Shown piece by piece: positions 1 to 64,000 of a stretch of 64,000 bases of DNA; the stretch's first letter is position 1, and every line of letters begins with the position of its first letter. The stretch lies in the NCBI GenBank assembly GCA_964460615.1, contig CAYWPX010000010.1, positions 1,252 to 65,251 on the forward strand. The letters run 5' to 3'. The translations under genes were made by a program, and so were the position numbers. Under the pieces are notes generated by a model. That model was not told the origin of the DNA and searched no databases. It worked only from the letters and a program-made list of their open reading frames with translations. Source of the DNA: an uncultured Planctomycetia bacterium (GTDB lineage: Bacteria > Omnitrophota > Gorgyraeia > CAYWPX01).

Positions 1-3000
1 GCACTGTGAAATCAGACCAATTGATTTTGGCTTTTGAAAGAATATTCAGATCCGACCAATTAATCCCGGCTATCGTCAGGGCTTCAAAATCTTCCCAATT
101 TATACCGGTAGTCGAAATTGTATTAATGTTAGCCCAATTGATTCCTGCGGTAGTCATTACATTAAAATCATCCCAGTTAATACCGGATTCGGATATTGTC
201 TTTAATCCTGACCAGTTAACCTTGGCCTCTGTCATGGTAGTAAGGTCGGACCAATTGATATTGGCTTTACTAAGAACCTCTAAATCGCTCCAATTAATTT
301 TCTTTAATGACAGAGCGTTTATATCAGACCAATTGATGTTCGCGGTTGACATCGCATTCAGATCAGCCCAGTTGATATTTATATTTGACAAAATAGTTAA
401 ATCGGACCAATTTATATCGGCAGTAGTCAAAACATTCAGATCTGACCAGTTTATCCCGGATTCAGATATTAAAAGTATATCATCCCAGTTTATCCCTAAT
501 GTTGTCATTGACATAAGATCGGTCCAATTTATGCCTTTAGTGCTCAATACCTCTATATCATCCCAGTTGATACCCGCCTCAGTCATTGTAGTCAGGTTAG
601 ACCAGTTAATACCGGCTGTGGACAGGTTTGCTATATCATCCCAATTAATTTCTGCCTCTGTCATTGTAGTAAAATCTGACCAGTTTATGCCGGCTTCAGA
701 AATAGCAGTAATATCATCCCAGTTAACTCCGGCTCCAGTAAGGAAGTTAAGATCTGCCCAGTTAATACCTTTTGTAGATATGACTTCTATATCATCCCAA
801 TTGATACCGGCTTCGGTCATGGTATTTAGATTAGCCCAGTTTACACTTGCCATGGTCATTGTTGTAAGGTCAGACCAATTAATATTTGCTTCAGTTAAAA
901 CCGTAAAATCAGACCAATTTACATTGGCATTAGATAAAATGGTCAGATCCCCCCAATTGATTTTGGCTCCGGATAAAGAAGTAATATCTAACCAGTTGAT
1001 ATTGGCCTCGGAAAGAGCGACCAGATCATCCCAATTAACATTTGCTTTGGTTAATACCGTCAGATCCGCCCAGTTTATTTTGGCTTTGGAAAGAGTGGTC
1101 AGATCAGACCAATTAATTCCAGCCTCAGTAAGAGTTTCGAAATTTGCCCAGTTAATTTTGGCTTTTGAAAGAGTGGAAAAATCGGTCCAATTAATATTGG
1201 CTTTTGTAAGAGTATTAAAATCTGCCCAGTTGATTTTGGCTTTACTTAGAACATCCAGATCGTCCCAGTTGACGCCAGCTGTTGTCATTGAGCTTAGATT
1301 CTCCCAGTTGATGCCTTTACTGGCCATGGCATCTATATCCGTCCAATTAATCCCGGCAATAGACATTCGGGAAATATCGTCCCAGTTGATCCCGGCTGTC
1401 GCCATAACATCGAGGCCGGTCCAATTTACATTAGCATCGCTCATTACAGCTATATCGTCCCAATTCACTCCGGCATTGGTAAGGCTGGCAAGATTATCCC
1501 AATTTATAGTCTCACTCCAGTCGACACCGGCTCCTGTCATATAGGCAAGGTCTGACCAATTGACTCCGACTATGGACATCTCTTTTATGTCGTTCCAATT
1601 TATCCCGACATCGGTGAGAACCGCTATATCATCCCAGTTAATACCGGCTCTCGACATCCTGAATATATCATCCCAGTTAACGCCCAATGCGGCAAGGCTT
1701 GAAACATCATCCCAGTTGACATTTGAGGCGGCCATTTTTTCTATATCATCCCAATTGATCCCCTGGATAGATAGGCGCCTCATATCGTCCCAGTTAACGC
1801 CAACATTTGCCATTTCAGCAACATCTGACCAATTAACCCCTGCTTTACTTAAGCTTTCAATATTAGTCCAATTGACCGAACCTATTGTTGTTGACAACCA
1901 TAATTGCCTGCCTGCTATGCCCTCCAATTCTTCAAATATGGATCCCTGACCCATAGTAGGCGTGCCGATAGCGGTAAGCACCTGACCCATTTTGGTATAT
2001 AAGGATTCTGCCTCGTTAGCACCAACAGCAGTTTTAACAGCATTGATATCGGACCAATTAATAGTGTCAGTTTTTGATTTAATAGAGGTTACATCTGACC
2101 AATTGATGGTTGTTGTACTGCTTTTTATTGCGGAGACGTCCGACCAATTTATGGTGTCGGTTTTAGCTTTAATTAAAGTGGATAGATATGTAGCAATGGA
2201 AACAACCGCAGAGGTCTCATAAGTAATCCCGCCATGTGTAATAGTAATATTATTAGCCAAAATATCATGATCAAGTGTAGCTGTCGGATGCGGTGAAGCT
2301 GTGCCGCTAATACTAGTATCACCTTCTGCGCCTGGAGCAAGTTCGCCACTATCTTCCATAGGAGCTCCACCAGGCCCCATACCAACATAAGTAATAGTCC
2401 ACGTATCACCCGCATTTAAAGGCACAGGAACTCCATTACTTTCAAGCCATATTCTATACAGAATATCTTGATCGCTTTCCATAGTAAATGTTGATTTTAA
2501 CTCAATCTTACCGGCAGGGCCGACTTTTACATAGGTATTATAAATAGCATAAGCCCTTGTTGCTTCTACATAAGCTGTATATTCAGCGGTAGGATCGGGA
2601 GGAGTCCAGGTGCCTGTAAATGTATTATTAACCCAATCAGAACTTAATAATATATTATCCTCACCTATTGTAATAGAGCCATAAGGGCCTGCTTCATCGG
2701 GTATAAAAGTAAGTTTTCTGCCGTTATATTCCAACCACACTGTTACATCATAACGATTATTAGCTTTGTCCCAGCTAAATACTGACTTAACCTCGATACC
2801 TGAGGATTGAGGAACAATACGGACATAAATAGCATGATAATACTCCTCATATCCGGCTGTTATTGCAGCAGTATATTCGGAAGCTGGGTCGGGGGGAACC
2901 CAATAACCTGAAAATGTTGTTTCAGTTTGAGCCCATGTTATAGATGCAGGACTGCCATCTATGGAAATTGATGGTTCTTGGTAACCTCCTTGCAAGGTAA

Positions 3001-4321
3001 GCATTCTTCCATTAGTTTCAAACCAAATTGTTATATCATAACGGTCCAGATTATACGGAGACTCCCGCCCTTGTACACCATTTTTCCAGGTAAATATGGC
3101 TTTAAGCTGGATAGTAGGAGCTTGGGAAACATTGTAAACAAAATGGCCTGTATATGTTTTTCCTGAAGAAGCGACCGTAATCGTAACATCGGCATGATAA
3201 TCTGTTCTGGAATCCGACGGGATCCATCCGGAAATACCAAAAATATTATTTATCGGGTCGCCAAAAGCCACTGCTCCAAACGAAGCTTCAGAAGAATTAT
3301 CTAATTTTTTGATCTCAACAGCACACGTGTCACTTGCTGTAAGAGTCTTTATAACTCCTTTTTCTAAAAGAAAGGCCTGTATTTGAAAAGACTCTGATTG
3401 AGAATCCCATAAAATATTTGAAGCCACCTTTATTTCAGCAAGTAAGGCCGCAACATCAAACCGGAATTTCCCTTGATAACTTTTCCCGGTTGAAGCAACG
3501 ATTATGGTAATTGTAGCATCATAATAAACATTTCTATCAGAAGGATTCCAGCTGGAGTATGTAAAAATACCGCCTGTAGGATCACCAAAATTAGCGTCAA
3601 GAAGGACGACTTCGCTTGTATTGTCCGGTTTTAGGATTGCACAGCTCGTAACATAATCACTTGCTGTAAGACTTGTTACAACCGAGCCATTTTTGGATAG
3701 ATAGGTGGTTATTACAAACCTATCTGTGGAGGGATTATATCTAATGTATGCCTCAACATTCATATCAGAAGATAAAATATCAAAAGCACTCGATGTAGCA
3801 CTTGTGAGGCCCGAAGCTGTTGCGCTCAAGGAGTATAATTCCCCCGCTTTATCTATATTTAAACCTTTTCCGGTAAAATCAGCTACACCCGCGACTGCCG
3901 ACATGGAGGTAGTACCGCCGAGCGCTCCGCCTCCGGGGTTATTATTAATGGAAAGGGTGACGGTATCGGTGGCATTCAAGACAGTATTGCCGTTTGCATC
4001 AACAATAGTTACAATAGGCTGGGGGCTAAAAGCCTCTGTGGCGTTTGTAGTTTTGGGAGAGGTAGAAAATGAAAGAGCGGACTTAGTGGTATAGCCAAGG
4101 GTTGCTGAGCTTGAATTAGTTGAAACATTGTAACCACTATATGAACCGCCGTGATACATATCGGTGGAAAGCTCAACATAAGAATAGCCGTCATAACTGC
4201 CTCCGGTATAGATAGCGGCGTATGAAAATGCTGTAAAAGAAAATATTAAAAGACTGGATAAAATAAGGCCTGATAATATCCCTTTTAATAAAAAGCTTAT
4301 ATTTTTCTTTTTATTTTTCAT
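1..4321 (-). CDS. Giant secreted repeat protein, partial. Start ATG at 4321..4319; the C-terminus runs off the window start. Layout: signal peptide, ~700-aa N-terminal region with internally duplicated modules, then >=50 tandem 13-aa repeats with consensus x-A-G-[IV]-N-W-[SDN]-D-[LI]-x-x-[LM]-[ST].
   Basis: Hand reverse-complement translation from ATG 4321 reads MKNKKKNISFLLKGILSGLILSSLLIFSFTAFSYA... without a stop down to position 1. A 39-nt periodicity (gaccaatt...) runs from nt ~1 to ~2170. None of the other listed ORFs reaches 4321, consistent with an open frame leaving the window. The + strand ORFs 6..1544, 1560..1949 and 1992..2222 carry the antisense SDQLIP 13-mer and are shadows. Confidence 0.8.
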   Translation of the reverse strand, partial: MKNKKKNISFLLKGILSGLILSSLLIFSFTAFSYAAIYTGGSYDGYSYVELSTDMYHGGSYSGYNVSTNSSSATLGYTTKSALSFSTSPKTTNATEAFSPQPIVTIVDANGNTVLNATDTVTLSINNNPGGGALGGTTSMSAVAGVADFTGKGLNIDKAGELYSLSATASGLTSATSSAFDILSSDMNVEAYIRYNPSTDRFVITTYLSKNGSVVTSLTASDYVTSCAILKPDNTSEVVLLDANFGDPTGGIFTYSSWNPSDRNVYYDATITIIVASTGKSYQGKFRFDVAALLAEIKVASNILWDSQSESFQIQAFLLEKGVIKTLTASDTCAVEIKKLDNSSEASFGAVAFGDPINNIFGISGWIPSDSRTDYHADVTITVASSGKTYTGHFVYNVSQAPTIQLKAIFTWKNGVQGRESPYNLDRYDITIWFETNGRMLTLQGGYQEPSISIDGSPASITWAQTETTFSGYWVPPDPASEYTAAITAGYEEYYHAIYVRIVPQSSGIEVKSVFSWDKANNRYDVTVWLEYNGRKLTFIPDEAGPYGSITIGEDNILLSSDWVNNTFTGTWTPPDPTAEYTAYVEATRAYAIYNTYVKVGPAGKIELKSTFTMESDQDILYRIWLESNGVPVPLNAGDTWTITYVGMGPGGAPMEDSGELAPGAEGDTSISGTASPHPTATLDHDILANNITITHGGITYETSAVVSIATYLSTLIKAKTDTINWSDVSAIKSSTTTINWSDVTSIKSKTDTINWSDINAVKTAVGANEAESLYTKMGQVLTAIGTPTMGQGSIFEELEGIAGRQLWLSTTIGSVNWTNIESLSKAGVNWSDVAEMANVGVNWDDMRRLSIQGINWDDIEKMAASNVNWDDVSSLAALGVNWDDIFRMSRAGINWDDIAVLTDVGINWNDIKEMSIVGVNWSDLAYMTGAGVDWSETINWDNLASLTNAGVNWDDIAVMSDANVNWTGLDVMATAGINWDDISRMSIAGINWTDIDAMASKGINWENLSSMTTAGVNWDDLDVLSKAKINWADFNTLTKANINWTDFSTLSKAKINWANFETLTEAGINWSDLTTLSKAKINWADLTVLTKANVNWDDLVALSEANINWLDITSLSGAKINWGDLTILSNANVNWSDFTVLTEANINWSDLTTMTMASVNWANLNTMTEAGINWDDIEVISTKGINWADLNFLTGAGVNWDDITAISEAGINWSDFTTMTEAEINWDDIANLSTAGINWSNLTTMTEAGINWDDIEVLSTKGINWTDLMSMTTLGINWDDILLISESGINWSDLNVLTTADINWSDLTILSNININWADLNAMSTANINWSDINALSLKKINWSDLEVLSKANINWSDLTTMTEAKVNWSGLKTISESGINWDDFNVMTTAGINWANINTISTTGINWEDFEALTIAGINWSDLNILSKAKINWSDFTV

Positions 4322-4330
4322 TAAGATTTA

Positions 4331-4376
4331 TTAGCTCATAGTTCATGGCTCATGGCTCATAGCTCATAGTAACTCC
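4331..4376. repeat. Short dispersed leader motif TTAGCTCATAG(TT)CATGGCTCATGG / CATGGCTCATAGTAA in the 5' leader of the giant gene. Related copies lie at 17011-17063 (macB leader) and inverted at 4843-4868.
   Basis: Direct sequence comparison of the three loci; each is immediately upstream of a minus-strand start codon. Confidence 0.5.
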
Positions 4377-4383
4377 TAAAAAA

Positions 4384-4820
4384 CTACGATACAGAGCTTT
4401 TTATAGACTTAATCAAACTTGAAAGCATTTTCCCTATCTCGTTACCCGATTCTTTAAATTCATCTAACTGTAAATCGCTTATCCAACCTTTTTTATTGAA
4501 TATAACTAACAACGTTACTAATTCAAATAGCGAACCTCTTGCTATATATAAATATTGAATAAATTCTTTTTTGGAATATCTACCCTTTCCCTCTGCAATT
4601 CAAAGAATTGCGAGGACTTTAGTCCCGGAAATGCTTTGCATTTCTCGGGGCCCTCTGCAATATTTAAAGCTATAGAAGCGGCAGAAGATTCAAGTTGCTC
4701 AACAAGTCTAAAATGCTTTCTATCGGTTGTTATCTGATCTGTTAAATCTATAACTCTTTTAGAGAAATCAACTGCCTTTTTCCAAACCTCTAAATCTTCA
4801 AAGCTATATTTAACTGTCAT
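4384..4820 (-). pseudogene. Four-helix-bundle protein (23S rRNA intervening-sequence protein family), disrupted by an insertion that shifts the frame.
   Basis: The N-terminal part (listed ORF 4542..4820) reads ...FEDLEVWKKAVDFSKRVIDLTDQI...ALNIAEG. The family C-terminus KGRYSKKEFIQYLYIARGSLFELVTLLVIFNKKGWISDLQLDEFKESGNEIGKMLSSLIKSIKSS continues in another frame down to a stop at 4384. Removing the 62-nt insert restores NIAEGKGRYSKKEF in frame. Confidence 0.65.
4600..4661. mobile_element. 62-bp insertion inside the four-helix-bundle gene. It is flanked by an 11-bp direct repeat CCCTCTGCAAT (4589-4599 and 4651-4661) and contains two small hairpins (gtcccggaaatgc/gcatttctcgggg and ggact/agtcc).
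   Basis: The direct repeat was read directly. Insert length 62 is not a multiple of 3 and explains the frame change between the N- and C-terminal halves of the host gene. Confidence 0.5.
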
Positions 4821-4871
4821 TATTAATATTTTCTTTTGCTATAAACCATCAGCCATGAACTATGAGCTAAC

Positions 4872-5147
4872 TTACGGGGCGGTCCCCGTAAGTTGCCAAT
4901 TACGCAATCTTTGTTTAAGAAATCGCTTGCCAACTCCGGATTTTAAATATTTCTCTCTTTGTACGGCATCATTAATATTTAAACATGCTTCATAATAAAT
5001 CAATATTAACGGCCTTCTATATCTAGTTGAATATACTTTGCCATCATTATGTTCCTCTAAGCGATTTCTTAAATCATTTGTTCGGCCAGTATAATATTTA
5101 AAATCCTTTGAGCTTAATAATACGTATGTATAGTACATTGTCTTCAT
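4872..5147 (-). CDS. GIY-YIG nuclease family protein
   Basis: YTYVLLSSKDFKYYTGRTNDLRNRLEEHNDG motif. The 3' end overlaps a perfect hairpin cttacgggg-cggt-ccccgtaag. Confidence 0.85.
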   Translation of the reverse strand: MKTMYYTYVLLSSKDFKYYTGRTNDLRNRLEEHNDGKVYSTRYRRPLILIYYEACLNINDAVQREKYLKSGVGKRFLKQRLRNWQLTGTAP

Positions 5148-5153
5148 AGCAAC

Positions 5154-6791
5154 TTACGGGGCAGTCCTTGCGCATCTGCCGCCCAGCATGCTGGCGCGGT
5201 CCGGGTCTCCGCTACTTATAGCGGCCCATCTGTTTGAAACTCTGCAATCTCCAGATATAGTATCATAAGCGCCTCCCCGAAGGCCTGTTCCAACCCAATC
5301 AGTCACTCCCCGAGCTACAGTAGAATCTATGCCCGGCCAGTCAGTATTGGTAGCATTCCCTTCATAGCTGGTAGTAGTGGTTAACACCCCATCCCCATGC
5401 GTGCCTAAAAAAACTCTTCCTTCAGTCATTCCTAAGGTAACAATAAGTTCATATAAATTACCGGTTAAATCCAGGTTACCATAATAACCTGCACCCGCAT
5501 TTTCTCTAGTAGATGTACTATCAGCATATGATCCGGTTCTATAAGGCCCATCGGGAGAACAACTATCAATATTTGCATTGCCCTGGTTGGGGATTTCAGT
5601 AACTGTGCCGCTATTTGTAAGAGAAGTTGTAGCTGTTTCAAAATTTGTACTGCCCCAGCTATATTCTTCAAGTATAGGGTAATTTGGACCACGACAGACC
5701 TTTTCGTATTCAAGCTCTGTGTAGGGCCTAAGGGCTGCCCAATCAGTATATGCTGCAACATCAGGCCATGATAAATAACCACACCCTATGCACTGACCAT
5801 CAGTTGTTTCATTAAATGTCTTATCATGATCGTAATCACAACCAAATGTGATCACTCCAGCGCCAGGAGTAGTAGGGACGCGGATACCATTGCGGTAATT
5901 ATCAGCTGAAGCAATATTTGCCGCAGTAGCTGTATTTGCCAGCGCATAATAATCTCCAGTTTGAGAAGCTGTCCTCGTATTTTGCTGAACACGAGTAAGG
6001 GTATTAAGAAAATCTTTGTACTGATCTTGAGATATCTCATATTTCATCAAATAAAAAGCACTGTACCCTTTAGGGAACGTTACCGGCAATGTCCTGGTGG
6101 TAGAATCATTAAAATCATCAATACTAAACATTCCTGTAGTATTATTATTTCCAAGGCTCCCGGCACCGCCCCCACCAAGAATCAGTTCATTTTCACTGAT
6201 TATTTGTTTAGGAACGCCTGTTGTGCCGTCTTCAAATTGACCAGCCAAGCTACCACCGGATTCGCCGTCACCTACATAAAAAGCCCCGGTTGGTATATAC
6301 ACCATCTCGATACCATAAATCCTGAATACAGTTAATGGACCGTTAGCGTTGGCATCAGTTACACTGCTTGCTCCATAATCCCAGACTATCTCTACGTTTG
6401 AAGTGCTTAAAGATCCTGTGCCTGCTGCAGACCTTTGGATAAAACAACCCTTCATATCGCTAGGTACTACTATTTCCAGGGCAGTACCGGAGGTACCTAT
6501 AGAAAAACCTGTGGGGTTGGTCCCCGAGCCATTAAGCGTACCATGGCTCCAGGTTGTTCCGCCGTCAGTTGAATATTTCAGAAACACCCACGCCGCGTCA
6601 TAATTGGTATCATCCCTCCAGGAATTGCTCCAGGAAATAGTAAATTTCAGATTTAGGGTGTCATTGGTCGTATCCTGTCCGGAAACGGTGAGGCTCGTTA
6701 TTGAAAGATAGTTGGCAAAACATATGCCTTTTGAAAATAATAAAATAAAAATAAATAATGAAAACAATATAAATATTTTTTTCATAAACAC
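5154..6791 (-). CDS. Secreted formylglycine-generating-enzyme (FGE/SUMF1) domain protein with an N-terminal Asp-box (STDGGTTW) region
   Basis: Signal peptide MFMKKIFILFSLFIFILLFS. FGE-fold motifs IEMVYIPTGAFYVGDG, YLMKYEISQDQYKDFLN, LSWPDVAAYTDWAALRPYTELEYEKVCRG, GNLYELIV, RGG. Ends GGRCARTAP. Confidence 0.75.
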   Translation of the reverse strand: MFMKKIFILFSLFIFILLFSKGICFANYLSITSLTVSGQDTTNDTLNLKFTISWSNSWRDDTNYDAAWVFLKYSTDGGTTWSHGTLNGSGTNPTGFSIGTSGTALEIVVPSDMKGCFIQRSAAGTGSLSTSNVEIVWDYGASSVTDANANGPLTVFRIYGIEMVYIPTGAFYVGDGESGGSLAGQFEDGTTGVPKQIISENELILGGGGAGSLGNNNTTGMFSIDDFNDSTTRTLPVTFPKGYSAFYLMKYEISQDQYKDFLNTLTRVQQNTRTASQTGDYYALANTATAANIASADNYRNGIRVPTTPGAGVITFGCDYDHDKTFNETTDGQCIGCGYLSWPDVAAYTDWAALRPYTELEYEKVCRGPNYPILEEYSWGSTNFETATTSLTNSGTVTEIPNQGNANIDSCSPDGPYRTGSYADSTSTRENAGAGYYGNLDLTGNLYELIVTLGMTEGRVFLGTHGDGVLTTTTSYEGNATNTDWPGIDSTVARGVTDWVGTGLRGGAYDTISGDCRVSNRWAAISSGDPDRASMLGGRCARTAP

Positions 6792-6868
6792 TCTCTATTA
6801 ATGATCACTTACAACAGTTATAATTTCCCTCTTATACATTCACTATCAAAAATTAAACCTAAAATCTA

Positions 6869-8446
6869 TTAGGGCTCAGTCCTCGCACAACGGCCGCCAG
6901 TTTCCTGTGTGCGGGTTGATGCGCCACTTGAAGCATAGTTTCTATTAGAAATAGAAGCAATCGGGGCAGTAGGGATCCAACTCCCTCCGCGCTTGCCGGA
7001 CCCCGCTGCGCCGGTAACTCCTCTTGCTTGCGTGCCGTCAATGCCGGGCCAATCGGTGTTTGTAGCGTTTCCTTCATAGCTTGCGGTAGTAGTTAAAACA
7101 CCGTCTCCGTGTGTCCCCTGAAAAGCCCTCCCGAAACTATTACCAACTGAAACGACATATTCATGTAAATTGCCGGCCAATTCCATATTTCCATAATAGC
7201 CAGCTCCTGAAGTTACTCTTGTCGAGGTGCTTGTTGCAAATATACCTACTCTTAAAGGGCCATATCCCCCATCACCGCCGCTTAAAGGCATTGCGGGAGA
7301 ATAATTACAATTAGCGCCGGAAGTTGTTATGGTCTCTGTGCCGGATTCGCTTCCTGAAATAGTGGCAGCTGAAGTATATGAATTAGTCCCCCAAGCATAT
7401 TCACCATATACTGAAGCATTAGTCCCGCGGCATGCCTTTTCATATTCAAGCTCGGTCATAGGCCTAAGGGCGGCCCAATCAGCATAAGCACACACATCCA
7501 TCCAGCTAAGATAACTGCAAGCTCTGTAAGGCCTGGTTGTTGTGGCGCTACCGCTACCTGTCCAGCTAACGGTATTTCGGCTACTAACAGCATCTGAGTT
7601 TTTACCCGTAGCATCGGTAATATCTCTTTGAAGCCTTTGGGCAGCAGTAAGAGTATTAAAAAAATCCACCCATTGGCCTTCTGTGATCTCATGCTTCATA
7701 AGATAGAAATTTTTTGTACTTGACCCGTTCACAAGACCATTTGGAAAACTATTATTACCGGTAATGCCAAAACCCAGCATCCAACCCTGTATATATATGC
7801 TGTGGTCTGTATCAATATCGTCATTGGCACTTGCATCACAGCTAATGTAATTAGAACCTATCATTGGTTCAGCTTGCATAGCCGTATTATCCGTAGCAGA
7901 ATGAAAAGCGTATGTAGATTCATTTGTGCTATTGCCGTCCCCAAGGTAATACCCCCCCGGAGGTATATATACCATTTCTATTGCGAATACCTTAACGATC
8001 GCAGTACTTGAAGCGCTAAGGCCGTCTCCTTGCCAGTCCCAGCAAAGCCTGACATCATAGGCAGTAACTGTACCGGGAAATTCCCCAGTAGCTGCTCTTT
8101 GGAGAAAAGCACCCTTTTTATCACTGGGGACAATTATATCAACATCCATAGATGTCCCGCCGGAAGTATCGCTAGGGTTGGTGCCTGCGGTTTTCAAAGT
8201 AGCATGGTTCCAGGTAGTACCGCTATCGGTAGAATATTTGACAAAGAGCCACACAGCATCATAATTTATCTGGTTTCTCCAGCCGTTGTACCATCTGACA
8301 TCCATATTAATATCTATCGTACCGTTGGCTGCATTGGGATTGGTAAGATACACATCTATAACGGTTAGATTATTAGCAAAAGAAAGCTTTGCAATAAAAC
8401 CAGTGAAAAATAATAATATCAAATATATTTTAATTGATCTTTTCAT
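6869..8446 (-). CDS. Secreted FGE/SUMF1 domain protein; tandem paralog of 5154..6791
   Basis: Same architecture and motifs (YSTDSGTTW, IEMVYIPPGGYYLGDG, YLMKHEITEGQWVDFFN, LSWMDVCAYADWAALRPMTELEYEKACRG, GNLHEYVV). Ends GGRCARTEP. Confidence 0.75.
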   Translation of the reverse strand: MKRSIKIYLILLFFTGFIAKLSFANNLTVIDVYLTNPNAANGTIDINMDVRWYNGWRNQINYDAVWLFVKYSTDSGTTWNHATLKTAGTNPSDTSGGTSMDVDIIVPSDKKGAFLQRAATGEFPGTVTAYDVRLCWDWQGDGLSASSTAIVKVFAIEMVYIPPGGYYLGDGNSTNESTYAFHSATDNTAMQAEPMIGSNYISCDASANDDIDTDHSIYIQGWMLGFGITGNNSFPNGLVNGSSTKNFYLMKHEITEGQWVDFFNTLTAAQRLQRDITDATGKNSDAVSSRNTVSWTGSGSATTTRPYRACSYLSWMDVCAYADWAALRPMTELEYEKACRGTNASVYGEYAWGTNSYTSAATISGSESGTETITTSGANCNYSPAMPLSGGDGGYGPLRVGIFATSTSTRVTSGAGYYGNMELAGNLHEYVVSVGNSFGRAFQGTHGDGVLTTTASYEGNATNTDWPGIDGTQARGVTGAAGSGKRGGSWIPTAPIASISNRNYASSGASTRTQETGGRCARTEP

Positions 8447-8508
8447 AATTATTCTCTCTATTGTTTTGTTCCTTGCTATCAGCTGTCAGCCTTCAGCCCT
8501 TCCTACAA

Positions 8509-8572
8509 GCGAGGCAGGCCCGCCTGCGCAGGAATGACAAATACTTAATTTATTTTTTCTATTACCCTAACC
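8509..8572. repeat. Partial copy of the GC-rich palindromic element family (…GCAGGAATGACAAATACTTAATTTATTTTTTCT…)
   Basis: Shares GCGAGGCAGGCCCGCCTG and the GGAATGACAAAT + AT-rich tail with the elements at 9864-10066, 13501-13960 and 48404-48548. Confidence 0.5.
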
Positions 8573-8615
8573 CTCGCCTTTTGCCTAGAGTAACTTTATA
8601 CTAACAACTTTTCAC

Positions 8616-9785
8616 CTAAGGACTGGTAATCTCCTTCGCTTTCAGCTTAAGTACGTTATCCGCAATACGTTCTTTAACAATATTTGCGTATTTTGAATTT
8701 GGGTTTTTATCAATAAAGTCCTTGTAATACTTAATCGCTTTGTCGAATTTTTGTAAATAATAATCGTAGAGTACCGCCAGATTATAAGAAATATCCGCAT
8801 CACCGGGGAGGTACTTCTGGGCAAATTCATATTCATATGCAGCTTTTTTGTACTCACCTTTTTTCAGGTAGCTATTACCCAGATTAAAATGCAGCTTACC
8901 ATTCTCCTCTTTCATGCGCTCTGCCTCGGGGATGGCTTTTCTCATATCCTCTTCAAGGGATTTAAGCTTATCATCGGATTCTTTTTTTAGGGCAATGAGT
9001 CTTTTTTCAGAGTCATCTTTATAGGACTTGAATTTTGAATCCAGGTCTTTCCATTTATTAAAATAAACATCTTTGCCTCTTTCGGCTTCAAGGATCCTTG
9101 CTGTACTTTCCAGTAATTTTTTTTCAACACTCAAATCTTCAACTTCCTTAGTCAGTTTTTCTTTTTCACTTTTGTAATTTGCATTCACAGCCTCAAGCTG
9201 AGTCCTGTAATTATCGGCCCTTTCGCTTAGCATGCGAATTCTCGCAGTTGTAACGCCTTCCCTGGCTGAAATTTTGCTTAACTCCTCTTTAAGCTTTTTG
9301 ATCTCGTCTTTTAGCTTGGCATTATCATCAAGGGTTTCTCTAAGAGAATCCTCGAGCGTAGGAGTTCTTAAAACTATTGGGCTTTCAACGGAAGCAGTTG
9401 CTCCTGATTGTGAAGAAGATGCATCTTTTGCTGGGGTTAATTCTTTGGATAGGGTTTCATTTGCCTTACCGGGTATGTCTCTTTTTATTTGTAATAAGCC
9501 CGGGCTAGTAGAAGATCCCGGCTTAGATTCTTGAGGCTTTGGCGGTTCGGCGGCATTGGGTACAGTATTAGCAGTGATGCTATTTGAAACAGGTGTGGTA
9601 ATTTTAATTGCACTTGCATCGGGTGAAGCGGTTTTATTGGGAATGTCTAAAATGGCTTTTTCAGACACAGTTCCGGTGGTACTCTGGGAATAACAAGTAA
9701 TAACACAAGAAAAGATGAGGGCAAAAAATACAAAAACAAAACAAACCGATTTTTTAACAAATCCCCCGGCATTATTTTTTGCCAT
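8616..9785 (-). CDS. Membrane-anchored coiled-coil / TPR-repeat protein, possibly a secretin- or pilus-associated pilotin-like protein
   Basis: N-terminal hydrophobic segment, low-complexity S/T/P linker, long heptad-rich region, C-terminal TPR (NLGNSYLKKGEYKKAAYEYEFAQKYLPGDADISYNLAVLY...). Lies downstream of the secretin. Confidence 0.6.
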   Translation of the reverse strand: MAKNNAGGFVKKSVCFVFVFFALIFSCVITCYSQSTTGTVSEKAILDIPNKTASPDASAIKITTPVSNSITANTVPNAAEPPKPQESKPGSSTSPGLLQIKRDIPGKANETLSKELTPAKDASSSQSGATASVESPIVLRTPTLEDSLRETLDDNAKLKDEIKKLKEELSKISAREGVTTARIRMLSERADNYRTQLEAVNANYKSEKEKLTKEVEDLSVEKKLLESTARILEAERGKDVYFNKWKDLDSKFKSYKDDSEKRLIALKKESDDKLKSLEEDMRKAIPEAERMKEENGKLHFNLGNSYLKKGEYKKAAYEYEFAQKYLPGDADISYNLAVLYDYYLQKFDKAIKYYKDFIDKNPNSKYANIVKERIADNVLKLKAKEITSP

Positions 9786-9863
9786 CTATTTTGCCTCCTT
9801 GTGTGTCTATAACTTATTGTAATTAAATCTATATTGTTTATTTACTTTCTTTTTTTATTTTAT

Positions 9864-10066
9864 GGATTCCCGACAAGTAACCTCGGGAATGACAAATAGC
9901 ATATGGCGTTTCTGGATTTCCTTAGGAATTTTATGATTTAAAATTCCAAGGACCAGGGCCCGCCTAAACCACGCGGGAATGACAAATGCTTAATTTACTT
10001 TTTTTCTTCCAACCTAAACCCACTGGATTCCCGACAAGTACACTCGGGAATGACAGATAACATATG
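9864..10066. repeat. Three adjacent GC-rich palindromic elements (GGATTCCCG[A/C]C-loop-G[A/C]GGGAATGACAAAT followed by an AT-rich tail). The middle one embeds the GGAATTTTATGATTTAAAATTCC hairpin typical of the MITE-like family.
   Basis: Read directly; inverted repeats and shared 40-nt tail ATGACAAATGCTTAATTTA(C/T)TTTTTTTCTTCCAACCTAAACC. Confidence 0.6.
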
Positions 10067-10119
10067 GAGCTTAGGCCCCGCCTGAGCAAAAATAACAGCT
10101 CCTTACTCACAACTCATAA

Positions 10120-11697
10120 CTAATATTCTTTGTCCGGCTGAACGGTCTCTTTCAGGTTATATTTATCGCTCTCATAATTTTCATTTCCCTCTACGATTTT
10201 AGGGGAAAGAAGTATCACTATCTCGGTCTGTTTTTTATTGCTTGTTATACTGCGAAATAATTGCCCGACCCCCGGTATATCCATAAGTATCGGTATGCCT
10301 TGTTTATCCACTACAGACTCATCTTTTCTTAACCCGCCTATGACAATAGTCTGCCCATCCTGAACTATAACACTCGTTTCAACCAAAGTGGTATTGATAA
10401 GAGGGACTTCGGAGCCCTGGGGCGTAGTAAGAGTCGAAACCTGCGAGGATATCTCAGGTTTGATAGACATGGTAATATATCCGTCATCATTTATCTGCGG
10501 AGTAACCAGGAACTGAACTCCGACATCAATATAATGTATCTCCTCATTCACTCTCTGGCTTTCCCCTGTCCCGATAGTTGTGGTAGTAACATATGCCAAT
10601 TTATCCCCTATATGGATCTTAGCTTCTTTATTGTTTAAAATCATAATGCTGGGATTGGCAAGGACCTTTGTGTCCTCAACCTCTTTTAACATTCTTATGT
10701 CAGCGGCAAAATTGTCACTTGAAAAATTACCGACTGCAATGTTACCAAATGTCGATGCGGCGGCACTTGCTATCGGGAATGTTCCTGAAAATGTGAGCCC
10801 ATGCATCAAATACTTGCCGCCCTTTTTAAAAACACTGTCCCAGTTGATGCCGGTAGCAAGCTGAGGGTTCAGAACCAGCTGGATGATCCTTACCTGGATC
10901 AGGACTGCTTTCGTCTTTTTATCCAAAGCCTTTATTATTTCCTCAACTTCTTTAAGCCTGTCCGGAAAAGCCCTTATAACAAGCTGGTTACTTCTTGCAT
11001 CCGCCTGAACAGAACCTACGGATTTATTATCAAGTTTTTCTTTAAGCTTATTAGCGACATCATCTGGGCTGGCGTATCTAAGAGTAAAAACCTTTGTCTC
11101 GAGAGGGTGATCCATCTGTTTAATGGCATCCTCCATCTTTTTTAATTTTTCGTCAGTATCAATAAGGACCACGGAACCGGTATCCTCATCGATAACAACT
11201 TTTCCCACGTCGCTTTTGATGTTCTTTAGCGCTTCCAAAATATATGCCGGCTTGGCGTAATTAAGATATACTATCTTCATATGAGTTTCATCGCTGAATT
11301 TTTTGCCATAAATAGCCTGAAATTCCGCCTCTGTCATTATGTGAATGATATTATCGCCCAAAATTTTATAACCCAAGCCGTTTGAGATGGAAATAATATC
11401 CAAAGAATCTTTTATTGAAACGTTTTTGAGATACAGGGTAACCCTCCCTTGAATATTTTTGCTTATAGAAATATTGAAATCGCCTTTTACCGCCAAAAAT
11501 TTGTAGACGTCCACAACATCCATATCCCTGAGATCAAGGTCTATCTTTCTATCGAGTTTTGCCTTAAGCGCTTCTGAAGCAACATCCTCAAACGCCGAAA
11601 CTTCACTTATTGATAAATCGCCGGTTTTAGGGTACAAAAAGAAAGCCAATAATAATAAAAAGAAGTATATAAAAACTTTTTTAAAAGAGATCGTCAT
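10120..11697 (-). CDS. Secretin (GspD/PilQ family outer-membrane channel)
   Basis: C-terminal secretin domain motifs LANPSIMILNNKEAKIHIGDKLAYVTT..., VGVQFLVTPQINDDGYITMSIKPEISS, TTLVETSVIVQDGQTIVIGGL, IPILMDIPGVGQLFRS. Confidence 0.85.
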   Translation of the reverse strand: MTISFKKVFIYFFLLLLAFFLYPKTGDLSISEVSAFEDVASEALKAKLDRKIDLDLRDMDVVDVYKFLAVKGDFNISISKNIQGRVTLYLKNVSIKDSLDIISISNGLGYKILGDNIIHIMTEAEFQAIYGKKFSDETHMKIVYLNYAKPAYILEALKNIKSDVGKVVIDEDTGSVVLIDTDEKLKKMEDAIKQMDHPLETKVFTLRYASPDDVANKLKEKLDNKSVGSVQADARSNQLVIRAFPDRLKEVEEIIKALDKKTKAVLIQVRIIQLVLNPQLATGINWDSVFKKGGKYLMHGLTFSGTFPIASAAASTFGNIAVGNFSSDNFAADIRMLKEVEDTKVLANPSIMILNNKEAKIHIGDKLAYVTTTTIGTGESQRVNEEIHYIDVGVQFLVTPQINDDGYITMSIKPEISSQVSTLTTPQGSEVPLINTTLVETSVIVQDGQTIVIGGLRKDESVVDKQGIPILMDIPGVGQLFRSITSNKKQTEIVILLSPKIVEGNENYESDKYNLKETVQPDKEY

Positions 11698-12353
11698 CTT
11701 AATTCAATCTCCTCGCCCATATACTCTAAAATCACTTTGTCTTTATTTATGGCTTTAACTATACACGACAATATTTTGTCCCCTTCCAAAAGAAAATAGG
11801 TAACTTTAGTTTTTCCATCCTCAATCATAGCATATCTTTGTTTAGGGTCTTCTGCCCAAGAAATACCAGCTACTCGCAAATCTTTGGTTGCTTCGGCAAT
11901 CTGTGTAATACCAAATTGCTGCGCTGCAACTTTAGGCTGCTCTTCAGCTGGATTAAAAATATTTCTATTTACAAGCGTATCTATATAAAAAGTGTATTCT
12001 TTAAGCGGCAGTGATATGCCCTTATCGATAGCTTTTTTAATTTCTGCTAAATTGCTCTTAAAATCCGGGACATTATTAAGCCTCTCTATCCCGCTTATAA
12101 GTATCCCAAAATATATCAAAAGTAGTAGCCCGATAACTCCCCATAGTATCCTATTTATGCTCGTGAGAGTTGAAGCGCCTCCACCATGCGCCTGTATAAA
12201 ACCCAGCTTCTCACCAAATATTTCAAAAGCTTTTTTAACCGGCTCTATAGCGTCCAGCTGGGGATTCTTAGAAGGAATCTTCTTCGATATATCCGCCTTC
12301 CCCTCTATGGCTTTTAAAAGCTCTTTTTCGGCTGTATTGTGACTTGGTTCCAT
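11694..12353 (-). CDS. Single-TM periplasmic protein (GspB/C- or PilP-like position between ExeA and secretin); hypothetical
   Basis: One predicted TM (WGVIGLLLLIYFGILISGI). Overlaps both neighbours by a few nt (operon coupling). No recognisable catalytic motif. Confidence 0.5.
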   Translation of the reverse strand: MEPSHNTAEKELLKAIEGKADISKKIPSKNPQLDAIEPVKKAFEIFGEKLGFIQAHGGGASTLTSINRILWGVIGLLLLIYFGILISGIERLNNVPDFKSNLAEIKKAIDKGISLPLKEYTFYIDTLVNRNIFNPAEEQPKVAAQQFGITQIAEATKDLRVAGISWAEDPKQRYAMIEDGKTKVTYFLLEGDKILSCIVKAINKDKVILEYMGEEIELR

Positions 12354-13186
12354 TGACTATCAGATTCCTTTTCTATAACCTCAATAACCATCTCTTTATC
12401 TACCATCATTTTGGTCTTGCTCATAGCTAGTTCTCTAAGGCACTTGTGGCAGAGACGGATTATGCCCCTCGGGTAACCTTTTGTCCTGTAATAAACTTCT
12501 CTTATCGCTTCTTCAGCAAAAATCGGGGTTGTATTTTTATTACCGGCCTGACGCATCCTAAACTCCATCATGTCTTTTGCCTCTTCAAATCCCAGTGGAT
12601 TTAAAGTAAATTTAAAATCGATCCTGTCATAAAAATTTGATATAGTTACAATCTTCGAATACAACTCCAGCTGTCCCAATAAAACAAGCTGGATAAGCTT
12701 AAATTCGTTGGTCTCATAATTCAGTAAAATCCTAAGCGATTCCAACGTCTCAAAAGACAATTTTTGCGCTTCATCAATCAGTAATATTACGGTCTTATTC
12801 TCAGAAAGATTCTTGTGGAGTAGGAATTTCTCAAAAGCGTCTCTCATCTCTGAAGTTGAATGGCTAGCCATATCAGCCGGAAACGGGACCTGAAAATTCC
12901 TGATAAGAGAAAACAAAAATTCTTTTTCGTTCTCAAACGTAGGATTCAAGATCATATGAAAAATAAATTCTTCTCTATTATGGAGTTCTTGGATTAGTTT
13001 TCTGGAGAGCGTGGTCTTCCCGACACCTATATCGCCGAGAATTACACTTAAGCCCCTTTTTAGGCGGAGTTCGATAAGAATATTAGTAAGAGCTAAATCG
13101 TATTCTCTGGAAAGGTACAGAAAATCCGGATCCGGATTTGTCGAAAAAGGTTCTTTTTCGAAACCGAGTATTTTGTAATAGCTCAT
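12314..13186 (-). CDS. ExeA/GspA-like AAA ATPase (secretion pathway protein A family)
   Basis: Walker A ILGDIGVGKTTL, Walker B ILLIDEAQKL, typical ExeA length and N-terminus. Confidence 0.8.
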   Translation of the reverse strand: MSYYKILGFEKEPFSTNPDPDFLYLSREYDLALTNILIELRLKRGLSVILGDIGVGKTTLSRKLIQELHNREEFIFHMILNPTFENEKEFLFSLIRNFQVPFPADMASHSTSEMRDAFEKFLLHKNLSENKTVILLIDEAQKLSFETLESLRILLNYETNEFKLIQLVLLGQLELYSKIVTISNFYDRIDFKFTLNPLGFEEAKDMMEFRMRQAGNKNTTPIFAEEAIREVYYRTKGYPRGIIRLCHKCLRELAMSKTKMMVDKEMVIEVIEKESDSQWNQVTIQPKKSF

Positions 13187-13500
13187 TTTTGGCTAATTAT
13201 ACCCTAATATATTATTTATATAATATTTATAATGTATTTATATACTAGTATACTTTATAATTAAGTAATGTCAAGTTAAAATAAAAAAGTTAGAAATATT
13301 TTAGTTTTATTACGCTTAATATGATATCTGTATCACCCGCCTAATAGCATTTAATAATAATACTAAGGCAATAAAACTATGCAATAGGTAGTAGTCAAAT
13401 AGGATGGAGTATATCATGTATCGCTCATTAAAATATGAGAATTTACAGGGCAGGTAGATTTCAGTCATTTCTAAATGGTTTAGCCAGAGGTCTTATTCCT

Positions 13501-13960
13501 CTGGGTTTCCGCCTTCCCTTCACAAAGACTGGCGGGCAGGCGCGGGAATGACAAATGCTTAATTTATTTTTTTCTTCCAACCTAAACCTTCTGGATTCCC
13601 GCCAACCAAATGCGGGAATGACAAACCATGAAATTTTCGCCTGCGGCGAGACATAAAAATGCAAAGGATCTTTGGGGTAATTTCTTGTCATTCCTGAATG
13701 GTTCAGTCAGGAATCCAAGTTTTATTTCTTGTTTTCGCTTTTCTTCTGGATTCCCGCCTAAAACTTGCGGGAATGACAAATGCTTAATTTATTTTTTTCT
13801 TCCAACCTAGACCTTCTGGATTCCCGACTAAAGATCTCGGGCCTGCCTGCTCGCCTCGCGGCGAAGCCGAGGGCCGGCAGGCAGGTATGACAAAAAGAAA
13901 AAATACTGGATTTCCGCCTAAGGCGGACAGGCCCGACTAAATCTTGCCTGCCTAAAAAGG
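13501..13960. repeat. Cluster of at least 5 GC-rich palindromic elements of the CTGGATTCCCGCC-(variable loop)-GCGGGAATGACAAA family. Some are followed by the 40-nt tail TGCTTAATTTATTTTTTTCTTCCAACCTAAACC; one is in inverted orientation (…GTCATTCCTGAATGGTTCAGTCAGGAATCC…).
   Basis: Read directly. Repeated units start at 13501, 13591, 13746, 13816 and 13908; the nested hairpins are GC-rich in an AT-rich background. Confidence 0.7.
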
Positions 13961-14042
13961 CAGGTAGGATATTTTTGAAATACTCCCGCCCACAAGGGCG
14001 GACTTTCGCAATTCAAGTCAAGCGAAAGGTCAGGGGATCTAT

Positions 14043-14129
14043 ACTCCGCATCATAAAATATCACAAAAATCCCTTACTTGTTGCCTATACCGGCAACAAG
14101 ATAAGATATTTTTGTGATATTCTGCGGAG
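14043..14129. mobile_element. MITE-like element, copy C. Terminal inverted repeats CTCCGCATCATAAAATATCACAAAAAT … ATTTTTGTGATATTCTGCGGAG.
   Basis: TIRs read directly. Same family as 19929-20084 and 25795-25917, with compensatory changes keeping the TIR complementarity. Confidence 0.55.
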
Positions 14130-14162
14130 TGGCAAGTGCTTATTGATTAATAAGCACTTGTC

Positions 14163-14202
14163 TAAACAAAAAAGGGTAAAATAATCAGATTATTTTACCC
14201 TT
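14163..14202 (-). terminator. Rho-independent terminator downstream of the YHS gene
   Basis: Hairpin AAGGGTAAAATAAT/ATTATTTTACCCTT followed on the minus strand by TTTTTTGTTT. Confidence 0.6.
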
Positions 14203-14221
14203 TAAAAAAATTTTCTAAAAA

Positions 14222-14497
14222 TTAATAGCTAGAAACGTTCCTTAAATACTGTTCCGGATTCTTTTTGAACTCCTTTACAGCATCATAAGAAAAAAACCAA
14301 TAGCGTTTTCCTTTGTACCCTGTATTGAACTTCTTCTGGGTGATTTCTTTGCCAGTAACTGGGCAAACCTTATTATCTGCATCGGTCAAAAGAAGAGATT
14401 TTCCACCCATAGCAGCTTGTGTTACGTTTACATCGGCAATAATTACAGTACCTATCACAAAAGCAAAAAGTATTACCAAACCTACTAATCTTTTCAT
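14222..14497 (-). CDS. Secreted YHS-domain (metal-binding) protein
   Basis: Signal peptide, then CPVTGKEI…YKGKRYWFFSYDAVKEFKKNPEQY, which resembles the YHS/TRASH motif. Confidence 0.55.
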   Translation of the reverse strand: MKRLVGLVILFAFVIGTVIIADVNVTQAAMGGKSLLLTDADNKVCPVTGKEITQKKFNTGYKGKRYWFFSYDAVKEFKKNPEQYLRNVSSY

Positions 14498-15030
14498 ACT
14501 ATTTCACCCTCCTTTCACATTTGTTGAAAGTATATCACCAAAAATATATCGTGTCAAGATAAAACAAACTGGCTTTAAATTAATTTTTCCAAATAAAATA
14601 CAAAATTAGGAAACTTATTTAGAGATATAATCTTAAAATAAATAATATAATTTACAAATAGTTTATTTTTATCGTCGAGATTTTTTCTTAGCTTATTATT
14701 TATTTTGCAATTTTAATATTATTGAATCTATAAATTCAAAAGTTAGAAAATGAGTTAAATATTATCGTTTTTTTAATTTGTTATCTTTTGTGCTTAATGA
14801 TAAATATAAGTTAAATTAAAATTTATGATTTTTATACACTTCAAAAAATAATAACCAATTGAAATAAAAAGAAAAAAACTATATATAATTTCCTAACAAA
14901 CTAATAAATTATTTTACTTTTTAATATTTAGCTGCAGTTAAGATCTTCTGCTTATTATTCAATTAAACTATTCTTTATATTAGTATCAAAATCGATGATA
15001 ATGAAATAATTACTTAAGAACTTAAATTTA

Positions 15031-16998
15031 TTATTCATATCTCAGCGCTTCAATCGGATCAAGTAATGATGCCTGATAGGCCGGCCATAATCCAAATACA
15101 ACCCCTACCATTAGAGAAAAAATTGTTGCTAAGGCTATTGATGAAACAGAAACTGCAACCGTCCATCCGGCAAATATGGTTATCAGGACCGATATTCCTA
15201 TTCCAAATATAATGCCGGCAAGACCTCCAATAAATGACATAAGTATTGATTCTATAAGGAATTGTATCATTATGTCCCTCTGCGTTGCTCCAATAGCTTT
15301 TCTAAGACCGATCTCGCGTGTTCGCTCAGTAACCGATACTAACATTATATTCATAATGCCTATGCCACCTACAAGTAACGAAATAGCAGCTATTGCCCCT
15401 AAAAGTAAGCCCATGGTCTTAGTAGTAGCTTCCAAGGTAGCTTTTATATCTGACATATTCCTGATCTGAAACGAGTCTTCTTCATCTTTATTTAAATGAT
15501 GCTGTTTTATGATCTGCTTAGTTATCTCATCCTCTGCCTGGTCAATTAGTTCCGGCGCTTTCACTTCAACAAATATCGAATCGATATACTGCTTTCCGAA
15601 TATCCTGAACATAGCTGTAGTAATAGGGATTACGATCGTATCGTCCTGATCGCGCCATGAGCTACCGCCTTTTACAGGAAGAATCCCGATAACCCGGAAA
15701 TTTATCAGGTTTATTTTTATTATCTGGCCTACGGGATTATCTTCACCGAAAAGTTCTTTTACAACTGTCATGCCCAGAAGAGCGACTTTCTCCCTCATTC
15801 GTACCTCTTCGGGAGTGAAAAACCTGCCTATTGTCGGCTCGGCTGCGCGCATCTGGGCATAATCTACATCAACGCCCTCTACCTGAGTATTCCAGTTTTT
15901 GTTACCAAAGACTATCTGGCCCCTGCCGGTTACGGAACCGCTTACTTTGCTTACGACATTCGTAAGTTTGCTTATAGCACCTATATCCTGGAAAGTAAAT
16001 CTTGTTACAGCTCCCGATTCCATGGCTACGCCATGAAGTCTTGCTGACCCGGGCCTGATCATAAGAAGATTTGAACCCAATGAAGATAATTGTTTTTCTA
16101 TGGAAATCTGGGCACCCCGGCCTAAAGCAAGCATCGCTATAACTGCAGCTACTCCTATCAGTATGCCCAGCATGGATAAAAGAGAGCGCATCTTATGCGA
16201 ATACATCGCAAAGACAGCCTGCCTTAGATAATCGATGAATTCCGCTTGCCCAACGGCCTTATGTGATCGGGATATTACATTATCTACTGAACTTTCCTTT
16301 ATCAAGGACTCTTTCAGTACAGTTTCTTTTTCTACAACCTTATCAGATATGATCCGGCCGTCTTTCATCTCAATAATACGCTTTGCATAGGCGGCTATCT
16401 CTTTTTCATGAGTAACGATAATTACGGTTTTGCCCTTATCATTCAGGCTTTTTAGTATTGAGATTATCTCGTCCTTGCTTTTTGAATCCAGATTTCCCGT
16501 CGGCTCATCGGCTAGTATGATCAACGGATCATTAACCAAGGATCTGGCTATAGCGACTCTCTGCTGCTGGCCCCCTGACAGTTCATTTGGACGATGGGAT
16601 AAACGGTCTTTTAGACCGACTCCTTCCAATTCCGCTTTTGCCCTATCTTTTAAATGCCTTTTACCGGCATATATCAAAGGAAGTTCCGCATTTTCCAAAG
16701 CAGTCATCCTCGGAAGAAGGTGGAACTGCTGGAATACAAACCCTATGAGATGGTTTCTTACAGTAGCAAGCTCTTCGTCTAAAAGTCCTGTGACGCTTTT
16801 TTTGCCTAAGAAAAATTCACCGCTATCCGGCCTGTCCAATAACCCCATAACATGCATAAGAGTCGATTTACCTGAACCGGATGAACCTATAATGGCAACA
16901 AATTCCCCCGGGGAAATCTTTAAAGATACATTAAGAAGAGCCTGTATCTCGATCTGTCCCATCCTGTAGGTCTTTGAAATATTTTTAAGTTCTATCAT
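15031..16998 (-). CDS. macB: MacB-type ABC transporter (fused ATP-binding and FtsX-like permease)
   Basis: Walker A GSSGSGKSTL, signature LSGGQQQRVAIARSL, Walker B ILADEPTGNLD; C-terminal 4-TM FtsX-like permease. Confidence 0.9.
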   Translation of the reverse strand: MIELKNISKTYRMGQIEIQALLNVSLKISPGEFVAIIGSSGSGKSTLMHVMGLLDRPDSGEFFLGKKSVTGLLDEELATVRNHLIGFVFQQFHLLPRMTALENAELPLIYAGKRHLKDRAKAELEGVGLKDRLSHRPNELSGGQQQRVAIARSLVNDPLIILADEPTGNLDSKSKDEIISILKSLNDKGKTVIIVTHEKEIAAYAKRIIEMKDGRIISDKVVEKETVLKESLIKESSVDNVISRSHKAVGQAEFIDYLRQAVFAMYSHKMRSLLSMLGILIGVAAVIAMLALGRGAQISIEKQLSSLGSNLLMIRPGSARLHGVAMESGAVTRFTFQDIGAISKLTNVVSKVSGSVTGRGQIVFGNKNWNTQVEGVDVDYAQMRAAEPTIGRFFTPEEVRMREKVALLGMTVVKELFGEDNPVGQIIKINLINFRVIGILPVKGGSSWRDQDDTIVIPITTAMFRIFGKQYIDSIFVEVKAPELIDQAEDEITKQIIKQHHLNKDEEDSFQIRNMSDIKATLEATTKTMGLLLGAIAAISLLVGGIGIMNIMLVSVTERTREIGLRKAIGATQRDIMIQFLIESILMSFIGGLAGIIFGIGISVLITIFAGWTVAVSVSSIALATIFSLMVGVVFGLWPAYQASLLDPIEALRYE

Positions 16999-17010
16999 AG
17001 ATTTAAATTA

Positions 17011-17063
17011 GCTCATAGTTTCGCCTGCTAATGAGCAGGCAGAGCTCATGGCTCATAGTAAAT
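17011..17063. repeat. Copy of the leader motif (TTAGCTCATAG…GCTCATGGCTCATAGTAA) in the macB 5' leader, split by a GCCTGCTCATTAGCAGGC hairpin
   Basis: Direct comparison with 4331-4376. Confidence 0.5.
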
Positions 17064-17122
17064 ACGTCTAAGGCTAGGAGCTTAGATTTCAAGCCTGAAG
17101 CCTGCAGCCAGAGACATTCCCG

Positions 17123-18082
17123 TTATCTTCTTCTTCCCGGCATAAACGGATTTGTCCCGCTCGAGCCAGAAGGAAGAGCATATCTTTTGGTCTTAATAAT
17201 GACCAAGTCATCTTTGGTTAGCCCGGAAAGTATTTCTATGTTTTTGTTATCAGAGATTCCTACTGTTACAGTATGCTTAACGGGTTCTTTTTTTGGGCCT
17301 TTCTTAAGAAGAACGAAACTCTCTTCTTTTTCTTTGTGAACCGCTTCTACCGGCAATGTCAGAATGTTTTCTTTACTCTCAACTACAAACTCTATAGTTG
17401 CATTCATCCCGGAACGGAAAAACGGGGGAACTTTTTCAGGTATAAGATCAACTTCATAAATAGTAACGTTATTGACTGTCTTTGATTCATAATAAATGTG
17501 CTCAACAATAGCCGCAATTTTTTCATTGGGATAAGCATCCAGGCTTATAATAGCTTTGAGTTTTAATTTTATATGTCCTATATCCGTCTCATCTACCTGA
17601 GCTCTTGCAATAAGCTGGTCTGATAATACTACTACCGCATCCGCTGTAGTTACTGTCTGGCCCGGCTGGGTAGTGGCAACTATTACTTCTCCGTCGATAG
17701 AAGCTAAAAGGGGAATAGGCTTATATGCATCCTTCCAAAATTTTAAGGCCTCAGCGCCCTGCCCGCGCGCAGCATCCAAGACTGCCGCTCTTTCAGTGGA
17801 ACTCATCCAAGCAAGGGTTTGGCCGCTTTTTACGATCTCGCCTTCCTTGACCAGTATCGAATCCACCCTTCCATTAACTGGCGGCTTTATCTCCAAGCGA
17901 TTTTTCGGAAGCACTGTACCGGTGGTTGAAATAATCTTATCAATAGTTCCTGTAACCGGTTTAATCTCTCTGGTAATTTCACTTGTTGAACTTTTCCTGA
18001 TAAAACTCAAAAAGAAAGATAATATTATGCACACAAAAGCAAGTGAAATACATATAACAAATATCTTATTTTTCATACTCAA
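17123..18082 (-). CDS. macA: Efflux transporter periplasmic adaptor subunit (MacA/HlyD family)
   Basis: N-terminal TM anchor, biotinyl/lipoyl-like and beta-barrel adaptor features. Sits between the TolC-like gene and macB; 17-nt overlap with the upstream gene. Confidence 0.8.
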   Translation of the reverse strand: MSMKNKIFVICISLAFVCIILSFFLSFIRKSSTSEITREIKPVTGTIDKIISTTGTVLPKNRLEIKPPVNGRVDSILVKEGEIVKSGQTLAWMSSTERAAVLDAARGQGAEALKFWKDAYKPIPLLASIDGEVIVATTQPGQTVTTADAVVVLSDQLIARAQVDETDIGHIKLKLKAIISLDAYPNEKIAAIVEHIYYESKTVNNVTIYEVDLIPEKVPPFFRSGMNATIEFVVESKENILTLPVEAVHKEKEESFVLLKKGPKKEPVKHTVTVGISDNKNIEILSGLTKDDLVIIKTKRYALPSGSSGTNPFMPGRRR

Positions 18083-19349
18083 GCGTTTCTCCTTTCGCCT
18101 GAAGCCAATTTGCTTCTGCTACAAGAGCAGCTGCTTCGGCATTTACATAAGTAGTTTTGGACTGGACCAGATTATCTTCTATGATCGTCCAGTTATCAAA
18201 AGTAATAAATCCTATAGAGTACTGGGCATTTGCGATCCTGGAACGTTCTTCGTTGGCTTCGAGAAATTTCTTTTGTACTACCGCATTGTCCACTGCGTCC
18301 TCAAGGTCCCTCCAGGCGCGTTCTAATGTCAATATGACATTATCCCTGGTATTTCTTTCATTGGCCTCGGCTTCTTTTAACTGCGCCTTGGTCAAAGAGA
18401 CCTGTGCGATCCTCTGCCCTCCCTCAAAAATAGGAAAGGATAAGCTTAGCCCTATATTCCACTGGTTTGTCTGGGGAAGCCACCTGGAATCGGCTCTGCC
18501 GGCGCTTCCTAGAGCTGAAATAGTAGGGAAGAAATCTGCCTGGGCAGCCCTCAAATTATAATAAGCTGATTTTGTCTGGGCGGCAAATTGTTTAACCGAT
18601 GGGTTCTCTTTTGCTAAAGTAAAAAAATCGGGCCTCTCCTGCAGCTTCTCAACAACCGTAAAATCCCCCTTCACCTTTAAAGACATATCTTCGTATCTGC
18701 CCATCTCTTTAATAAGGTTCCGCCTTGCGACAGACAATTCTCTTTCGGCCTGCTTTACCTGATACACTGCCTGGGCCAAATTTGCCTCGGCAGTCATTAA
18801 GGCACCCTTATGCTCTATGCCCGAATCATACCTAAGTTTTATAAGATCCAGATTCTTTTTCCTTATTTTTTGTATATCGTTAGTTATAACTATAAGTTCC
18901 TGGGCTCTAAGCAAATTTATAAAAGCACTTCTCAGGCTGAACCTGACCGATGCTGATGTAAATTTATATGAAAACTGGGAAGCCTTTATGGTTTCTCTCG
19001 CAGCCATGGTATTATCCACGGTCTTGAACCCGTCGAATAATAACTGCGTTCCGGTAACATCGTATGAATTTGAAGTACTGGTCTTTGCGCCTTTTGAGGA
19101 TGGCGAATTGGATTGCGTGGTACTAAGGCCTGTCGTTATCTGGGGCATAAGGCCGGATGCCTGTATATCTTTATTGGCCTTGGACTGGTTTATTACTTCT
19201 CTGGAGGAAATAAGGACGGGATTAAGTTTTGCCGCCTCTTTAACACAGTCCAGCCAGCTCAAAACCTGTTCCTCGCCCGCCGATATATTTAAAAGGAAAG
19301 AGTTTGATAAAAATAAAATCGCAGCTACAATACAGCAAAATCTTCTCAT
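18066..19349 (-). CDS. TolC family outer-membrane efflux protein
   Basis: Signal peptide, two coiled-coil/beta-barrel repeats typical of outer-membrane factor proteins. First gene of the tolC-macA-macB operon. Confidence 0.8.
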   Translation of the reverse strand: MRRFCCIVAAILFLSNSFLLNISAGEEQVLSWLDCVKEAAKLNPVLISSREVINQSKANKDIQASGLMPQITTGLSTTQSNSPSSKGAKTSTSNSYDVTGTQLLFDGFKTVDNTMAARETIKASQFSYKFTSASVRFSLRSAFINLLRAQELIVITNDIQKIRKKNLDLIKLRYDSGIEHKGALMTAEANLAQAVYQVKQAERELSVARRNLIKEMGRYEDMSLKVKGDFTVVEKLQERPDFFTLAKENPSVKQFAAQTKSAYYNLRAAQADFFPTISALGSAGRADSRWLPQTNQWNIGLSLSFPIFEGGQRIAQVSLTKAQLKEAEANERNTRDNVILTLERAWRDLEDAVDNAVVQKKFLEANEERSRIANAQYSIGFITFDNWTIIEDNLVQSKTTYVNAEAAALVAEANWLQAKGETLEYEK

Positions 19350-19391
19350 TGATTTAGAAAACCTTTTTTTCTTTTTTAGATATTATACCAC

Positions 19392-19425
19392 AAAAAAAAT
19401 AGACAGTAATTTTTATTTACTGTCT
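19392..19425 (-). terminator. Hairpin AGACAGTAA…TTACTGTCT with flanking T-run (minus strand), downstream of csp gene 19664..19873
   Basis: Read directly; symmetric A/T runs make it potentially bidirectional. Confidence 0.4.
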
Positions 19426-19663
19426 TTTGGAAGATCCAAAATTTGAACTCAGAATTCTTCACTTCTTAATCTAAAAATTATGACACTTAAAATCCGGATT
19501 TTATCCTTGTCTGGAACATCAGCTTATCCTGATGAAGATAACAGAATTTCTCATGATTATACATGCTTAGGACATTTTTGCATGAAGGGTACTTGCATAT
19601 CCTTTTTCGTCCGGTTACCTTGAGCTTTTTCATATTTGGCCCTTTATTTAAAATGAGGTCCGA

Positions 19664-19873
19664 TCAAACGGTTTTCGGCAAACGGATATTTGTAGCAAGA
19701 GGCCCCTTATCGGTCTTCTCCACTTCAAATTCAACCTTCTGGTCTTTTTTCAGGTCAGTCATCCTGACATCAATAAGGCTACTTTGGTGGAAAAATATTT
19801 CTCTGCCGTCTGTAGCACTGATAAACCCGAATCCTCTGTCGCTGACAAGTTTCTTTATGGTTCCAGTATGCAT
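19664..19873 (-). CDS. Cold-shock protein (CspA family)
   Basis: RNP1/RNP2 motifs KGFGFI, IFFH. Confidence 0.9.
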   Translation of the reverse strand: MHTGTIKKLVSDRGFGFISATDGREIFFHQSSLIDVRMTDLKKDQKVEFEVEKTDKGPLATNIRLPKTV

Positions 19874-19928
19874 GGCGCTCCTTAAGTTATATATCTTGGT
19901 TAAATCGCTGGTTTCTTTAGCTACGTTA

Positions 19929-20084
19929 CCCTACTTCGTAACATATCGTAAAAATTTCTACCTCGAGAAATCATAAAATGATTTCCGAGACTAAGTCCTT
20001 GGAATTTTATTATTTAAAATTCCGAAGGGCCCCGGAAATCTAAAAGATTTCCAGGTGGCGATATTTTTACGATACTCAGTAGGG
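19929..20084. mobile_element. MITE-like element, copy A (~156 bp). TIRs CCTACTTCGTAACATATCGTAAAAAT … ATTTTTACGATACTCAGTAGGG; internal hairpin GGAATTTTATTATTTAAAATTCC.
   Basis: Read directly; lies in the promoter/5' region of csp gene 19664..19873. Confidence 0.6.
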
Positions 20085-20132
20085 TTGATTAACTCGCAAA
20101 TTATAATTTTATTTATAAAAAAGCGAGTTAAT

Positions 20133-20173
20133 CAAAAAAAATAGGGCCTAGCGTTTTGGTAAGCGCTAGACCC
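20133..20173 (-). terminator. Rho-independent terminator of csp gene 20190..20390
   Basis: Hairpin CTAGCGC/GCGCTAG followed by TTTTTTTT on the minus strand. Confidence 0.5.
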
Positions 20174-20189
20174 TATCTTAATAACTAGA

Positions 20190-20390
20190 TTATAGTTTTA
20201 CTACATTAGTTGCCTGTTCACCCTTTGGGCCTTTTTCAATGTTGAACTCAACTGACTGACCTTCTTCTAATGATTTAAAACCTTCACCCTTAATAGCTGT
20301 ATGATGTACAAATACATCCTTTCCATTTTCTGGAGTGATGAATCCATAACCTTTGCTATTATCGAACCACTTTACTGTTCCTTTTGTCAT
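20190..20390 (-). CDS. Cold-shock protein (CspA family)
   Basis: KGYGFI, VFVHH motifs; strong SD AAGGAGG upstream. Confidence 0.9.
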
Positions 20391-20494
20391 TATTTGTTAC
20401 CTCCTTTTCCTACAAATTTAGCAAATTGTTTAGAAATCGCGATTAGCTTTACCTATTAGACTCTTTGTTCCTAAGGGGTAACCAATAATGCAAC

Positions 20495-20537
20495 AAAAAA
20501 AACCGCAAGGTTAGTTATCTTACTTGAACCTTTGCGG
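20495..20537 (-). promoter_or_regulatory. Terminator-like hairpin (CCGCAAGGTT…AACCTTGCGG + T9) located inside the ~175-nt 5' UTR of the csp gene. Candidate attenuator/thermosensor; alternatively the Ehr operon terminator.
   Basis: Lies between the consensus promoter at 20573-20600 and the csp start codon at 20390. Confidence 0.45.
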
Positions 20538-20572
20538 CCTTAGACTTCTAAACTCACATTTACTATGGGTTC

Positions 20573-20600
20573 ATTATAGCATATTCAGGGTTTATGTCAA
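20573..20600 (-). promoter_or_regulatory. Consensus sigma70 promoter TTGACA-16nt-TATAAT reading toward the csp gene
   Basis: Minus strand: TTGACAtaaaccctgaatatgcTATAAT. A perfect hexamer pair is unlikely by chance in 64 kb. Confidence 0.6.
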
Positions 20601-20660
20601 CAAAAATAATAAAATAAACCGTTTAAGCGATTTTGGCCTGATTTTGAATCTTTTCTTGCC

Positions 20661-21170
20661 TTAACCTTTCAAAAACGCTAATAACGACTTAATGATTACG
20701 ATAGGTTCCGGAGGACAGCCCGGGATATGTAGGGCTACAGGAAGGATATCTTTTACGGCTCCTTCGACATAATAAGAATCCTTAAAAAAACTTTCATTTA
20801 AAGCACAATCACCTACTGTAATGATAAATTTCGGCTCAGGCATAGCTTCGTAGGTGCTCTTTAAAGCAAGTAGCATATTCTTGGAGACTGCTCCTGTCAC
20901 CATAATGGCATCGGCATGCCTAGGGGAAGCCACAAAACTGACCCCGAACCTCTGTAAGTCGTATATGGCATTATTTGTAGCTATTATTTCAGCATCGCAC
21001 GCTCCGCACGATCCGACATTCACCTGCCTAATATGTAGCGAACTGCCGAATCTTTTTTTGATGAGGCACATTAGCTCATTACCGCTACACTCCAGCTCAT
21101 GCGACAACTTTTTATCGATGGATCTGGTGACAACGCCTTTAAGAATTCTATTTTTCAGTATACTAAGCAT
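20661..21170 (-). CDS. NuoB-like [4Fe-4S] small subunit of a group-4-hydrogenase-like / complex-I-like module
   Basis: Cys ligand set GSCGACD…GDCA…PGCPP; NuoB/HycG family size. Confidence 0.85.
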   Translation of the reverse strand: MLSILKNRILKGVVTRSIDKKLSHELECSGNELMCLIKKRFGSSLHIRQVNVGSCGACDAEIIATNNAIYDLQRFGVSFVASPRHADAIMVTGAVSKNMLLALKSTYEAMPEPKFIITVGDCALNESFFKDSYYVEGAVKDILPVALHIPGCPPEPIVIIKSLLAFLKG

Positions 21171-21172
21171 AA

Positions 21173-22750
21173 TTATAAGTCATTCCCCGGATATGATAGG
21201 TCGAAACTTTTATTACACAACGGAAAATCAGGGATAATATTCCCTAAAACCGCATACGTCAGAGCCTGCCAGCTCGAAAATGACGGATCTACGATTTTGC
21301 ATCGCTCAATAAGCCCTTTGGAATCTATCTTTAACCAAAATAATACAGGGCCTCGCCAGCCTTCCGCATAACCAAGGGCACAACCTTCTTTTATCTGGAA
21401 ATCTGTTTTTGCTTTCTTATCATGCGAAATTTTTTTTGCAAACTCCTCTATCAATCTCCCGGACTCTTCAAATTCCAAACATCTTACCCTCAGCCTTGCC
21501 AAAACATCTCCTGAGCCATAAGTTGAGATTTTAAATTTTGCTTCCTTATATATAGGAGAGAATTGCTTTCTTAGATCGATAGAAATACCCGATGCCCTGC
21601 CGGCTAAACCGACTACACCCAGGTCTTCGGCAGTTTTTTTTCTTAAAATTCCCGTCGTATCGACTCTGTCCATAAAAGAAACACTTGAATCCAGGACCTT
21701 TACCAATTCCCAGAAATCATGTTTTATTGATTCTAGCGACCTTAGAAGTAATTTTATTTTGGCACTGTCAAAATTTGTATTGATCCCGCCTATGGTATTG
21801 GAGTTTTTCAGGAATCTGCTGTTTGTAAGTGCTTTGTTCAATTGCAGGATGTTCTCTTTTATTATTGCGGCATATTCGGACGGGAAACTAAATCCTACAT
21901 CCAGCGCAATCCCGCCAATATCGGTAATATGATTATACATTCTTTCGAGTTCAAGATATATCCCGCGGGCATATACTGCTTCCTGAGGTACGGAAACCCC
22001 GAATATCTTTTCCGCTGCCATGCTGAATGCTAAGCTATAAGAAATTGCCGAATCGCCTGCAATGCTTTCAGATAGTTTTATGCCATCTGAAACCGATTTG
22101 TTTTCAAAAAGTTTTTCGACTCCTCTATGCGTGAATCCAAGCCTTGTCTCCAGGCTTATTATCGGCTCCCCCGCAACGCTAAACCTGAAATGCCCCGGGC
22201 CGATGATACCGGCATGGACCGGGCCTACAGGAATTTCAAATATCCCCTCTCCGTCGACCCTATTAAATTTATAATCTGTTAGATCGGACTTCTTTGGTTC
22301 TTTAAAATCCTTTCTGAGAGGGTAATTGCCCTCGGGCCATACCTCATCATGCAGTTTTAACCGCCTCAGGTCAGGGTTACCTTCGGGCTTAACTCCGAAC
22401 ATCTCATAAATTTCTCTTTCAAAAAGGCTCGCTGAATGGATATCTTTTGACAAAGAATTAAAATGAGGATTATCCTTATCAACATCAATAGTAACAGTCA
22501 CCCATTGACCCTGCTTAAGATTGACGAACACCGCGTTTATCACAAATTTTCCGGTATTCTTCCTTTCGTCAAGCGCAAAAAGCGCCATCACCGGCGATAA
22601 AAGGATCTTATGCAAAGCCAGGCACACGCCAAAAAAAGTTTCAGGCTTTACCTTGATAGTGATCTCATCCTGATAGCTTTCTAATACCTCTAAGGGAGCA
22701 AGATCAGGAAATCTCTTTTTTATATCTTGAATAATCTCTGGGTCACCCAT
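21173..22750 (-). CDS. Fused NuoC/NuoD-like large subunit lacking the NiFe-binding cysteines (Ehr-type, hydrogenase-related)
   Basis: NuoC-like N-terminus (LKLHDEVWPEGNYPLRKDF). NuoD/large-subunit core GPVHAGIIGPGHFRF…RLGFTHRGVEKL has no CxxC. The C-terminal motif reads DPSFSSW instead of DPCxSCxxH. Confidence 0.8.
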   Translation of the reverse strand: MGDPEIIQDIKKRFPDLAPLEVLESYQDEITIKVKPETFFGVCLALHKILLSPVMALFALDERKNTGKFVINAVFVNLKQGQWVTVTIDVDKDNPHFNSLSKDIHSASLFEREIYEMFGVKPEGNPDLRRLKLHDEVWPEGNYPLRKDFKEPKKSDLTDYKFNRVDGEGIFEIPVGPVHAGIIGPGHFRFSVAGEPIISLETRLGFTHRGVEKLFENKSVSDGIKLSESIAGDSAISYSLAFSMAAEKIFGVSVPQEAVYARGIYLELERMYNHITDIGGIALDVGFSFPSEYAAIIKENILQLNKALTNSRFLKNSNTIGGINTNFDSAKIKLLLRSLESIKHDFWELVKVLDSSVSFMDRVDTTGILRKKTAEDLGVVGLAGRASGISIDLRKQFSPIYKEAKFKISTYGSGDVLARLRVRCLEFEESGRLIEEFAKKISHDKKAKTDFQIKEGCALGYAEGWRGPVLFWLKIDSKGLIERCKIVDPSFSSWQALTYAVLGNIIPDFPLCNKSFDLSYPGNDL

Positions 22751-24177
22751 ATCACATCCTTGTTAAAGAAAATAAATAAAACCCCAACAGCGCATAATTG
22801 TATAAAAAGAAATAAAAATGCTAATTTATGACTTATTGGTTCTCTTTGGCTTGTCATTCCTTTGGGAAGATTGCCAAAAAGTATTTTAGCAAAGTGATAG
22901 ATAAACGCTCCGAAAACTATCGATAGAAATATCAGTATAAATGCTGCCAGTACATACGATCCTTTCGTAAAGGCGGCTATTATTATAAGTATCTCGCTTA
23001 TAAATAGAGAAAACGGCGGAAAACCGGTAAGCGCAAATACCCCCAATAGGACCATTATGCCTGTGAATGGAAGCACCTTCATCACCCCGCGGATAGCATT
23101 CATATTATGTTTTTTGTAATAGCCTACGATATTACCTGCCCCGAAAAACATTAGTGATTTAGCCACGGCATGGTTATATATATGAAAAATCGCCCCGGCC
23201 AGAGCTAAAGGCGAACCTAATCCAAAGCCGATTGAAATCATCCCAACATGCTCAATACTGCTATATGCGAGCAGCCTCTTAAGGTCCTTCTGCACTAAGA
23301 TAAATACGCATGGTATCGCCATTGAGATTATCCCGAAAAGAATCAGTAAATTCCCAAAAAATGGAAAACCAACGTTTTCAATAACTATGATCCCGAACCT
23401 TAAAATCGCATATATCGCTATTTTTAACAATACTCCTGACAAAAGAGCGCTTATAGGAGCGACTGCCTGGCTATGCGCATCGGGCAGCCACGTATGCATG
23501 GGCGCAAGGCCTGCTTTGGTGCCATACCCGACGAGAATAAATATGAAGGCGATCTTGATCATATTCTTATTCATATTGGACGAAACTAAAACCATGTCGG
23601 ACCAATTGAGGCTTTTAACATTACCTATAAGAGAAAAAGCATAGGAAAAAAGGATCGTACCCAGAAGCGCAAATATGATCCCCACAGAACAGATGATAAT
23701 ATATTTCCAAGCGGCCTCTACGGACTCTTTGGAGTTATAAAAACCCACCAAAAACGCCGAGACAAGCGTAGTCATTTCTATGGTCACCCATAACATCCCT
23801 AAGTTATTGGCTGCCGGCGCAAATAACATAGCAAGGCACAATAGATTGAAAAGAACATAATATATCTTTACTTTCTTAGTACTTAATTTCCCCTCTTTCA
23901 GGTCTTTTTCAATGTACCCGATGGAGTAAAGTGCTGTAGCAAAAGCCACTATGGATATAACGAATATAAAGAATGCGGATAATGTGTCTATATATAAAAG
24001 ATCATTATGCACTAAAATATTTCCTGAAATTATGGAATCTTTTAATAATATAAAGCTCGCTACAAGCACCACCAGATACCCCAGGCTATTTATTACCCCA
24101 AAGATTCTATCTTTTTTGATAATTAAGGATAGGCCCGCAAGTATTAGCGGTATAGCTAAGACCAAAAATATTCCCAT
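22720..24177 (-). CDS. NuoM/NuoN / HyfF-like proton-pumping antiporter subunit
   Basis: ~14 TM helices with the conserved WLPDAHSQAVAPISALL…LLAYSSIEHVG motifs of complex I antiporter-like subunits. Confidence 0.75.
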   Translation of the reverse strand: MGIFLVLAIPLILAGLSLIIKKDRIFGVINSLGYLVVLVASFILLKDSIISGNILVHNDLLYIDTLSAFFIFVISIVAFATALYSIGYIEKDLKEGKLSTKKVKIYYVLFNLLCLAMLFAPAANNLGMLWVTIEMTTLVSAFLVGFYNSKESVEAAWKYIIICSVGIIFALLGTILFSYAFSLIGNVKSLNWSDMVLVSSNMNKNMIKIAFIFILVGYGTKAGLAPMHTWLPDAHSQAVAPISALLSGVLLKIAIYAILRFGIIVIENVGFPFFGNLLILFGIISMAIPCVFILVQKDLKRLLAYSSIEHVGMISIGFGLGSPLALAGAIFHIYNHAVAKSLMFFGAGNIVGYYKKHNMNAIRGVMKVLPFTGIMVLLGVFALTGFPPFSLFISEILIIIAAFTKGSYVLAAFILIFLSIVFGAFIYHFAKILFGNLPKGMTSQREPISHKLAFLFLFIQLCAVGVLFIFFNKDVIWVTQRLFKI

Positions 24178-24185
24178 AAACTTTT

Positions 24186-24821
24186 TTATCCTTTTAAACG
24201 CGAAAGTTTATTTACGTCAATATGCGTAAATAGCTTATTTATCCGGTAAACAAAAAATCCCATTATCATGACACTTAAAAATACGTCAAAAAATATCGCT
24301 ATCTCGATAAAAAACGGCATTCCTCCCGATATCGTCAAGGCCAATAAGAATAGCCCGTTCTCCATAACCAGTAACCCTATTATCTGAGAAAGGGCCGTCA
24401 TCCTCGAGACCATCAGGAATATGCCCGATAAGAGCACAAAAAAGGCTACCGCAAACATCCCGGTGATAGACTGATTTGCCGTTACTATCACTTGCGTTGT
24501 AAAAAACCATGATAAATATGTGAAACCCAGCGCCCATATTAAGGATAACTGCGGGTTGATAAATAATCCCAGGTCTTCGTTAACTTTTATCTTCCTGATT
24601 ATTCTGTATAATAAAAATGGAACTAAAATGACCTTTATGATAAATACTAAAGCAGCAATTATAAAAAGATCCCCTTCTCTCTCCTTTAAAGCGACAATAA
24701 ACGCCGCCAAAAATAGGCAAAATGACTGGCATCGAAAACCCCTTATCAGGGCCCCCATCCTTTTAGCGATAACCATCAGGTAAGTGGACATTAAAAGTAA
24801 AAATAATATAATTTCCTGCAT
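24186..24821 (-). CDS. HyfE/NuoK-like small membrane subunit
   Basis: 211-aa polytopic membrane protein at the HyfE position of hyf/ehr operons; assignment by context and size. Confidence 0.5.
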   Translation of the reverse strand: MQEIILFLLLMSTYLMVIAKRMGALIRGFRCQSFCLFLAAFIVALKEREGDLFIIAALVFIIKVILVPFLLYRIIRKIKVNEDLGLFINPQLSLIWALGFTYLSWFFTTQVIVTANQSITGMFAVAFFVLLSGIFLMVSRMTALSQIIGLLVMENGLFLLALTISGGMPFFIEIAIFFDVFLSVMIMGFFVYRINKLFTHIDVNKLSRLKG

Positions 24822-24822
24822 G

Positions 24823-25746
24823 TTAGGCTCCTAAAATGGCAAATATTACTGCAACAATCCCCAAAACAAAGGCAAACCCGAGAAAATCCGCTACTCTAAA
24901 TAATCTCATCTTCGCTAACGACACCTCAACCAATGCCACTATGATAGCGATAATGGCAAATCTGGCTACATACCATAAAATCCAGTATATAAAATCGGCG
25001 GAATTTAAAATTTCAGGGACGTTGATAGGAAAAATTATCTGGGCTATGATAAAGAATAGGATCAGCTGCTTTATGTATGAAGATATTTCCAGTAAAGCTA
25101 AACTCCTGCCGGAATATTCCAGGACCATCGCCTCGTGTACCATAGTAAGCTCCAGATGCGTCTCCTGATTGTCTACAGGAACTCTAGAAGTCTCAGCTAT
25201 AGTTATAAGAAATAAGGCGATTGCGCCGACTATGGATGCTACTGATATCCCGTGCATACCGCTAAAGGCAGCTAAATTCGTCGAACCAAACTGCAATGCC
25301 ACAGAAAATACCACTAAACACATCACCGGCTCAGCTAAGCTTGATATGAACATCTCCCTTGATGAGCCCATTCCCCCGAAAGAACTTCCCGTATCGAGGG
25401 CCGCAAGGCATAAGAAAAATCTTCCAAGAGAAAAAATAAATATAAGCGCAATAAAATCCCCCATATGGTTCAAGGGGTTGGTAAAAATAAAAATCGGGAT
25501 AAGAACTGCCGCAGTTAAAACGGAGGAAAAAACCATATAAGGCGCGATTCTAAACACCCAGGAAGCGTCTTTAGAAATAACCTCATCTTTAGAAAATAAT
25601 TTGACGAGGTTAAAATACGGCTGCAAAACACCCTGGCCTATGCGCATTCTGAGGGTATTTTTGACCTTTGTTATAAATCCGCTTAGTATAGGTGCTGCCA
25701 GAATAAAAAAAGCTATCTCGATTAAAACTAAAAATATATTTTTCAT
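24823..25746 (-). CDS. NuoH / HycD-like membrane subunit
   Basis: N-terminus …APILSGFITKVKNTLRMRIGQGVLQPYFNLVKLFSKDE… matches the NuoH/HycD signature. Confidence 0.8.
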   Translation of the reverse strand: MKNIFLVLIEIAFFILAAPILSGFITKVKNTLRMRIGQGVLQPYFNLVKLFSKDEVISKDASWVFRIAPYMVFSSVLTAAVLIPIFIFTNPLNHMGDFIALIFIFSLGRFFLCLAALDTGSSFGGMGSSREMFISSLAEPVMCLVVFSVALQFGSTNLAAFSGMHGISVASIVGAIALFLITIAETSRVPVDNQETHLELTMVHEAMVLEYSGRSLALLEISSYIKQLILFFIIAQIIFPINVPEILNSADFIYWILWYVARFAIIAIIVALVEVSLAKMRLFRVADFLGFAFVLGIVAVIFAILGA

Positions 25747-25794
25747 ATTGAATCTCTTTTTGGGTTTTAACCCGGAGCTTCTTTCATGTATGAT

Positions 25795-25917
25795 CCCGCA
25801 TCGTAAGATATCGCAAAAATTTCTTCCCCGATAATTCCGAAGAATTTTCGGGACTAAATCTTTGGAATTTTAGGATTTAAAATTCCTAGGGGCGATATTT
25901 TTGCGATACTCTGCGGG
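25795..25917. mobile_element. MITE-like element, copy B. TIRs CCCGCATCGTAAGATATCGCAAAAAT … ATTTTTGCGATACTCTGCGGG. Inserted in the intergenic gap inside the Ehr operon.
   Basis: Read directly; same family as 19929-20084. Confidence 0.6.
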
Positions 25918-25973
25918 ATAATCTATCTTGCATTAATTCCGGGCTTAAAAGCCAGGAATTAATGCAATATAGA

Positions 25974-27821
25974 TTAGAACCTGCCCATAAATACAATTAA
26001 TAATATCAGTGTCATAAAAATATAAGCGAGATACAGATGAATAGACCCCGGCTGAATACGCCTTGCGTACTTGGCCAATTTAAAAATCAAACTAAGCATC
26101 GGCTCATATATATACTCTTTAAAAACTTTGGTAGTATGCGTTTCATATCTAAAAGATTTGACATAATAGAAAGACTCTCTGATCTTTTGTGTTTTGCGGT
26201 AGGGCAAAAGAAAAAAACTGAAAGCGATCCTGAATGGCTTTGAAAAAGCCGTAGCAGTATATTCATTCCTCGGGTCAAGCTTATAGTAACCGCAATCCCA
26301 TGTTTTATATATAACGGCTTTTTTCCTTTTAAACATATACAGCATTACTCCTAATAGCCCCGTCGCTACCAGCACAATCGCAAGTATCGGTAAAGATAGA
26401 TAAATATCTGCCCCCGAAACCTGCGGATTAGCCTGCAGACTAATAATAAAATTATTCGGAGTAAAACTCATATTACTTATATCAACCCCGGCAGAAAAAC
26501 CCGCTATCTTACTAAGCATCTTTATAATGAATCCCGCCGCTAAACCAAGAAGAATTACAAGTACTGATAATATTGCCATAGATATCCTCATTGATATCGA
26601 TACCTCTTTGGCGTCTTTAGCGTTTCTACTTCTTGGCTGGGCAAGAAATATTATCCCGAATGCCTTGATAAAAGTGGCTATGGCTAAACCACCTGTGAGA
26701 CAAAGTAAAGATGCTACTATGCACAAAAATAGTTTCGTGCCGCCCAAAGTGTTAAGAGCCCCCAGGAAAAATGCCTGCAAAGTTAACCACTCGCTGACAA
26801 AGCCATTTAAAGGCGGTAAAGCTGATATCGCCATTACTCCTACCAGAAAATAAATAGCGGTCTGGGGCATCCGCTTTATAAGCCCGCCAAGTTTTTCCAT
26901 ATCGCGAGTTCCGGTAGCCTGGTAGATACTGCCGCTGCCTAAAAATAGAAGGCCTTTAAATATTGCATGATTCACGAGGTGATATAGCCCGGCTATTAAA
27001 GAAAAGATTGCAAGATATGGCATATTTATGCTCATAAAAAATATTGCCAGCCCCACTCCAAGCAGGATAATCCCGATATTTTCAACACTTGAATAAGCCA
27101 AAAGCCTTTTTATATCTTTTTCCATGAGGGCATATATGACACCCACTAAACATGTGAATGTAGCAAGTATGATTATAAGAATTCCCCACCACGAAGCGCC
27201 CACTCCGAGTATGAAGATAACAAATCTTATAAGCCCGTATATTGCGGTTTTGATCATTACGCCTGACATGATACTTGAGATATGGCTTGGAGCCTGCGGG
27301 TGGGCATATGGCAACCAGATATGTAAAGGCACAATGCCTGCCTTGGTGCCAAAACCTACTACAAGCAGAAGAAAAACTGCATTCCTGATATTCTGCGGCA
27401 TAAGCATACAACCACTTTTGATGCTTAATAGATCGAACGAACCGGTATATTTATAAAGAATCATAAAAGCAGCTATTAAAAATGCTGTTCCGATATGAGT
27501 CATTATTATGTATATTGTACCCGCCTGAATAGATTTTTCATGGGTGGAGTCAAACACGACGAGAAAGTATGAAACGAGTGACATGATCTCCCATATTACA
27601 AGAAAGAAGATAATATTTTTAGCCGTCACAACTAAACACATCGAGATAACAAAAATAATCATTAGAACCCATGCTAATAGGATCTTTGAACTAGGGTAAT
27701 CTTTTTTGAGGTAGCCGATAGAGTATATGGCGGATGGGATCGATACAATAGCAATCGCTATCAGGAAAAAAACTGACAGTGGATCAACTAAAAACAGTTT
27801 TGAAATACTTTGAAAATCCAT
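25974..27821 (-). CDS. NuoL / HyfB-like antiporter-type membrane subunit
   Basis: 615 aa, polytopic, WLPYAHPQAPSHISSIMSG…LLAYSSVENIG motifs. Confidence 0.8.
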   Translation of the reverse strand: MDFQSISKLFLVDPLSVFFLIAIAIVSIPSAIYSIGYLKKDYPSSKILLAWVLMIIFVISMCLVVTAKNIIFFLVIWEIMSLVSYFLVVFDSTHEKSIQAGTIYIIMTHIGTAFLIAAFMILYKYTGSFDLLSIKSGCMLMPQNIRNAVFLLLVVGFGTKAGIVPLHIWLPYAHPQAPSHISSIMSGVMIKTAIYGLIRFVIFILGVGASWWGILIIILATFTCLVGVIYALMEKDIKRLLAYSSVENIGIILLGVGLAIFFMSINMPYLAIFSLIAGLYHLVNHAIFKGLLFLGSGSIYQATGTRDMEKLGGLIKRMPQTAIYFLVGVMAISALPPLNGFVSEWLTLQAFFLGALNTLGGTKLFLCIVASLLCLTGGLAIATFIKAFGIIFLAQPRSRNAKDAKEVSISMRISMAILSVLVILLGLAAGFIIKMLSKIAGFSAGVDISNMSFTPNNFIISLQANPQVSGADIYLSLPILAIVLVATGLLGVMLYMFKRKKAVIYKTWDCGYYKLDPRNEYTATAFSKPFRIAFSFFLLPYRKTQKIRESFYYVKSFRYETHTTKVFKEYIYEPMLSLIFKLAKYARRIQPGSIHLYLAYIFMTLILLIVFMGRF

Positions 27822-27980
27822 AATTTACCTATGAAGTCCCATGGTTTTGCAGTCGCGGTTAATTGAAAACCCGCCGCCGCTTAGCGCCGGCGAGGTCCGC
27901 CTTCAACTTATAGAGTGACATCTCGCCGTTATGTAGAATTCCCGCATTCATCCTTCGTACTTTAGACACAAAGTTTTCAG

Positions 27981-28023
27981 GGAAGGCGGATATAAAAGTA
28001 AAAGACCTTGACGGTTTACTCAA
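27981..28023 (-). terminator. Candidate terminator downstream of the ACR3 gene
   Basis: 10-bp stem AAGACCTTGA…TCAAGGTCTT, then T-rich TTTTACTTTTAT on the minus strand. Confidence 0.4.
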
Positions 28024-28128
28024 TCAAGGTCTTGGGTTTCATTCCTGCGGCCTTTGCCGTATAGCCAGTATAACTAATAGTTTGTTCCGGTATTTACTTT
28101 ATCAGTATAATCCTTTAAGGTTACTATT

Positions 28129-29187
28129 TCAAGGATTTTTTTTAAATCTAAGTGCCAAGTTCACAAGTATTATCAAAACAGGGACTTCTACTAACGGCCC
28201 AATTACTGTAGCGAAAGCCTGGTTTGAGCTTATACCAAATATTGCTACAGCTACTGCAATCGCCAATTCAAAATCATTACTAGCAGCAGTAAATGAGGTT
28301 GCAACTCTTTGCCCATAATTTATCTTCATACGACCAGAAATAAAAAAAGTCGCAAACCACATTATAAAAAAATATATAACCAAAGGCACAGCAACCCTGA
28401 ACACGTCTAAAGGTTGTTTTACAATATATTGGCCTTTTAAAGAAAACATTACAATTATTGTAAATAGAAGCGCTACTAAGGTTATAGGGCTTATCTTAGG
28501 AATAAATTTATCTTCATACCACTTTTTGCCTTTTAACTTTATCAGACTGAAGCGCGTTATGGCTCCCAATAGAAATGGGATACCAAGATAAAATAAAACC
28601 GTTGATGCGGCATCCACCATGGATATATTTATATTTAAACCTTTGTCAAGGCCCAGCCACTTTAGCCCTAGAGTAATAAATAGATAGATATATGCTGCAT
28701 AAAATAAGATCTGGAATATTGCATTAAAAGCTACTAGACCTATTGCAAATTCCCTGTCGCCCTCGGCAAGTTCATTCCACACAATAACCATAGCAATGCA
28801 GCGCGCCAAACCAACAAGAATAACTCCAACCATGTACTCCGGATAATTATGGAGAAAAATAATTGCGAGAATAAACATTACAACAGGCCCGACAATCCAA
28901 TTCTGGATCAAAGAAAGCGCTAAAAGCTTTGGCTTATTAAATACCTTTCCCATCTCTTCATATTTTACTTTAGCAAGAGGAGGGTACATCATAAGTATCA
29001 AACCTATCGCTATTGGAATGGATGTAGCCCCTACCTGCATATCCGATATGCATTTAGTAGCGCTTGGAGCAAAATAACCTAAAGCAACCCCTATCCCCAT
29101 CGCCAAAAATATTAAAGGTGTTAGCAGCTTATCTAATAACGATAGTTCTTTTCTAGATTCATATAATTCATGTTTTGTATAAGGCAT
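28129..29187 (-). CDS. acr3: ACR3-family arsenite efflux transporter
   Basis: 10-TM BART-superfamily layout and typical ACR3 N-terminus. Confidence 0.8.
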
Positions 29188-29222
29188 GCTTACTCCTTCT
29201 CAGTAAATTATCATCCAATATT

Positions 29223-30011
29223 TTATGTAACCGGTTTTTTTGCCGAAATTTTGAGGCTTACTATAACATCCTCTAGGCTTTTAAAATTATCCAAAATATT
29301 GTCTACAGGGTAACTTGACTGGCTGATTACACCCACATCTTCGAATCCTGCCTTCTTAATAAGTTGTATATATGTGTCTTTACTTATAGCCCCTGCAATA
29401 CACCCCACATATGCCTCAACCGATTCTTTAACTGAATTTGGCAAATCCTTAAGAAGCGCCAAGTCTGAGATCATTAATCTGCCAGATGGTTTTAACACCC
29501 TAAATGCCTCTCGAAACACCTGTTCTTTGTCAGGCGAAAGATTAATTACACAATTTGAAATAACTACATCAATTGATTTATCTTCAACTGGAAGTTTCTC
29601 AATTTCGCCTAAGCGAAAATCGACATTGCTATATTTGCCTTTTTTAGCATTCAATTTTGCCTTATCAATCATTTCGGATGTCATATCAATACCAATAACA
29701 CGGCCATCCGGACCCACTTCTTTTGCTGCCAAAAACACATCAAAACCAGCCCCGCTTCCCAGATCAAGAACAACGTCACCCTTTTTTAATGAAGCAAGCG
29801 CTACCGGGTTACCGCATCCAAAACCTAAATTCGCTTCTTCGGGGGCAGAATTCATATCTGACTCGCTATAACCAATAGCTTTACTTATTTGTTTTGCCTT
29901 TGTAGTGCCGGAACAACAAGTTGGCCCTGAGCAACAAGAGGTATTTCTTGTAACTGCCTTGGCATAGCCATCCCTAACCATTTTTTTAATTTCTTCTGAT
30001 TTTCTTTTCAT
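29223..30011 (-). CDS. arsM: Arsenite S-adenosylmethionine methyltransferase (ArsM)
   Basis: SAM motif VLDLGSGAGFDV, N-terminal Cys cluster (CCSGPTCCSG), ArsM-like length. Confidence 0.8.
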   Translation of the reverse strand: MKRKSEEIKKMVRDGYAKAVTRNTSCCSGPTCCSGTTKAKQISKAIGYSESDMNSAPEEANLGFGCGNPVALASLKKGDVVLDLGSGAGFDVFLAAKEVGPDGRVIGIDMTSEMIDKAKLNAKKGKYSNVDFRLGEIEKLPVEDKSIDVVISNCVINLSPDKEQVFREAFRVLKPSGRLMISDLALLKDLPNSVKESVEAYVGCIAGAISKDTYIQLIKKAGFEDVGVISQSSYPVDNILDNFKSLEDVIVSLKISAKKPVT

Positions 30012-30053
30012 ATTTCAACCGATCCTCCATATCTAAATCTACTTAAAAAGCAT

Positions 30054-31013
30054 TTATACCAAAATTTGTTGAATTAAATTAAATAGATAACCCGTTATTA
30101 TGATAGCCAGGATCGTTATGCCAAAAAAAATTGCTATCAAGTTTAGCTTCATCGCGCGCCTTAGCATTATGGCCTCAGGCAGGCTGAGCGCTGACACCGC
30201 CATCATAAAAGCTAGAGCTGTCCCAAGCGGAAATCCTTTTTGGAATAAAACAACAGCTATAGGCACTATTGCCGCGCAGCTACCATACATCGGCACTCCT
30301 ATAAGAGTAGCTATGGGAACGGAAAATATGCCTGTCTTGCCGACAGTGGATTGAACCATACCCTCGGGTATATAATTATGGATTAAAGCCCCTACCCCAA
30401 CACCTACCAATACCCATATCCAAAGTTTTTTTATAATGCAATTTGCTTCACTAAGGCCGAATGAGACCCTGTTTTTAAAACCCTTGTATTTTATCTCGCA
30501 ACTTGATTCCAAATTACCGGCAACGATATCTTTCTCCAGGTATCTTGCTAAATTCATCCTGTCCAATATAATTCCCGATATGGTGCCTATCGACATCCCG
30601 CTTATTATATAAAGAAGTGTTATCTTCCATCCAAAAAAACCTATCATCAGCACTACAAGGTACTCATTAATTAAAGGCGATGTTATCAAAAAAGAAAAAG
30701 TTACTCCCAACGGGATGCCGGCTTTAAGAAAACTCAAAAATATCGGTATTGAGGAACACGAGCAAAAAGGCGTCACTGCTCCGAATGCTGAAGCTAATAT
30801 ATTACCTAAGCCTTTTTTGTGCGCCAGCCAGCCTTTTATCTTATGCTGAGGCAGAAATGTTCTAAAAAAACCAATAGCGCCTATCATAAAAAATAGAAGC
30901 AGCATTATCTTTATCAAATCGTAGATAAAAAAATCCAATACTGCCCCCAATTTTGACTCAGGGTCGAATCCAAATACTGAATATATAAGCCAATCAACTA
31001 CTACTTGCAACAT
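30054..31013 (-). CDS. arsP: ArsP-like permease (organoarsenical efflux permease family, DUF318)
   Basis: 8-TM permease with a [10 protein letters not shown] motif; located in the ars cluster. Confidence 0.65.
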
Positions 31014-31153
31014 GAGTCGCTTTTTGAATCACTTTTACAGCAGCATTTTTGGGATTTGGACTTCTCTTCAATCTTCTTATCAAGTTTTGCAAAAATCCCC
31101 TTAAAAAAACTTTTTATCTTCCCGCTAGGTCTACATTCTTTTTCATTTTCCAT
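31001..31153 (-). CDS. Unlisted small Cys-rich ORF (50 aa): [50 protein letters not shown]
   Basis: Below the ORF-track size cutoff. Strong SD AAAGGAGAAGAC-ATG; stop overlaps the arsP-like start by 13 nt (translational coupling). CCC…CC C-terminus suggests metal(loid) binding. Confidence 0.5.
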
Positions 31154-31362
31154 GTCTTCTCCTTTTTTTATTTAACACCCAATTTTTTTAAAAAACTCAT
31201 CATCGGACACCAGTTGGTAAAAGCGGATTGCAAAAGATTCGCCCCGACAAAAGCCGTAAACCATAGCCATAGAGGGCTAAAATAATACGCCAGCACCAGA
31301 CTTATTAAAATCAATGTACCTGCTATGCCTCTCAGGATCCTATCCATAAAATTAGCTCCTTC

Positions 31363-34300
31363 TTAGGTTTTTTGTTTCATCGCCATGTAATAAATAACCG
31401 GAACGGTTGTGCGCGATAGTATCGTAGAGGCTATTTCTCCTGCCATTAACGATACCGCAAGGCCCTGGAATATCGGATCAAACAATATTACCGATGCCCC
31501 CACTACAACTGACGCTGCTGTAAGTAACATCGGTCGGAATCTTTTTGCACCGGCGTCTATGACGGCCTCCTCAAGGCTCATGCCTTCGTTAACCCTTATC
31601 TTAATAAAATCGGCTAAGATAATAGAATTTCTTACTACAATGCCGGCCCCCGCGATCATACCTATCATCGAAGTAGCCGTAAAAAATACTCCGAATAACC
31701 AGTGCGCCGGAAGTATCCCCACCAAAGTAAGCGGTATCGGGAGCATGATTATCCACGGGGTCTTAAATGACTGGAACCACCCCACCACAAGGACATATAT
31801 AAGTATAAGCACCAAGCAGAATGCGATACCCAGATCCCTGAAGACCTCATAAGTGATCTGCCATTCTCCATCCCATTTCATAGACCATTTATCAGTTGTT
31901 TTTGGCTGATCGGTAAAAAGCTGTGTCAATGTTTTTTCCTTTGCCGGGGCTGGCGAAGGAAGGGCAATATCATTTATAGGGCCTTTTAAGTCGAGTATCG
32001 TATAGACCGGGCTTTCATATTCGCCCGCAACATCAGCTATGACGTATGCAACCTGCATAAGATTTTTATGATATATCGGCATATCTTTGGATCTTGTTTC
32101 CGTAATGACCAGCTCTCTTAATGGAATTTTTTGGCCCGCTCTCGACAATATCGATATATCCAAAAGCGCATCGAGGTTCTGGCGCTTCTCCTTTGGTAAT
32201 CTCAATATTATCTCAACCGGTTCATGTTCATCGGATAAATGCGCGAGATCAACCATGCTTCCTTTTATCGCCAGGGCGATCGTATTTGCTATGACAGGAA
32301 CAGAAATCCCATTTAAAGTAGCCTTCTCAGTATTGATCCTGAGCCTAAAAAGTTTTTCGGGCTTTGTAACATATGTGTCGATATCGGTAATACCCTTATT
32401 TTTGTTAAGGAGTTCTTCGATTTTATTGGCGAGTTCATTCTGGCCCTCGGTTGTCGGGCCATAGACCTCAAAAACCAGCGTTGAAAGCACCGGCGGGCCG
32501 GGCGGAACCTCGGCTATCTGGACATGCCCTCCGTGATTTTTAACTATTTCGTGGATCTTTGCCCTTACGGACTTTGCGATATCATGGCTCTGCCGTTTTC
32601 GTGATTTTTTGCCGACAAGATTCACCTGGAGGTCTCCTTGATGCGGCAACGACCTTAAATAATAATGCCTTACTAAGCCGTTGAAATTATAAGGAGCACT
32701 ACTACCGGCATATGCCTCTATATCCTTTACTTCCGGAACAGTCACAAGATAATCTGAGATCTCTTTAAGCGCGTTTTTGGTCTTTTCGAGTGGTGTTCCA
32801 TCCGGCATATTAAGCACAACCTGAAATTCATTCTTATTGTCAAATGGGAGCATCTTTACTTTTACCAATCTAAGAGGAATAAGCATTATGACCGCCACTA
32901 AAAGCGCGGCCATAGAGATAAGGAATATTTTTCTGACCTTAGCATTATAAATAAGAGGGTTCATGTAGGATCTATATATGCGCGTAAGAAGGTCTTCTTT
33001 CTCCCCTTCGGAGTGGCTTTTTAATTTGCCTTCTTTATGGGCCTTTCCCAGGATCTTGTATGCCGCCCAGGGAGTGGCAATAAAAGCAACCATCATGGAG
33101 ATGGACATAGCTATACTGGCGCCTATCGGTATGGGGCGCATATAGGGGCCCATAAGCCCTCTCACGAATGCCATCGGCAGAATGGCCGCAATGACTGTAA
33201 GCGTAGCGAGTATCAACGGACTGCCGACCTCTTTTACGGCTTCAATGGTAACATCAAGCAAGGATCTCCCGCGGTTTTTGGGAAGCCTTAGATGCCTTAC
33301 AATATTTTCTACATCGACAATAGGGTCATCGACTAATATCCCTATTGAAAAGATCAGCGCAAATAGCGTTATCCTGTTAAGCGTAAATCCCAGAAAATAA
33401 AAAGCCGCCAAAGTCAGAGAAAGCGTCATCGGTATCGCTATGGCTACTACTCCTGATTCCCTGAACCCGAGCGTAAACGCTATCAAAACGCTTACGCCGA
33501 ATATAGCAAGCGCCATATGGAACAAAAGCTCATTAGACTTTTCATTAGCAGTCTCTCCGTAATCCCTCGTCACGGTAAAACTGATATCATTGTGCCATTC
33601 GGCAATTCGTATCTCTTCAACTTTTGAAATAATGTTTTCACAAAGTTTTACCGCATTTGCACCCTTTCTTTTTGAGACCGCAAGCGTAACTGCTTTGAAA
33701 GGCCCTTTTTCCGTTTCAATCGAGCCTTTGCCGAATCTTATATTCACATCATTATCAAGTTCGTCCGGACCGTCTACTACCTCGGCAATATCCTTGAGAT
33801 AAACCACTCCGCCGCCGCTTACCCCAACCACCAAATTCTCCAAGTCTTCTTTTGACCTGAAAAACGCGTCGGCTTCAACGTGGGTCAAATTATCGGCATC
33901 ATCCAAATGCCCCGACTCAATCTTGATATTCGCTTTTTGGATCAGCGAGGTTATCTCGTCGGTATTAAGCAGTCTCTCGCTTAATTTTGCCTCATCAAAA
34001 AAAACCTGAAACTGCCTTTTTCTGCCTCCGGTAATAACAGTCTCGGAAACATCCGGTGTGGCATTAATTTTATTTTGGATGTCGGCTACGATCTTACGGA
34101 GAGTGACTTCATCTTTTGTTTTACTGTGGAATGTCAAACTTAAAATCGGGACATCATCGATAGACCTGAGCTTTATAAGAGGCTCGGAAGCGCCTTTTGG
34201 AAGCAGATCCAGGTTTGAATACACCTTTGTATAAAGCTTGATGAGGCTTTTTTCTACGTCCTCACCGACCTTGAACCTGACGGTTATAAGAGCGCCGTCA

Positions 34301-34593
34301 CTTTCGGCTTTTGAATATATATATTCTACCCCTTTTATCTCCCAGAGCTTTCTTTCGCCGAGATTAAGGATCCTTCTTTCGACTTCCTCACTCGTCATCC
34401 CCGGGTAAGAGACAAATATATCGAACATCGGCACCGAGATCTGAGGCTCCTCTTCTCTGGGAAGATTTATAACAGAGATCATACCAATTATTATAGAAGT
34501 AACTATTATTAAAGGCGTAACTTTTGAATTAACGAATGTTTTTATTACATTTCCCAAAAAACCTTGTTTGTCGAAGGAATTGATATTATTCAT
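31363..34593 (-). CDS. RND efflux transporter permease subunit (AcrB/CzcA superfamily)
   Basis: 1076 aa, 12 TM with two large periplasmic loops, typical N-terminal TM1 and conserved TM4 region. Confidence 0.9.
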   Translation of the reverse strand: MNNINSFDKQGFLGNVIKTFVNSKVTPLIIVTSIIIGMISVINLPREEEPQISVPMFDIFVSYPGMTSEEVERRILNLGERKLWEIKGVEYIYSKAESDGALITVRFKVGEDVEKSLIKLYTKVYSNLDLLPKGASEPLIKLRSIDDVPILSLTFHSKTKDEVTLRKIVADIQNKINATPDVSETVITGGRKRQFQVFFDEAKLSERLLNTDEITSLIQKANIKIESGHLDDADNLTHVEADAFFRSKEDLENLVVGVSGGGVVYLKDIAEVVDGPDELDNDVNIRFGKGSIETEKGPFKAVTLAVSKRKGANAVKLCENIISKVEEIRIAEWHNDISFTVTRDYGETANEKSNELLFHMALAIFGVSVLIAFTLGFRESGVVAIAIPMTLSLTLAAFYFLGFTLNRITLFALIFSIGILVDDPIVDVENIVRHLRLPKNRGRSLLDVTIEAVKEVGSPLILATLTVIAAILPMAFVRGLMGPYMRPIPIGASIAMSISMMVAFIATPWAAYKILGKAHKEGKLKSHSEGEKEDLLTRIYRSYMNPLIYNAKVRKIFLISMAALLVAVIMLIPLRLVKVKMLPFDNKNEFQVVLNMPDGTPLEKTKNALKEISDYLVTVPEVKDIEAYAGSSAPYNFNGLVRHYYLRSLPHQGDLQVNLVGKKSRKRQSHDIAKSVRAKIHEIVKNHGGHVQIAEVPPGPPVLSTLVFEVYGPTTEGQNELANKIEELLNKNKGITDIDTYVTKPEKLFRLRINTEKATLNGISVPVIANTIALAIKGSMVDLAHLSDEHEPVEIILRLPKEKRQNLDALLDISILSRAGQKIPLRELVITETRSKDMPIYHKNLMQVAYVIADVAGEYESPVYTILDLKGPINDIALPSPAPAKEKTLTQLFTDQPKTTDKWSMKWDGEWQITYEVFRDLGIAFCLVLILIYVLVVGWFQSFKTPWIIMLPIPLTLVGILPAHWLFGVFFTATSMIGMIAGAGIVVRNSIILADFIKIRVNEGMSLEEAVIDAGAKRFRPMLLTAASVVVGASVILFDPIFQGLAVSLMAGEIASTILSRTTVPVIYYMAMKQKT

Positions 34594-35995
34594 TTGTTAT
34601 CCTTTTAGCAAGATCTTCCATTTCAAACTCACCGAGTTGCCCCGAAAGGAAGAAAAGCCTTGTGCGGGAAGCTTCAACATCTGTGATGAGCGAATAATAA
34701 GCTTTTGCCACACTAAGGTATGAATAACGCACCTCAAGAAGGTCAGCTATGGACTTCCTGCCTTCCCTATATAAAGGAAGCATCAGGTCCATACCTTCTT
34801 TAGCGTCATTAAGCATCTCTTTAATGACCGGGATATTGGATTCGGTTGTCTTAAAATGCCCGAATTCCCCTGCTATATCACCGGCAATGCTGTCTTTCAG
34901 GATCTTTTCATCAAATTCTAATTTTTTAAGTTCTTCTTTTGATATCTTGATCCGGGATAGATATGCCGGATCGAATATGTCTATCTGGGCCTTGACCCCT
35001 GCCAGATAATTCTGTCCGCCATTTGCAGAGAGCCTGTGGGTGTCTTCATGGACCTCTGCGAAAGCGTTTATTCTGGGCAAGATAGTCGATTTTTCTCTCG
35101 AAAGGTCTATCCGCTGAGCTTTAATTATTTTTTCTATCGCCGCCAGGTCAGGCCTGGATTTATACGCTATATCAAATAAATTATCAAGCGATTCTCCCAT
35201 TTTAACGGGCCTGATATTGCCCTCGATTTCAAAAGTATTAAAAGGTTCTTCTCCCATGATTATATTTAAAAGCACATGAGTTATCATCTTATCCTGCTCA
35301 AGTTTGTTCTTCAATTGATTGATATTGCCAAACGCTACCTTTGCGACATAAAAATCAGCTCCGAGTATAAGCCCCTTATCCTTAAGGTCCTTTGCCGCCT
35401 TTACATCTTCTAGGGATGCAAGGCTGATCTCATTACATGTTACTAGCAATTTCTCGACAGCAATGGCCTTTAAATATGCATCGGATGCTACTAAATAGGC
35501 CTCCATCTTAGTGAATAAACTTTCAAATCTGGCAGATTCGACATGTAATTTAGCGGCCTTTACCCTGTAAATCGTCTGCAAGGCATCAAAGACCGGGAGC
35601 TTTCCGCCGATGGAAAAATCAAATGTCGGGTGGGAATCTGGCTTGTTGAGATTTGATAGAGAAAAATTTTCCTGGTTAAAGGCATTCTCCCTTAATAGGC
35701 TTCCGAAAACATAAACAGGGTCATTGCCGATCTCAAAAGAGGCGCCGGCGGTGAACTGAGGCATAAACCCTGACGCAGCCTTGTATTTGCGGGCAATAGC
35801 AAGATTGACGCTTGAATCCTGTTTTTTTAGTTTCGGATAATAGGCAAGGACCTTCCCGTAGAATTCCCTGAAAGTAAGGATCTTGGCGTTTGGAATATCT
35901 TTTGCGTAAGATATGTTTGCAAAATTAAATAAAAAAACCAGAAGAAATGAACATAATATCCTTAAGGAGCTTAGAAAAAAAGCATGGTTAGACAA
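34586..35995 (-). CDS. Outer-membrane efflux protein (TolC/OMF family)
   Basis: Signal peptide, two OEP repeats; 8-nt overlap with the RND gene. No membrane-fusion adaptor gene between them. Confidence 0.75.
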   Translation of the reverse strand: MSNHAFFLSSLRILCSFLLVFLFNFANISYAKDIPNAKILTFREFYGKVLAYYPKLKKQDSSVNLAIARKYKAASGFMPQFTAGASFEIGNDPVYVFGSLLRENAFNQENFSLSNLNKPDSHPTFDFSIGGKLPVFDALQTIYRVKAAKLHVESARFESLFTKMEAYLVASDAYLKAIAVEKLLVTCNEISLASLEDVKAAKDLKDKGLILGADFYVAKVAFGNINQLKNKLEQDKMITHVLLNIIMGEEPFNTFEIEGNIRPVKMGESLDNLFDIAYKSRPDLAAIEKIIKAQRIDLSREKSTILPRINAFAEVHEDTHRLSANGGQNYLAGVKAQIDIFDPAYLSRIKISKEELKKLEFDEKILKDSIAGDIAGEFGHFKTTESNIPVIKEMLNDAKEGMDLMLPLYREGRKSIADLLEVRYSYLSVAKAYYSLITDVEASRTRLFFLSGQLGEFEMEDLAKRITNE

Positions 35996-36072
35996 TTTAG
36001 CCCTCCTTTATATAATTAATATAATTAAAATTCACTGAAAACACAACATAATTAATAGATATAAACACTCCA

Positions 36073-36426
36073 CTAATCTTCTAAGCATTTACCTATTTCT
36101 CCAACGCACCCAAGACAGGTAAGCCTGCCTAATGAACGTATCTCTTTGCATTTTAAAGAGCCGGCCTTGCTTAAGAGAGCGTTTTGACAAATTTTAACTT
36201 TTTCCAAAGAGATATCCTGAAAGAGGTACTTTGCCGCATAAAAGGCACCGCAAACTCCTTCAGGCGCCCTCCCTCCCCCATAATCTGCGAATAATTTAAC
36301 CACATCTTCGCTTAGAGAAAATTTATCTTTAAAAGCGCTGATGATCGACTGAGCGCAATTCAATCTGATAGACCCATCTTTGCCCAAAAAATATGCCTTA
36401 GCCTTCTCAGAACTCATATACTTCAC
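36073..36426 (-). CDS. C_GCAxxG_C_C family redox-active protein
   Basis: C…GVCGAFYAA…CLGC motifs. Confidence 0.7.
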   Translation of the reverse strand: MKYMSSEKAKAYFLGKDGSIRLNCAQSIISAFKDKFSLSEDVVKLFADYGGGRAPEGVCGAFYAAKYLFQDISLEKVKICQNALLSKAGSLKCKEIRSLGRLTCLGCVGEIGKCLED

Positions 36427-36473
36427 TCCTTATATTGTATTATTGTAATAATGCGATATTAATTACAAAAGAA

Positions 36474-36740
36474 TTATTTCTTTAATACCCTTAGAAGTTT
36501 CTCTACTCTATCATCAACCACCTTATAGCAGCACTTGACCCCATCTTTTTTGGTAGCAACGATGCCTCTATTTTTTAATAATGCGAGGTGCTGGGAAATA
36601 GTGGATTGAGGCAACTTTAAACCTCTTACTATCTTATTCACGTTACATTCGTGGTTTAAAAGCCCCTCGACAATTTTGAGCCTGACCGGATGGCCAAGGG
36701 CCTTAAAAAATTCGCTCTCTTTATTATATTCTAAACTCAT
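36474..36740 (-). CDS. arsR: ArsR/SmtB family transcriptional regulator
   Basis: wHTH ALGHPVRLKIVEGLL…STISQHLALLKNRGIV, C-terminal CC pair. Confidence 0.85.
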   Translation of the reverse strand: MSLEYNKESEFFKALGHPVRLKIVEGLLNHECNVNKIVRGLKLPQSTISQHLALLKNRGIVATKKDGVKCCYKVVDDRVEKLLRVLKK

Positions 36741-36813
36741 TTAGATCACCTCTATCGTATTATTACGATAATACAATATAAAATAATTTTTGTCAATACT
36801 TATTTAAAAGTAT

Positions 36814-37377
36814 TTATTTCTTTAGATAGGCTTTGATGATCCTTAGGTCGACCTTAGGTTTGTCATTTCTATCGGTGTCCATATTCTCTATTCTCTCCAC
36901 TACTTCATAGCCGGATACGACCTTGCCGAATATGGTGTGGCGCATATCGAGCCAGGGAGTCTTGGCAGTTGTGATAAAGAACTGGCTTCCGTTCGTATTA
37001 GGGCCGGAGTTCGCCATAGCAAGCATACCCGGAGAATCAAATTTCACGCTCTTTGATACTTCATCCCGGAACGGTTCACCCCAAATAGACTCCCCTCCGC
37101 AACCTGTCCCGGTCGGGTCCCCGCCCTGGATCATAAAACCTTTTATGACTCTATGAAATATTATGCCATTATAAAATCCCGTATCGGCCAGCTTTGAAAA
37201 ATTTTCACACGCCTTTGGGGCTACACCATCCAAAAGCTTCACTTCTATATTACCCAGATTTGTCTCCAACACCACCACCTTATCGTCCATAGCAGATACT
37301 CCTCTTATATTAGTGAAGCTTATCAATATTAAAATCAACACTGTTACTAAAAAATCCCGCTTTGTTACGGCAAACAT
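36814..37377 (-). CDS. Cyclophilin-type peptidyl-prolyl cis-trans isomerase (secreted)
   Basis: FHRVIKGFMIQGGD, GMLAMANSGPNTNGSQFFIT. Confidence 0.9.
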   Translation of the reverse strand: MFAVTKRDFLVTVLILILISFTNIRGVSAMDDKVVVLETNLGNIEVKLLDGVAPKACENFSKLADTGFYNGIIFHRVIKGFMIQGGDPTGTGCGGESIWGEPFRDEVSKSVKFDSPGMLAMANSGPNTNGSQFFITTAKTPWLDMRHTIFGKVVSGYEVVERIENMDTDRNDKPKVDLRIIKAYLKK

Positions 37378-37427
37378 ATAGTATTACCTTTAAAATTTTA
37401 GCGAAACAGTCAGTTGTTTTTGGCAGG

Positions 37428-39989
37428 TTAAATAACTTTTTTAAATAATTTCTTATTTATGAACTTCAAGCCTTCAAACCAGGCAAGGCTTGCCGCACCG
37501 CTCACTAATGCAATCATAACATCATCTACATGCAAAATTTCAAAATGGAACAGGTTCCTCAACTCTGGGACATATATAACCATTGATAAAGCTATCAATG
37601 CCGCGCCTACAACCCACATCAGCGCAGAATTTTTCTCTTTAACTATGCCGTTAAGGTTCTTTTCCCATGAAAGATTTGTCATTATCAGTATAAGGTTCGC
37701 AAATATCAGCGCTGCAAACGATAATGTGCGAGCCTCGAGATCGTTTTTACCTATATACAATGAGATGGTGAATATTGTAAAGACTACGACTAATATGCTT
37801 ACACCCTGAAGTAAACTATAGATAAAAGCTTTTTTATTAAATAACGACTCCATGAGGTTTCTTGGCGGATGCTTCATTATATCCTTTTCCTCAGGGCAGG
37901 CCTCAAACACCGTCGAGCATGCCGGATCAATGATAAGCTCCAGGAACGCTATATGAGCCGGAAGAAGCACTATGGGCATATTAAATAGGATAGGCAGAAA
38001 TGACATCCCTGCTATCGGAATATGGATTGCAAAGATATAAGCGATCGCTTTTTTTATATTATCATAAATCCTTCTGCCAAGTTTTACTGCGTGGACTATA
38101 GACGAAAAATCGTCGTTCAATAAAACCAAGGCCGAAGCTTCACGGGCGACATCAGTGCCTCTCTCGCCCATTGCAATACCGATATTTGCTGACTTAAGGG
38201 CCGGAGCGTCATTTACCCCGTCGCCTGTCATAGCTACGATTTCTCCGTTCGCTTTCAAGGCATTTACAATAGCGAGCTTCTGCTCAGGAACGACTCTGGC
38301 AAAAATATTTATTTTTTTTATTTTTTCTCTTAGCTCAGGATGATCCATCTTTTCCAGCTCCTGCCCTACGATGCACTCCTCCGGATTTTTTAAGCCTATC
38401 TCTTTGGCTATATGAATGGCTGTACCCGGATAATCGCCGGTTATCATAATAACCCTGATCCCGGCTTCATGCGCCTCCTTGATCGAGGCCGGCACAGTTG
38501 CCCTTACTGGATCCATAAAACCCAACAATCCTACAAATTCAAAATGAAAATCATGCTGAATGTCCGGGAGATCGGTTTTCTTGAATGACGCCTTTGCAAC
38601 ACCCAGAATCCTCAGTCCCCTCTTTGCCATATCTTCAATATTTTTTAATAGCTCATCCATCCTTAATTTATTAAAATGGCAGAGATCTGCTATGGCCTCA
38701 GGGGAACCCTTGGCGGCAATAATATAATTCTTCTTATCGGGAGATTCCCATACATGCGAAAGAGCCAAAAGCTCTTTTGAGAGCGGGTATTCTTTCACTA
38801 AACCCCAGTTATTATGTATATGCTCGGAACCCGAAAGATAAAACTCGCCTATCCTTTTAACCTCTTTTTCTATGGGGTCAAAAGGATCCTTCTGGCTGGC
38901 TAAAATGCCATACTCCATGATATTGTGAACTTCTTCAGGAAGAGCTTTAATATTTTTTGTATCGACATCGTAAAATTTGTTTTTTACGCAAAGGGTCACT
39001 AAATGCATCGCGTTTAAAGTAAGTGTTCCGGTCTTATCGGTGCAAAGGACAGTCGCAGCGCCAAGAGTCTCTATAGCAGGAGCTCGCCTTGTAAGAACCC
39101 GGCTTTTAGAGATCCTCCAGGCGCCTAAAGTAAGAAATATAACCAAAACTACCGGAAATTCCTCCGGCAGCATGGCCATGCTTAATGTTATACCTGCCAA
39201 TATGCCGTTTAACCAATTCCCCCTGGTTAAGCTGTAAATGATAACTACTAATATGCAAAGAATTATCCCCGCTATTGAAAAATTACGGACAATCTTTCCG
39301 GTTTCTTTTTTCAACAAAGTTTCTTCTTCTTTAATAGAGCTAAGGGCCTTGCCGATCTTCCCCATCTCAGTATGAGCACCGATACTAGTTACTTTGGCTA
39401 TACCCCTGCCTGATACGACAAGGGTCCCGGAATATACAAAAGGAAGGTCATCCCCTCCGGGCCGTTTGGCAGTTTCGCTTCCAATTGATTCTGATTTGCG
39501 TACGGGCATTGACTCGCCAGTAAGAAGGGATTCATCAATCGAAAGATTGGAGCAGGATAAAATTATGGCATCAGCCGGTACCCTGTCACCCTCACGAAGG
39601 ATCAGGATATCATCCATCACAACCTCGCGGCCCGCTATTCTCATCTGAAGGCCGTCGCGGATTACAAGAGCCCTTGGGCTGGATAAATCTCTCAGAGCCT
39701 CAAGAGTTCTTTCAGTCTTTCTCTCCTGGTAGAATGTGATGCCCACTACCACAAAAACGAATGACAAAAGCATCAAGGCGTCCTTCGGCTCACCCAAAAA
39801 AAAGTATATAAGACCGCTGCCGATAAGAAGAAGAAGCATAGGCTCTTTGACTACATTAAAAAATATAATGAAAGCGCTTCGCTTCTTCTGAGAAGGAATC
39901 TCGTTAAAACCGTGAATTTTCAGCCTCTCATTAACCTCCAGGCTTGAAAGACCCGTCGTATCTTTTAGGGAATTTTTGATTTTAGCCAT
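37428..39989 (-). CDS. Cation-transporting P-type ATPase (P2-type, Ca2+/Mg2+-like)
   Basis: CTDKTGTLT, MITGD, VAMTGDGVNDAPALK, 10 TM. Confidence 0.9.
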   Translation of the reverse strand: MAKIKNSLKDTTGLSSLEVNERLKIHGFNEIPSQKKRSAFIIFFNVVKEPMLLLLIGSGLIYFFLGEPKDALMLLSFVFVVVGITFYQERKTERTLEALRDLSSPRALVIRDGLQMRIAGREVVMDDILILREGDRVPADAIILSCSNLSIDESLLTGESMPVRKSESIGSETAKRPGGDDLPFVYSGTLVVSGRGIAKVTSIGAHTEMGKIGKALSSIKEEETLLKKETGKIVRNFSIAGIILCILVVIIYSLTRGNWLNGILAGITLSMAMLPEEFPVVLVIFLTLGAWRISKSRVLTRRAPAIETLGAATVLCTDKTGTLTLNAMHLVTLCVKNKFYDVDTKNIKALPEEVHNIMEYGILASQKDPFDPIEKEVKRIGEFYLSGSEHIHNNWGLVKEYPLSKELLALSHVWESPDKKNYIIAAKGSPEAIADLCHFNKLRMDELLKNIEDMAKRGLRILGVAKASFKKTDLPDIQHDFHFEFVGLLGFMDPVRATVPASIKEAHEAGIRVIMITGDYPGTAIHIAKEIGLKNPEECIVGQELEKMDHPELREKIKKINIFARVVPEQKLAIVNALKANGEIVAMTGDGVNDAPALKSANIGIAMGERGTDVAREASALVLLNDDFSSIVHAVKLGRRIYDNIKKAIAYIFAIHIPIAGMSFLPILFNMPIVLLPAHIAFLELIIDPACSTVFEACPEEKDIMKHPPRNLMESLFNKKAFIYSLLQGVSILVVVFTIFTISLYIGKNDLEARTLSFAALIFANLILIMTNLSWEKNLNGIVKEKNSALMWVVGAALIALSMVIYVPELRNLFHFEILHVDDVMIALVSGAASLAWFEGLKFINKKLFKKVI

Positions 39990-40276
39990 TTTGATATCTT
40001 ATAATATTTTGAACCTTATGAGTAGCTTAATAAGTAGAGATGCTAATTGATTATTTTAAAAAACAAAAAGAAGGCACTAGAGTTTTTACGCCTCCTACCA
40101 GTGGCTTTCTTAAAAAATTCTGCAGCTTTTATATAGCTACTGCTTAAGTAAATTCAACCGGAAAAAATAACATATTTATCTAAAATTTTATGCTAACTTT
40201 TTTAAGATCACTTCTTGCTTTGTTATAAAGGCAAATTCCGGTTCAATGATAGCGCAATCTGAATTATACCCATTAT

Positions 40277-40633
40277 CTACTTGGAGGCCTTAAGCTTATT
40301 CAACACCTCTTCGATCTTATTTAAATTAACCGGTTTTGTAAGAAATTCATTAGCACCTAACATCTTTGAAAAATCCTCTCCGATAAACGGGTATCCTGTG
40401 AGTATGAGCGTTTTTACATTTAGCTTGTTCTTCTTTATATACTCCACAATCTCCAAACCCGACAACCCCGGCATATTTTCATCTAAAATAGCTATATCAA
40501 AGTTGGTTTTTTTTATCTGGTCCAGAGCATCCTTGCCATCATAAACGATAGTGGTCTCATGGCCAATCTTATCCAGAAAATTCTTTAACATCTCTGTAAT
40601 CTTTTTTTCATCATCGGCAACAATTATTTTCAT
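40277..40633 (-). CDS. Response regulator, receiver domain only
   Basis: DD…D…K receiver pattern, 118 aa, no output domain. Confidence 0.8.
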   Translation of the reverse strand: MKIIVADDEKKITEMLKNFLDKIGHETTIVYDGKDALDQIKKTNFDIAILDENMPGLSGLEIVEYIKKNKLNVKTLILTGYPFIGEDFSKMLGANEFLTKPVNLNKIEEVLNKLKASK

Positions 40634-40666
40634 GTTTTTTTCTCCTTTAATATCTATTAGGGCCTT

Positions 40667-43600
40667 TTATTTAATGGGAAGTTTTATATTTACTGTTGTC
40701 CCGACACCCACTTCGCTTTCATACCGCATCTCACCGCCATGATTTCTGATAATACCGTATGATACAGGCAAACCTAACCCGGTACCGGTCTCCTTGGTTG
40801 AAAAAAATGGTTCAAAGATCCTTGCGAGATTCGCCGAAGATATTCCCTCTCCATTATCGCGAAATTTTAACACAATATAATCGCCTTCCCGCGCAGTTGA
40901 GATTGTAATAACCCCATTTTTGGATATCGCATCCTTGGCATTTGTAATAAGGTTCATAAATACTTCTTCAAGCTGTTTTTCGTCGCCGTTTATAAGCGGG
41001 ATAGACCTGTCATACTCCTTCACAATATCTATATTATCAGCCTTAAAATGCCGGCTTAAAAGGTCTGTTATATGGTCGATACAATCATTTATATCAAATT
41101 TTTTAATTTCTTTCTTTCCGGGTTTTGAATATGATAGAAGTCTCTCTATGATATATTTTGTCCTCTTGGTCTCATCAACAATATCCTTTAGGTAACTTTC
41201 CACTTTTTTATTATCGATCTTTTCCATTAAAGACATTTGAGCGGCGCCGGAGATTATCATTAGAGGGTTATTGATCTCATGAGCCATGGCCGCCACAAGA
41301 TGGCCCAGCTGTGACAAACGGCGTGCTTCTTCAATTTTTTTGCGCTCGGTAACGTCATTATATATCGATACTATCTCTCCTGTAGGAAGTTTATAGACAA
41401 AATTTTCCCTCCAGCCTGATACTCTGTTATCTTTATATAGTTCAGTTGGGCACTCCTCCGGAACACCTGTCTTATAAACTCTTCTGAAACAATTAAATAA
41501 CTGCATCTCTTTAATCCCCGGGAAAACTTCGAGAACGCTTCTATTTATAATGCTTTCTCTTTTAATATTTTCGATTTTTTCTGCTGCTCTGTTAAAATCC
41601 TGAATTATGAAATCCTGGCCGTCATTCATGACCTTATAGACGGCAACACCGCTACTCATGTTGTTAAAAAGCTCTTTGAATTTTTTTTCGCTGTTCCTTA
41701 TAAGATCTTCGGCTTTTTTATGTTCGGTGCGGTCAAATATATAGTGAACGTAAAGATCTGCCGAAAAGGGCATCCACCTGCCCTCATAATATCTTCCGTT
41801 ATATTCAACATCAATCTTTTGTGGTTCATTTGTCTTCCATAATTCAGGAGCCAGGCAAAACGGGCATGGGTCCCGTCGATCTGCGCAAGTCTCAAAACAT
41901 TTCTTGCCCGGAATAGCGCCTATTTTTCTTGCTGCTTCATTGGAAAAAACAATCTCTCTTGTGTCTTTTTTAAGTATCATGGCAATACATGGAAGGTTTT
42001 CTAATAAGATATTGCGCATGTTGACTTCTGATTTCAATTCATCTTCAATTTTTTTCCTCTCAGTAATATCACGGGCAGAGGCATAGATGGTATTTCCTAC
42101 CGGAACCGAACGCCATTCGATCCAGCGATAACTACCGTCCTTACGGCGATAACGGTTTACAAAATTAAGGATTGTTTTTTGATCGGATAGCATTGCCATA
42201 GCCTTAACCGTAGAGTCGACATCATCGGGATGTACCAGATCTAAAAAAAGCCTACCCTCCAACTCCTTAAGCGTATAACCAAGAGCCATTTCCCATTCAG
42301 GATTCAGTTTAAGAAAATGCCCGTCCGTATCGGCGATACAAAGGAGATCCAAAGCAGAATTAAAAAAATGGCCTATCTCTTCTCTGCTTTTTTTTGCTAT
42401 GCCCTCGGCAATTTTACGCTGAGTAATATCATGCATTGTAACAAAAACCTGATATGGTGTTTTTTCTTTTTCTTTAAATAGCGGTATCGCATTAACATTA
42501 ATCCATCTATATGCATTGGATCTTGGATTATAAATACCGATCATGCGATCCCTTACCGGCTCTCCTTCGCGCAGCGCAATTACTGAAGGATGATCATCAC
42601 TCGGTATCGGATTTCCGTTCAGGTCTACTACTTTCCACTCCGGACTAATCGAAGTCCTTCGCAGGAACTCTTCCCTTGTCAAGCCAAACATTTCAAGCGC
42701 AGAGGCGTTGATATCCACCAACACACCGCTTCGATCCTGATAAAAAACGCCTTCAGCCATATTCTGGAAAAGCGTACGATATTTTTCTGAACTTTCTATT
42801 AGTTTCTGGTCTGTTGCCAGGCGCTTCAACTCTAACTTATTAACCAACAGGCTGAACGCATAAATAAAAGCAAAAATTACGCTCATATTCAAAATCGCTA
42901 CCAGCGCAACGCCGAATTTGTCGCTGATAAGGCCAGATTCCTGTGATGTTATCTTTAGCCAACCAAAAAAAAGCGGAATTACGATTACTATTGGCCCAAG
43001 CCTTCTTATTATAAATCCGCCAAGGCTATCGCTTGAAACCAGCTTCATTAAACCATCTTTGGGCCTTAAAAATAAAATCCCCAAACCGGACAAAATAAAT
43101 AGAATAGCAGTATGGATCGCCATTACAAAACTTAAATTGGGTTTGACATAAAAAAATTCTATTCCGTAAAAATATCTAAGAGTCGATAGGATTGAAATCA
43201 GGATAACTCCGAGAGCGCATACCTGCCTAATGTATGTAAATATGGAATTTCTTAAATTGTTAGATAGAATAATCAAACCTAAAATACAAAATAGTATTGA
43301 AGAGTTAAATGCCATCCTCCCGGAACTTGATGCATTAATAGATATTTGTGATTCTTTAAAAAGCAACTGGTCTATTTTAAAATCTAATCCGTAAATATAT
43401 TCCAAAAATACCAGAAATCCTATCGAAAATATCAAAAAGGCAAATATTTTAGATATAGAGTGACCGATATTATTTTTGGACCTTTTATTGTGTTCTAAGG
43501 ATAACGATAACCCAACGAGGATAAAACATACCGCGGTGCTGGCCTTCATAGTAACCCAGTTCGGGAAGACGCTTTTTAAAACTCCGATATCAAAAATCCA

Positions 43601-43702
43601 TCCGAAAAATACAGCTGTTCCGGATAAAAATATAATTACGCTGATAGCTGATGAAATATTCTCAAAAAAAATATTAATCCTATCCTTAGACTCTATCGCC
43701 AT
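40667..43702 (-). CDS. Multi-PAS sensor histidine kinase with N-terminal polytopic membrane sensor region
   Basis: H-box HEINNPL, HATPase N/G boxes (NLITNAKDA, GTGLGL), several PAS-like blocks. Confidence 0.85.
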   Translation of the reverse strand: MAIESKDRINIFFENISSAISVIIFLSGTAVFFGWIFDIGVLKSVFPNWVTMKASTAVCFILVGLSLSLEHNKRSKNNIGHSISKIFAFLIFSIGFLVFLEYIYGLDFKIDQLLFKESQISINASSSGRMAFNSSILFCILGLIILSNNLRNSIFTYIRQVCALGVILISILSTLRYFYGIEFFYVKPNLSFVMAIHTAILFILSGLGILFLRPKDGLMKLVSSDSLGGFIIRRLGPIVIVIPLFFGWLKITSQESGLISDKFGVALVAILNMSVIFAFIYAFSLLVNKLELKRLATDQKLIESSEKYRTLFQNMAEGVFYQDRSGVLVDINASALEMFGLTREEFLRRTSISPEWKVVDLNGNPIPSDDHPSVIALREGEPVRDRMIGIYNPRSNAYRWINVNAIPLFKEKEKTPYQVFVTMHDITQRKIAEGIAKKSREEIGHFFNSALDLLCIADTDGHFLKLNPEWEMALGYTLKELEGRLFLDLVHPDDVDSTVKAMAMLSDQKTILNFVNRYRRKDGSYRWIEWRSVPVGNTIYASARDITERKKIEDELKSEVNMRNILLENLPCIAMILKKDTREIVFSNEAARKIGAIPGKKCFETCADRRDPCPFCLAPELWKTNEPQKIDVEYNGRYYEGRWMPFSADLYVHYIFDRTEHKKAEDLIRNSEKKFKELFNNMSSGVAVYKVMNDGQDFIIQDFNRAAEKIENIKRESIINRSVLEVFPGIKEMQLFNCFRRVYKTGVPEECPTELYKDNRVSGWRENFVYKLPTGEIVSIYNDVTERKKIEEARRLSQLGHLVAAMAHEINNPLMIISGAAQMSLMEKIDNKKVESYLKDIVDETKRTKYIIERLLSYSKPGKKEIKKFDINDCIDHITDLLSRHFKADNIDIVKEYDRSIPLINGDEKQLEEVFMNLITNAKDAISKNGVITISTAREGDYIVLKFRDNGEGISSANLARIFEPFFSTKETGTGLGLPVSYGIIRNHGGEMRYESEVGVGTTVNIKLPIK

Positions 43703-43739
43703 TTAATTCCCCTGATCTATTTGGTTAAAAGACCTTGTT

Positions 43740-44096
43740 TTATATATACTTCTCAACCTTCTCGTACAATTCAACATGATCAATGGGCTTTGTAATATAA
43801 TCAATTCCACCGCATTCTTTGGATTTTTCAAGGATATTCTCAATACTTGCTGTAGTAAGGATAATAGGAATATCTTTTGAAATTTTTTCTTTGATCTTTT
43901 CTGATACCTCACAAGCATCGAGATCCGGAAGCCTATAATCAAGGATAATTAGATCGGGCTTAAACTCATCGGCCGCCTTAAGCCCTTCGAGCCCGTTTTG
44001 GGCCGTAACAACATCATATCCTTTTGCCTTAAGGCGGTACACAAGCATCTTAGAGACCATAACCTCATCATCTATAATAAGAATCCTTTTAGACAT
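43740..44096 (-). CDS. Response regulator, receiver domain only
   Basis: ILIIDDE…LIILDYRLPDLD…K pattern. Confidence 0.8.
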   Translation of the reverse strand: MSKRILIIDDEVMVSKMLVYRLKAKGYDVVTAQNGLEGLKAADEFKPDLIILDYRLPDLDACEVSEKIKEKISKDIPIILTTASIENILEKSKECGGIDYITKPIDHVELYEKVEKYI

Positions 44097-44117
44097 TAAT
44101 ACCCTCTCTCCTCTTAT

Positions 44118-46991
44118 CTATAAAGGCAGTACAAAATGGAACTCTGAACCCTTACCTGACGGCGAGGCAGGCCCGCCTGACGGCGAGGCAGGCCCGCCTG
44201 ACGGCGAGGCAGGCATTGATTCAGCCCATATTTTACCTTTGTGCTGATCTATGATCTCTTTACATATCGCCAGCCCCAAGCCGGTCCCGGACGTTCTTTT
44301 TTCTCTCGTTGTATCAAGCTGTTGAAAGCTCTGAAATAATTTGCCCATGTCATTAGGACTTATCCCCGGCCCGGTATCCTTGACTATTACATGGATCGAA
44401 TCCGGATCTTTTTTTGCTATTATTTTGATACTCCCTTTATCTGTAAATTTGGCGGCATTATTTACTAGATTCGTAAGAACCTGAGTAATCCTATCTTTAT
44501 CAAATTTGAATATTGGCAGGCCATCCTCAACTTCTTTCTCTAAAATAAGCCCTTTTTCTTTAGCCACCAAGTACATAGACTTAGAGACTTCGTTTATTAC
44601 TGAGTATATATCATTTTCTATGATCTCAAACTGCATCTTTCCTGATTTAAGTTTTTGGAAATCAAGCACATTATTAACCAGCCGATTAAGCCTGTCAGCG
44701 CTGTGCCTAACCGTACTCAAAAGATCTCTCTGCTCTTCATTTATATCGCCCGTTAACCCGTCCAGAATAATGCTTACGCCTTCTTTTATAGGCGTGAGAG
44801 GAGTCCTTAACTCATGCGACACCATAGATATAAAATCTTCTTTTAGCGCCACAACTTTTTTCAGCTCATCTTCAGCCTTTTTGAATAAAGTAACATCTCT
44901 CACAGTAGCTTGCAGCAATATCCGGTCCGCGATCTTAATTTTTGAGAGAAGTACTGTCGCCGGAAAAACCCTCCCGTCGATAGTTTTATGGATCCATTCA
45001 AAATAATGCGAGCCTTTCTGAAGAGCTATAAATATCATCTTCTTTGCCTTGATCTCCGACAAAATACCATCCGGCTGATATTCAGGAGAAAGGATTGCCG
45101 GGCTCGTTTTGGCGAATTCTTTTTCATCTGCGATATTAAATAATTTAAGGGTGGCAGGATTAGCTTCGATAAAATTATCGTCAGGGTCAAGAATCATAAT
45201 AGCATCCGAAGAAGAATTATATAGAGTTTTATATTTGGCTTCGCTTTCCAGAATCGCATCTTCAAGTTTTTTGCGATCAGTAATATCCCTGCAAACGCCC
45301 ATAATACCCTTAAATTCTTTGTTCGTCGAAAAAACCGCAGCTGCGCTTACGTCTACCCAAAATGTAGAGCCATCTTTGCCCAAAACTTCAAGCTCAAAAC
45401 GTTCTATAAGATTTATTTTTTTGTCTTTTACCCTTTGCATAATATCATTAAAAATATTTTGGGCGGCAATTTTTGAGGAAGGGGTTAATACATTTTCAAA
45501 AGTACTGCTACCCTCAAACTCGGGGGCAAAACCTATTTGACGCCTTGTGGAAGGGCTTGTATAGATAAATTTACCGGATGAATCAAGTATCCAGACCATA
45601 TCATTGGCATTATCGGCAAGCAAGCGGTATCTTTCCTCGCTCTGACGCAATTTTTCCGAGTCAATGATCCTGATCTGAGAAACAACAAAATATATGCTGA
45701 ATATTACAAAAACAAAAATAACTACAACAATACCATAGATCCGGAAGCCATAAACATAGTGATCCCATAGTTTCTTGGATATATCTATACCCAGAACCGC
45801 TATGATTTTTTCTGTACCAAAGCTTCTTATCGGCACAAAAGCCGAAAACCATTCCCCCCATTCATCCTTATACGGCCCGGCAACAACCTCCTTACCGTTT
45901 TTAAAAGTATCCAACAGAACTATCGGATAATTTTTATAAATATCCCCCGGTTTAGCATAATCTTTAGAGCTTTCCGGCTCGGCATCTACATAGAAAAAGA
46001 CCTCTTTATCCCTTATGCCCATAAGATAAACAAATTTCTGGTTTAATCTGGCGTGGCGGATATGAGTCAACTGCTCTTTAAGCCTAATAAAATCATCTGT
46101 AGTTTTATCAGCCTCGGTTCCGGTAAGCGTAAGTATACGACGGGGATTGACCGCTGACGAAGCAATGCGCGTATTTATCAATAAACTGTTACTGTACTCA
46201 TTTTTAGCATAAATACCTATCTCTTCCGTAATAACCCATCCAAAAAATAAAATCGACAAGAAAACCACTACTACAATATACTTTTTACTTATGTTATTTC
46301 CGCTAACAGGCAATATGTCCGTTGACCTGAAATAAAACCAGAGCACGACCGCCGCCAGAATACTGAGCACGGCCCTAAAAAGCTGTATCGGAACTCCTGT
46401 AAAATCTTTGAAGGTTTGAATATTAATAAAATACGCCGGAGCAAATTTTCCTACGGGAACGATCATCTGGGTAAAAGCATATAATATAATGATAAGCCCC
46501 AAATAAATAAAAAGCTTGTCTACCTGTTTGCCGGATTTGACGGCCTTGGGACGCGTCGCTATGGCCGCTCCTGCCCATACACCGCCAAGAACTCCAAAAA
46601 AATAACGCGAAAAAATATTTACGCCGGTTGCTCCTTCTATTACCCAGCCAAACGCCAATATAAGAACCATCGGAACATAGATCCATCTTCCGAAAAACTT
46701 GCCTGACCTTGCTTGCTGGCTACTCCGTCCAAGCTCAAATAGGCACATAAAAGAAGCTGCCAAGAAAAAAAGCCGGATATTTTTGAATATATCACTATCG
46801 CCGATACTAACGCTGAACATATCAAGCCATTCATTAATACCGTGCAAAAAACCAAAGAGCCCGAGCCATTTCCAGATAGGTTCGTTTTTTTGTGATTTAT
46901 ATAAAAAAAACGAAGCTATGGATAATATAAAAAATCCCAGGCCATAGACAAAAAATATATAATCCATCTGTTCAGCAAAAAAATCACTCAT
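44118..46991 (-). CDS. Membrane-bound sensor histidine kinase (TM N-terminus, extracytoplasmic sensor, PAS, HisKA, HATPase) with a C-terminal GGPASPS x3 insertion
   Basis: H-box SHELRTPL, N box LTNLVNNAAKFT, G boxes DTGPGI / GTGLGL. Confidence 0.85.
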   Translation of the reverse strand: MSDFFAEQMDYIFFVYGLGFFILSIASFFLYKSQKNEPIWKWLGLFGFLHGINEWLDMFSVSIGDSDIFKNIRLFFLAASFMCLFELGRSSQQARSGKFFGRWIYVPMVLILAFGWVIEGATGVNIFSRYFFGVLGGVWAGAAIATRPKAVKSGKQVDKLFIYLGLIIILYAFTQMIVPVGKFAPAYFINIQTFKDFTGVPIQLFRAVLSILAAVVLWFYFRSTDILPVSGNNISKKYIVVVVFLSILFFGWVITEEIGIYAKNEYSNSLLINTRIASSAVNPRRILTLTGTEADKTTDDFIRLKEQLTHIRHARLNQKFVYLMGIRDKEVFFYVDAEPESSKDYAKPGDIYKNYPIVLLDTFKNGKEVVAGPYKDEWGEWFSAFVPIRSFGTEKIIAVLGIDISKKLWDHYVYGFRIYGIVVVIFVFVIFSIYFVVSQIRIIDSEKLRQSEERYRLLADNANDMVWILDSSGKFIYTSPSTRRQIGFAPEFEGSSTFENVLTPSSKIAAQNIFNDIMQRVKDKKINLIERFELEVLGKDGSTFWVDVSAAAVFSTNKEFKGIMGVCRDITDRKKLEDAILESEAKYKTLYNSSSDAIMILDPDDNFIEANPATLKLFNIADEKEFAKTSPAILSPEYQPDGILSEIKAKKMIFIALQKGSHYFEWIHKTIDGRVFPATVLLSKIKIADRILLQATVRDVTLFKKAEDELKKVVALKEDFISMVSHELRTPLTPIKEGVSIILDGLTGDINEEQRDLLSTVRHSADRLNRLVNNVLDFQKLKSGKMQFEIIENDIYSVINEVSKSMYLVAKEKGLILEKEVEDGLPIFKFDKDRITQVLTNLVNNAAKFTDKGSIKIIAKKDPDSIHVIVKDTGPGISPNDMGKLFQSFQQLDTTREKRTSGTGLGLAICKEIIDQHKGKIWAESMPASPSGGPASPSGGPASPSGKGSEFHFVLPL
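44153..44212. repeat. 21-bp tandem repeat x~3 (CCTGACGGCGAGGCAGGCCCG) inside the kinase coding sequence, encoding PASPSGG repeats
   Basis: Read directly; the unit shares GAGGCAGGCCCGCCTG with the intergenic GC-rich palindromic element at 8509-8530. Confidence 0.7.
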
Positions 46992-47036
46992 TGAACCGTC
47001 CTTTTGTAAACCGAAGATTATAACCTGATTCTAAAA

Positions 47037-47567
47037 TTAACTTTGCTTCTTAAAAAAAATCTTTCTTAAATTTTCCTTTCCTATCCCCTTAACCAGTTCC
47101 TGAAAAATAACAAAAATAAATAAAAGCACGAAGAGCCACACCTGAACCGTCCAGAATTTAGCCCACCAGACCTCACTGATCATATGGTCATAGGCCACTC
47201 CGAGGTCCTTATATTTTAACAAAAAAGGGATAAGGTGTTCTAATGTCCTTATAATAAAGGCTATTATAAAATACAGCGTTGTCTTCCAAACGGTGTTATA
47301 AATGAGAGGCCTTTGGGAGAACATATTAAAAAAAGGCATATTATTTGTTATAAACATAACCTTGCCGATGATGATCGCTGCAATGATGGACCTGGCAAAT
47401 GTAACAAGCTCGATCCCTCTATCAAGAAGCATCCATCCGAATGTAAGCTTAAAAAGATTGATGATCACAAAAAAATATATAACCGCCGGGAGTATCTTAA
47501 GAGTCTCTTCTTTTGCCCACTTTATGATTTTTTTCACCATAGCACCCAAAAAAAATCCAAGCAACAA
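47037..47567 (-). CDS. Hypothetical polytopic membrane protein
   Basis: Four hydrophobic segments; no recognised motif. Confidence 0.4.
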   Translation of the reverse strand: MLLGFFLGAMVKKIIKWAKEETLKILPAVIYFFVIINLFKLTFGWMLLDRGIELVTFARSIIAAIIIGKVMFITNNMPFFNMFSQRPLIYNTVWKTTLYFIIAFIIRTLEHLIPFLLKYKDLGVAYDHMISEVWWAKFWTVQVWLFVLLFIFVIFQELVKGIGKENLRKIFFKKQS

Positions 47568-47679
47568 TTTATTGCTTGGAACTATATTGAATTTAAGAGC
47601 TAAACATTTTGCCGCCCTCTATATGTTTATAATTAGTATACTATATGGCCATTTTAACATCAAGCTATTTTATGCTAAA

Positions 47680-48300
47680 CTAAACTTTTGTATTAGCTTC
47701 CTTAATAACGGCTATTTCCTTCATGATCTTATCACTTATCTCCTGATAAAGCTCTGGGGTAGGATTCTTATGAAGCTCCTTAGTAAAATCAATGGGTTTT
47801 CCGATATACATCTTTACCGGACTGGGCTTAAACGTCCTTATCCGCCTGGGCATCGCATCAAAAGTGCCTTCAATATAACAAGGGATAACCGGCGCCCTTG
47901 ATTTATAAACCAAAAATCCCACTCCGGGCTTCGCACGTTTAAGAAGTCTGTTTTTTGTCCTTGTCCCTTCCGGAAAGATCACTAAGCCGTTTTTGGATAT
48001 CAATACCTTTAGCGATGTCTTTATGGCATTGAGATCCCTCCCGTGCCTTTTGACTGCGAACGTGTGCGCATGCTTAAGTACCCAGCCTATTACCGGGGAC
48101 TTAAGGAGCTCTTCGCGTGCCATAAAATAGAGGTTTCTATTGATATAAGCAGACACTAAAGGAGGATCCAGATAACTGGCGTGATTTGCAGTAAAAATAA
48201 ACGGGCCTTTTTTGGGGATATTTTCAAGGCCGATGACAGTTGGTTTAAGATAAAGCTTAAAAAACAAAATAAACAGCACCCTAAGAATAGGATAGAACAT
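47680..48300 (-). CDS. plsC: 1-acyl-sn-glycerol-3-phosphate acyltransferase
   Basis: NHASYLD and FPEGTR acyltransferase motifs. Confidence 0.8.
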   Translation of the reverse strand: MFYPILRVLFILFFKLYLKPTVIGLENIPKKGPFIFTANHASYLDPPLVSAYINRNLYFMAREELLKSPVIGWVLKHAHTFAVKRHGRDLNAIKTSLKVLISKNGLVIFPEGTRTKNRLLKRAKPGVGFLVYKSRAPVIPCYIEGTFDAMPRRIRTFKPSPVKMYIGKPIDFTKELHKNPTPELYQEISDKIMKEIAVIKEANTKV

Positions 48301-48403
48301 TTTTGATGTCCTTTATTAAGAATTGATCGTAGTTTTATAATTTAAACTAACAAAAAAACTTAAGTCTGTCAACTACACAAAACAGGGTTCGAAAAATAGA
48401 ATA

Positions 48404-48548
48404 CTGGATTCCCGCCTTCCCTCCACAAACACTGGCGGGCAGGCGCGGGAATGACAAATAATTAATTTATTTTTTCTCTTCCAACCTAAACCTTCTGGAT
48501 TCCCGCCGGAGTTTACCCCGTACTTATTACGGGGAGGGAATAACAAAT
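48404..48548. repeat. Two tandem GC-rich palindromic elements (CTGGATTCCCGCC…GCGGGAATGACAAATAATTAATTTATTTTTTCTCTTCCAACCTAAACC, then CTGGATTCCCGCC…CCCCGTACTTATTACGGGG…GAATAACAAAT)
   Basis: Near-identical to the units at 13501-13590. Confidence 0.7.
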
Positions 48549-48552
48549 CAGA

Positions 48553-50385
48553 TCAGGATCTAATTCCACTTATTTTTTTATTTAAACTATCTATTTTTTC
48601 GACAAGTGCGAGCCAGAGGTCTTCGTCCTCTTTTATCAGTTTTTCAAGTTCCTGGAAACGCCGGCTCCGCTCAAGCGACCAATTGGCAGAATTTTCGACA
48701 AAGAGTTTATGTATCTCTTCAAGCTCTTTCTTGTTGCCGTCCAATCTTGCTTGGACTTCTTTAAGGCGGGAATTAGTATTGGATATCTCGGACTTAAGCT
48801 CTTTTTCTACCGATTGAGGAGATTTTTTCTCAGTGGGAGGATTATGCTTTGGCTTGGTTTTAGGTTTTGGTTTTATCTCTTCATCTTCGCTTAATTCATT
48901 TATGACCCTTGTCTCCATGCTATAAACATACTCTTCATAATTCCCCGGGTAACGAATAATTGCACCGTCCTTTACTTCGACTATCTGAGTAGCAAGCATA
49001 TTAACAAATGTCCTGTCATGGCTTATAAAAAAAATGGTCCCGTCAAATTTCTTTAATGCTATTCCGAGAGCTTCGACAGTTTCAAAATCCAGATGGTTAG
49101 TCGGTTCGTCGAGAAGCAGCACATCGCTTTTTGATAAAAGAAGCCCCGCTAAGCACAGCCTTGCCTTTTCGCCTCCGCTTAATACCGGGACTTTTTTATA
49201 AACATCATCATCCCTGAATAAAAAACTTCCAGCCAAAGCAAGTATGTCCTGTTTTGTGACATAATTATCTGACTTACTCAATAGGTGATCATAGACATCA
49301 TGCCTTGGGTCAAGGCTTGAGAGAACATGCTGGGCGTAATACCCGACCTTTAAACCATAGCCCCATTTAAAAGTTCCGTTTTTCGCATCCAAGTCTCCTG
49401 CAACCGTACGCATAAATGTTGTCTTTCCCTGGCCGTTATCCCCCAAGACAGCTACATGCTCACCCTGGTTAAACTCCATATTAATCTTATCTGCAACTAC
49501 ATGGGTCGGATAACCTACAGCAAGATCTTCGCACCTAAATGCCGGGATATTCCTTTTCTCTACATTTGGGATCTTGATATGAACGTTTCCAAGCTGATGT
49601 TCGGTATCTATAGTTTTAAGCCTCTCCATCTTTTTCTTCATAGATCTCGACTGAGTAGCTTTGGACGCTTTTGCTCCGAAGCGGTCAATAAATGCCTGCA
49701 ACTGCTTTTTTTTGGCAAGGATATTTTTATTGTGGCAATCTATCAACCTCACCTGTTCTTCTTTGAACATAAGATATTCTTCGACTGTCCCGGGATACAG
49801 ATTGAAAGAACCGTTTTCAATCTCAAGAGTTTCTTTACAGGTTTTTATGAGAAATTCTCTATCATGGGAGACTATTATAAACCCTCCCCTGAAATCAAGA
49901 AGGAACTCTTCCAGTAAGATAAGAGTTTTCAAATCGAGATAATTTGTAGGTTCATCTAAAATGAGAAAATTCGGGTCCCTTAATAACATTGAGGCTAATT
50001 TCACCCTGGTCCTGAATCCGCCGGGCAAAGTACCTATCTCCTTTTCCAGAATTTCGTTAGTCAGCTGAAAACTTGCGGCGATCTTGCCGCATTCCCAGGC
50101 CTCTTTTCCGGTATAACGCATCAGAAAATCTATAACTTTCTCGTCGAGCCTGAAAGGGTCGTGCTGCTCTAAGTACGCTAATCGAAAATTAGAGCACTCC
50201 TGTATGGAGCCTCCGTCCAGCTCCTCCTGGCCTGTAATGACTTTACAGAGAGTGGACTTGCCGGCGCCATTTCTTCCTATAACGCCTATCTTATGGTCTT
50301 CAGCAATAGCAAGGCTGGCATTCTCAAAGATTACCTGAGCGCCGTATGACTTGTAAAGATTGTTTAACTGCAACAGTGTTCTCAC
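48553..50385 (-). CDS. ABC-F family ATPase (two ABC domains, no TMD, C-terminal coiled coil; Uup/EttA-like)
   Basis: Two Walker A sites (GRNGAGKST, GDNGQGKTT), two LSGG signatures, charged coiled-coil tail. Confidence 0.85.
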   Translation of the reverse strand: MRTLLQLNNLYKSYGAQVIFENASLAIAEDHKIGVIGRNGAGKSTLCKVITGQEELDGGSIQECSNFRLAYLEQHDPFRLDEKVIDFLMRYTGKEAWECGKIAASFQLTNEILEKEIGTLPGGFRTRVKLASMLLRDPNFLILDEPTNYLDLKTLILLEEFLLDFRGGFIIVSHDREFLIKTCKETLEIENGSFNLYPGTVEEYLMFKEEQVRLIDCHNKNILAKKKQLQAFIDRFGAKASKATQSRSMKKKMERLKTIDTEHQLGNVHIKIPNVEKRNIPAFRCEDLAVGYPTHVVADKINMEFNQGEHVAVLGDNGQGKTTFMRTVAGDLDAKNGTFKWGYGLKVGYYAQHVLSSLDPRHDVYDHLLSKSDNYVTKQDILALAGSFLFRDDDVYKKVPVLSGGEKARLCLAGLLLSKSDVLLLDEPTNHLDFETVEALGIALKKFDGTIFFISHDRTFVNMLATQIVEVKDGAIIRYPGNYEEYVYSMETRVINELSEDEEIKPKPKTKPKHNPPTEKKSPQSVEKELKSEISNTNSRLKEVQARLDGNKKELEEIHKLFVENSANWSLERSRRFQELEKLIKEDEDLWLALVEKIDSLNKKISGIRS

Positions 50386-50661
50386 TTTTTATATATTTCC
50401 TTCTAATTTTAAAATAAACCGTTTAATTAAGCTTGGGATAAAAATGGCTATGACCATTGCACCGGATCATAGCCTATAGCATATTTAACATTATTTTAAT
50501 ATATTATAAATAAAATACCCGAATATATCAAGGTAAATTTAAACTATAAAAAATAACTCCACAAATTTTGGCTTTAGAAAAATTCATATCTTCCTTGTCT
50601 TATCTAAATAAGTATTGCGCCGTTTTATTATCCAGACACAAAAACCTGATTACAATCTCAA

Positions 50662-51027
50662 TTATCTAACGATATCCTTAATTTTTGCTATTATCGAGTT
50701 CAGATCTATAGGCTTAGCTAAGAGGCCTCCTATCGTGTCTAAGAGCCCTGCCTCTTCGAGTTCCTTATTCATGAAAGGTTTCCCGCTTATTAAAAGCACT
50801 TTTCTTCTGATATTTTCACTAAGGCTTTTGACTAGTTCTACGCCGGTTATCCCGCTCATTTTATTATCCAGGATTATCGCATCAAAATCCCCGCTTTGGG
50901 CAAGTTTTTGCCCCTCCCTGCTTTCTGAAACTGACGTTGTCAAAAAACCTTCACTGCTTAATGCCTCCGTAAGTTCTTCGCAAAGTTCTACATCATCATC
51001 AATAATTAAAAGCCTTTTATTGGTCAT
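50662..51027 (-). CDS. Response regulator, receiver domain only
   Basis: LLIIDDD…AIILDNKM…K pattern. Confidence 0.8.
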   Translation of the reverse strand: MTNKRLLIIDDDVELCEELTEALSSEGFLTTSVSESREGQKLAQSGDFDAIILDNKMSGITGVELVKSLSENIRRKVLLISGKPFMNKELEEAGLLDTIGGLLAKPIDLNSIIAKIKDIVR

Positions 51028-51162
51028 TAATCCCCCTCTTATTATAGATATGTGCTATTCTTTTCTGTGGCGCACTTTAGGGCTAACTTTATGGATCAGA
51101 AAATTATCCTGCCATACCAACAACCCATTGCTTGTCAATATACGGTGATGATGGCCTCGAAA

Positions 51163-51354
51163 TTATTTTTTCTTTACCTGGTAATGCAATTTTTCCTTAA
51201 TATAATCCTCGACGTCACTTTTTTGAATTCTGAACCCGCCTCGCCGGCCTTCTTTGTAGGCTTTGATCTTTTTTTCTCTGATTAATTCACGGACATATTC
51301 CTCACTGACCCTTAGAATTTTTGCGACTTCCTTAGTAAGCAACAGGTCTTCCAT
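51163..51354 (-). CDS. Small helix-turn-helix DNA-binding protein (excisionase/MerR-like HTH)
   Basis: LLTKEVAKILRVSEEYVRELIREKKI HTH. Confidence 0.55.
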   Translation of the reverse strand: MEDLLLTKEVAKILRVSEEYVRELIREKKIKAYKEGRRGGFRIQKSDVEDYIKEKLHYQVKKK

Positions 51355-51512
51355 ATGATCTCCTTAAATATTGATAACAATGCAATCTAATACAATTTAT
51401 AATAAACCAACCTATGAAAATAGAAAATGACTTTTTTCCCTATATTATTGATTTTTTTCTACCTGTAGATATATGCGGATATAAACACATTGGCCGGTCT
51501 GGATCCAATGGA

Positions 51513-52697
51513 TTACTGATTGATATGGACTACTTTTGCCGGGGGAAAACCGTTAAAATACGTGGAAGATGCTATACTATAGGCGCCGATATTTTCTGCA
51601 TACAACAAATCGTCTATCTCTAATTCCGGGAGTTCATCTGCAACCGTGATAGTATCCAAAGCATCACATGTCGGACCGAACACCGCCGATAGCTTAGGCT
51701 CCCCTTCCTTGAATGCTTTTAATTGATACTGGCAATGATCGAATATGATACCTGAAAACGTGTGATATACGCCGTCATCTACATAGTAACAGGTCTTGCC
51801 GTCACGGACAGCCTTACCGATAATCTTTGTCACAAGAGTCCCGGCATTAGCGGATATAAACCTTCCTGGTTCAGCCAAGATCTCCATAGTATCAGGAAAA
51901 AGCCTTTTAAATTCTGTGTTCAGTTTCTTTGCTAAGGTCTTAAACGCCTTTACCTTGCTATGGTATTTTACGGGGAAGCCTCCGCCGATATCGACAATAT
52001 TGATCTTATACCCGCGGGATTCGGATTCTTTAAGGATGGACTTGGTCAATTGAAGCGACTGCATGTAATTTTCAAAATTATTGCACTGACTCCCTACATG
52101 AAAACTTAATCCCTCTACAACTAAGCCCATTTTGAATGACTCAACTATCAGGTCCACGGCTTCGCCCGGATCTATGCCGAATTTACTTGATAATTCAACC
52201 ATGGAGCCAGTATTGGGGACCTTGATCCTCAGGCATAACCCCGCGTGAGGACAATGTTTTTTTATCTTTTTAAGCTCCTCCATATTATCATAGGTTACTA
52301 AAGGCTTATACTGGTCCAGCTCATGAAGCGCCTCTACCTGTTTAATAGTATTGGCATAAATAATATTATTCGAAATAAAATCCTGGCGTTCTTTAGCTTT
52401 CAGATCTTTTATATTTTCATAAACTATCTTAAACTCAGGCAGGCTCGCCACGTCAAAACTAGCACCCAGCTTATAAAGCGTCCTGACAATTTCGGGATCA
52501 GGATTTGACTTAACGGCATAATATGCCTGGACCCTGGGCAAACTCTCCATGAATTCAAGGTAGTTTTCCCTTATCTTTTCGTGGTCTATAATAAGGACCG
52601 GAGTTCCGTGTTTTTGTGCTATCTTCTGAAGACGATCGAGATAGGCCTTATTTGTCTCTTCCTGCGTACCGTTATTATTCTTTTCTATCACTGCCAT
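51513..52697 (-). CDS. Type III PLP-dependent decarboxylase (ornithine/carboxynorspermidine decarboxylase family)
   Basis: YAVKSNPDPEIV lysine-PLP motif, GGG motif; adjacent to homospermidine synthase. Confidence 0.75.
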   Translation of the reverse strand: MAVIEKNNNGTQEETNKAYLDRLQKIAQKHGTPVLIIDHEKIRENYLEFMESLPRVQAYYAVKSNPDPEIVRTLYKLGASFDVASLPEFKIVYENIKDLKAKERQDFISNNIIYANTIKQVEALHELDQYKPLVTYDNMEELKKIKKHCPHAGLCLRIKVPNTGSMVELSSKFGIDPGEAVDLIVESFKMGLVVEGLSFHVGSQCNNFENYMQSLQLTKSILKESESRGYKINIVDIGGGFPVKYHSKVKAFKTLAKKLNTEFKRLFPDTMEILAEPGRFISANAGTLVTKIIGKAVRDGKTCYYVDDGVYHTFSGIIFDHCQYQLKAFKEGEPKLSAVFGPTCDALDTITVADELPELEIDDLLYAENIGAYSIASSTYFNGFPPAKVVHINQ

Positions 52698-52702
52698 TAG
52701 TA

Positions 52703-54148
52703 TTAATCCTTAAAAAGGAAGTTATTGAACGCCCACATATTTTTCTTATCCAAATAGGCGTTAGGATTTTCTTTAAAAAATAATTTATAATTCTTGAAAG
52801 GCGTCCAGTCCGATGCTTCGGAGACCAGCTTCCCTAAGTAGGGCTTTGCGATCCTCAAAACATAGTCATAGGGAAGATCGTCCGGTATACACCATCCTTC
52901 ATTCGGATTGTCTATCATCCACATAGTAGCGGCAACAACTCCTATCGCTACCTGCATGGTTGTGGCGTTCTGATGCGGTAATATCCTTCTCGATTCTTCT
53001 ATACTCAGTATCGATCCGGTCCACCAGGAATTATACTTATGCCCCATAAGAAGCGCGCCTAAAATATCTTCGCCTTTAGTTATCTCATCGCTCATAATAC
53101 GGCACTTTGGCTGCAATTCATAATTTCGGCAGCGGATTTCATACAAACTTGAAAGCGTCTCATGGCACGGCATATACGCGTAATGGACTGTCGGGCGGTA
53201 GATCGCCTTGCCGTTTTTCCATACGGTAAGCTTGTCTGAGATAGTAAAGGCCTCTCCATGACGGATGACCATCCCGATAATTTCCTGATATGGTATCCAT
53301 GACCTTACCCAGGTATTCATCCCCATCTGTGAAAGGAATATCTGGTTCTTTGGGCCGTACTCAGGGACATATGCAAGCGGAGGTAACATCTTTTCATGAG
53401 TTCCCCAACCCATCTCTGCAGGAGCAACTCCCTCTTCGCGAAGCCCCTCTATGGACCAGGTACCTACAAATTCATCTATCTCTTTTGGTTTATTTGTTAT
53501 CTGAGTATCACGCTCGCTTACATGGATTACCTTTATACCTAAAGCCATGGATAATTGGGCAAAATCTTTTTTGGAAATAAGCTCTTCTAAGGTATCTACC
53601 TCTTTTTTAGGTGTGGTCTTGTCTTTAACAGCCTTTTTAGCGATATCAATGATCCCTTTTTTTGTAAAGTGGGATATAAGCCCGGGGTTTGCCCCGTGGT
53701 CAACAACAGAAGTAGTGCCGTTCTCCCAGGTAGCTGTCATTTTCCTGAGCCCCATCTGCCTATAATAGAGGGATTTTTCCAAAGGAGTTTTTCTCCCCAT
53801 ATCAGCATAAGGGTCCCATTCCTCAACAGATGTATTCACATAAAGAACCTTATTATCATGGCACCAGCTCAATAAGTCCCTGCAGTCGATATTCCACGCC
53901 AGGTCAATTATAAGCCCGCCCGCAGAGACATGCTTAGAAAGGATCCTTGTTATATTTATCGGAGTGATCTGTTCTTTAAAATATTTTATGCCTTTACTGG
54001 TCCAAGGCTTAAGCTCTTCTGTCTTATCGACAAAATCAATGATCGTAATATTGTGATGAGGAATTTTAATGTGTTTTAATAATATTGGTAGCGTGCATTT
54101 GGAGACTGAACCGTAGCCAATAATCAAAACCTTGTTATTAAATTCCAT
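52703..54148 (-). CDS. hss: Homospermidine synthase (saccharopine-dehydrogenase-like family)
   Basis: N-terminal NAD fold IIGYGSVSKCTLPIL and GANPGLISHF, ERDTQ, WSIEG, ELGWGTHE, YRPTVHYAYMPC blocks recalled from bacterial HSS; length ~480 aa. Confidence 0.7.
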   Translation of the reverse strand: MEFNNKVLIIGYGSVSKCTLPILLKHIKIPHHNITIIDFVDKTEELKPWTSKGIKYFKEQITPINITRILSKHVSAGGLIIDLAWNIDCRDLLSWCHDNKVLYVNTSVEEWDPYADMGRKTPLEKSLYYRQMGLRKMTATWENGTTSVVDHGANPGLISHFTKKGIIDIAKKAVKDKTTPKKEVDTLEELISKKDFAQLSMALGIKVIHVSERDTQITNKPKEIDEFVGTWSIEGLREEGVAPAEMGWGTHEKMLPPLAYVPEYGPKNQIFLSQMGMNTWVRSWIPYQEIIGMVIRHGEAFTISDKLTVWKNGKAIYRPTVHYAYMPCHETLSSLYEIRCRNYELQPKCRIMSDEITKGEDILGALLMGHKYNSWWTGSILSIEESRRILPHQNATTMQVAIGVVAATMWMIDNPNEGWCIPDDLPYDYVLRIAKPYLGKLVSEASDWTPFKNYKLFFKENPNAYLDKKNMWAFNNFLFKD

Positions 54149-54317
54149 AATTATTCTTCTCCTTGAATTTTTTAGAAAATTATTTTTTGGAATCGTTTAC
54201 ATTGTACATCAACACAGCTTTTTATGTCAAGCGGAGTATATACATTCATCTAAAAAAATATTTTTGGATTTTGTGCCAAGAAAATAAGTTGCCGTATCAT
54301 GTCTGATCAGCAATTTA

Positions 54318-55079
54318 TCACTCAGAATGGCTTTTTAGGTCGGTATCCACCAGCAATATTTCAGCATCGATTTTGGCGCCTACGGCGAATTCTTTTTCTT
54401 CGATTATCTCGGCCGATCCCAGGCTTTGTATAACATTTTCGTTTAACATAATCGGCCCGCCCTCCAGAAGATACAGGTAGGCTCCGCGCCCGGCTTTAAG
54501 CGTATAACATACGGTCTTGCCTTCCTCGAGAAATAAGGAATAAACCTCGGCATCTGAATTTATCTTGAGCGCATTAGGATCTTTACCGGATACAAGTTTA
54601 CAGAACTTATTGGTCCTGTCGGATCTATCTACAATTTTTTGTTCAACCGAAGGTTTGAGATTTTTTTCTGATGGCACGAACCACATCTGGATAAATCTAA
54701 GAGAAATATCTTCTCTGTTATTTATCTCTGAATGCCACATACCTTTACCTACTGTGGTATGCTGGACCCATCCTTTTTTCAATACGCCACCGCCACCTTT
54801 TTCGTCCGCATGCCGGAATTCCCCTTCAACGCAATACGTAACAACCTCTATATTGCGATGCGGGTGCATAGGCCAGGTGGCTCCGGGCGAAAGAATATCA
54901 TCATTAAAAACTTTGAGATTCCCGAAGCGGATATAATGGCTGTCATAATAATCCCCGAAAGAAAAATGCCATCTTCCGGAGAAAGCCCCTTTTTCTATTT
55001 CCCCGGAGGCTTTGTAATAATCTTTTGCTTTGCGTATAATGACCATGGGTCGGTACCTTTTAGTTGAACCTCGGGGCAT
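54318..55079 (-). CDS. Pirin family (cupin) protein
   Basis: HPHRNIEVVTYCVEGEFRHADEKG metal-binding motif. Confidence 0.85.
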   Translation of the reverse strand: MPRGSTKRYRPMVIIRKAKDYYKASGEIEKGAFSGRWHFSFGDYYDSHYIRFGNLKVFNDDILSPGATWPMHPHRNIEVVTYCVEGEFRHADEKGGGGVLKKGWVQHTTVGKGMWHSEINNREDISLRFIQMWFVPSEKNLKPSVEQKIVDRSDRTNKFCKLVSGKDPNALKINSDAEVYSLFLEEGKTVCYTLKAGRGAYLYLLEGGPIMLNENVIQSLGSAEIIEEKEFAVGAKIDAEILLVDTDLKSHSE

Positions 55080-55085
55080 CCATCA

Positions 55086-55451
55086 CTATCCTGTAACAAG
55101 CGGGTTGCCCATCCTTTGCCACTCCTCGAGGCCCCCCTTATAATCAAGGGCATTATAACCCAAAACCGAGAGCTTCTTCGCCGCTTGAGTACTGGCAATA
55201 CACTTAAACCCACCGCAATAAACAATGATATTATCATCTTTTGACAATAACTCTTTTGCGGTTGTCATATTTATAGTATCCGACGGAAACGGTATAGCTC
55301 CCTCTATATGGCCCCTTTTGTAACTGTCTAACGGCAACACGTCCAACAGGATATATTTGTCTTCGGAATTCCTGATCTCCATAAATTGGTCGTAGGTGAT
55401 CTCTCTGATCCCGCTTTTTGACACCGTATTCTTGACGATTTCAGAAAACAT
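55086..55451 (-). CDS. Rhodanese-like domain protein
   Basis: Single rhodanese fold with active-site loop region VYCGGFKC. Confidence 0.7.
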   Translation of the reverse strand: MFSEIVKNTVSKSGIREITYDQFMEIRNSEDKYILLDVLPLDSYKRGHIEGAIPFPSDTINMTTAKELLSKDDNIIVYCGGFKCIASTQAAKKLSVLGYNALDYKGGLEEWQRMGNPLVTG

Positions 55452-55465
55452 GTTTTGCTCCTTTC

Positions 55466-57004
55466 TTAAATTTTATCAGAAACTTTTGTTACGCTGAATT
55501 TACCTCCGCCCAATATGGATAAAGCTATCAACGCGCATAAAATTATAAAATTATACTCCCATCCGCCGGTAGAGATAAAAAATCCGTTCTTCCAGTGAAC
55601 CAGCTTAACTGCCATAATTGTAAAAATTATCAGCGGGATAGTCGCAATCCTTGTAAAGACCCCCAAAATAAGGCAGCTCCCACCCACAAGACATGAATAG
55701 GAAGCAATGTATGACCAAAGAATTTGAGGCAACCCCAGCATATTAGGCAATGTACTTGAAAATTTTTCTACCCCCGGGCCTTCAAATAACCCGAACGCCA
55801 TCTGAAGCCCATGCGCCACAAACATCACCCCCAGGCCAATCCTTAAAACTAAACTTGCCAAACTTGATGTAATCATCTTATCCCCCTTTTTTACAATAAA
55901 TTCCTTTATAATCCCAAACCCTTTTTGCCAACTATAAGACCGGTAAAAGCACATCATAAAATGTAAAAATGTCGCAAAAAATCCTGTTACATTCACCCCG
56001 AGGACAATCCCGCAGGACCTGTCATTGGCCATGGGTATTATGTACCCCAGATCCATTGTTCTATACTTACGCAGCCTTTTTTTCTTTATATTTCTTATTA
56101 TATTTTTCGCTACACTGTCTGCCTCGGATAATGCGAACTGGACCGCCATTCTCAGATATATATCCTTCTGCCTTACATAAGCTGAGTCTCCCACAACAAA
56201 AACCCGCTCATCAATCCTGAGGTACTCATCTACCTCTATCCTCCCTTGTCCATTTTTCTTTACATCTAAATTCTGTATAAAATCCGCCGTTTTAACACCG
56301 GCAACCCATATGACAATAGCATTTTCAATAACAGTCCCGTTGGAAATATAGACCCTCTCCCCTTCGATTTTATTTATACTGCTATTAAGAAGTACTTCTA
56401 TCTCCAATCTTTTGAAATTAGAATAAACATAATTTTTTATCCACTCCGGTAATTGCCCTAAGATGGATGAAGATTTTTCGACGATCATAATTCTGGCAAT
56501 TTTGGCTTCTTTTTTTAAAAATATCCTTAAATTAGAAGCGACTTCCGCGCCGGTATAACCTCCTCCGGCTATTATGTATGCACCAACTTTTCTAAATTTA
56601 ATTTTTTCAAGCAGCACCTTAGTATCGTTTAAATCATCCAGCTTTGAGGCGAACTTTTTTATGTTTTCATTTCCATAAAAATTAGTTTTGCTTCCGCTTG
56701 CTATCACAAGATAATCATAGCTTAAAATACGGTTTTTAGTACTGACCTCTCTATTTTTGATATCAACGGAAATAACCTCTTCTTCAATAAATTCAAAGCC
56801 ATACCTATTTACAATCTCTCCTATAGAATATGCAAGATATCCCGGGGTTATTCCTCTGCCAAGGCAATCAGGAAGTTCGGGCAAAAAATCTGAAGTGCTT
56901 TTTTTATCAAGAAGAATAACCTCGATATGAGGCCTAAACCGCGCCAATTTTTTTGCAGCCATAAGCCCCCCGAACCCGCCTCCGACTATAATGACTCTAT
57001 CCAA
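55466..57004 (-). CDS. NAD(P)/FAD-dependent oxidoreductase (NDH-2 / SQR-like) fused to a C-terminal DoxX membrane domain
   Basis: IIVGGGFGGLMAAKKL dinucleotide fold, second GGGYTG fold, then a ~130-aa polytopic DoxX-like tail (LRIGLGVMFVAHGL…). Confidence 0.7.
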   Translation of the reverse strand: MDRVIIVGGGFGGLMAAKKLARFRPHIEVILLDKKSTSDFLPELPDCLGRGITPGYLAYSIGEIVNRYGFEFIEEEVISVDIKNREVSTKNRILSYDYLVIASGSKTNFYGNENIKKFASKLDDLNDTKVLLEKIKFRKVGAYIIAGGGYTGAEVASNLRIFLKKEAKIARIMIVEKSSSILGQLPEWIKNYVYSNFKRLEIEVLLNSSINKIEGERVYISNGTVIENAIVIWVAGVKTADFIQNLDVKKNGQGRIEVDEYLRIDERVFVVGDSAYVRQKDIYLRMAVQFALSEADSVAKNIIRNIKKKRLRKYRTMDLGYIIPMANDRSCGIVLGVNVTGFFATFLHFMMCFYRSYSWQKGFGIIKEFIVKKGDKMITSSLASLVLRIGLGVMFVAHGLQMAFGLFEGPGVEKFSSTLPNMLGLPQILWSYIASYSCLVGGSCLILGVFTRIATIPLIIFTIMAVKLVHWKNGFFISTGGWEYNFIILCALIALSILGGGKFSVTKVSDKI

Positions 57005-57899
57005 AGATAACTCCTATGATTATTAATAAGCTCACAACTGAATGTATAGTTATTGTCAGCCTGGACGACTCAATAAGCTTTACCTTATCGTGCCAATGGC
57101 TCTTTAATATCCCGGCGGCTTTCATTGCTCCTGATACAGCAAAGAGAGAGACAATAGCCGGTAAACCCATATAGCCGCATATTATATTTAAAACAATGGA
57201 TAAGAACGCACATACCATAAGAACCAGGTAAAGTATGTAGGCGCGTTTTTGTCCGATAATAGATACCCATGTAAATTTACCGGATCTAATATCATCCTTA
57301 AAATCAGGTATCTCATTGGCATAAAGAATGGCGGTGGCTATAAACCCGAACGGTAAAGACAAGATAAAACTTTTTAAATCAGGGACCTGCCCTCCCTGAA
57401 GAAAATACCCTCCCATTACAGGCGCAGGACCAAAAAGTATAAAAATTATTATCTCGCCATACCTTCGATAGGAAAACTGCAACGGCTTGGCCGAATATGA
57501 CCAGGCCAAAAAAAGCACTCCAAAAAAAACGGCTATTATGAATATGTTTTTTTGTATTATTGCTATAACGAGCGCCGACAAACAAGAAATAGCCGCCATT
57601 AGCAAAGCCAGGTAAAAATAGAACCTTCCCGAAAATACCGACTCCTGTATCAGCTTGGATCCGCCGAAGTACCTGTAAAATTTTGTATCCTGCCAATCGA
57701 CCCCGGTCTTTGAATCCGCATAGTCATTGATAAGATTGGCGCTCAAATGCCCTGCCATTACCGTAATAAGCCCGAGCACAAAATTGGTGGCGTCAAAAAA
57801 ACCCTTTATGGCCAGCGACCCCGAGATAAAAGGCATTAGGCTGGCCAAAGTAAACGGCAGCCTTAAAGCCCGCATTATGTTATTAATAAAATTTTTCAT
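56997..57899 (-). CDS. UbiA-family prenyltransferase (MenA-like)
   Basis: NDYADSKTGVD Asp-rich motif, ~9 TM; 8-nt overlap with the downstream gene. Confidence 0.8.
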   Translation of the reverse strand: MKNFINNIMRALRLPFTLASLMPFISGSLAIKGFFDATNFVLGLITVMAGHLSANLINDYADSKTGVDWQDTKFYRYFGGSKLIQESVFSGRFYFYLALLMAAISCLSALVIAIIQKNIFIIAVFFGVLFLAWSYSAKPLQFSYRRYGEIIIFILFGPAPVMGGYFLQGGQVPDLKSFILSLPFGFIATAILYANEIPDFKDDIRSGKFTWVSIIGQKRAYILYLVLMVCAFLSIVLNIICGYMGLPAIVSLFAVSGAMKAAGILKSHWHDKVKLIESSRLTITIHSVVSLLIIIGVIFG

Positions 57900-57934
57900 T
57901 TGTTTTGCCTTATCTATTATGTTAGGATAATTGT

Positions 57935-58981
57935 ATGCTGAACAAATTAAAAGATGACATCGGATCTGAAATCAACGCATACCTGAAATATATCGATAAA
58001 AAATATTCTTTTAATAACATATCCCCACAAATATTCCGCTATATAAAAGGCCTATTACTCCAGAAGGGCAAAAGACTGCGCCCGTCTCTTTTTATTATTG
58101 GATATTCGGGGTTTACTAAGAAAAAACCCTCGGGATTATACCGAAGCTCAATATCCATGGAACTTCTGCATAACTTCATACTCGTCCATGACGACATAAT
58201 AGACAAGTCCGGCACAAGACGCGGAAAACTGTCTATGCATAATCTGATAAATAAGCATCTAAGTAAATATAAAAATCTCAGATTCACCGGGGAAGACCTC
58301 TCTATTATTTTGGGAGACATAATATACGCCCTCGGCATATCGGCATTTCTATCTATCAATGAGAATAGAACCCGTAAAGAACTTGCCTTAAACAAACTTA
58401 TTGATGCTGCTATTTATACGGGAACCGGGGAATTTTTAGAACTTCTTTTTGCGACAAAAGACATTAAAGCCATAGATAATAACGATATTTACAAAATTTA
58501 TGATCTTAAAACTGGCATCTATTCTTTTTCAACTCCACTGGTAATCGGCGCCATGCTTGCCGGAGCAAAAAAAACCGATATAAATAGATTATTCAATTGC
58601 GGGATATATCTGGGGCGTGCATTCCAGATAAAAGATGATATATCGGACTTGATTATCAATGAACGGGGCTCCGGTTATGAAGATTCTTCGGATCTGCGTG
58701 AAGCTAAAAAAACCATACTTGTCTGGTATGCATATAAAAATACCGATAAATCCGGTAAAACAATAATTAGAAAACTTTTTAAAAAAGACAAAGTTAGCGG
58801 AACCGATATTTTAAAACTGCGTAAAATAATCATTGATTCCGGTTCAATAGACTATGCAAAAAACAGGATCGATTATTTTGTCAATAAAGGCATTACTCTC
58901 CTAAATTCTTCATCAATGCGTCAAAAATATAAAGATCTTGTCTTGAGACTTTCCGATCTGTATATCTTGAATAAACAATAA
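57935..58981 (+). CDS. Polyprenyl diphosphate synthase (trans-isoprenyl)
   Basis: FARM LVHDDIIDKS and SARM KDDISD. Confidence 0.85.
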   Translation: MLNKLKDDIGSEINAYLKYIDKKYSFNNISPQIFRYIKGLLLQKGKRLRPSLFIIGYSGFTKKKPSGLYRSSISMELLHNFILVHDDIIDKSGTRRGKLSMHNLINKHLSKYKNLRFTGEDLSIILGDIIYALGISAFLSINENRTRKELALNKLIDAAIYTGTGEFLELLFATKDIKAIDNNDIYKIYDLKTGIYSFSTPLVIGAMLAGAKKTDINRLFNCGIYLGRAFQIKDDISDLIINERGSGYEDSSDLREAKKTILVWYAYKNTDKSGKTIIRKLFKKDKVSGTDILKLRKIIIDSGSIDYAKNRIDYFVNKGITLLNSSSMRQKYKDLVLRLSDLYILNKQ

Positions 58982-59012
58982 TAAACTTTTCCGAAATTAT
59001 AAAAATCGCGTT

Positions 59013-59306
59013 TTACGGATTTTGCAGGTCCGAAAAGGAAACAGCCGGCAGATACTCGTCTATTAATGTACGCTTCCACCATGCCTTGTTTTTTTGAAGC
59101 TCAGTCCAATTCGTATAATTGTACCTGTAAAATCCGGCCCTGATAAATTTGGGCGCTTTACCCAAAAAAGGATCTGATCTTAATAATCTGATAGTCTCTT
59201 TATCCCCCATCAAAAGCTTTTGAATAAAACGCACGAACCACAATTCATGCCCATAGCTAATAACACCGCTCTCGGTAACTCTGACTGAGAAAGGAAGAAA
59301 CCACAT
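59013..59306 (-). CDS. Hypothetical protein
   Basis: ORF only; W/Y-rich; no motif recognised; in-frame stop 36 nt upstream of its ATG. Confidence 0.3.
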   Translation of the reverse strand: MWFLPFSVRVTESGVISYGHELWFVRFIQKLLMGDKETIRLLRSDPFLGKAPKFIRAGFYRYNYTNWTELQKNKAWWKRTLIDEYLPAVSFSDLQNP

Positions 59307-59460
59307 GAGCCAGTCTAACCTAAGATGATATGGCGCTATCTAGTGAGCGCTGGAATATAAGCTTTGCTATCTGAAATGTCCCAAAATACGAGTCCAAGTT
59401 TTCGCTCCTCAAACTATGCTTATATAAATATATGCCTCTTAGCTTTTTATGGGCACAGCG

Positions 59461-61148
59461 TCATTTCCTTGACGGTTCTTTCATCCGGATAAGCTCATTA
59501 CTTACTAACGATGAGATATTAAAAAAATCATTCATAAGGGGTTGGCCATATTCTTTAGGGCTGATCTTACGATTATTCAAAAAATCTGTTCTTAATATCG
59601 CCAGCTCTGCCATAGATATGCTTGAAGGCGTAGGATTATCAAAGGCTTCTGCCGGGACTTTTAAAAAATCTTCATTACGAGATTCATTCCATCCGTCGGG
59701 GCCTTTATATTGCTTCAGCTTTTCATATATCCTATTCATCTCATCGCCATATCTATTTGTCTCCTTAAATAGATATGTCAAAAATAATAACACCGATGCA
59801 TAATCTTCCAGGAATTCTTCATTCTGCCTAATAGAATTAAAAGAAGAATGATATATCCTCCCGCCAAGTGAATTTAGATTTATTAACCTATTATAAAGAT
59901 TTTCTGCTTTTAGAATGGCTCTTTTGTCTTTTAAGTTAACAAATGCCTGGACAAGCCCGATACCGGTTAAGCAATTCCAAGAGGTGCTTATTTTGCGGTC
60001 TACAAAAGGCTGTTTGCGTTTTCTCCGGGCTATCAATAATTTGTGTTCGGCATCAGGCAACATCCTATCCGCTTTTTTTATGAGATGATTTTTGTTTATA
60101 AAATTTCCTTTACCGGAAATCTGATAAATCTCCTTAAATTGCGCCAATTCAAGCGGCGTCAGAACATCCTTAAGCTCTTTTTCATCCCACAGATATTGAG
60201 CGCCTTCCTCATGTTCGGTATCGGCATCAACACCGGAATAGTAAACCCCCTCATGCTCAAATGTATACTCTAAGCAATCCAATATCTTTTGGGCCACTTC
60301 ACGATACTCCATTTTTTGGAATAACCTGTATGCTAAAGAGTATTCCCATAACGCTAATGCCTGATCATAAAGCATTTTCTCAAAGTGCGGTACAGACCAA
60401 TCTCTATCTACTGAATAACGAAAAAATCCCCCGGCAAGATGGTCATGTAGCCCCCGAGACGCATGGCGTCAAGGGTCCTAGTAATCATATCCTGAAGTTT
60501 ATTATCTCTATTAATCTCAAAATAGTAGAGCATGAACAATAAAGTACTATGGGGAGGGAATTTTGCGGTGTCTTTAAACCCGGCAAATTCATGGTCAAAG
60601 TTGCTCCACAGAATATCGATGATATCCCCTTTTTCTATTATATATGGCTTGGCTCTTGCCATATTAAAAGGTTCTATGAATTTTTTCTGTTCATCATAAA
60701 ATGTTTTGACTTTCTTAAGAATATCGAGCAAAGATGCCATTTGATGGCGCGTTTGGGAAGGAGCATAGGTAAGCGCATATATCGGATTTAGATTTGGCGT
60801 AAAAAAAATATTTAACGGCCATCCTCCCTGGATGCCGATTGAAAAGATAAAAGCCATAGAGTACCTGTCGATATCCGGCCTCTCTTCCCGGTCGACCTTA
60901 ATAGATACAAAATATTTATTAAGATAATCTGCCGTTTCTTTATCGCTGAAGGCCTCTTCGGCCATGACATGGCACCAATGGCATGTGGAATAACCTATGG
61001 ATGCGAATATAATTTTATCATCCTTACGGGCGTAAGCGAGCGTATCCAAATTCCACGGCTGCCACCATACAGGGTTATCCTTATGCAAAAACAAATAAGG
61101 TGATATAGAATCTGCCAGGTTATTTTTTTTAAATTTGGAGGGCTCCAT
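59461..61148 (-). pseudogene. Thioredoxin-domain protein YyaL/DUF255 family, split by a -1 frameshift in a G5 run at ~60436
   Basis: The N-terminal ORF (CHWCHVM thioredoxin-like motif) ends …AMRLGGYMTILPGDFF*. In the -1 frame the same DNA reads [31 protein letters not shown] and continues into the listed ORF 59461..60375. Confidence 0.65.
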
Positions 61149-61208
61149 TATGATTTATTATTTTAAATAACCTATTTTCCGTTATCGGTATAAAGTTTTC
61201 TATCCAGA

Positions 61209-61625
61209 TTAAACCTGTTCAGAAACCTTCTCCAAAATTTCACATGCAACCGATTTGCTTCCTTTAACAGCTATATCGCTCAGCGAAAGAATACCAACGA
61301 GCTTTTTGCTATGATTCAACACTGGAAGCCTGCGTATCTGTTTGGCCTCCATAACCATAGCTATTTTTTCAATCTCATCATCTTCAAAACACCACTCGAC
61401 ATTAGAACTCATTATTTCATTAACTTTTGTCGTATTCGGGTCTTTAGCTTTGGCTGTCAAGCGAATCGTTATGTCTCTATCTGTAATTACACCTATTAGA
61501 TTGTTGTTTTCGCAGACAGGCAATACCCCTATATTAAGATTCTTCATTTTCTCGGCGGCTACCTTAACCGATGCATTAGGGCCTATGAACTCAACGCCTT
61601 TTGTCATTTCGCTTTTTACCAGCAT
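61209..61625 (-). CDS. CBS-pair domain protein (start revised to the internal Met)
   Basis: Two CBS motifs. AAAAGGAGG SD 6 nt upstream of ATG at 61625, whereas the listed start at 61799 has no SD and adds an unconserved extension. Confidence 0.7.
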   Translation of the reverse strand: MLVKSEMTKGVEFIGPNASVKVAAEKMKNLNIGVLPVCENNNLIGVITDRDITIRLTAKAKDPNTTKVNEIMSSNVEWCFEDDEIEKIAMVMEAKQIRRLPVLNHSKKLVGILSLSDIAVKGSKSVACEILEKVSEQV

Positions 61626-61665
61626 GATATGCCTCCTTTTTACAACCCAGTTGAATGAAACTGGG

Positions 61666-61953
61666 TTACCTCTCTTTAAAGGTACTGCAGACAGCCTGAC
61701 TACCCGATAATTGCACATGAATATCTGGAGCGGCGCACATAAGGCAATCATTGAATTTACAGCTTTTTGTCTTGCACGCTCCGACTCCTCCCATACCATT
61801 GTTCCCGGTACATTTTATTGAAGCTGATACAAATGCATCGCAGATAGGGCCGGAACCTCCGACATTAATAGCAAAGGCATGGCAAATTCTATCTTTATTG
61901 TAAGAACACGATCCAACAACACATTCTGTCACCAAAGGCATTTTTGTAATCAT
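61666..61953 (-). CDS. Cys-rich DUF1540-like protein (two repeats)
   Basis: CVVGSCSYNKDRICHA and CKTKSCKFNDCLMCAA motifs. Confidence 0.55.
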   Translation of the reverse strand: MITKMPLVTECVVGSCSYNKDRICHAFAINVGGSGPICDAFVSASIKCTGNNGMGGVGACKTKSCKFNDCLMCAAPDIHVQLSGSQAVCSTFKER

Positions 61954-61977
61954 ATCAATACTCCTTTAATCAATAAT

Positions 61978-62472
61978 TTACTTTGATGTAATTTCTATTC
62001 TTTTATGAGTTGCGTGCGCAAGTTCTGTTTTCGGAAAAGCAATTTTAAGAATTCCTTTTTCATAAGTGGCTTTAGGCTTGGCAATATTGGCATAATTCGG
62101 GAGGCTTATGGATCTTGAAAAAGCACCCAGATACTGCTCCTTATGGAAAAAGTTCTTCTTCTTGTCCTCTTTTGTCTCTTTTTTATCGCCGGATATGGTG
62201 AGTATGTTATTATCGACCTTTATATTCACGTCTTTTTTATCACAACCCGGAATATCGGCCTCAACAATCACTTCTTTATTTGTTTCATACATATCAACAG
62301 CCGGTTTAAAGCCTTCAAAATCTTTTTTTAACATAGAGGGCAATCCCGTCAGGAAAGAATGTCCCGAAAAAAAGCTTTCAAACTGCTTGTCGATAGAATT
62401 TTTGAACATAAGCATATCATTTATTGACGGTTCATGTTTTACCGGCCAGAATTTTTTGTTCTCTTTTGCCAT
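61978..62472 (-). CDS. Hsp20/alpha-crystallin small heat-shock protein
   Basis: PAVDMYETNKEVIVEADIPGCDKKDVNIKVDNNILTISG…GILKIAFPK. Confidence 0.9.
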   Translation of the reverse strand: MAKENKKFWPVKHEPSINDMLMFKNSIDKQFESFFSGHSFLTGLPSMLKKDFEGFKPAVDMYETNKEVIVEADIPGCDKKDVNIKVDNNILTISGDKKETKEDKKKNFFHKEQYLGAFSRSISLPNYANIAKPKATYEKGILKIAFPKTELAHATHKRIEITSK

Positions 62473-62533
62473 AAAAGTGCCTCTCTTATAAACTTTATGA
62501 TATTAGTATTTTATGACCCTTTTGTTTATTCTA

Positions 62534-62617
62534 GGCAGACTTTCCTGTTTCCTATTAAAAGAAAGGTCTATCCCCCAAGGACAGACTTTCCTGTTTCCTA
62601 TCAAAATGAAAGGTCAG
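62534..62617 (-). promoter_or_regulatory. Two tandem copies of a 31-35-bp palindromic element CAGACTTTCCTGTTTCCTAT(T/C)AAAA(T)GAAAGGTC immediately upstream of hsp20; candidate operator
   Basis: Direct repeat read at 62538-62568 and 62584-62615, each with inverted ends GACTTTC/GAAAGGTC. Confidence 0.45.
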
Positions 62618-62654
62618 GCACAAAATTTATTATACATTTTAATAAATTTTACAT

Positions 62655-62876
62655 TTAGCATACCTTAGACTTAATGATCCGTTCGGCTTTTACCCAGTTT
62701 TCCAAGTCCCTCCCGCTTTTTCTCCCGCTTTTTTCCCAGAGCTCCTGGGCCTTTTTCCTGATCTCGTTATTAAGCTCTTCTTCGGAACAGCAGGATGATG
62801 AAGCCATTTTATGCATTTCCATTTTTACCATTTTAACCGCCTCCTTTTTACGCCTTATGCGTTTTGTATAATTCAT
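62655..62876 (-). CDS. DUF2934 family protein
   Basis: IRKKAQELWEKSGRKSGRDLENWVKAERII motif. Confidence 0.6.
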   Translation of the reverse strand: MNYTKRIRRKKEAVKMVKMEMHKMASSSCCSEEELNNEIRKKAQELWEKSGRKSGRDLENWVKAERIIKSKVC

Positions 62877-63083
62877 TGCATAAAAATCCGTTATAATTTT
62901 ACGAAATTACCGTGAATGAGTAAATTGGCTGGTTCTGCTTATTGCTGACTTTTTTCTACTGCGGAATCATTAATAAAGATTATTGTCAGCAGGGCTTTTC
63001 TGGCGGACTGAAAACAGGCGCTTTTTGAATCCAAACAGAAATTCGAATCCGGGGTTATGCAAAGACTCGAAATAAGGCGGTAT

Positions 63084-63785
63084 TTACCTGTAAAATTCGT
63101 TAAAACGCTTTTCTGATATTTTCCAGTTTATATTTTTAAAAAAACTCTCTATATATTTTGCCCTATCAAGCCCGAAATCAGTAATATAGGCATGCTCAAA
63201 TACATCCATCACAAGTATCGGCCTCGAAGAAGTTATATGTCCGACATCATGCTCGTTAATCCATATATTTAATAGCTTCCCTGTTTTAAGCTCCCAAGAG
63301 AGCACTGCCCATCCTATCCCGCGCATTAAACCGGTAGAGATAAAATCTTCTTTCCAATCATCAAAACTTCCGAAATCCTCTGATATCTTTATATAGAGAG
63401 GGCTTTTCGCATCCAATGGAGCACTCGGGCCAAGATTCTCGAAATAGTATTCATGTAGCACCATACCGTTAAGCTCCCAGGCAAAGCGGCGTTTTAACTC
63501 GGCATATTCGGGAGTCCTGTCCTTTTTGTCCAAAATTAAGTTGTTAAGTTTTTCAAGGATATCATTGGAGTTTTTAACATAGCCTTCATAAAGCTTTATA
63601 TGATTTTTAATCAATGTATCGCTAAATATCTGCATACCGACTAAGCTGGAAAAATCTTTTGCCTTTGCGATTGTTACCGACATAGCTAACCGCTTTTCCG
63701 ATACTTTTTGCTCCTCTGCCTCCAGTATCAAAGCTCCTAGAATAATAACCGCTACGATAAACAATAAATAGGCTGCCTTTTTCAT
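63084..63785 (-). CDS. Secreted Fe/Mn superoxide dismutase family protein (divergent)
   Basis: Signal peptide; SOD blocks WELNGMVLHEYYF, GIGWAVLSW, LVMDVFEHAYITDF. Confidence 0.6.
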   Translation of the reverse strand: MKKAAYLLFIVAVIILGALILEAEEQKVSEKRLAMSVTIAKAKDFSSLVGMQIFSDTLIKNHIKLYEGYVKNSNDILEKLNNLILDKKDRTPEYAELKRRFAWELNGMVLHEYYFENLGPSAPLDAKSPLYIKISEDFGSFDDWKEDFISTGLMRGIGWAVLSWELKTGKLLNIWINEHDVGHITSSRPILVMDVFEHAYITDFGLDRAKYIESFFKNINWKISEKRFNEFYR

Positions 63786-63799
63786 GTAATCCTCCTTTT

Positions 63800-64000
63800 T
63801 TATAAGGCTTTCTCCAGGAATGATTTTATGCCTCTTGAGAATTTTTCTTTTGAATCCAAAAATGCCTCATTATGGCTGCCTCTTATCTCCAAGAATTCCT
63901 TATAAGGCGTGGCGGCACCGAATAGTTTCTGGCCCATATAAAAAGGCACTATCTCATCATTCGCACTATGTATGATCAATTTTGGGCAAGTAACATCTCT
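63800..64000 (-). CDS. Alpha/beta hydrolase, C-terminal part (N-terminus beyond the window end)
   Basis: Hand translation …IVPFYMGQKLFGAATPYKEFLEIRGSHNEAFLDSKEKFSRGIKSFLEKAL*. The stop is at 63800-63802, with a catalytic-His-like GSHNE near the C-terminus. Confidence 0.55.
   Translation of the reverse strand, partial: RDVTCPKLIIHSANDEIVPFYMGQKLFGAATPYKEFLEIRGSHNEAFLDSKEKFSRGIKSFLEKAL

Follow-up and report, generated by a model that had tools for sequence, protein, structure and literature searches.

The window analysed here is a stretch of 64,000 nt from contig CAYWPX010000010.1 (assembly GCA_964460615.1) of a Candidatus Omnitrophota bacterium. It begins inside a gene read on the minus strand (1-4321), of which 1440 codons are visible from the ATG at 4319-4321 to the window edge and of which the first 2 kb or so, in window coordinates, display a 39-nt periodicity. 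Upstream of it, also on the minus strand, lie two paralogous FGE-sulfatase-like genes (5154-6791 and 6869-8446; together 5154-8446), both with signal peptides and matching Pfam PF03781 at 30.9 and 57.1 bits. They are preceded, over 8616-13186, by genes for a TPR protein (8616-9785), a secretin (10120-11697), a GspC-like protein (11694-12353) and an AAA_22 ATPase (12314-13186), identified with Pfam and NCBIfam models. The products of all the neighbouring genes except the AAA ATPase carry a signal peptide or a TM segment. Promoter, terminator and Rfam scans of the region between 4250 and 5250 gave nothing above chance.

Organisation of the repeat protein

Translation of the minus strand from position 4321 encountered no stop codon up to the window edge, whereas such a stop would have refuted the original prediction. 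The protein starts with a signal peptide (4217-4321, residues 1-35), made of MKNKKK, a hydrophobic core (hydrophobic segment at residues 7-25) and SYA|A; it was read from the translation, the cleavage site is inferred, and the same layout occurs in about 30 relatives. Directly after it come two Y-x-G-G motifs (4133-4216; AIYTGGSYDG...MYHGGSYSG), which are conserved at that place across relatives. The next segment is a putative bacterial Ig-like domain of the Big_1/invasin type (3764-4084, about residues 80-186): its own Pfam hit is below threshold (Glyco_hydro2_C5, E 0.048), but it is 36-57% identical to the repeated Ig-like unit of Gemmatimonadales and Myxococcota proteins that carry PF02369, PF18565 and PF09134. 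Five beta-rich modules of about 100 aa each follow (2201-3763, about residues 187-707). They were recognized by internal similarity in the translation, their boundaries are approximate and they have no Pfam or PDB match. Most relatives have one such module, and the first INW unit, at residue ~725 here, is at ~250-350 in relatives.

The repeated part begins with three 15-residue KTDTINWSD[VI] units (2030-2164, residues 720-764), also found in relatives. A linker (1886-2029, residues 765-812) carries SLYTKMGQV and SIFEELEGI motifs; related T[LV]FG+I motifs recur in the C-terminal region of relatives. The array proper (2-1885, residues 813-1440) consists of 49 back-to-back units in which the N-W dipeptides are at exact 13-residue spacing: 10 units, then one conserved 6-residue 'half step' at residues 930-941, then 39 units, the last of which is cut by the window edge. 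The consensus derived from the 48 full units is [TEK]-A-G-[IV]-N-W-[DS]-D-[LIF]-x-x-[LM]-[ST], with W in 48/48 and N in 47/48, in agreement with the original prediction. The latter's count of at least 50 units is right only if the three 15-mers are included (52 NW-type units). The array is acidic (85 D+E against 27 K+R, pI 4.05) and devoid of Cys and Pro. The half step belongs to a 'landmark' double-W unit, LAYMTGAGVDWSETINWDNLASLT (1478-1549, residues 925-948), which conforms to the motif AYMTGxGVNWxETINWDNLAxL. A W-W spacing of 6 was found in 25 of 28 relatives that carry an N-terminus, 22 of these clearly carry the landmark motif, and it usually follows 9-10 units.

At the DNA level, the match fraction at lag 39 over positions 1-1885 was 0.561, against 0.276 ± 0.011 (maximum 0.303) in 31 control windows of the same size (z = 25.7); lag 78 was marginally higher (0.576). 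Tandem Repeats Finder detected only pieces (periods 39 and 78, 68-79% matches) because the copies are diverged. In the minus frame, entropy by codon position was third > first > second (1.49, 1.05 and 0.71 bits) and conserved residues use synonymous codons freely (Asn: 24 AAT and 22 AAC; Gly: all four codons). The periodicity is therefore held by selection on the minus-strand protein. The three plus-strand ORFs found between 6 and 2222 (6-1544, 1560-1949 and 1992-2222) are antisense shadows, not genes, their product being the reverse-complement reading (SDQLI) of INW. The observation made in the original prediction, a long array of 39-nt repeats coding on the minus strand, is confirmed.

Relatives of the repeat and conservation of the locus

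The repeat is not covered by any named family. Neither Pfam nor NCBIfam gave a match above cut-off, and no LRR, LRV or DUF285 model appeared among the matches up to E = 1; the period of 13 also differs from the 20-29 residues of LRR (LxxLxLxxN), the 24 of LRV and the about 26 of DUF285. Pentapeptide_4, whose period is 5 (A(D/N)LXX), scored 15 bits for a cut-off of 38. RTX was also rejected on period and score. The best Pfam match was that of the lysostaphin N-terminal 13-residue repeats (Lysostaphin_N, PF25533), at 23.1 bits here and 31.9 bits for the relative P0181, i.e. far below the cut-off of 60 bits; the consensus is unrelated and the match comes from periodicity only. Sequence and profile searches of the PDB gave nothing, the best hit being a 13-residue-period myc-tag artefact.

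A search with the whole protein was swamped by the Ig-like domain, which matches Gemmatimonadales and Myxococcota proteins and says nothing about the repeat. Homologues reach E 1e-120, and 60 word-index hits were nearly all 'hypothetical proteins' of Candidatus Omnitrophota. Only 426 of 1.84 billion representative proteins matched a profile of the repeat. A hand-made degenerate DNA pattern revealed 97 loci with at least 8 units in species-representative genomes, nearly all of them Omnitrophota-type MAGs, and gave only two single matches in viral contigs. The repeat is thus rare and almost confined to this phylum. The consensus found in the window also emerged from 5,510 unique units in 96 loci.

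The gene sits at a fixed place in a conserved context. The FGE-like, TPR or secretin genes lie upstream in 34 of 35 informative genome loci; the FGE-like pair is upstream in 24 of these 35, and the order of the TPR-to-AAA_22 module is conserved in two related loci, L002 and L003, and in 25-26 of the 35. Downstream, a 435-aa membrane protein was found in 23 of 25 genome loci and 40 of 40 metagenome loci, and F-type ATPase alpha and beta subunits in 22 of 25 and 40 of 40; a PilB/GspE ATPase also belongs to this cluster. This corresponds to the 'symbiotic' F-type ATPase/T4aP locus reported in every Omnitrophota class and compared with the Mycoplasma mobile gliding ATPase (Seymour et al. 2023, PMC10066038). 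The repeat gene lies exactly between the secretin module and the F-type ATPase operon, although for the window itself the downstream genes are inferred from relatives. Text searches of that paper on adhesins, tandem repeats, secretion systems and pili returned no passage about a repeat protein in this locus. The ATPase subunits of L002 pass the cut-offs for ordinary atpA and atpD, but not those of the gliding-type models MMOB1660/1670, so that a motility-type role for that ATPase is not shown here.

In relatives the ends stay conserved while copy number ranges from about 20 to more than 250 units, and protein length varies roughly 20-fold, from 868 aa to about 16,800 aa; relatives do reach at least 3,500 aa, and one reaches about 16,800 aa. 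The N-terminal heads vary: Ig-like here, Laminin_G_3 in another relative, P0183, and Ig_Rha78A_N in P0181. The qualification of 'giant', as used in the original prediction, cannot be shown for this gene, of which 1440 aa are visible. Attempts to extend it failed to reach its 3' end: an exact 31-mer from the window start was found in neither the genome nor the metagenome contigs, a 91-aa neighbour had no record, and a 525-aa neighbour led only to an 8.8-kb Logan contig that stops before the gene.

Predicted structure and possible roles

The original prediction proposed a solenoid or beta-helix surface protein of no recognized family, and this interpretation is only partly supported. That the gene is on the minus strand, that the plus-strand ORFs are shadows, that the repeat has no family name and that the product is a secreted or surface protein (as judged from its signal peptide and the conserved secretion locus) are right. 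The beta-helix is not supported; 'solenoid', in the loose sense of a stacked repeat rod, remains plausible but its packing is not resolved. Two AlphaFold runs, on 16 units with a slid alignment and on 10 units with a gapless in-register alignment, placed, according to DSSP, one 8-9-residue alpha-helix and a 4-5-residue loop in every unit, but with low confidence (pLDDT 53-54, pTM 0.27-0.31), and hence without establishing any tertiary packing. Independently, the strongest DCA and MI couplings among the 5,510 unique units were 8-11 (i+3) and 10-1' (i+4), followed by 9-13, 11-1', 8-2' (i+7), 7-10 and 5-8. An acidic swap links positions 8 and 11, S8/D11 being enriched 9.5-fold and N8/E11 7.4-fold while D8/D11 is depleted to 0.12-fold. 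Two features fit less well: Gly is fairly common at position 10 (18%), as are Val/Thr at position 11, inside the proposed helix, and no long-range, off-register couplings that would define how units pack were found.

The reading that we favour, with a probability of about 0.55, is that the periodic DNA encodes a Sec-exported, modular fibre protein. Each 13-residue unit would most likely form one N-capped alpha-helix (from W6 to position 1 of the next unit), with Asn5 as N-cap and Asp8 as N3 capping residue, followed by an x-A-G-[IV]-N connector; I/V4, W6, L/I/F9 and L/M12 would form the hydrophobic seam between neighbouring units. The units would stack into an acidic rod whose length is set by copy number. 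The rod would act as an extender or tether between the variable N-terminal binding modules and a conserved C-terminal base which, in relatives, is a helical region ending in VVKxW[FY]E and which is inferred to lie beyond the window. Given its place in the locus, the protein would probably work with that envelope machine in attachment to host or prey cells. The analysis establishes the gene, the repeat and its family, the taxonomic range, the synteny and the length variation, and it supports, without proving, the helix-loop unit; rod packing, extracellular location, the identity of the anchored end and the attachment role are inferences from sequence and context.

A more speculative extension, which we regard as unlikely although the evidence does not rule it out, is that the array is a new single-helix micro-repeat fold building filaments tens of nanometres long at about 50 units and possibly around a micrometre at about 1,200 units. 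These would be the so far unrecognized extracellular working part (a 'line' or 'leg') of the secretin/T4aP plus F-type ATPase apparatus, anchored by the adjacent type-I membrane protein and used to capture or hold host or prey cells, a functional analogue of the surface legs driven by the F1-like ATPase in M. mobile gliding.

Among the alternatives, the one that survives best, while remaining doubtful, is that the repeats are the working part rather than a spacer, either as a multivalent surface binding cell-wall or capsule glycans through exposed Trp plus Asn and Asp, or as a Ca2+-binding array, related in principle to dockerin/EF-hand half-sites, that stiffens on secretion. The presence of one invariant Trp, Asn and Asp per 13 residues, the acidity of the array and the requirement for an acidic group at position 8 or 11 are in favour of it, and dockerin and TSP3 Ca-binding repeats are known in other Omnitrophota giant proteins. 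The motif G-x-[IV]-N-x-x-D-[LIF]-x-x-[LM], the end of a loop followed by a short helix, is shared with dockerins (PF00404), and the only stretch that hhalign aligned to a dockerin validated against 1OHZ_B is INWGDLTILS against INSTDLTMLK, i.e. the end of the Ca loop plus the exiting helix. However, the probability was 0.2% (E 0.31), the DxDxDG first half of the loop is absent, the period is 13 rather than 22-24 residues and Pfam showed no Dockerin or EF-hand hit: this is a resemblance of motif, and homology is not supported. Moreover, Trp is inferred to sit on the same helical face as the conserved hydrophobic residues, which fits a core position better than an exposed one. This reading does not exclude the extender role.

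A beta-solenoid, the feasible form of the original prediction, is less likely. In it, two units would make one 26-residue coil of a two-sided beta-helix or beta-roll, with ladders of N5, G3, D8 and S/T13 and a core of I4, W6, L9 and L12. Conserved Asn, Gly, Asp and Ser/Thr are typical ladder residues of beta-solenoids, the AlphaFold models are of low confidence, and many arrays show a 2-unit alternation: identity at variable positions is higher at lag 2 than at lag 1 in 48 of 74 loci, extremely so in loci L014, L010 and L074, and in the window lag 78 at least equals lag 39. Against it are the helices in every unit in both AlphaFold runs, the dominance of i+3, i+4 and i+7 over i+2 couplings, the 6-9-12 hydrophobic spacing, which fits a helix face, and the lack of any match to a beta-solenoid family or structure; the 2-unit and 6-unit periods can equally come from block duplication or helical hairpins. 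Still less likely is an internal part of the envelope machine (a periplasmic scaffold, a sheath or a polymerizing filament subunit): the invariant position inside the secretin/ATPase/pilus locus, next to the conserved type-I membrane protein, would suit it, but the variation in length is hard to reconcile with a fixed periplasmic distance and the N-terminal modules are variable and adhesin-like. Finally, a non-coding satellite or assembly artefact, with the plus-strand ORFs (512, 129 and 76 aa) as the real genes, is refuted by the open minus frame, its excess of third-position variation and the protein-level homologues in about 100 genomes with conserved head, tail and synteny.

The modular logic is that of the long extender adhesins of Gram-negative bacteria (LapA, MpIBP and SiiE type), in which a stalk of tandem bacterial Ig-like repeats of variable copy number separates ligand-binding modules from a cell-anchoring end; the present sequence is likewise acidic, extracellular in style and poor in Cys. 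What differs is the repeat, a 13-residue predicted helix-loop unit instead of a ~100-aa beta-sandwich, and the export, which appears to use a Sec signal peptide next to a secretin instead of a type I system with a C-terminal signal; no RTX repeats are present. Alpha-solenoid repeats (TPR, HEAT, TALE/BurrH and designed helical repeats) are also made of short helices joined by tight turns, as predicted here, but from units of 30-40 residues with 2-3 helices. A designed helical-repeat cage and TALE/BurrH were the only Foldseek hits of the low-confidence model against the PDB, and they are not significant (best E 0.036, TM 0.36).

Omnitrophota are uncultured, ultra-small bacteria thought to live as predators or parasites, and how they hold on to other cells is an open question. 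Published work has pointed to their type IV pilus/F-type ATPase loci and to giant proteins, but has left most of the sequence unannotated. Those giant proteins, the 'Archaeovorins' and the 'Dockerin-type' (West-Roberts et al. 2023, bioRxiv 10.1101/2023.11.21.568195; 2026 preprint, 10.64898/2026.06.07.730766), are also very long ORFs that break short-read assemblies, lie beside type II/IV secretion or pilus genes and are proposed to act in prey or host attachment. They are defined, however, by a size of at least 30,000 aa and by many TM segments, SecA-DEAD domains, HEAT/TPR repeats, enzymes or dockerin/TSP3 repeats, whereas the INW proteins have a signal peptide, no internal TM segment and no Pfam repeat; no giant-protein domain or TM segment of these classes occurs in the 1440 visible residues. 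Text searches of these papers returned no passage describing a repeat of this kind, and a literature search for the motif found nothing relevant.

These results define a repeat family that Pfam, NCBIfam and the PDB do not cover, and place it as an invariant gene inside the pilus/ATPase locus. This provides a concrete, testable candidate for the attachment structure, an unusually short repeat, predicted to be helical, for structural biology, and a marker for a gene otherwise mis-called as antisense ORFs or fragments. The arrays are also systematically truncated in short-read assemblies: in all 7 metagenome loci with 10 kb available upstream of the C-terminal domain, the array fills the whole 10 kb.

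The minus-strand repeat gene and its product

On the minus strand, positions 1-4321 of the window translate into 1440 codons without a stop, in a frame starting at the ATG at 4319-4321. N-W dipeptides are found at an exact 13-residue spacing from residue 813 to the window edge: there are 10 units, then one conserved 6-residue half-step (GAGVDWSETINWD), then 39 more units. Three 15-residue KTDTINWSD[VI] units lie ahead of these, at residues 720-764. The 48 full units give the consensus [TEK]-A-G-[IV]-N-W-[DS]-D-[LIF]-x-x-[LM]-[ST], with W present in 48/48 and N in 47/48. At the DNA level, the match fraction at lag 39 is 0.561 versus 0.276 ± 0.011 in 31 control windows (z = 25.7); Tandem Repeats Finder detects only fragments of the array because the copies have diverged.

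Variation among the units is greatest at the third codon positions of the minus frame (1.49, 1.05 and 0.71 bits for the third, first and second positions, respectively), and the conserved residues use synonymous codons freely. The periodicity is therefore maintained at the protein level, and the plus-strand ORFs 6-1544, 1560-1949 and 1992-2222 are antisense shadows. The original prediction of a 39-nt-periodic repeat gene on the minus strand thus held. The two findings that had been set beforehand as capable of overturning it were not obtained: there is no stop in the frame, and no HMM hit reaches a family threshold. Its interpretation was only partly supported since, as detailed below, the proposed beta-helix found no support.

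From the N-terminus, the protein comprises a signal peptide (residues 1-35, cleavage site inferred), two YxGG motifs, a putative Ig-like domain (about residues 80-186) which is 36-57% identical to the repeated unit of large Ig-repeat proteins of Gemmatimonadales and Myxococcota, five beta-rich modules of about 100 aa (where most relatives have one), the 15-mers, a short linker and the 13-mer array. The array is 628 aa long and strongly acidic (85 D+E against 27 K+R, pI 4.05), and it contains no Cys and no Pro.

Distribution and length of the repeat family

A search with the array alone returned 60 proteins, nearly all from Candidatus Omnitrophota MAGs, all labelled 'hypothetical' and many of them partial. 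When a profile of ten in-register units was searched against 1.84 billion representative proteins, only 426 matches were found at E <= 1e-3, and 32 at E <= 1e-30. A degenerate DNA pattern (NWxD-9-NWxD-9-NW) found more than 118 stretches in species-representative genomes; 97 of the loci collected carry arrays of at least 8 units. Nearly all of these are labelled Candidatus Omnitrophota or, in third-party assemblies, 'uncultured Planctomycetales'. Many of the MAGs that carry the arrays and the same synteny bear such 'uncultured Planctomycetales/Planctomycetia bacterium' labels (loci L005, L007, L009 and others), which probably stand for Omnitrophota. Single matches in Arthrobacter and Streptomyces look like chance, and viral contigs gave two single matches.

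The complete relatives add what the window lacks. After the last unit come 2-4 T[LV]FG+I motifs, a helical region of about 150 aa and a C-terminal VV[KT]xW[FYML]E. The half-step seen in the window is a conserved landmark, ...AYMTGxGVNWxETINWDNLAxL...: a W-W spacing of 6 occurs in 25 of 28 genes that carry an N-terminus, and 22 of these clearly carry the motif, usually after 9-10 units. The N-terminal heads differ between members (Laminin_G_3 in protein P0183, Ig_Rha78A_N in protein P0181). INW-like units also occur at an irregular spacing of 12-16 residues in other architectures (proteins P0143, P0146, P0163 and P0161), namely Peptidase_M26_N/Glug-domain proteins and a tail-fibre-like protein with 14-residue units, so that the unit looks like a portable module.

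Length varies widely. Complete members run from 868 aa (33 units; locus L002) through 1,206 aa (locus L100) and 1,304 aa (locus L171, by ORF extent) to 2,809 aa (P0181). In locus L003, a 582-aa N-terminal ORF (P0130) is followed, with an overlap of 4 nt, by a 16,204-aa ORF; all of the 3,334 residues of the latter that were retrieved form 256 units without one irregular spacing. The two ORFs are separated by a run of four G where five would keep the frame (L003 ~11720-11750), which splits a gene of about 16,800 aa and may be a sequencing error or a homopolymer slip. Three 8-kb genome loci, one of them from a complete Omnitrophota chromosome, are filled from end to end with 205 units. Among the metagenome loci anchored on the C-terminal domain, 7 have the full 10 kb upstream, and in all 7 the ORF is open throughout and holds 223-253 units; most of the others are cut by a contig end. 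Short-read assemblies therefore under-report these arrays. As the contig of the window could not be extended, the 1440 codons do not give the full length of its gene.

Predicted structure of the 13-residue unit

Two AlphaFold runs, made with different alignments, both gave one helix of 8-9 residues (W6 to position 1 of the next unit) plus a 4-5-residue loop in every unit. Confidence was low (pLDDT 52.9 and 54.2; pTM 0.31 and 0.27), so that the packing is not established. As an independent test, 7,141 units (5,510 unique) were collected from 96 loci. The family consensus is A2, G3 (81%), I/V4 (95%), N5 (98%), W6, D8 (79%), I/L/F/M/V9, L/M12 (90%) and S/T13 (90%), with Pro and Cys almost absent. 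Direct-coupling and mutual-information analyses of four-unit windows agree: the two dominant couplings, reproduced in each unit, are 8-11 (i+3) and 10-1' (i+4), about 10-12 SD above the mean, followed by 9-13, 11-1', 8-2' (i+7), 7-10 and 5-8. Positions 8 and 11 swap an acidic residue, S8/D11 being enriched 9.5-fold and N8/E11 7.4-fold, whereas D8/D11 is depleted to 0.12-fold.

This is the signature of an alpha-helix, in which Asn5 would be the N-cap and Asp8 the N3 residue, an assignment that we infer. Nothing supports the beta-helix of the original prediction: a 13-residue coil could not bury four large hydrophobic side chains, and the variant with a 26-residue coil has only a 2-unit alternation in its favour. 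Higher-order periods of 2, 3 and especially 6 units recur in independent arrays. The best lag is 6 units in 24 of 74 loci, the period in L003 (11746-21749) is 234 nt, or 6 units, and several arrays show strong 2-unit alternation (loci L095, L014 and L074 are among those with higher-order periods). This may reflect either superhelical geometry or block duplication.

Foldseek and PDB sequence searches found no relative of the unit. The best PDB profile hit, 6b5b_F, is a flagellin construct carrying tandem myc tags (EQKLISEEDLNEM), i.e. another 13-residue period and an artefact to bear in mind when searching with periodic profiles. The unit resembles the end of a dockerin or EF-hand loop plus its exiting helix, and hhalign aligns exactly that stretch to a validated dockerin, but at 0.2% probability only.

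Genomic context and proposed role

In the window, the genes upstream of the repeat gene are all on the minus strand and are, in order, an AAA_22 ATPase, a GspC-like protein, a secretin, a TPR protein and two FGE-sulfatase-like paralogues. The two paralogues (window 5154-8446, minus strand; L002 6796-9991) have signal peptides and are conserved between the TPR/secretin genes and the repeat gene; they might modify the repeat protein or act as structural ring proteins in the manner of GldK/PorK. In L002 and on the contig of P0124, another relative, the repeat gene is followed by a 435-466-aa protein with a signal peptide and a C-terminal TM segment, a seven-gene F-type ATPase operon, a PilB/GspE-type ATPase with an MshEN domain, and GspF and a pseudopilin. 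By tblastn, one of the FGE-like, TPR or secretin genes lies upstream in 34 of 35 informative genome loci. The membrane protein lies downstream in 23/25 genome loci and 40/40 metagenome loci, and the ATPase alpha and beta subunits in 22/25 and 40/40. The conserved 435-aa membrane protein of L002 (12610-13917), which matches no Pfam or NCBIfam family and whose gene lies directly downstream of the repeat gene (40/40 metagenome loci), is a candidate anchor or partner.

This is the 'symbiotic' F-type ATPase/T4aP locus that Seymour et al. (PMC10066038) report in every Omnitrophota class and link to attachment and surface motility. Term searches of that paper returned no passage about the repeat protein, those of the two papers on Omnitrophota giant proteins returned other classes of giant protein and nothing matching this repeat, and a motif search of the literature found nothing. 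The L002 ATPase subunits pass the ordinary atpA and atpD cut-offs, not those of the Mycoplasma gliding models.

The best-supported reading is that of a Sec-exported fibre, in which a copy-number-variable, acidic rod of helix-loop units separates variable N-terminal binding modules from a conserved C-terminal base. The protein is encoded as a fixed part of the secretin/pilus/ATPase apparatus and therefore probably serves attachment to host or prey cells. While the gene, its family, the taxonomic range, the synteny and the length variation are established by the analysis, and the helix-loop unit is supported by two independent lines of evidence, the rod geometry, the extracellular location, the anchoring end and the role in attachment are inferred. 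The less likely alternatives are a glycan- or Ca2+-binding array, a beta-solenoid with 26-residue coils and, last, an internal scaffold.

The sequences are public but unnamed, and no curated family, structure or paper among those that could be searched covers the unit. Long repeat-stalk surface proteins are already known, as are giant Omnitrophota proteins encoded beside secretion loci. What is new is the repeat itself, its probable single-helix unit, its extreme copy numbers and its conserved place in the locus.

The rest of the window is ordinary chromosome, with efflux systems, a complex-I/Mbh-like cluster, an RND pump, a P-type ATPase and histidine kinases. Between the FGE-like gene and the repeat gene, a gap of ~830 bp is occupied by a 91-aa GIY-YIG nuclease ORF (4872-5147, minus strand) and a broken four-helix-bundle gene. 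In L002 and on the P0124 contig the FGE-like gene and the repeat gene abut, which suggests a local insertion of selfish elements. The broken gene, of the 23S-rRNA-IVP/four-helix-bundle type (4384-4820, minus strand), is split by a 62-nt insertion (insert at 4599-4650) made of a 52-nt unique sequence with two small hairpins plus a second copy of the 10-nt TTGCAGAGGG. Its removal restores ...NIAEGKGRYSKKEF... in frame; it looks like a miniature mobile insertion with a target-site duplication, and it is present once in the window. Finally, a heptanucleotide tandem repeat (TAGCTCA x 5.4; 4332-4369) ends 11 nt upstream of the start codon of the repeat gene and could be a slippage-prone element affecting expression.

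Follow-up and report, generated by a model that had tools for sequence, protein, structure and literature searches.

Intergenic GC-rich palindromes of an Omnitrophota-like genome as probable NTS/SRM hairpins, the site type of Ssn nucleases

Clusters of GC-rich palindromic repeats at four intergenic loci were analysed in a 64-kb stretch of DNA (hereafter, the window). Judging from sequence comparison, these repeats are very probably NTS/SRM hairpins, which contain the dRS3 palindrome and are the type of single-stranded DNA (ssDNA) site used by the Ssn family of GIY-YIG nucleases. The whole explanation, which combines NTS/SRM hairpins, an Ssn nuclease as their partner and the building of NIME-like arrays, is held with good though somewhat lower confidence. 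The family, the enzyme and their wide distribution were described in 2025, and the repeats described here are an ordinary further example in an Omnitrophota-like genome. For the fused NuoC/D protein of the window, the best matches that carry a name, at 64-68% identity, all belong to Omnitrophota. The identification gives a name to puzzling repeats and supplies a testable partner, the single-strand nuclease Ssn; it changes no concept. Besides the new host lineage, in an uncultivated phylum, the example adds some anatomy: a subclass with a 9-nt loop, branched-loop variants that occur across phyla and, in a host other than Neisseria, arrays of the NIME type with a spacer of their own.

The dRS3 element is a 20-bp sequence, ATTCCC-N8-GGGAAT, at which the Nf prophages of Neisseria integrate by means of a phage transposase/recombinase (Bentley et al. 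2007, PMC1797815). Neisserial intergenic mosaic elements (NIMEs) are arrays in which dRS3 elements alternate with RS elements 19-214 bp long, so that the GC content forms a wave; they were stated in 2007 to be absent outside Neisseria (PMC1797815). In 2025, Chenal et al. (Nat Commun, PMC11893778) described the Neisseria Transformation Sequence (NTS), an oriented 28-nt extension of dRS3, CGTCATTCCCGCGMAVGCGGGAATCYRG. SsnA, a GIY-YIG protein of 94 aa, was found to bind and cut the NTS hairpin only as ssDNA and on one strand only, and the RNA form of the hairpin was not bound by Nm SsnA (PMC11893778). The cut lies a few nucleotides 5' of the hairpin, and in Neisseria Ssn lowers the integration of transforming DNA that bears the NTS. 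In the mutagenesis of the Nm SsnA reaction, the 3 nt 5' of the palindrome governed cleavage, the 3' C was the most important for binding, and the palindrome sequence itself was also a determinant (PMC11893778). Furthermore, Ssn genes and a more degenerate form of the site, the Ssn-related motif (SRM), are associated in many phyla, and such genes frequently have their sites next to them on both sides: SRMs surround 71% of the ssn homologues, and 81% of the genomes with >200 SRMs have an ssn homologue (PMC11893778).

Repeat unit and its copies in the window

When the palindromic core was searched as ATTCCCG-N(4-34)-CGGGAAT, five exact matches, all on the plus strand, were observed in the 64-kb window, against 0.02 expected from shuffles. 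With two or fewer mismatches to GGGAATGACAAA, 24 matches were obtained (7.9 expected). A fuzzy search for the arms found 11 left and 11 right arms inside the four loci and essentially no convincing ones elsewhere in the window. A covariance model was also used that had been built from 82 copies, all from foreign genomes and with the window sequence excluded. It recovered six intact copies, with E-values between 4e-11 and 2e-8 (36-45 bits), together with four that are decayed or interrupted (E 0.003-0.17). These matches covered three of the four loci, and the copy at 8.5 kb was recovered by arm matching only. The first-pass annotation had proposed a family of at least 10 copies at these same four loci; the family is real, with the remnant at 8487-8541 added to the 10 copies found by the model, and the loci were correctly named (Table 1).

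On the minus strand, the unit reads TTTGTC-ATTCCCG[C/A]-(9-nt loop)-[G/T]CGGGAAT-CCAG (TTTGTCATTCCCGC…GCGGGAATCCAG), and on the plus strand CTGG-ATTCCCG[C/A]-loop-[G/T]CGGGAAT-GACAAA. The conserved arms form the hairpin in the intact window copies. Folding, which had been suggested as a check, gave an 8-bp stem for all five intact copies with a 9-nt loop when these were treated as ssDNA (DNA z-scores -2.6 to -5.8). The palindrome was directly preceded by GTC and directly followed by C in six of the six intact copies. In addition, the covariance model scored the units at 36-45 bits on the correct strand and at 8-13 bits on the opposite strand, where the palindrome alone is matched. This difference indicates that the oriented flanks belong to the element, which is not a bare palindrome.

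The published, degenerate SRM pattern, HGTCWYN(0-2)YYVSBRHN(0-5)WNVSBRGN(0-2)RNCYNB, matched three copies on the minus strand (9954-9984, 13591-13623 and 13746-13778), against 0.2 matches in mononucleotide shuffles; two more matches lay inside coding sequence and are probably due to chance. Neither the strict 28-nt NTS nor the strict dRS3 sequence was found in the window (0 matches each), because the loops in the window are of 9 nt. Indeed, ATTCCC-N13-GGGAAT occurred four times.

Table 1 Copies of the repeat core and of the AT-rich spacer in the window
Feature	Position	Strand	Evidence
Intact hairpin, TTTGTC-ATTCCCGC-ATTTGGTTG-GCGGGAAT-CCAG	13589..13626	-	Covariance model (CM) 43 bits, E 1.6e-10; SRM pattern match; 8-bp stem, 9-nt loop, z -3.2
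Intact hairpin, TTTGTC-ATTCCCGC-AAGTTTTAG-GCGGGAAT-CCAG	13744..13781	-	CM 45 bits, E 4e-11; SRM pattern match; z -3.5
Intact hairpin with A:T as stem pair 8 (A:T variant), ATTCCCGA…TCGGGAAT then CCAT	9860..9897	-	CM 41.7 bits, E 4e-10; exact core; z -2.6
Intact hairpin, A:T variant	10021..10058	-	CM 40.7 bits, E 7.9e-10
Hairpin with intact arms and flanks, 29-nt branched loop (nested GCCTGCCCGCC…GGAGGGAAGGC hairpin)	48402..48459	-	CM 39.4 bits, E 2e-9; -13.1 kcal/mol, z -3.7
Inverted copy, GTC-ATTCCTGA-ATGGTTCAG-TCAGGAAT-CCAAG	13683..13720	+	CM 36.1 bits, E 2.1e-8; z -5.8
Decayed long-loop copy, minus-strand 3' arm mutated to GCGGAAAC	13499..13556	-	Repeat family D7; CM 13.5 bits
Copy with a GC-rich hairpin of 44 nt inserted in the GTCAT-side arm (CCTGCCTGCC…GGCAGGCAGG)	13814..13895	-	CM 13.4 bits; fold
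Decayed copy, GTT for GTC, arm ATTCCCTC, loop insert CCCCGTA…TACGGGG-TAAACTCC nested	48493..48548	-	CM 19.3 bits, E 0.003
Split copy, arms 9974-9986 and 9912-9922	9910..9987	-	CM 16 bits, E 0.03; arm mapping
Remnant, GTCAT-side arm alone (CAGGAATGACAAA on the plus strand)	8487..8541	-	Repeat family D7, arm match; below CM threshold
Spacer TGCTTAATTTATTTTTTTCTTCCAACCTAAACCTT, 28% GC, between two cores	13556..13590	.	Repeat family D5
Spacer, second copy, 1 substitution	13781..13815	.	Arm/spacer mapping
Spacer, third copy	9987..10022	.	Repeat search and reading
Spacer, fourth copy	48459..48494	.	Repeat search and arm/spacer mapping
Spacer, fifth copy, diverged	8542..8575	.	Repeat search and reading

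Several copies showed features of their own. The two A:T-variant copies at about 10 kb share a short downstream trailer, TARCATATGG. The stem of the inverted copy at 13683-13720 carries a compensated variant (CCTGA/TCAGG), and this copy forms a convergent doublet with that at 13744-13781 across a 26-nt spacer. The decayed copy at 13499-13556 is 92% identical to 48404-48475 and has lost the family hairpin fold. The composite variant at 48493-48548 was also observed in Syntrophaceae metagenome-assembled genomes (MAGs), with 86% identity at two loci, over 59 nt at L002 and over 51 nt at L032. The insert of about 50 nt that splits the copy at 9910-9987 carries a hairpin of another family (GGAATTTTA…TAAAATTCC; D10), which is also present at 19997 and 25860. 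The first-pass annotation described copies in both orientations; the inverted copy bears this out, but it is the sole one, and 10 of the 11 copies lie alike on the minus strand.

The window repeats thus resemble NTS/SRM in the palindrome, in the oriented flanks (GTC on the 5' side and C-YRG on the 3' side) and in their intergenic clustering. They differ in that their loops are of 9 nt or long and branched, whereas the Neisseria loop is a 4-nt GMAV, in the Omnitrophota-like MAG host, and in the absence of a partner ssn gene from the window. The likeness to dRS3 and NIMEs lies in ATTCCC…GGGAAT palindromes that alternate with AT-richer spacers to give a GC wave, near genes of the surface/pilus type. 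In contrast to NIMEs, the window has N13 instead of N8, one main family of 35-nt spacer, short arrays of two to five units, and a host other than Neisseria.

The core in other genomes

Other genomes were scanned with the pattern GGATTCCCG-N(4-34)-CGGGAATGACAAA, using one genome per species (at least 120 loci). The core was present in >240 loci of many phyla and viral contigs, 241 of which were compared. The host groups among the matches listed were Nitrospirota, Omnitrophota, Patescibacteria, Bacteroidota/Ignavibacteria, Planctomycetota, Desulfobacterota, Chloroflexota, Alpha-, Beta- and Gammaproteobacteria, and others. Hence, the core is not unique to the four loci of the window; only the AT-rich tail is, judging from two metagenome scans. 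Among the matches listed, the commonest form was of the dRS3 type with a 4-nt loop, in which the interior between CCCG and CGGG is 6 nt (101/141), and a 9-nt-loop class resembling that of the window also recurred (43 distinct sequences, with ATGCTTTAA as one example of the loops).

Pairing was examined in 123 distinct copies that were anchored on GTCAT…ATCCA alone, so that the six inner stem pairs were left free. Among the matches listed, these pairs formed in 92-98% of the copies, compared with 58% when the partner was slid by one position. Full compensatory changes were observed at stem pairs 3, 6 and 8 in the flank-anchored copies among the matches listed, and double compensatory changes at five of the eight stem pairs in an alignment that had been pre-filtered for pairing. 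These patterns indicate that the hairpin is under selection.

Stable hairpins with covariation would also fit a family of small structured RNA genes. However, Rfam 15 gave no matches at the gathering thresholds in the whole window, so that no known structured RNA family accounts for the repeats, and a permissive Rfam scan of 13150-14260 gave a best score of 26.7 bits against a threshold of 55.8, at chance level and outside the cores. Neither a promoter nor a terminator brackets the units, and many copies are decayed or interrupted. Moreover, the same structure can be formed by DNA, and the ligand known for it is active on ssDNA alone (PMC11893778). An RNA gene family is accordingly regarded as extremely improbable.

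The core was also detected in >120 viral contigs of IMG/VR. Together with the use of dRS3 as the integration site of the Nf prophages (PMC1797815), this would be expected if the repeats were target sites of an IS110/Piv-type recombinase, as dRS3 is for the filamentous prophages of Neisseria, and if the arrays were scars of integration and excision. The window, however, contains neither an IS110-type gene nor a prophage, and such a recombinase accounts for the use of the site, not for its oriented flanks or its spread. We consider this explanation improbable as the main one; use of the hairpins as IS110/Piv targets is possible as a secondary use, compatible with their being Ssn sites.

In other genomes, cores showed a strong tendency to pair convergently across some 20 nt: 60 of 135 were in such doublets, compared with 8 of 134 on the other side (among the matches listed). 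Such doublets recall REPINs, in which REP/BIME elements are mobilised by a RAYT transposase (Y1/HUH, of the IS200/IS605 kind) that cuts hairpins and spreads them as doublets. The intergenic, GC-rich palindromes clustered in mosaic arrays are in line with such elements, and the REP/BIME analogy for this repeat family was also drawn by Chenal et al. (PMC11893778). The conserved 5' flank of the window repeats is GTC, with a head GTC-ATT. REP heads are of the GTAG type. Furthermore, none of the 38 window ORFs scanned matched Y1_Tnp, the genes abutting the cores in the fetched loci encode GIY-YIG proteins (among the matches listed), and this core is near-identical across many phyla, whereas REPs are usually specific to a species. 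Mobilisation by RAYT is therefore given very little probability. What the repeats and the REP/BIME and REPIN-RAYT systems of Proteobacteria share is oriented extragenic hairpins grouped into mosaics, pairing into doublets (for the repeats, in other genomes), and a dedicated small enzyme that acts on single strands and has its own sites on either side of its gene. They are set apart by the enzyme, a GIY-YIG nuclease and not an HUH/Y1 transposase, by the head, and by a cross-phylum instead of a species-specific core.

The convergent doublets could also be read as two terminal inverted repeats of 30 nt around a short spacer, that is, as MITEs derived from a DDE insertion sequence and moved in trans by its transposase, and the scattered and partly nested copies would agree with this. 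Nevertheless, no target-site duplications were found around any unit in the window, the arrangement there is mostly direct and not inverted, and the conserved unit is a single hairpin with asymmetric flanks. The window also has no DDE transposase. A MITE origin is thus highly unlikely, and the words MITE and miniature are not used in PMC11893778. The first-pass annotation had suggested an invasive repeat of REP/BIME-like or MITE-like type and a comparison with IS200/IS605 or REPtron ends. Invasive, intergenic, GC-rich palindromes comparable to REP/BIME are indeed present; they are neither REP/RAYT elements nor classical MITEs, and the proposed comparison turned up neither a head of the GTAG type nor, among the 38 window ORFs scanned, a Y1 transposase.

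With the subterminal hairpins of IS200/IS605, NTS/SRM repeats have in common an ssDNA hairpin whose sequence and structure both serve for recognition, and a cut a few nucleotides to one side of it. They differ in that the window repeats have no transposase gene and no pair of left and right ends, and in that no strand bias was seen across genomes. For 10 of 11 copies in the window, the cleavable strand is the G-rich, gene-coding one, which suggested a strand bias of the IS200/IS605 kind, with cleavage on the template of the lagging strand. Such a bias was unsupported elsewhere, with ratios of 44:42 relative to GC skew and 47:39 relative to the coding strand at 86 loci among the matches listed. 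The uniform orientation in the window is not a property of the family.

The Ssn-type partner nuclease

All ORFs of the 241 loci were searched with two Ssn-like protein queries. Among the matches listed, six ORFs matched an Ssn-like query. The distance to a core is 5-22 nt for five of these ORFs (loci L018, L037, L125, L174 and L236), whereas the sixth, a weaker match, does not abut one. At L018, in an Omnitrophota MAG, 9-nt-loop cores stand on either side of the Ssn-like gene, and next to it there is an array that has AT-rich spacers of its own. At L037, the gene lies between two sites (NTS-ssn-NTS), and the forward one is located 10 nt before the start codon. Searches of NCBIfam and of PDB sequences with the Ssn-like proteins gave no informative match.

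In the 64-kb window, no Ssn gene of the NTS-flanked type (cd10448-type, a single-domain GIY-YIG protein of about 94 aa) was detected, so that the partner nuclease can only be inferred for this genome. That an active Ssn partner is encoded in it seems reasonably likely, with less assurance than we attach to the identity of the hairpins. The sole GIY-YIG ORF of the window, at 4872-5147 (Pfam E 1.3e-13), is a more distant homologue: its identity to the NTS-flanked type is 36% over 64 aa, and the repeat on its flanks is a different one. It is unlikely to be the cognate nuclease, since its subfamily and its flanking repeats are both different. For the protein of this ORF, AACTTACGGGG-N4-CCCCGTAAGTT is a candidate ssDNA site.

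Ssn enzymes are under development as site-specific tools for ssDNA, and the recurrent loop-length and branched-loop subclasses of the hairpin are leads to new specificities. In a speculative and rather unlikely reading, the 9-nt-loop and the branched-loop subclasses, each conserved across phyla, would mark distinct specificities of Ssn.

Spacers, arrays and gene context

The AT-rich tail of the repeats is a 35-nt spacer that was found five times, preceded by a core in all cases and with the next core located downstream in four. The first-pass annotation had placed a 40-nt tail after each copy; the element is shorter than that and follows only five of about 11 copies. GC content is 46-60% in the cores, 24-32% in the spacers and 39.6% in the window, which gives a profile of peaks and troughs. 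The best conserved part is the arm-spacer-arm block, of which 59 of 61 nt are identical between 13541-13602 and 13766-13826, and the loops differ. Two JGI metagenome scans gave 0 matches to the AT-rich tail, and for this reason the tail would be lineage-private or unsampled. We conclude that the 35-nt tail is a spacer, probably lineage-private, that gives NIME-like arrays, and that it does not form terminators.

In the largest intergenic region, 13187-14221, core and spacer material occupies about 13499-13930, i.e. roughly 430 of 1035 nt. The region had been described as made almost entirely of the repeats, which overstates their share: 13187-13480 is AT-rich DNA of the promoter type, and 13960-14221 contains different hairpin families and the terminator of the upstream gene itself.

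Each cluster is intergenic and lies between co-directional genes, the surrounding genes being all on the minus strand. The neighbouring genes are ordinary chromosomal ones, encoding FGE-sulfatase-like proteins, a TPR protein, a secretin with a GspC-like protein and an ExeA-like ATPase, ABC transporters and histidine kinases. Other Pfam products among the 38 scanned ORFs (complex I, AcrB and OEP) are all housekeeping. Three of the arrays bound the TPR gene and the block of ExeA-like ATPase, GspC-like and secretin genes. RAYT/Y1, IS110, DDE and integrase genes were absent from the 38 window ORFs searched with Pfam, no prophage was present in the window, and a tRNA/tmRNA scan of it found none.

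The position of the clusters between co-directional genes means that read-through transcripts would include the hairpins, and REP-like hairpins can stabilise mRNA. The repeats could accordingly be imagined as RNA hairpins that act downstream of genes as transcription terminators or as stabilisers of mRNA 3' ends; the first-pass annotation had likened the core and its tail to a terminator module. However, a scan that required a GC-rich stem with a U/T run within 0-2 nt called only 13941-13970 (plus), the nested 13947-13968 (plus) and 14203-14171 (minus), none of which is a core. On the minus strand, which is the gene strand, the cores lack a U-run, and on the plus strand the T-run starts about 14 nt past the stem. 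The likeness to a terminator therefore did not hold. Moreover, the largest array lies between the strong, canonical terminator at 14203-14171 and a promoter-like site of the downstream operon at 13274-13247, which has 11 of 12 consensus matches. This location suggests a role at the DNA level rather than at the RNA level. The unpaired, sequence-specific flanks conserved across phyla would be unexpected for terminators, and, as described above, the hairpin as RNA is not a ligand of Nm SsnA (PMC11893778). Taken together, these observations leave a function as terminators or stabilisers with only a slight probability.

For the repeats as Ssn sites, the following mechanism is proposed. The hairpins would extrude when the DNA is single-stranded, as at replication forks, in incoming transforming or conjugative DNA and during repair. 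A small single-domain GIY-YIG protein Ssn, presumably encoded elsewhere in the genome, would then bind the hairpin, and a nick is predicted a few nucleotides 5' of GTCATT; in all but one of the 11 copies, it is the minus strand that would be nicked. The repeats may be selfish elements carried along by an IS-like ssn unit with the layout NTS-ssn-NTS. Through breakage and recombination, recurring at the conserved arms, they would be stacked into NIME-like arrays, and other small hairpin elements would have inserted into the loops and arms of these arrays. Growth of the arrays by recombination at the arms fits the conserved arm-spacer-arm blocks with differing loops. The consequence for the host is likely to be a local modulation of ssDNA recombination around the flanked genes, and not the termination of transcription.

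In Neisseria, pilus and surface genes are bracketed by NTS copies (NTS-gene-NTS), an arrangement that the arrays around the secretin block of the window echo. It is tempting to suppose that the building of NIME-style arrays is intrinsic to Ssn/NTS in distant phyla, instead of being a peculiarity of Neisseria tied to a filamentous phage recombinase, and that the arrays preferentially bracket surface loci of the pilus/secretin type; we regard this as a speculative and rather unlikely extension. If it were true, array building intrinsic to Ssn/NTS would amount to a conserved control of ssDNA recombination at pilus/secretin-type loci.

The arrays also bear on assembly and annotation. A Logan contig (SRR12487046) ends within the 13.5-kb array, and the repeats explain assembly breaks there. 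Furthermore, the repeat arrays account for the spurious small ORFs that were called across them.

Core doublets in other genomes and viral contigs

Among the matches listed for the genome loci of other organisms (L002-L121), a forward-oriented partner was found on the CTGG side, no more than 90 nt and typically 15-25 nt away, for 60 of the 135 NTS-type cores; on the other side, such a partner was observed for 8 of 134. These convergent core doublets resemble REPINs, or an NTS-ssn-NTS unit from which the gene is missing. Furthermore, stuttered half-sites, in which …GCGGGAATGACAAA is repeated after the core, were found in several loci (L036, L100, L012, and L010).

The IMG/VR scan revealed the core in at least 120 contigs of viral or proviral origin (L123-L242). 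An Ssn-like ORF, that is, one resembling the small GIY-YIG nuclease that cuts NTS hairpins, was located beside the core in three of them (L125, L174, and L236) among the matches listed. When the listed matches covering whole contigs were considered, the core lay within a few hundred bases of the contig end in several cases (e.g., 13-37 in L135, 30-54 in L202, and 4302-4326 of 4384 in L168). Such end-near cores may mark either sites of integration or points where the assembly broke. In the organism studied here, a Logan contig assembled from short reads (L001, SRR12487046) was compared with 13187-13572 and was found to stop within the array, 385 nt upstream of the ATPase gene; therefore, the repeats break assemblies.

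Gene blocks between the NTS-type clusters

In 8447-14221, two neighbouring gene blocks are marked off by three NTS-type clusters, which lie at 8.5, 9.9, and 13.5 kb (Table). The gene order of this region resembles that of an MSHA-type pilus module. The cluster-delimited blocks echo the NTS-gene-NTS layout at pilus and surface genes in Neisseria (PMC11893778).

Table. Coordinates of genes and small repeats in the window
Feature	Position	Strand	Remark
23S-rRNA-intervening-sequence (four-helix-bundle) protein gene	4542-4820	minus	PF05635
GIY-YIG ORF, 91 aa, single-domain	4872-5147	minus	within 4869-5167
Block 1, TPR gene	8616-9785		
Block 2, ExeA-like ATPase / GspC-like / secretin operon	10120-13186		
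Hairpin family GGAATTTTA..ATTTAAAATTCC	9921-9951, 19981-20030, 25844-25893		
Hairpin family GATATTTTTGYGATAYTCTGCGG	14098-14127, 25887-25916, 27369-27398		
21-nt GC-rich unit GACGGCGAGGCAGGCCCGCCT, three tandem copies	44147-44215		3' end of histidine-kinase ORF 44118-46991 (minus)
GGCAGGCCCGCC motif in NTS-type copies	8494-8526, 13527-13541, 13838-13885		

A candidate second GIY-YIG/hairpin pair

The GIY-YIG ORF is flanked by two direct copies of AACTTACGGGGCRGTCC, one on each side (0.11 expected), and one of these copies is included in the perfect hairpin AACTTACGGGG-CGGT-CCCCGTAAGTT. The ORF shares a repeat-encoded C-terminus, …TAP*, with the 545-aa gene upstream of it. The ORF looks as if it were an inserted 282-bp gene cassette with a 17-bp duplication. 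Its family comprises approximately 1,475 homologues, mostly of about 86 aa; many are from Patescibacteria, and most are on short contigs. A similar flanking inverted repeat, GCCCGTAAGAAAT … ATTTCTTACGGGC, was observed at another locus of the family (L243). The ORF and its flanking repeat may represent another GIY-YIG/hairpin pair, one whose specificity differs.

Other small repeats in the window

Inverted repeats of 33 nt (4331-4363 and 4838-4870), which are 91% complementary, enclose the PF05635 gene. A hairpin insert of 62 nt, with the direct repeat CCTCTGCAAT on either side (4590-4599 and 4652-4661), appears to disrupt this gene.

Besides the NTS-type cores, two more small hairpin repeat families were found. 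One NTS-type element carries an inserted copy of the GGAATTTTA..ATTTAAAATTCC family, and GATATTTTTGYGATAYTCTGCGG is located within a long hairpin at 14040-14130. The GGCAGGCCCGCC motif of the tandem repeat in the histidine-kinase ORF was also observed in the loops and inserts of several NTS-type copies.

Finally, a repeat unit of 39 nt (13 codons) forms a long series in positions 1-2100, with 24-34 copies of 60-75% identity and a recurring CCCA(A/G)TT motif; this is presumably a repeat protein gene continuing past the window start.

Follow-up and report, generated by a model that had tools for sequence, protein, structure and literature searches.

Results

Three copies of a hairpin module in the window

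The stretch of DNA analysed here (the window, 64 kb) carries on its minus strand a hyfB-like gene (Proton_antipo_M, 25974-27821) and a hyfC-like gene (NADHdh, 24823-25746), and it contains three copies of an imperfect hairpin, here called module E, all on the plus strand. Copy A lies at 19928-20085, copy B at 25793-25919 in the gap between the hyfB-like and hyfC-like genes, and copy C at 14042-14131. A preliminary description of the same DNA had located three copies at these sites, and they are present there in one orientation. A covariance model of E, built from 21 copies and run on the 64 kb window with filters off, gave exactly three matches (72.6 bits for copy A, 85.7 bits for copy B and 74 bits for copy C; range 73-86 bits, E-values 1e-18 to 1e-21), while the best background score of the same model in the window was 15 bits.

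The three copies follow a common plan, with an outer stem of 8-9 bp, an internal loop, an inner stem of 12 bp (TATCRYAAAAAT/ATTTTTRYGATA) and a variable interior. In copy A the outer stem is formed by 19928-19935 and 20078-20085, the internal loop TCGTAACA (19936-19943) stands opposite CTC (20075-20077), the inner stem pairs 19944-19955 with 20063-20074, and the interior (19956-20062) consists of the loop remnants TTCT...CGAT and three nested hairpins. Copy B has its outer stem at 25793-25800 and 25912-25919, the internal loop TCGTAAGA (25801-25808) opposite CTC (25909-25911), the inner stem at 25809-25820 and 25897-25908, and two nested hairpins with TTCTT on one side and CGAT on the other. 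The outer stem of copy C (14042-14050 with 14123-14131) is followed by the internal loop TCATAAAA opposite TTC and the inner stem TATCACAAAAAT (14059-14070 with 14108-14119), and its single nested hairpin (14077-14100) is found nowhere else in the window. In every copy the internal loop is asymmetric, with 8 nt (TCRTAANA) on the 5' side opposite 3 nt (YTC) on the 3' side, and the two arms do not form a plain inverted repeat.

The co-varying triplets noted in the preliminary description (cgt/acg, cgc/gcg and cac/gtg) were borne out, and the outer stems co-vary as well (ACCCTACT/AGTAGGGT, ATCCCGCA/TGCGGGAT and TACTCCGCA/TGCGGAGTG). Low complexity of the A/T run had been named as a possible cause of the covariation and was checked; the co-varying positions lie outside this run, so low complexity does not explain them. 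Compared with shuffled sequences, the RNA folds of the window copies were far more stable (z -6.5 to -11.3), and the ssDNA folds gave z -6 to -12.

Copy B and the hyfB-hyfC junction

The gap that holds copy B measures 227 bp, as first described, from the hyfB-like stop (25974) to the hyfC-like start (25746), and the whole of it is made up of three modules, U, E and D. On the 5' side of copy B, the U-like module (GAATCTC-hairpin GGGTTTTAACCC-CTTCTTTCATGTATG, 25750-25790, plus strand) matches the U of Velamenicoccus-type mosaics and ends 4 nt before the ATG of the hyfC-like gene on the minus strand. On the 3' side, the D module (25919-25976) is a hairpin with 28 nt arms, TAATCTAT..GGGCTTAAAAGCC..ATAGATTA, homologous to the D hairpins of other lineages, and its far arm overlaps the hyfB-like stop codon. 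In three relatives (L162, L163 and L164), whose HyfC is 69-73% identical, hyfB and hyfC are 1-2 nt apart, and a search for E in their combined 62 kb found it absent. Because the junction is tight in the relatives and the gap of the window is wholly U, E and D, the region of copy B is an insertion. By this comparison the 227 bp insert is specific to the window lineage; with relatives this distant, it shows a gain and not one clean transposition event.

Copy B with U and D would have been inserted into the 1-2 nt hyfB/hyfC junction, which was probably translationally coupled. Such an insertion would break the ancestral tight coupling of the two genes, with no transcription termination predicted there, and copy B would now be co-transcribed antisense as a very stable hairpin cluster without a U-tract inside the operon. 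Module E and module D were rejected as intrinsic terminators: the T runs lie within the inner stem, at a distance of 4-7 nt from the nested hairpins, A runs follow the D hairpins, and a terminator scan gave only weak internal matches. A role of U as a donor of ribosome-binding sites was rejected too, since gene starts lie at varied distances from it and have their own Shine-Dalgarno sequences. For copy A, an empty-site comparison by way of CSD homologues met no close relatives on useful contigs.

Distribution of the family

The uncultured bacteria of the Omnitrophota, to which the source of the window belongs, are mostly ultra-small and in part predatory, and to our knowledge their non-coding DNA has hardly been examined so far. 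Further copies of E exist outside the window. With a covariance model (R1), 33 copies were confirmed, of which 27 are distinct. True copies, with the left arm and a matching right arm, were found only in Omnitrophota contigs and in one MAG labelled Ca. Auribacterota; among the carriers are Ca. Omnitrophica CG11 and Ca. Velamenicoccus archaeovorus LiM (complete genome). The copies have in common a left arm of 20-25 nt and the right arm that matches it, measure 62-162 nt, and are non-coding and multi-copy. An Omnitrophota MAG mislabelled Planctomycetia holds at least seven copies, and the window has three per 64 kb. The closest HyfC homologues of the window gene reach only 74% identity, and those with a named source are labelled Omnitrophica or Omnitrophota.

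Viral contigs, phage records and plasmid records contained no copies of E. The window and eight loci had no match to E in Rfam 15 at gathering or permissive thresholds, and our search brought up no description of the repeat, either in a paper or as an Rfam family. Module E belongs to a previously undescribed family of hairpin repeats, located between genes in Omnitrophota and close allies.

The minimal hairpin and insertion at its loop

The minimal E is an imperfect hairpin of 62-64 nt with a conserved 9 nt apical loop, yTCTTCGAT, and occurs at loci L085, L098, L119, L122, L127, L147 and L148. In this basic module the internal loop TCGTAAGA stands opposite CTC next to the inner stem TATCGnAAAAAT; the loop sequence of E is also written TTCTTCGAT. 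The hairpin of 62-64 nt is the ancestral form. Every longer member retains TTCTT at one end of the loop and CGAT, CGAA or GAT at the other, with one or more hairpins between them. The insert point, between TTCTT and CGAT, is constant, and at least five unrelated inserts occur there: Velamenicoccus-type copies carry an 18 nt GC hairpin, L154, window copy C and L137 carry different hairpins, and window copies A and B carry the set H1-H2(-H3). The interior of E is not cargo of its own but a group of other small hairpins nested at one point of a loop that measures 9 nt in the minimal form, and because the loop centre repeatedly received hairpin modules, copies A, B and C resemble 'TIRs plus cargo'. 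Loci L129/L155 represent the left half of E, broken at the loop insert point, and no distant right arm that could indicate an autonomous element was found for them. The three-way junction of larger copies is missing from minimal E. Readings of the internal loop or three-way junction as a K-turn, loop E or hammerhead were discarded, as no consensus match was seen by eye.

The variable inner-stem pair is G-C, C-G or T-A across distinct copies and A-T/C-G in copy C, and it is always paired in the minimal-form (non-Velamenicoccus) lineages and in the window. In Velamenicoccus-type copies it is often mismatched (T.C, A.C or C.C), and some of these copies have degenerate right arms; stem mismatches, CCTCTA arms among them, affect many copies of this type, and maintenance of the hairpin is accordingly uneven. 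The outer stems across the family are homologous variants of AYCCYGCN with compensatory substitutions. None of 500 column shuffles and no slid register reached the covariation score of E; as the sequences are related, this score is supportive and not decisive. G.T and A.C mismatches are balanced (11 vs 8), and for this reason neither strand can be identified as the folding strand. A core of 40 nt is nearly identical across very divergent lineages, which is also expected from a function selected by the host.

Nested hairpins H1 and H2

The internal hairpin that had been described as shared by two copies and a GC-rich element was recovered: GGAATTTTAnnATTTAAAATTCC occurs exactly three times in the window, at 9925, 20001 and 25864, against 0.04 expected. 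In copy A it belongs to the nested hairpin H2 (GGAATTTTATTATTTAAAATTCC, 20001-20023), and the same module stands at 25864-25886 in copy B. The third H2-type hairpin lies within a GC-rich REP-like unit (TGGATT...CCCGCC..GCGGGAATGACAAAT) at 9919-9958 on the plus strand, and H2 therefore occurs independently of E. The proposal that repeat families form composites was likewise confirmed, with H2 in both E and the REP-like unit, and E within larger mosaics.

Hairpin H1 (with GGGACTAAA) occupies 25826-25858 of copy B on the plus strand; its homologues are 19960-19998 in copy A and, in inverted form, 4618-4650 (82% over 33 nt). The latter is part of a 51 nt H1-type module (4600-4650, within 4589-4661, minus strand) that interrupts a PF05635 gene (23S rRNA IVS protein). 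An 11 bp direct repeat, CCCTCTGCAAT, flanks the module at 4589-4599 and 4651-4661. Cutting out 4600-4661 (62 nt) restores the full open reading frame of 124 aa, which scores 110 bits and covers profile positions 1-105 of 106. These sequences show that the H1-type module was inserted independently of E. Its second hairpin has a 5' arm, CCTCGCAATTC, that repeats the duplicated target in inverted form.

The mosaic U-[E]-(M)n-D

Alignment of the flanks showed that E is directly adjoined by a U hairpin on its 5' side and a D hairpin on its 3' side. Module U has the form (A)TGAATCTCCCC[stem-loop]GGGGTTTCTTYCCTGGA. Module D is a TAATC...GATTA(AA) hairpin, often with an apical CCCCGGCTTAAAAGCCGGGG hairpin of 24 nt placed between two TTC triplets. 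Velamenicoccus-type genomes have 0-4 M units of ~45 nt between E and D. The modules adjoin one another and keep the order U-[E]-(M)n-D from locus to locus, forming mosaics of ~200-300 bp with sharp ends at unrelated intergenic sites of one genome. Mosaics at L004 and L040 (one MAG) and at L120 and L143 (metagenome contigs) align from TGAATCTCCCC to GATTAAA; their flanks are unrelated and their junctions are without duplication. The ends of the mosaics share only a weak inverted match of ~6 nt. The left flank is mostly CAA, GAA or TTA before TGAATC, and no conserved target tetranucleotide was established.

Module content varies. The orthologous locus in two species (L047 vs L115) differs in its modules, and mosaics without E exist at L118 and L136, the latter being U-M-M-D. 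The state of L118 is accounted for by loss of E through deletion between CCGCAT repeats. In the window, the U-like and D-like neighbours of copies A and C have diverged: the hairpin adjoining copy A (TTGATTAACTCGC...GCGAGTTAATCAA, 20085-20135), between this copy and the cspA terminator, is a D-like variant, and the hairpin adjoining copy C (CAAGTGCTTATTGATTAATAAGCACTTG, 14133-14160) stands at the position of D.

Gene context and orientation

With crude ORF calls, E was antisense to both flanking genes at 13 loci and sense to both at 4, and it stood between convergent genes at 4 and between divergent genes at 7. The genes beside E are housekeeping genes, with no recurrent family among the 25 of 121 matched families listed. 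Of the 27 loci that are at least 3 kb long, 21 have TCGTAAGA on the C-rich strand by GC skew (p = 0.006), or ~17 vs 5 after orthologous loci were collapsed by eye; this agrees with the 13 antisense and 4 sense cases, and all three window copies obey the rule. The orientation bias fits both replication and transcription in these data and cannot be assigned to either.

Search for a mobilising enzyme

No autonomous partner or neighbouring transposase was found in ~0.46 Mb of element-bearing loci. The Pfam families of 119 neighbouring ORFs included no transposase among the 25 of 121 matched families listed. A phmmer search with Y1_Tnp returned only ordinary IS200 copies, in L162 and L141, which are not flanked by E. 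A link between E and the Y1/IS200 genes of relatives was rejected, as the IS200 ends are unrelated hairpins that do not adjoin E. No RAYT-like (PF01797) gene flanked by E was found in the element-bearing contigs.

Discussion

Comparison with known repeat systems

RAYT (Y1/HUH) transposases have been proposed to mobilise the REP/REPIN sequences of Proteobacteria, and the ssDNA route is established for IS200/IS605. Elements of the IS608 type within IS200/IS605 carry imperfect hairpins in subterminal position, lack inverted termini and a target-site duplication (TSD), and show a replication-linked strand bias. Module E resembles IS200/IS605 in its hairpins, in the lack of inverted termini and TSD, and in its strand bias (21/27 loci), whereas the hairpins of the IS200 copies in E-bearing contigs differ from E. 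REPINs are composed of conserved inverted ends and a spacer, forming a hairpin with compensatory changes (PMC3116915). Like E, the REP/BIME/REPIN sequences are extragenic, non-coding and multi-copy and form ordered palindromic mosaics without TSD, with inverted ends, a less conserved spacer, a long hairpin and compensatory changes (PMC3116915); decayed singlets and halves occur in both, and both are inferred to act single-stranded. They differ from E in that there is no sequence similarity and that no RAYT was found near any E copy. REP ends are small GC-rich palindromes with a GTAG head, while the arms of E (TCGTAAGATATCGnAAAAAT) are A/T-rich and not self-palindromic. In addition, the core of E is conserved phylum-wide and that of REP genus-wide, and E is optional in its mosaic.

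The pneumococcal BOX element (boxA-boxB(n)-boxC; PMC3049150) is similar to the mosaic in having fixed end modules and a variable number of internal modules; like the mosaic, it is intergenic, forms stable structures and is thought to be trans-mobilised. BOX belongs to an unrelated phylum, has unrelated sequence, and is without the asymmetric internal loop or loop-centred nesting. ERIC/IRU and Correia elements, which measure ~100-155 bp, share with E an imperfectly palindromic form, co-transcription with the genes beside them and size variants that differ by the presence or absence of an internal block (PMC2229807). ERIC and Correia have a terminal TA and TSDs, and Correia true TIRs; neither feature was seen for E. 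The H1-type module is similar to the Rickettsia palindromic elements in that a small palindrome landed inside a coding gene, but its insertion is out of frame and disrupts the gene, whereas the Rickettsia elements are typically in frame and tolerated (PMC2229807).

Interpretation and rival explanations

We regard E as likely, with some reserve, to be one module of a non-autonomous modular hairpin repeat family of the BIME/BOX/REPIN kind, probably spread through a folded single strand by an enzyme acting in trans. The mosaic or its modules would be copied to new sites by this trans-supplied enzyme, which would recognise the folded single strand, and the recognition determinants would be the conserved internal loop, inner stem and apical loop of E. 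By analogy, the mode may resemble the RAYT/IS200-type HUH handling of REP/REPIN hairpins.

The preliminary description had called the copies MITE-like with TIRs. They are indeed non-coding multi-copy palindromes, but the repeats are the arms of an internal hairpin and not the ends of the unit. A strict MITE definition fails on two of the features tested, the position of the terminal repeats and target duplication: no direct repeat of at least 2 bp was seen at the ends of E or of the mosaic in the aligned loci. 'MITE-like' is passable as a loose label, and an architecture of the REP/BIME, REPIN or BOX type fits better than a MITE with TIR and TSD. The sole exception among duplications is the 11 bp at a different, nested module (4600-4650). 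It is improbable, in our judgement, that E is a classical MITE, that is, a deletion derivative of a DDE-type IS with ~25 bp TIRs bound as dsDNA by the parent transposase and with TSDs. Points that would suit a MITE are the small size, non-coding nature, multiple copies and long inverted repeats of the elements, the insertion of copy B (filled vs empty site, with relatives of 69-73% HyfC identity) and the 11 bp direct duplication at one nested module of the window; in addition, IS-family transposases are reported to occur in Omnitrophota genomes (bioRxiv 10.64898/2026.06.07.730766). Against these points, the inverted repeats are internal to the unit common to loci, which runs from (A)TGAATCTCCCC to GATTAAA, and duplications are lacking at the ends of both E and the mosaic. 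The minimal form, a hairpin with a 9 nt loop, has no space for a transposase gene remnant, the arms are asymmetric (8 vs 3 nt) and co-vary to keep pairing, neither of which is needed for dsDNA TIR binding, and no longer element with the same arms occurs in 0.46 Mb.

The main rival to the spread of a hairpin repeat by a trans-acting enzyme is that E is a functional RNA (an mRNA stabiliser, a site for RNase III or RNase E, or a protein-binding site) or a host-selected ssDNA structure, with a variable apical arm and a multi-copy distribution brought about by selection for this role; we hold this to be unlikely, though less so than any other alternative. The 40 nt core is near-invariant across lineages whose HyfC is only ~70% identical, two stems show covariation, the apical region varies in length at a fixed point, copy B is necessarily co-transcribed in the operon, and the orientation is biased with respect to gene direction and GC skew; moreover, reports on ERIC and Correia (NEMIS) elements describe effects on the stability of mRNA or its processing by RNase III (PMC2229807). 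An RNA function is harder to reconcile with the presence of both orientations between co-directional genes (4 same, 13 anti) and of copies at divergent and convergent sites, with the lack of a clear asymmetry between G.T and A.C (11 vs 8), and with many decayed or truncated copies. Mosaics without E exist, E is absent from 62 kb of three relatives with the same operon and patchy in its distribution, Rfam gives no match, and the neighbouring genes are functionally unrelated. Far less probable is a dsDNA site array, in which ATCGnAA at ~10 nt spacing in both arms would form the palindromic operator of a conserved nucleoid-associated protein or regulator. In its favour, a 10 nt direct repeat, (TCGTAAGATA)(TCGTAAAAAT), makes up the left arm, the apical loop TCTTCGAT, as read from the sequences, is similar to the internal loop in reverse complement, and conservation of the primary sequence is strong; however, the spacing of the arms varies between 9 and 107 nt, a range that a fixed dsDNA dimer site could not accommodate, the compensatory changes point to pairing and not to base readout, and copies are located at gene 3' ends and in an operon besides upstream of genes. 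Chance likeness of A/T-rich low-complexity palindromes, suggested by the A5T/AT5 run of the inner stem, can practically be dismissed and is already refuted by the scores of 73-86 bits against a best background of 15 bits in the window, by variable co-varying positions outside the A/T run, and by dozens of copies in other genomes with a common 24 nt pattern.

A bolder reading, which we consider doubtful and slightly less probable than the RNA function, is that E is the recognition hairpin of an ancient phylum-wide replicator-host system, in which hairpin loops would be preferred integration points for hairpin modules. Its versions, which share this low probability jointly, are a REPIN/RAYT-like system with a putative enzyme, or a conserved Omnitrophota protein that binds the folded hairpin as ssDNA or RNA. 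The inserts at one point of the E loop (at least five), the hairpin in the D loop and the target-derived hairpin in the PF05635 gene are together consistent with structure-targeted insertion. If true, such a mechanism has not been described before.

As it stands, the favoured reading of E as a module of a non-autonomous hairpin repeat family describes a genomic feature of an ordinary type whose host is unusual, with loop-centred nesting and the target-derived hairpin as the details that stand out. The family breaks short-read assemblies and inserts into operons, and E provides a phylum-wide marker sequence. Since alignment is possible for the minimal unit, its nested derivatives and the mosaics alike, they make a tractable case for studying how hairpin repeats spread. 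If the enzyme were found, the REPIN/RAYT paradigm could be extended beyond Proteobacteria and Cyanobacteria.

Methods

Sequence searches and pair counts

Species-representative genomes and JGI metagenomes were each scanned once, with patterns drawn from the left arm of E. Pattern matches other than the true copies were treated as chance matches in A/T-rich genomes, and they made up ~90% of the matches of the first, looser pattern. Outer-stem pair counts taken from the covariance-model alignment are underestimates owing to a 1 nt indel, and the pairs were recounted by our own script. The Logan contigs of the window organism (run SRR12487046) stop at the repeats.

D module variants and REP-like motifs

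The D module, the hairpin lying 3' of the E hairpin module in the palindromic mosaics, was found in a simple and a complex form. The complex form consisted of the simple module (CGCCGCA-TTC-TGCGGC) with the addition of a 24 nt hairpin, ATCCCCGGCTTAAAAGCCGGGGAT, and was present at four loci outside the window, L004 (2733-2795), L040 (6326-6388), L115 and L154. The additional hairpin had TTC at either side, and this TTC pair looks like a 3 nt loop duplication. A mosaic without E was detected on the minus strand of contig L118 (940-1040), where U, the hairpin normally 5' of E, was joined to TGACCCCGCA|TTCTGCGGCTCGATTA. A deletion between two CCGCAT copies, one in the outer arm of E and one in D, would be expected to leave this sequence, which suggests that the outer stem of E and the stem of D are one REP-like motif.

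A REP-like family distinct from E, with the form TGGATTCCCG-N11-CGGGAATGACAAAT, was also found in the window; the stem of this family is similar to E's outer stem. Copies were located at 9863-9897, 10024-10058, 13592-13626 and 13747-13781, with related copies at 8527, 9972, 13541, 13765 and 48444; the family was clustered at 9.8-10.1 kb and 13.5-13.9 kb, and the units often had an A/T-rich tail (GCTTAATTTATTTTTTTCTTCCAACCTAAACC) after them. A similar motif, CTGGATTCCCCGC, was present in L147, a locus outside the window. A GC-rich repeat, GGCGAGGCAGGCCCGCCTG, occurred in tandem at 44147 and 44168 (44147-44200) and as a single copy at 8494 (8494-8526).

Insertion in the PF05635 gene and IS200-type transposases

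The PF05635 gene (23S rRNA intervening-sequence protein, four-helix bundle; 4331-4870, minus strand) was enclosed by 33 nt inverted repeats (4331-4363 and 4838-4870, 91% complementary) and inactivated by a 62 nt insertion at 4600-4661. In the 51 nt hairpin module inserted here, CCTCGCAATTC and ATTGCAGAGG, the latter being the target that was duplicated, pair to form the second hairpin; the insert thus carries a copy of its own target site in inverted orientation. The PF05635 gene cassette itself may be a mobile unit. Ordinary IS200-type Y1 transposase genes, accompanied by CCCCGGGCTTCAGCCCGGGG hairpins, were present in Omnitrophota contigs (L162, 3934-4308 and 6298-6714; L141, 7250-7657); these genes are unrelated to E.

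At 36430-36781, 294 nt (TTATATTGTATTATTGTAATAATGCGATA...) lay between two 29 nt inverted repeats of 93% complementarity, and the whole may represent another small element. The motif CCAATTNAT characterised a long array of diverged repeats, each of 39 nt (13 codons), at window positions 1-2100; the array is presumably part of a large repeat protein gene extending beyond the window.

The cspA region and assembly fragmentation

Beside copy A of E, a cspA gene (20190-20390) lay in the region 20142-20600 on the minus strand. Its promoter-like site (20600-20573) had perfect -35/-10 elements and an extended TG, and a clear intrinsic terminator was present at approximately 20141-20178. The Rfam cspA thermoregulator matched over its full length at a sub-threshold score (55.8 bits versus a gathering score of 78). 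A second CSD gene followed copy A (19664-19873). Many CSD homologues were on contigs of about 1 kb, and the short-read assembly of the window organism was broken into contigs of 8.8 and 12 kb (Logan contigs L001 and L165); interspersed repeats are the suspected cause of such fragmented assemblies.

Follow-up and report, generated by a model that had tools for sequence, protein, structure and literature searches.

Here we describe an operon that, judged by its sequence, is intact and encodes a six-subunit complex of the Ehr/Hyq type, related to the group 4 [NiFe] hydrogenases and to complex I. The complex encoded here is not itself a [NiFe] hydrogenase. The family is already named and very widespread, and the stretch of DNA that was analysed (64,000 nucleotides; hereafter the window) adds a member to it. 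All six open reading frames lie intact on the minus strand between 20661 and 27821 (Table 1) and are, from first to last gene, HyfB/NuoL-like, NuoH-like, HyfE-like, HyfF/NuoN-like, fused NuoC–NuoD and NuoB-like; all six are of normal length when set against orthologous loci. The gene positions and family assignments of a first-pass annotation were borne out by the reading-frame coordinates and by Pfam and NCBIfam profiles, and its Ehr-type reading is supported both by a gene set and order that are those of published Ehr complexes and by a HycE-like large subunit lacking all four Ni–Fe cysteines. Its description of Ehr as poorly characterized, with an unknown substrate, agrees with the literature (PMC10284858, PMC10432482, 10.1101/765248).

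Table 1 Features of the operon and its surroundings (window coordinates).
Feature	Position	Strand	Description	Profile match
ehrA	25974..27821	-	Antiporter-like subunit, HyfB/HycC/NuoL family, 615 aa	Pfam Proton_antipo_M 2.8e-57
ehrB	24823..25746	-	NuoH/HycD/HyfC-like subunit, 307 aa	Pfam NADHdh 4.7e-37
ehrC	24186..24821	-	HyfE-like small membrane subunit, NuoK-like C-terminal half, 211 aa	NCBIfam 'hydrogenase 4 membrane subunit' 3.9e-28, below curated cut-off
ehrD	22720..24177	-	Antiporter-like subunit, HyfF/NuoN/M/MbhH family, 485 aa	NCBIfam 'hydrogenase 4 subunit F' 3.4e-138
ehrL	21173..22750	-	Fused NuoC + NuoD/HycE-like large subunit without Ni–Fe ligands, 525 aa	Pfam Complex1_30kDa + Complex1_49kDa
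L1 equivalent of EhrL	residues 228-239, nt 22034-22069	-	'ESIAGDSAISYS'	
L2 equivalent of EhrL	residues 516-525, nt 21176-21205	-	'FDLSYPGNDL', last ten residues	
ehrS	20661..21170	-	NuoB/HycG/MbhJ-like small subunit, 169 aa	Pfam Oxidored_q6 3.3e-25
Structured repeat	25747..25973	.	MITE-like, non-coding, between ehrA and ehrB, 227 nt	
Element in repeat	25790-25922		~133 nt, terminal inverted repeats (~33 nt)	
Hairpin in repeat	25919-25976		28 bp	
Upstream intergenic region	27822..28128	-	Leader/promoter region of operon, 307 nt	

The closest sequence relative of EhrL is HycE, the large subunit of formate hydrogenlyase (E = 5.5e-56). HycE (7z0s_E) is also the best fold match of an AF2 model of EhrL (pLDDT 92.4), with a TM-score of 0.93/0.91 and an r.m.s.d. 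of 2.5 Å, followed by the fused NuoCD of E. coli (TM 0.88). Alignment to HycE places the four Ni–Fe cysteine positions at A231, S234, S519 and G522: the L1 motif of HycE, 'RVCGICGFAH', aligns with 'SIAGDSAISY', as expected from the earlier claim that the protein has no N-terminal CxxC, and the L2 motif, 'LDPCYSCTDR', aligns with the C terminus of EhrL. The first-pass annotation had instead taken 'DPSFSSW' (residues 488–494, nt 21269–21289) for L2. That placement is rejected, as the segment aligns with 'AATYANW' in HycE and 'APSFVNL' in Nqo4; the conclusion that Ni–Fe cannot be bound nevertheless stands, because both cysteines of the true L2 are also replaced.

The surroundings of the former active site are conserved. 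In 20 close relatives of EhrL, S234, S519 and G522 do not vary and position 231 is A or S; D233, which falls between the two former L1 cysteine positions, is invariant in 50 diverse Ehr family members. A 'SGD...LSY[SA]G' signature is typical of representatives at 30–60% identity to EhrL and is present in most of 80 genome loci. The position of the proton-relay glutamate of hydrogenases is occupied by G184. In complex I, Tyr87 and His38 of Nqo4 bind the quinone head group; they align with G232 and I183, and EhrL therefore lacks both.

In EhrS, C55, C58, C122 and C152 align with cysteines of MbhJ and HycG, and they are predicted to hold a single [4Fe-4S] cluster beside the EhrL pocket. All four are conserved in every locus of the Omnitrophota clade, and EhrS has no ferredoxin-like extension. 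All four have been lost from the small subunits of five loci of the candidate phyla radiation (L019, L022, L029, L060 and L062) and one of Methanosarcina (L086); at least part of the family must therefore work without electron transfer. A six-frame search of the whole 64-kb window returned no CxxCxxCxxxC(P) motif of the NuoI/HycF type, no small open reading frame with paired CxxC motifs was found in the window, and Pfam scans of the larger neighbouring open reading frames recovered neither Hyp nor ferredoxin genes, in keeping with the earlier statement that a NuoI/HycF ferredoxin-like subunit and maturation genes are missing. The operon has no linked gene for an electron donor or acceptor in the window, and relatives show no consistent linkage either.

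By alignment, the four membrane subunits retain all the charged residues on which complex I, MBH and FHL rely for ion translocation. EhrA matches the NCBIfam profile 'hydrogenase 4 subunit B' (2e-189) from profile position 71, and its alignment to HycC begins at residue 72; the first ~65 residues of HyfB/HycC are absent from EhrA, a short N terminus that is normal for the clade (orthologues of 610–634 aa). Its E78, K160, K289 and E344 are invariant (64 of 64 family members). EhrB, for which HycD is the best solved relative (2e-38), has the coupling-loop acids E185, D192, E199, E205 and E210, kept in 67–68 of 68 family members (the first four in all 68). EhrC shows a weak Pfam Oxidored_q2 match over residues 122–211 and has no solved relative detectable by sequence, and its gene occupies the identical position in all related cassettes. 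EhrD, which matches MbhH at 6.9e-43 and whose gene overlaps ehrL by 31 nt, an overlap also seen in relatives, carries E134, K221 and K340, invariant in 75–76 of 76 family members (E134 and K340 in all 76); position 395 is E, as here, in 69 members and K in 7.

The 227-nt gap between ehrA and ehrB is an insertion, since orthologous loci have just 2–5 nt separating the pair. It folds with −88.3 kcal/mol (z = −9.6 versus shuffled sequence). A second copy with the same inverted ends, ~80% identical, lies at 19928–20085, with further fragments at 9921–9951 and 14102–14127; the label MITE, given in the first-pass annotation, is thus reasonable in view of the structured fold, the inverted repeats, the second copy and the fragments. 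A purine-rich stretch (AAAAAGAGA) precedes the ehrB start codon. Upstream of the operon, a strong hairpin with a U-run near 28000–28035 probably terminates transcription of the upstream gene, and a GC-rich hairpin (27872–27892) is followed by GGUUUUC. The 307-nt upstream region has no Rfam match. Relatives of the operon carry a conserved leader hairpin and terminator upstream of ehrA, itself without an Rfam family match; a covariance model of this leader found no match in the upstream region of the window.

The same cassette, in the same order and without the cysteines, was found in at least 594 confirmed candidate stretches from many bacterial and archaeal phyla in a collection of species-representative genomes, and the order is conserved in the 80 loci kept from these. 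Since flanking genes vary from locus to locus among the orthologous loci compared, the cassette appears to be self-contained. The window belongs to an Omnitrophota/Saganbacteria clade (including the Saganbacteria locus L012), in which the glutamate of 'HAGIIEPGHFRF', nearly invariant in Ehr elsewhere, is replaced by glycine, or by proline in one member. The nearest cysteine-bearing relatives of EhrL are 37–41% identical. Cysteine-bearing relatives have small subunits of 236–290 aa, compared with 169 aa in the window; six of seven carry ferredoxin-type cluster motifs in that subunit (L051 and L059 have two each, L066, L070, L078 and L081 one each, and L075 none). The literature searched yielded no paper on Ehr in Omnitrophota and no purified member of the Ehr/Hyq family.

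Judging the mechanism entirely from sequence, we consider it moderately probable that the complex is a minimal, single-cluster, redox-coupled ion pump or, run in reverse, an ion-gradient-driven reductase. A soluble low-potential carrier such as ferredoxin would dock directly on EhrS, in the place taken by NuoI/HycF in relatives, and exchange electrons with the single cluster. The cluster would pass them to an acceptor, perhaps a quinone or another small molecule, in a remodelled pocket where the large, small and NuoH-like subunits meet, and the NuoH-like and HyfE-like subunits would couple the reaction to movement of H+ or Na+ through the two antiporter-like subunits. Counted against such a pump are the lack of a linked donor or acceptor gene, the missing equivalents of Nqo4 Tyr87 and His38, and the cysteine-less relatives.

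The absence of a donor or acceptor encoded nearby also suits a redox-independent cation/proton antiporter or ion-gradient converter, in which the large and small subunits would form a structural or regulatory cap inherited from a hydrogenase ancestor, with the Fe–S cluster in a structural or redox-sensing role. No feature of the family is more strictly conserved than its ion-translocation residues, and the six loci whose small subunits lack the cysteines keep the whole cassette. We nevertheless regard this reading as unlikely: the four cluster cysteines are conserved throughout the clade of the window, D233 is conserved in every family member examined and S234, S519 and G522 are conserved across the clade, which points to a working pocket beside a working cluster. 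Furthermore, none of the six proteins matches a family beyond the antiporter-like domain common to Mrp and complex I.

The operon could instead encode a membrane anchor or coupling module for a catalytic partner encoded elsewhere, either a formate dehydrogenase (FDH–Ehr) or an electron-bifurcating [FeFe] hydrogenase. An FDH–Ehr complex has been hypothesized in Saganbacteria and Margulisbacteria (PMC6349859), and L012 is a member of the window's clade; in L005, from an Omnitrophota relative, Rex and HydABC-type genes come directly after the cassette; and the Ehr proteins of Geobacter, which are expressed and respond to electron donor, are more abundant on formate (PMC7894505). However, neither partner gene occurs within the 20 kb on one side and 36 kb on the other that the window covers, the neighbours differ in every locus examined, and the Saganbacteria locus is flanked by SNF2 helicases rather than FDH, which makes such an arrangement distinctly unlikely.

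That the complex is a genuine hydrogenase despite lacking the cysteines, as genetic work claimed for Hyq of Azorhizobium, is improbable. Hyq has the same subunit set, with a HyqG (fused NuoC::NuoD) that also lacks both CxxC motifs and a HyqI with four cysteines (PMC3357923), and hyq deletion slows diazotrophic growth, with H2 phenotypes reported (PMC2650096, PMC3357923); the SGD signature is common to the window and a Rhizobium operon of hyq layout. Yet the four Ni–Fe ligands are missing, the proton-relay position is G184 in the clade, hyp-like genes are absent from the window and the conserved Cys-497 of HyqG corresponds to L518 in EhrL. The Hyq authors themselves call a Ni–Fe site 'uncertain, if not unlikely' (PMC3357923), and according to others, these proteins 'likely cannot interact with H2' (PMC7304191). 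That the operon is a decaying, functionless remnant disrupted by the repeat, as the insertion and the departures of L1 from the clade consensus (C229 to S, S231 to A, H238 to Y) might suggest, is highly improbable, given six intact frames of normal length, an intergenic position of the insertion, a purine-rich stretch before the ehrB start codon, the presence of all functional residues checked, and variation at the differing L1 positions in other members too.

Among known systems, the group 4 hydrogenases (E. coli FHL/Hyc and Hyf, group 4f, Pyrococcus MBH) provide, in HycE, the best sequence and fold match of EhrL; EhrS is nearest to MbhJ and HycG, with hydrogenase-type CxxC spacing, and the membrane subunits are closest to HycC, HycD and MbhH. 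By contrast, the window lacks the Ni–Fe cysteines, the proton-relay glutamate, nearby maturation genes, a two-cluster subunit of the HycF/MbhN type and HycB/HyfA. With complex I (and Fpo/NDH-1) it shares homologues of NuoB, C, D, H and L/M/N, a NuoK-like segment, the N2-type cluster site and the ion-translocation residues; NuoE/F/G, NuoI and NuoA are absent, there are only two antiporter-like subunits, and the quinone-binding Tyr/His of NuoD are replaced.

Ehr (energy-converting or Ech-hydrogenase-related) complexes were first named in Geobacter sulfurreducens (GSU0739-45), with EhrA-1 (NuoL-like), EhrC (HyfE-like), EhrL and EhrS (PMC7894505); the likeness of these to the window is judged from published gene descriptions. 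As in the window, the Ehr large subunit is related to those of group 4 hydrogenases and lacks the CxxC motifs, and the family is close to group 4f. Desulfotomaculum ruminis has a six-gene Ehr locus (PMC3569383), and Ehr is also known from Nitrospira, ammonia-oxidizing archaea, Margulisbacteria, Saganbacteria, Melainabacteria, the candidate phyla radiation and Elusimicrobia (PMC7894505, PMC3569383, PMC10284858, PMC10432482, PMC6349859, PMC7304191). The hyqBCEFGI 'endo-hydrogenase' of Azorhizobium caulinodans and other diazotrophic alphaproteobacteria, with its regulator hyqR, was claimed on genetic grounds to be a reversible H2:quinone oxidoreductase, and Rhizobium leguminosarum is a named carrier (PMC3357923). 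Its six structural genes follow the order of the window operon, and the HyqI cysteines (55, 58, 112 and 152; PMC3357923) lie at nearly the same positions as those of EhrS. A Rhizobium plasmid operon of hyq layout matches the window subunit by subunit (36% for the large and 51% for the small subunit), with 'SGDS' and '...SYSGHDL' at the equivalent places of its large subunit, although it keeps E at the position of G184. Unlike Hyq, the window operon has no hyqR-type regulator gene beside it, and whereas Hyq belongs to the nif regulon of aerobic diazotrophs, the window organism is a relative of uncultured Omnitrophota.

The Ehr-type operon comprises six minus-strand genes, and open reading frames were found exactly where the first-pass annotation had placed them. 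Their families were assigned with Pfam and NCBIfam: NuoL-, NuoH-, HyfE- and NuoN/M-like subunits are present together with a large and a small subunit. NCBIfam scores lie under the curated cut-offs for all six proteins, and none is therefore an orthologue of a named enzyme subunit. No solved relative of the HyfE-like subunit, ehrC, was found by sequence. A 5′ truncation of ehrA was suspected from the HyfB profile, which begins at position 71, and was ruled out by orthologues of equal length.

Genes of the operon (window coordinates) and the leader preceding ehrA in related loci (locus coordinates)
Feature	Position	Strand	Length	Assignment
ehrA	25974-27821	minus	615 aa	antiporter-like; NCBIfam 'hydrogenase 4 subunit B', 2e-189
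ehrB	24823-25746	minus	307 aa	NADHdh/NuoH family (Pfam/NCBIfam)
ehrC	24186-24821	minus	211 aa	HyfE-like; C-terminal half NuoK-like
ehrD	22720-24177	minus	485 aa	antiporter-like; NCBIfam 'hydrogenase 4 subunit F', 3.4e-138
ehrL	21173-22750	minus	525 aa	Complex1_30kDa + Complex1_49kDa (fused NuoC-NuoD)
ehrS	20661-21170	minus	169 aa	NuoB family
Leader upstream of ehrA	L001:5060-5164; L003:5064-5173; L005:5030-5137; L007:5081-5180; L058:2271-2381; 56 metagenome loci of L088-L152		~107 nt	conserved

Among solved structures, E. coli HycE is the closest by sequence to the large subunit (E = 5.5e-56, residues 82–521 aligned). HycE DRVCGICGFAHS pairs with ehrL ESIAGDSAISYS, so that the L1 cysteine positions are occupied by A231 and S234; the hydrogenase motif (R/K)xCGxCxxxH is missing, and with it the N-terminal CxxC, as had been proposed. 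By contrast, the segment read in the first pass as L2, DPSFSSW (residues 488–494), pairs instead with AATYANW in HycE and APSFVNL in Nqo4 of Thermus thermophilus complex I. The true L2 equivalent is formed by the last residues of the protein, FDLSYPGNDL, opposite LDPCYSCTDR in HycE; the L2 cysteine positions are thus S519 and G522, and DPCxxCxx(H/R) is absent. The claim that Ni-Fe cannot be bound as in hydrogenases therefore stands, since all four cysteines are absent, although its L2 evidence was wrong. This four-cysteine replacement is kept in close and distant relatives. The glutamate of the conserved HAGIIEPGHFRF loop, which lies beside the active site and which we take to be the proton relay of [NiFe] hydrogenases, is also changed: G184 of ehrL HAGIIGPGHFRF aligns with the E of HycE SDEPGHFRL. 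Glutamate occupies position 184 in at least 90% of diverse family members.

The AF2 model of ehrL, calculated from a diverse 50-sequence alignment, has a pLDDT of 92.4 and a pTM of 0.93, and only residues 178–185, which cover the HAGIIEPGHFRF loop, are of low confidence. Its best fold match is HycE (7z0s_E; TM 0.93/0.91, rmsd 2.5 Å), followed by E. coli NuoCD (TM 0.88). An earlier model from 20 close homologues was discarded, its pLDDT falling below 50 at active-site elements 173–209 and 490–525. Within the former Ni-Fe pocket, D233 is invariant across the family.

The cluster site and the membrane arm are retained. The small subunit has no extension, and its C55, C58, C122 and C152 correspond in alignment to the [4Fe-4S] ligands of MbhJ (MBH) and HycG (E. 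coli FHL), with a CxxC spacing of the hydrogenase type; the four cysteines of the proximal cluster are thus all in place. In alignments to MbhH and HycC, both antiporter-like subunits keep TM5 Glu, TM7 Lys and His, TM8 Lys, TM11 Lys and TM12 Glu, and NuoH-like ehrB keeps the acidic coupling loop of HycD. Scored across 64–76 family members, these ion-translocation residues are essentially invariant: EhrA E78, K160, K289 and E344 in 64 of 64, EhrD E134 and K340 in 76 of 76, and EhrB E185, D192, E199 and E205 in 68 of 68.

The spacing of 227 nt between ehrA and ehrB is an insertion, since it is 2–5 nt in orthologous loci. The insert is made up of a 28-bp hairpin, which overlaps the stop codon of ehrA, and an element of ~133 nt with terminal inverted repeats of ~33 nt (inverted ends at 25790–25828 and 25889–25922), and its predicted fold reaches −88.3 kcal/mol (z = −9.6). 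A second full copy with ends of identical type lies at 19928–20085, between an unassigned open reading frame and a cold-shock gene, and fragments are found at 9921–9951 and 14102–14127. The earlier designation as a MITE is a fair label: the element is short, non-coding, bounded by terminal inverted repeats and present in several copies. No transposase gene was found among the window open reading frames scanned. The insert sits between genes, and a purine-rich stretch, AAAAAGAGA, remains before the ehrB start codon.

The suggested lack of a NuoI/HycF ferredoxin-like subunit and of maturation genes was borne out across the window. A six-frame search of all 64 kb for CxxCxxCxxxC(P) was empty, and no small open reading frames with paired CxxC motifs were found there. 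Neither the operon nor the 64-kb window as a whole contains genes for NuoE, F, G or NuoI, and Hyp maturation genes and their endopeptidase were likewise not found among the window's scanned open reading frames. In Pfam scans, the neighbouring open reading frames proved to encode efflux systems, sensor kinases, a cold-shock protein and arsenic-resistance-like functions, and no ferredoxin, formate dehydrogenase or Hyp protein. The three arsenic-resistance-like genes lie immediately upstream of the operon (28129–31013) and code for an SBF/ACR3-family transporter, a SAM methyltransferase and an ArsP-type permease; next comes an RND efflux system. Just past the end of ehrS, upstream of the cold-shock gene, is a perfect sigma-70 consensus promoter (20573–20600, minus strand; TTGACA, 16 nt, TG-TATAAT). 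A promoter-like site at 28104–28132 is not claimed for the operon because it lies upstream of the preceding gene's likely terminator. Three neighbouring genes at 55466–58981 code for a pyridine-nucleotide-disulfide oxidoreductase that carries a fused DoxX membrane domain, a MenA-like prenyltransferase scoring 95 bits (cut-off 102) and a polyprenyl diphosphate synthase; together they hint at prenylated-quinone synthesis in this organism.

The exact large-subunit protein is recorded in NCBI, and more than 120 clusters, nearly all of 525 aa, share 64–68% identity with it; those that are named are Candidatus Omnitrophota. The six genes recur in identical order on three long Omnitrophota contigs, within unrelated flanks. 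A search of 1.84 billion representatives returned 788 proteins at E ≤ 1e-30. Most aligned representatives have E[RS]xSGD[ST]xxxH for L1 and NKSFNLSY[SA]GxDL for L2; a minority at 36–41% identity retain ERxCGxC and FELCYSCxDR, the latter being the L2 of the nearest cysteine-bearing relatives. For distant relatives, cluster look-up gave only generic names. With one genome scanned per species, relatives were confirmed in at least 594 candidate stretches, from Omnitrophota, Saganbacteria, Nitrospirota, Acidobacteriota, Rokubacteria, candidate-phyla-radiation groups, Firmicutes, Actinobacteria and Proteobacteria and, among archaea, from ammonia-oxidising archaea and Methanosarcina. The gene order A-B-C-D-L-S or S-A-B-C-D-L is nearly universal among the 80 loci kept. 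Large subunits bearing the cysteines occur in 7 of these 80, and 6 of the 7 have ferredoxin-type cluster motifs in the small subunit. In a neighbour-joining tree, which is approximate and whose Rhizobium branch was disregarded, the cysteine-bearing hydrogenases group in a single clade that lies within the cysteine-free members. The window's own clade comprises Omnitrophota loci and one Saganbacteria locus, all of them with glycine or proline at position 184 and a short small subunit in which the cysteines are kept.

Several related loci depart from this plan. Seven (L021, L024, L033, L040, L043, L048 and L055) combine a cysteine-free, SGD-type large subunit with a long small subunit; two ferredoxin-type cluster motifs are fused into the latter and would stand in for the absent NuoI/HycF subunit. 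In L019, L022, L029, L060 and L062 (candidate-phyla-radiation and similar) and L086 (Methanosarcina), all or most of the small-subunit [4Fe-4S] cysteines are lost (for example GSTNACEQ / GDDA / GDPP), and by sequence the peripheral arm would carry no known cofactor. L066 shows an odd pairing: its large subunit has all four Ni-Fe cysteines, yet its small subunit has no cluster cysteines (GSENSCDW / GDEA / GDPP). Two Nitrospirota loci, L038 and L079, contain two complete cassettes in tandem, with SGT at the L1 position in one and SGD in the other. L012 (Saganbacteria) has only ehrD, ehrL and ehrS, without ehrA, ehrB and ehrC, preceded by two SNF2-family helicase genes. In L005 (Omnitrophota; 12205–21578), a Rex-type regulator and electron-bifurcating [FeFe] hydrogenase-type genes (NuoE-, NuoF- and HydA-like) directly follow the cassette.

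In close Omnitrophota relatives, the leader upstream of ehrA runs from a promoter-like site through an invariant hairpin (UCCGAGUUUUAAGGUGGGUCUGGA) and an A-rich linker to an intrinsic terminator, the upper stem of which shows compensatory changes at 8 pairs. A 20-nt leader pattern retrieved 65 metagenome loci, 56 of which have the start of an EhrA homologue no more than ~210 nt downstream, usually at 100–130 nt. No Rfam family fits this leader, which may represent a new attenuator or riboswitch-like control element for Ehr. In the window, its covariance model gave no match at 27822–28128, a faint resemblance seen by eye being unsupported, and no Rfam families were found in the operon leader or across the window. 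In one relative, L001, ehrS is followed by a gene for a 117-aa DMT_6 (PF04342) membrane protein (12106–12459) and, before a mechanosensitive-channel gene, by an nhaA-I (Li+/Na+) riboswitch (RF03057; 12557–12614; 47.3 bits against a gathering score of 37). A DMT_6 gene follows ehrS in only 8 of 21 related Omnitrophota-type loci and not in the window, and was set aside on these grounds. In the metagenome locus L118 (4028–4444), the Ehr leader is followed directly by a DMT_6 gene, without Ehr genes between.

A HycE-fold subunit without Ni-Fe ligands, a single Fe-S site beside it and a fully conserved ion-translocation apparatus lead us to infer, from sequence, that the complex is probably a minimal redox-coupled ion pump, or its reverse. 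No NuoI-type wire or linked partner gene was found in the window. Electrons would pass directly between the single cluster and a soluble carrier such as ferredoxin, and the acceptor would bind in the remodelled pocket around D233. Quinone would be the simplest acceptor, and the window encodes the MenA-like prenyltransferase (below its curated cut-off) and the polyprenyl synthase. The quinone head-group ligands of Nqo4, which we take to be Tyr87 and His38, correspond in the alignment to G232 and I183 of ehrL, and this lack of conservation counts against a quinone.

The main rival, a redox-independent antiporter, is unlikely; it draws support from the relatives without small-subunit cluster cysteines and is weakened by the conservation of both these cysteines and the pocket in the window's clade. 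Partnership with a formate dehydrogenase is rather less probable, the Saganbacteria relative L012 adjoining SNF2 helicases instead. That the complex is a true hydrogenase seems very unlikely given the four lost cysteines, and a decaying relic is scarcely credible, as reading frames are intact and functional residues conserved. A bolder form of the ion-pump reading strikes us as a long shot: the former Ni-Fe pocket of the Ehr family may have been rebuilt into a new catalytic site without cysteines, centred on the invariant Asp233 with Ser234, Ser519 and Tyr520. In that case no redox-driven ion pump known from the complex I superfamily would be smaller than the Omnitrophota version, with its one Fe-S cluster and neither a NuoI-type subunit nor the relay glutamate, and its chemistry would be an undescribed one. 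At the extreme, the Ni-Fe-independent H2 chemistry claimed for Hyq, the Azorhizobium 'endo-hydrogenase', could apply.

Ehr is, with its at least 594 confirmed candidate stretches, among the most widespread energy-metabolism gene clusters without an assigned function. Surveys routinely mislabel it as 'NADH-quinone oxidoreductase subunit C', 'Ni,Fe-hydrogenase III large subunit' or 'complex I', a mistake that skews the metabolism reconstructed for uncultured phyla such as Omnitrophota; a large Omnitrophota survey scores PF00346 as 'complex I'. We found no paper in the searchable literature describing Ehr in Omnitrophota. The locus adds a lineage with an especially stripped-down version and leaves existing knowledge of the family unchanged. 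The leader RNA of its close relatives could offer an experimental route to the signal controlling Ehr expression.

Among known systems, group 4 [NiFe] hydrogenases share the small-subunit cysteines with the window's complex, which differs from them in having no L1, L2, glutamate or NuoI/HycF/MbhN-type 2x[4Fe-4S] subunit or domain. Unlike respiratory complex I, it has no NADH-oxidising module (NuoE, F, G) or NuoI within 64 kb. Of the Mrp antiporter set (MrpA-G, including MrpB, C, E, F and G), only the Proton_antipo_M domain of two subunits is shared; the other four genes match the NuoH, HyfE, NuoC/D and NuoB families. Ehr was first noted in Geobacter, where EhrA-1 (NuoL-like), EhrC (HyfE-like), EhrL and EhrS were named (PMC7894505), and is also reported as a six-gene locus in Desulfotomaculum ruminis (PMC3569383), in comammox Nitrospira as 'close to group 4f but lack the CxxC motifs' (PMC10284858), and in ammonia-oxidising archaea (PMC10432482), Margulisbacteria, Saganbacteria and Melainabacteria (PMC6349859), the candidate phyla radiation (PMC7304191) and Elusimicrobia (10.1101/765248). 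These seven sources give its function as unknown, in agreement with the first-pass view of a poorly characterised complex. The only experimental claim for the family concerns Azorhizobium hyqBCEFGI, for which genetics suggests a reversible H2:quinone 'endo-hydrogenase' (PMC2650096, PMC3357923). Hyq has six subunits in the same order as the window's, including HyqG, a fused NuoC::D without CxxC, and HyqI with Cys-55, 58, 112 and 152 (PMC3357923). The window's layout matches both hyqBCEFGI (PMC3357923) and the D. ruminis locus (PMC3569383). Likeness to Geobacter is judged by published description, and subunit-level homology by a Rhizobium ruizarguesonis plasmid operon of hyq layout (regulator, hyfB, NuoH, HyfE, HyfF, a 504-aa 'NuoC' and NuoB). 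Its large subunit, which carries SGDS and PLCNKSFNCSYSGHDL, is 36% identical to the window's (E = 5e-89), and its small subunit 51% (E = 1e-52). This homology, the gene set and the HycE-related large subunit without the four cysteines uphold the Ehr-type interpretation: the window's complex belongs to the Ehr/Hyq family, as a new member from the Omnitrophota lineage that is ordinary in kind.
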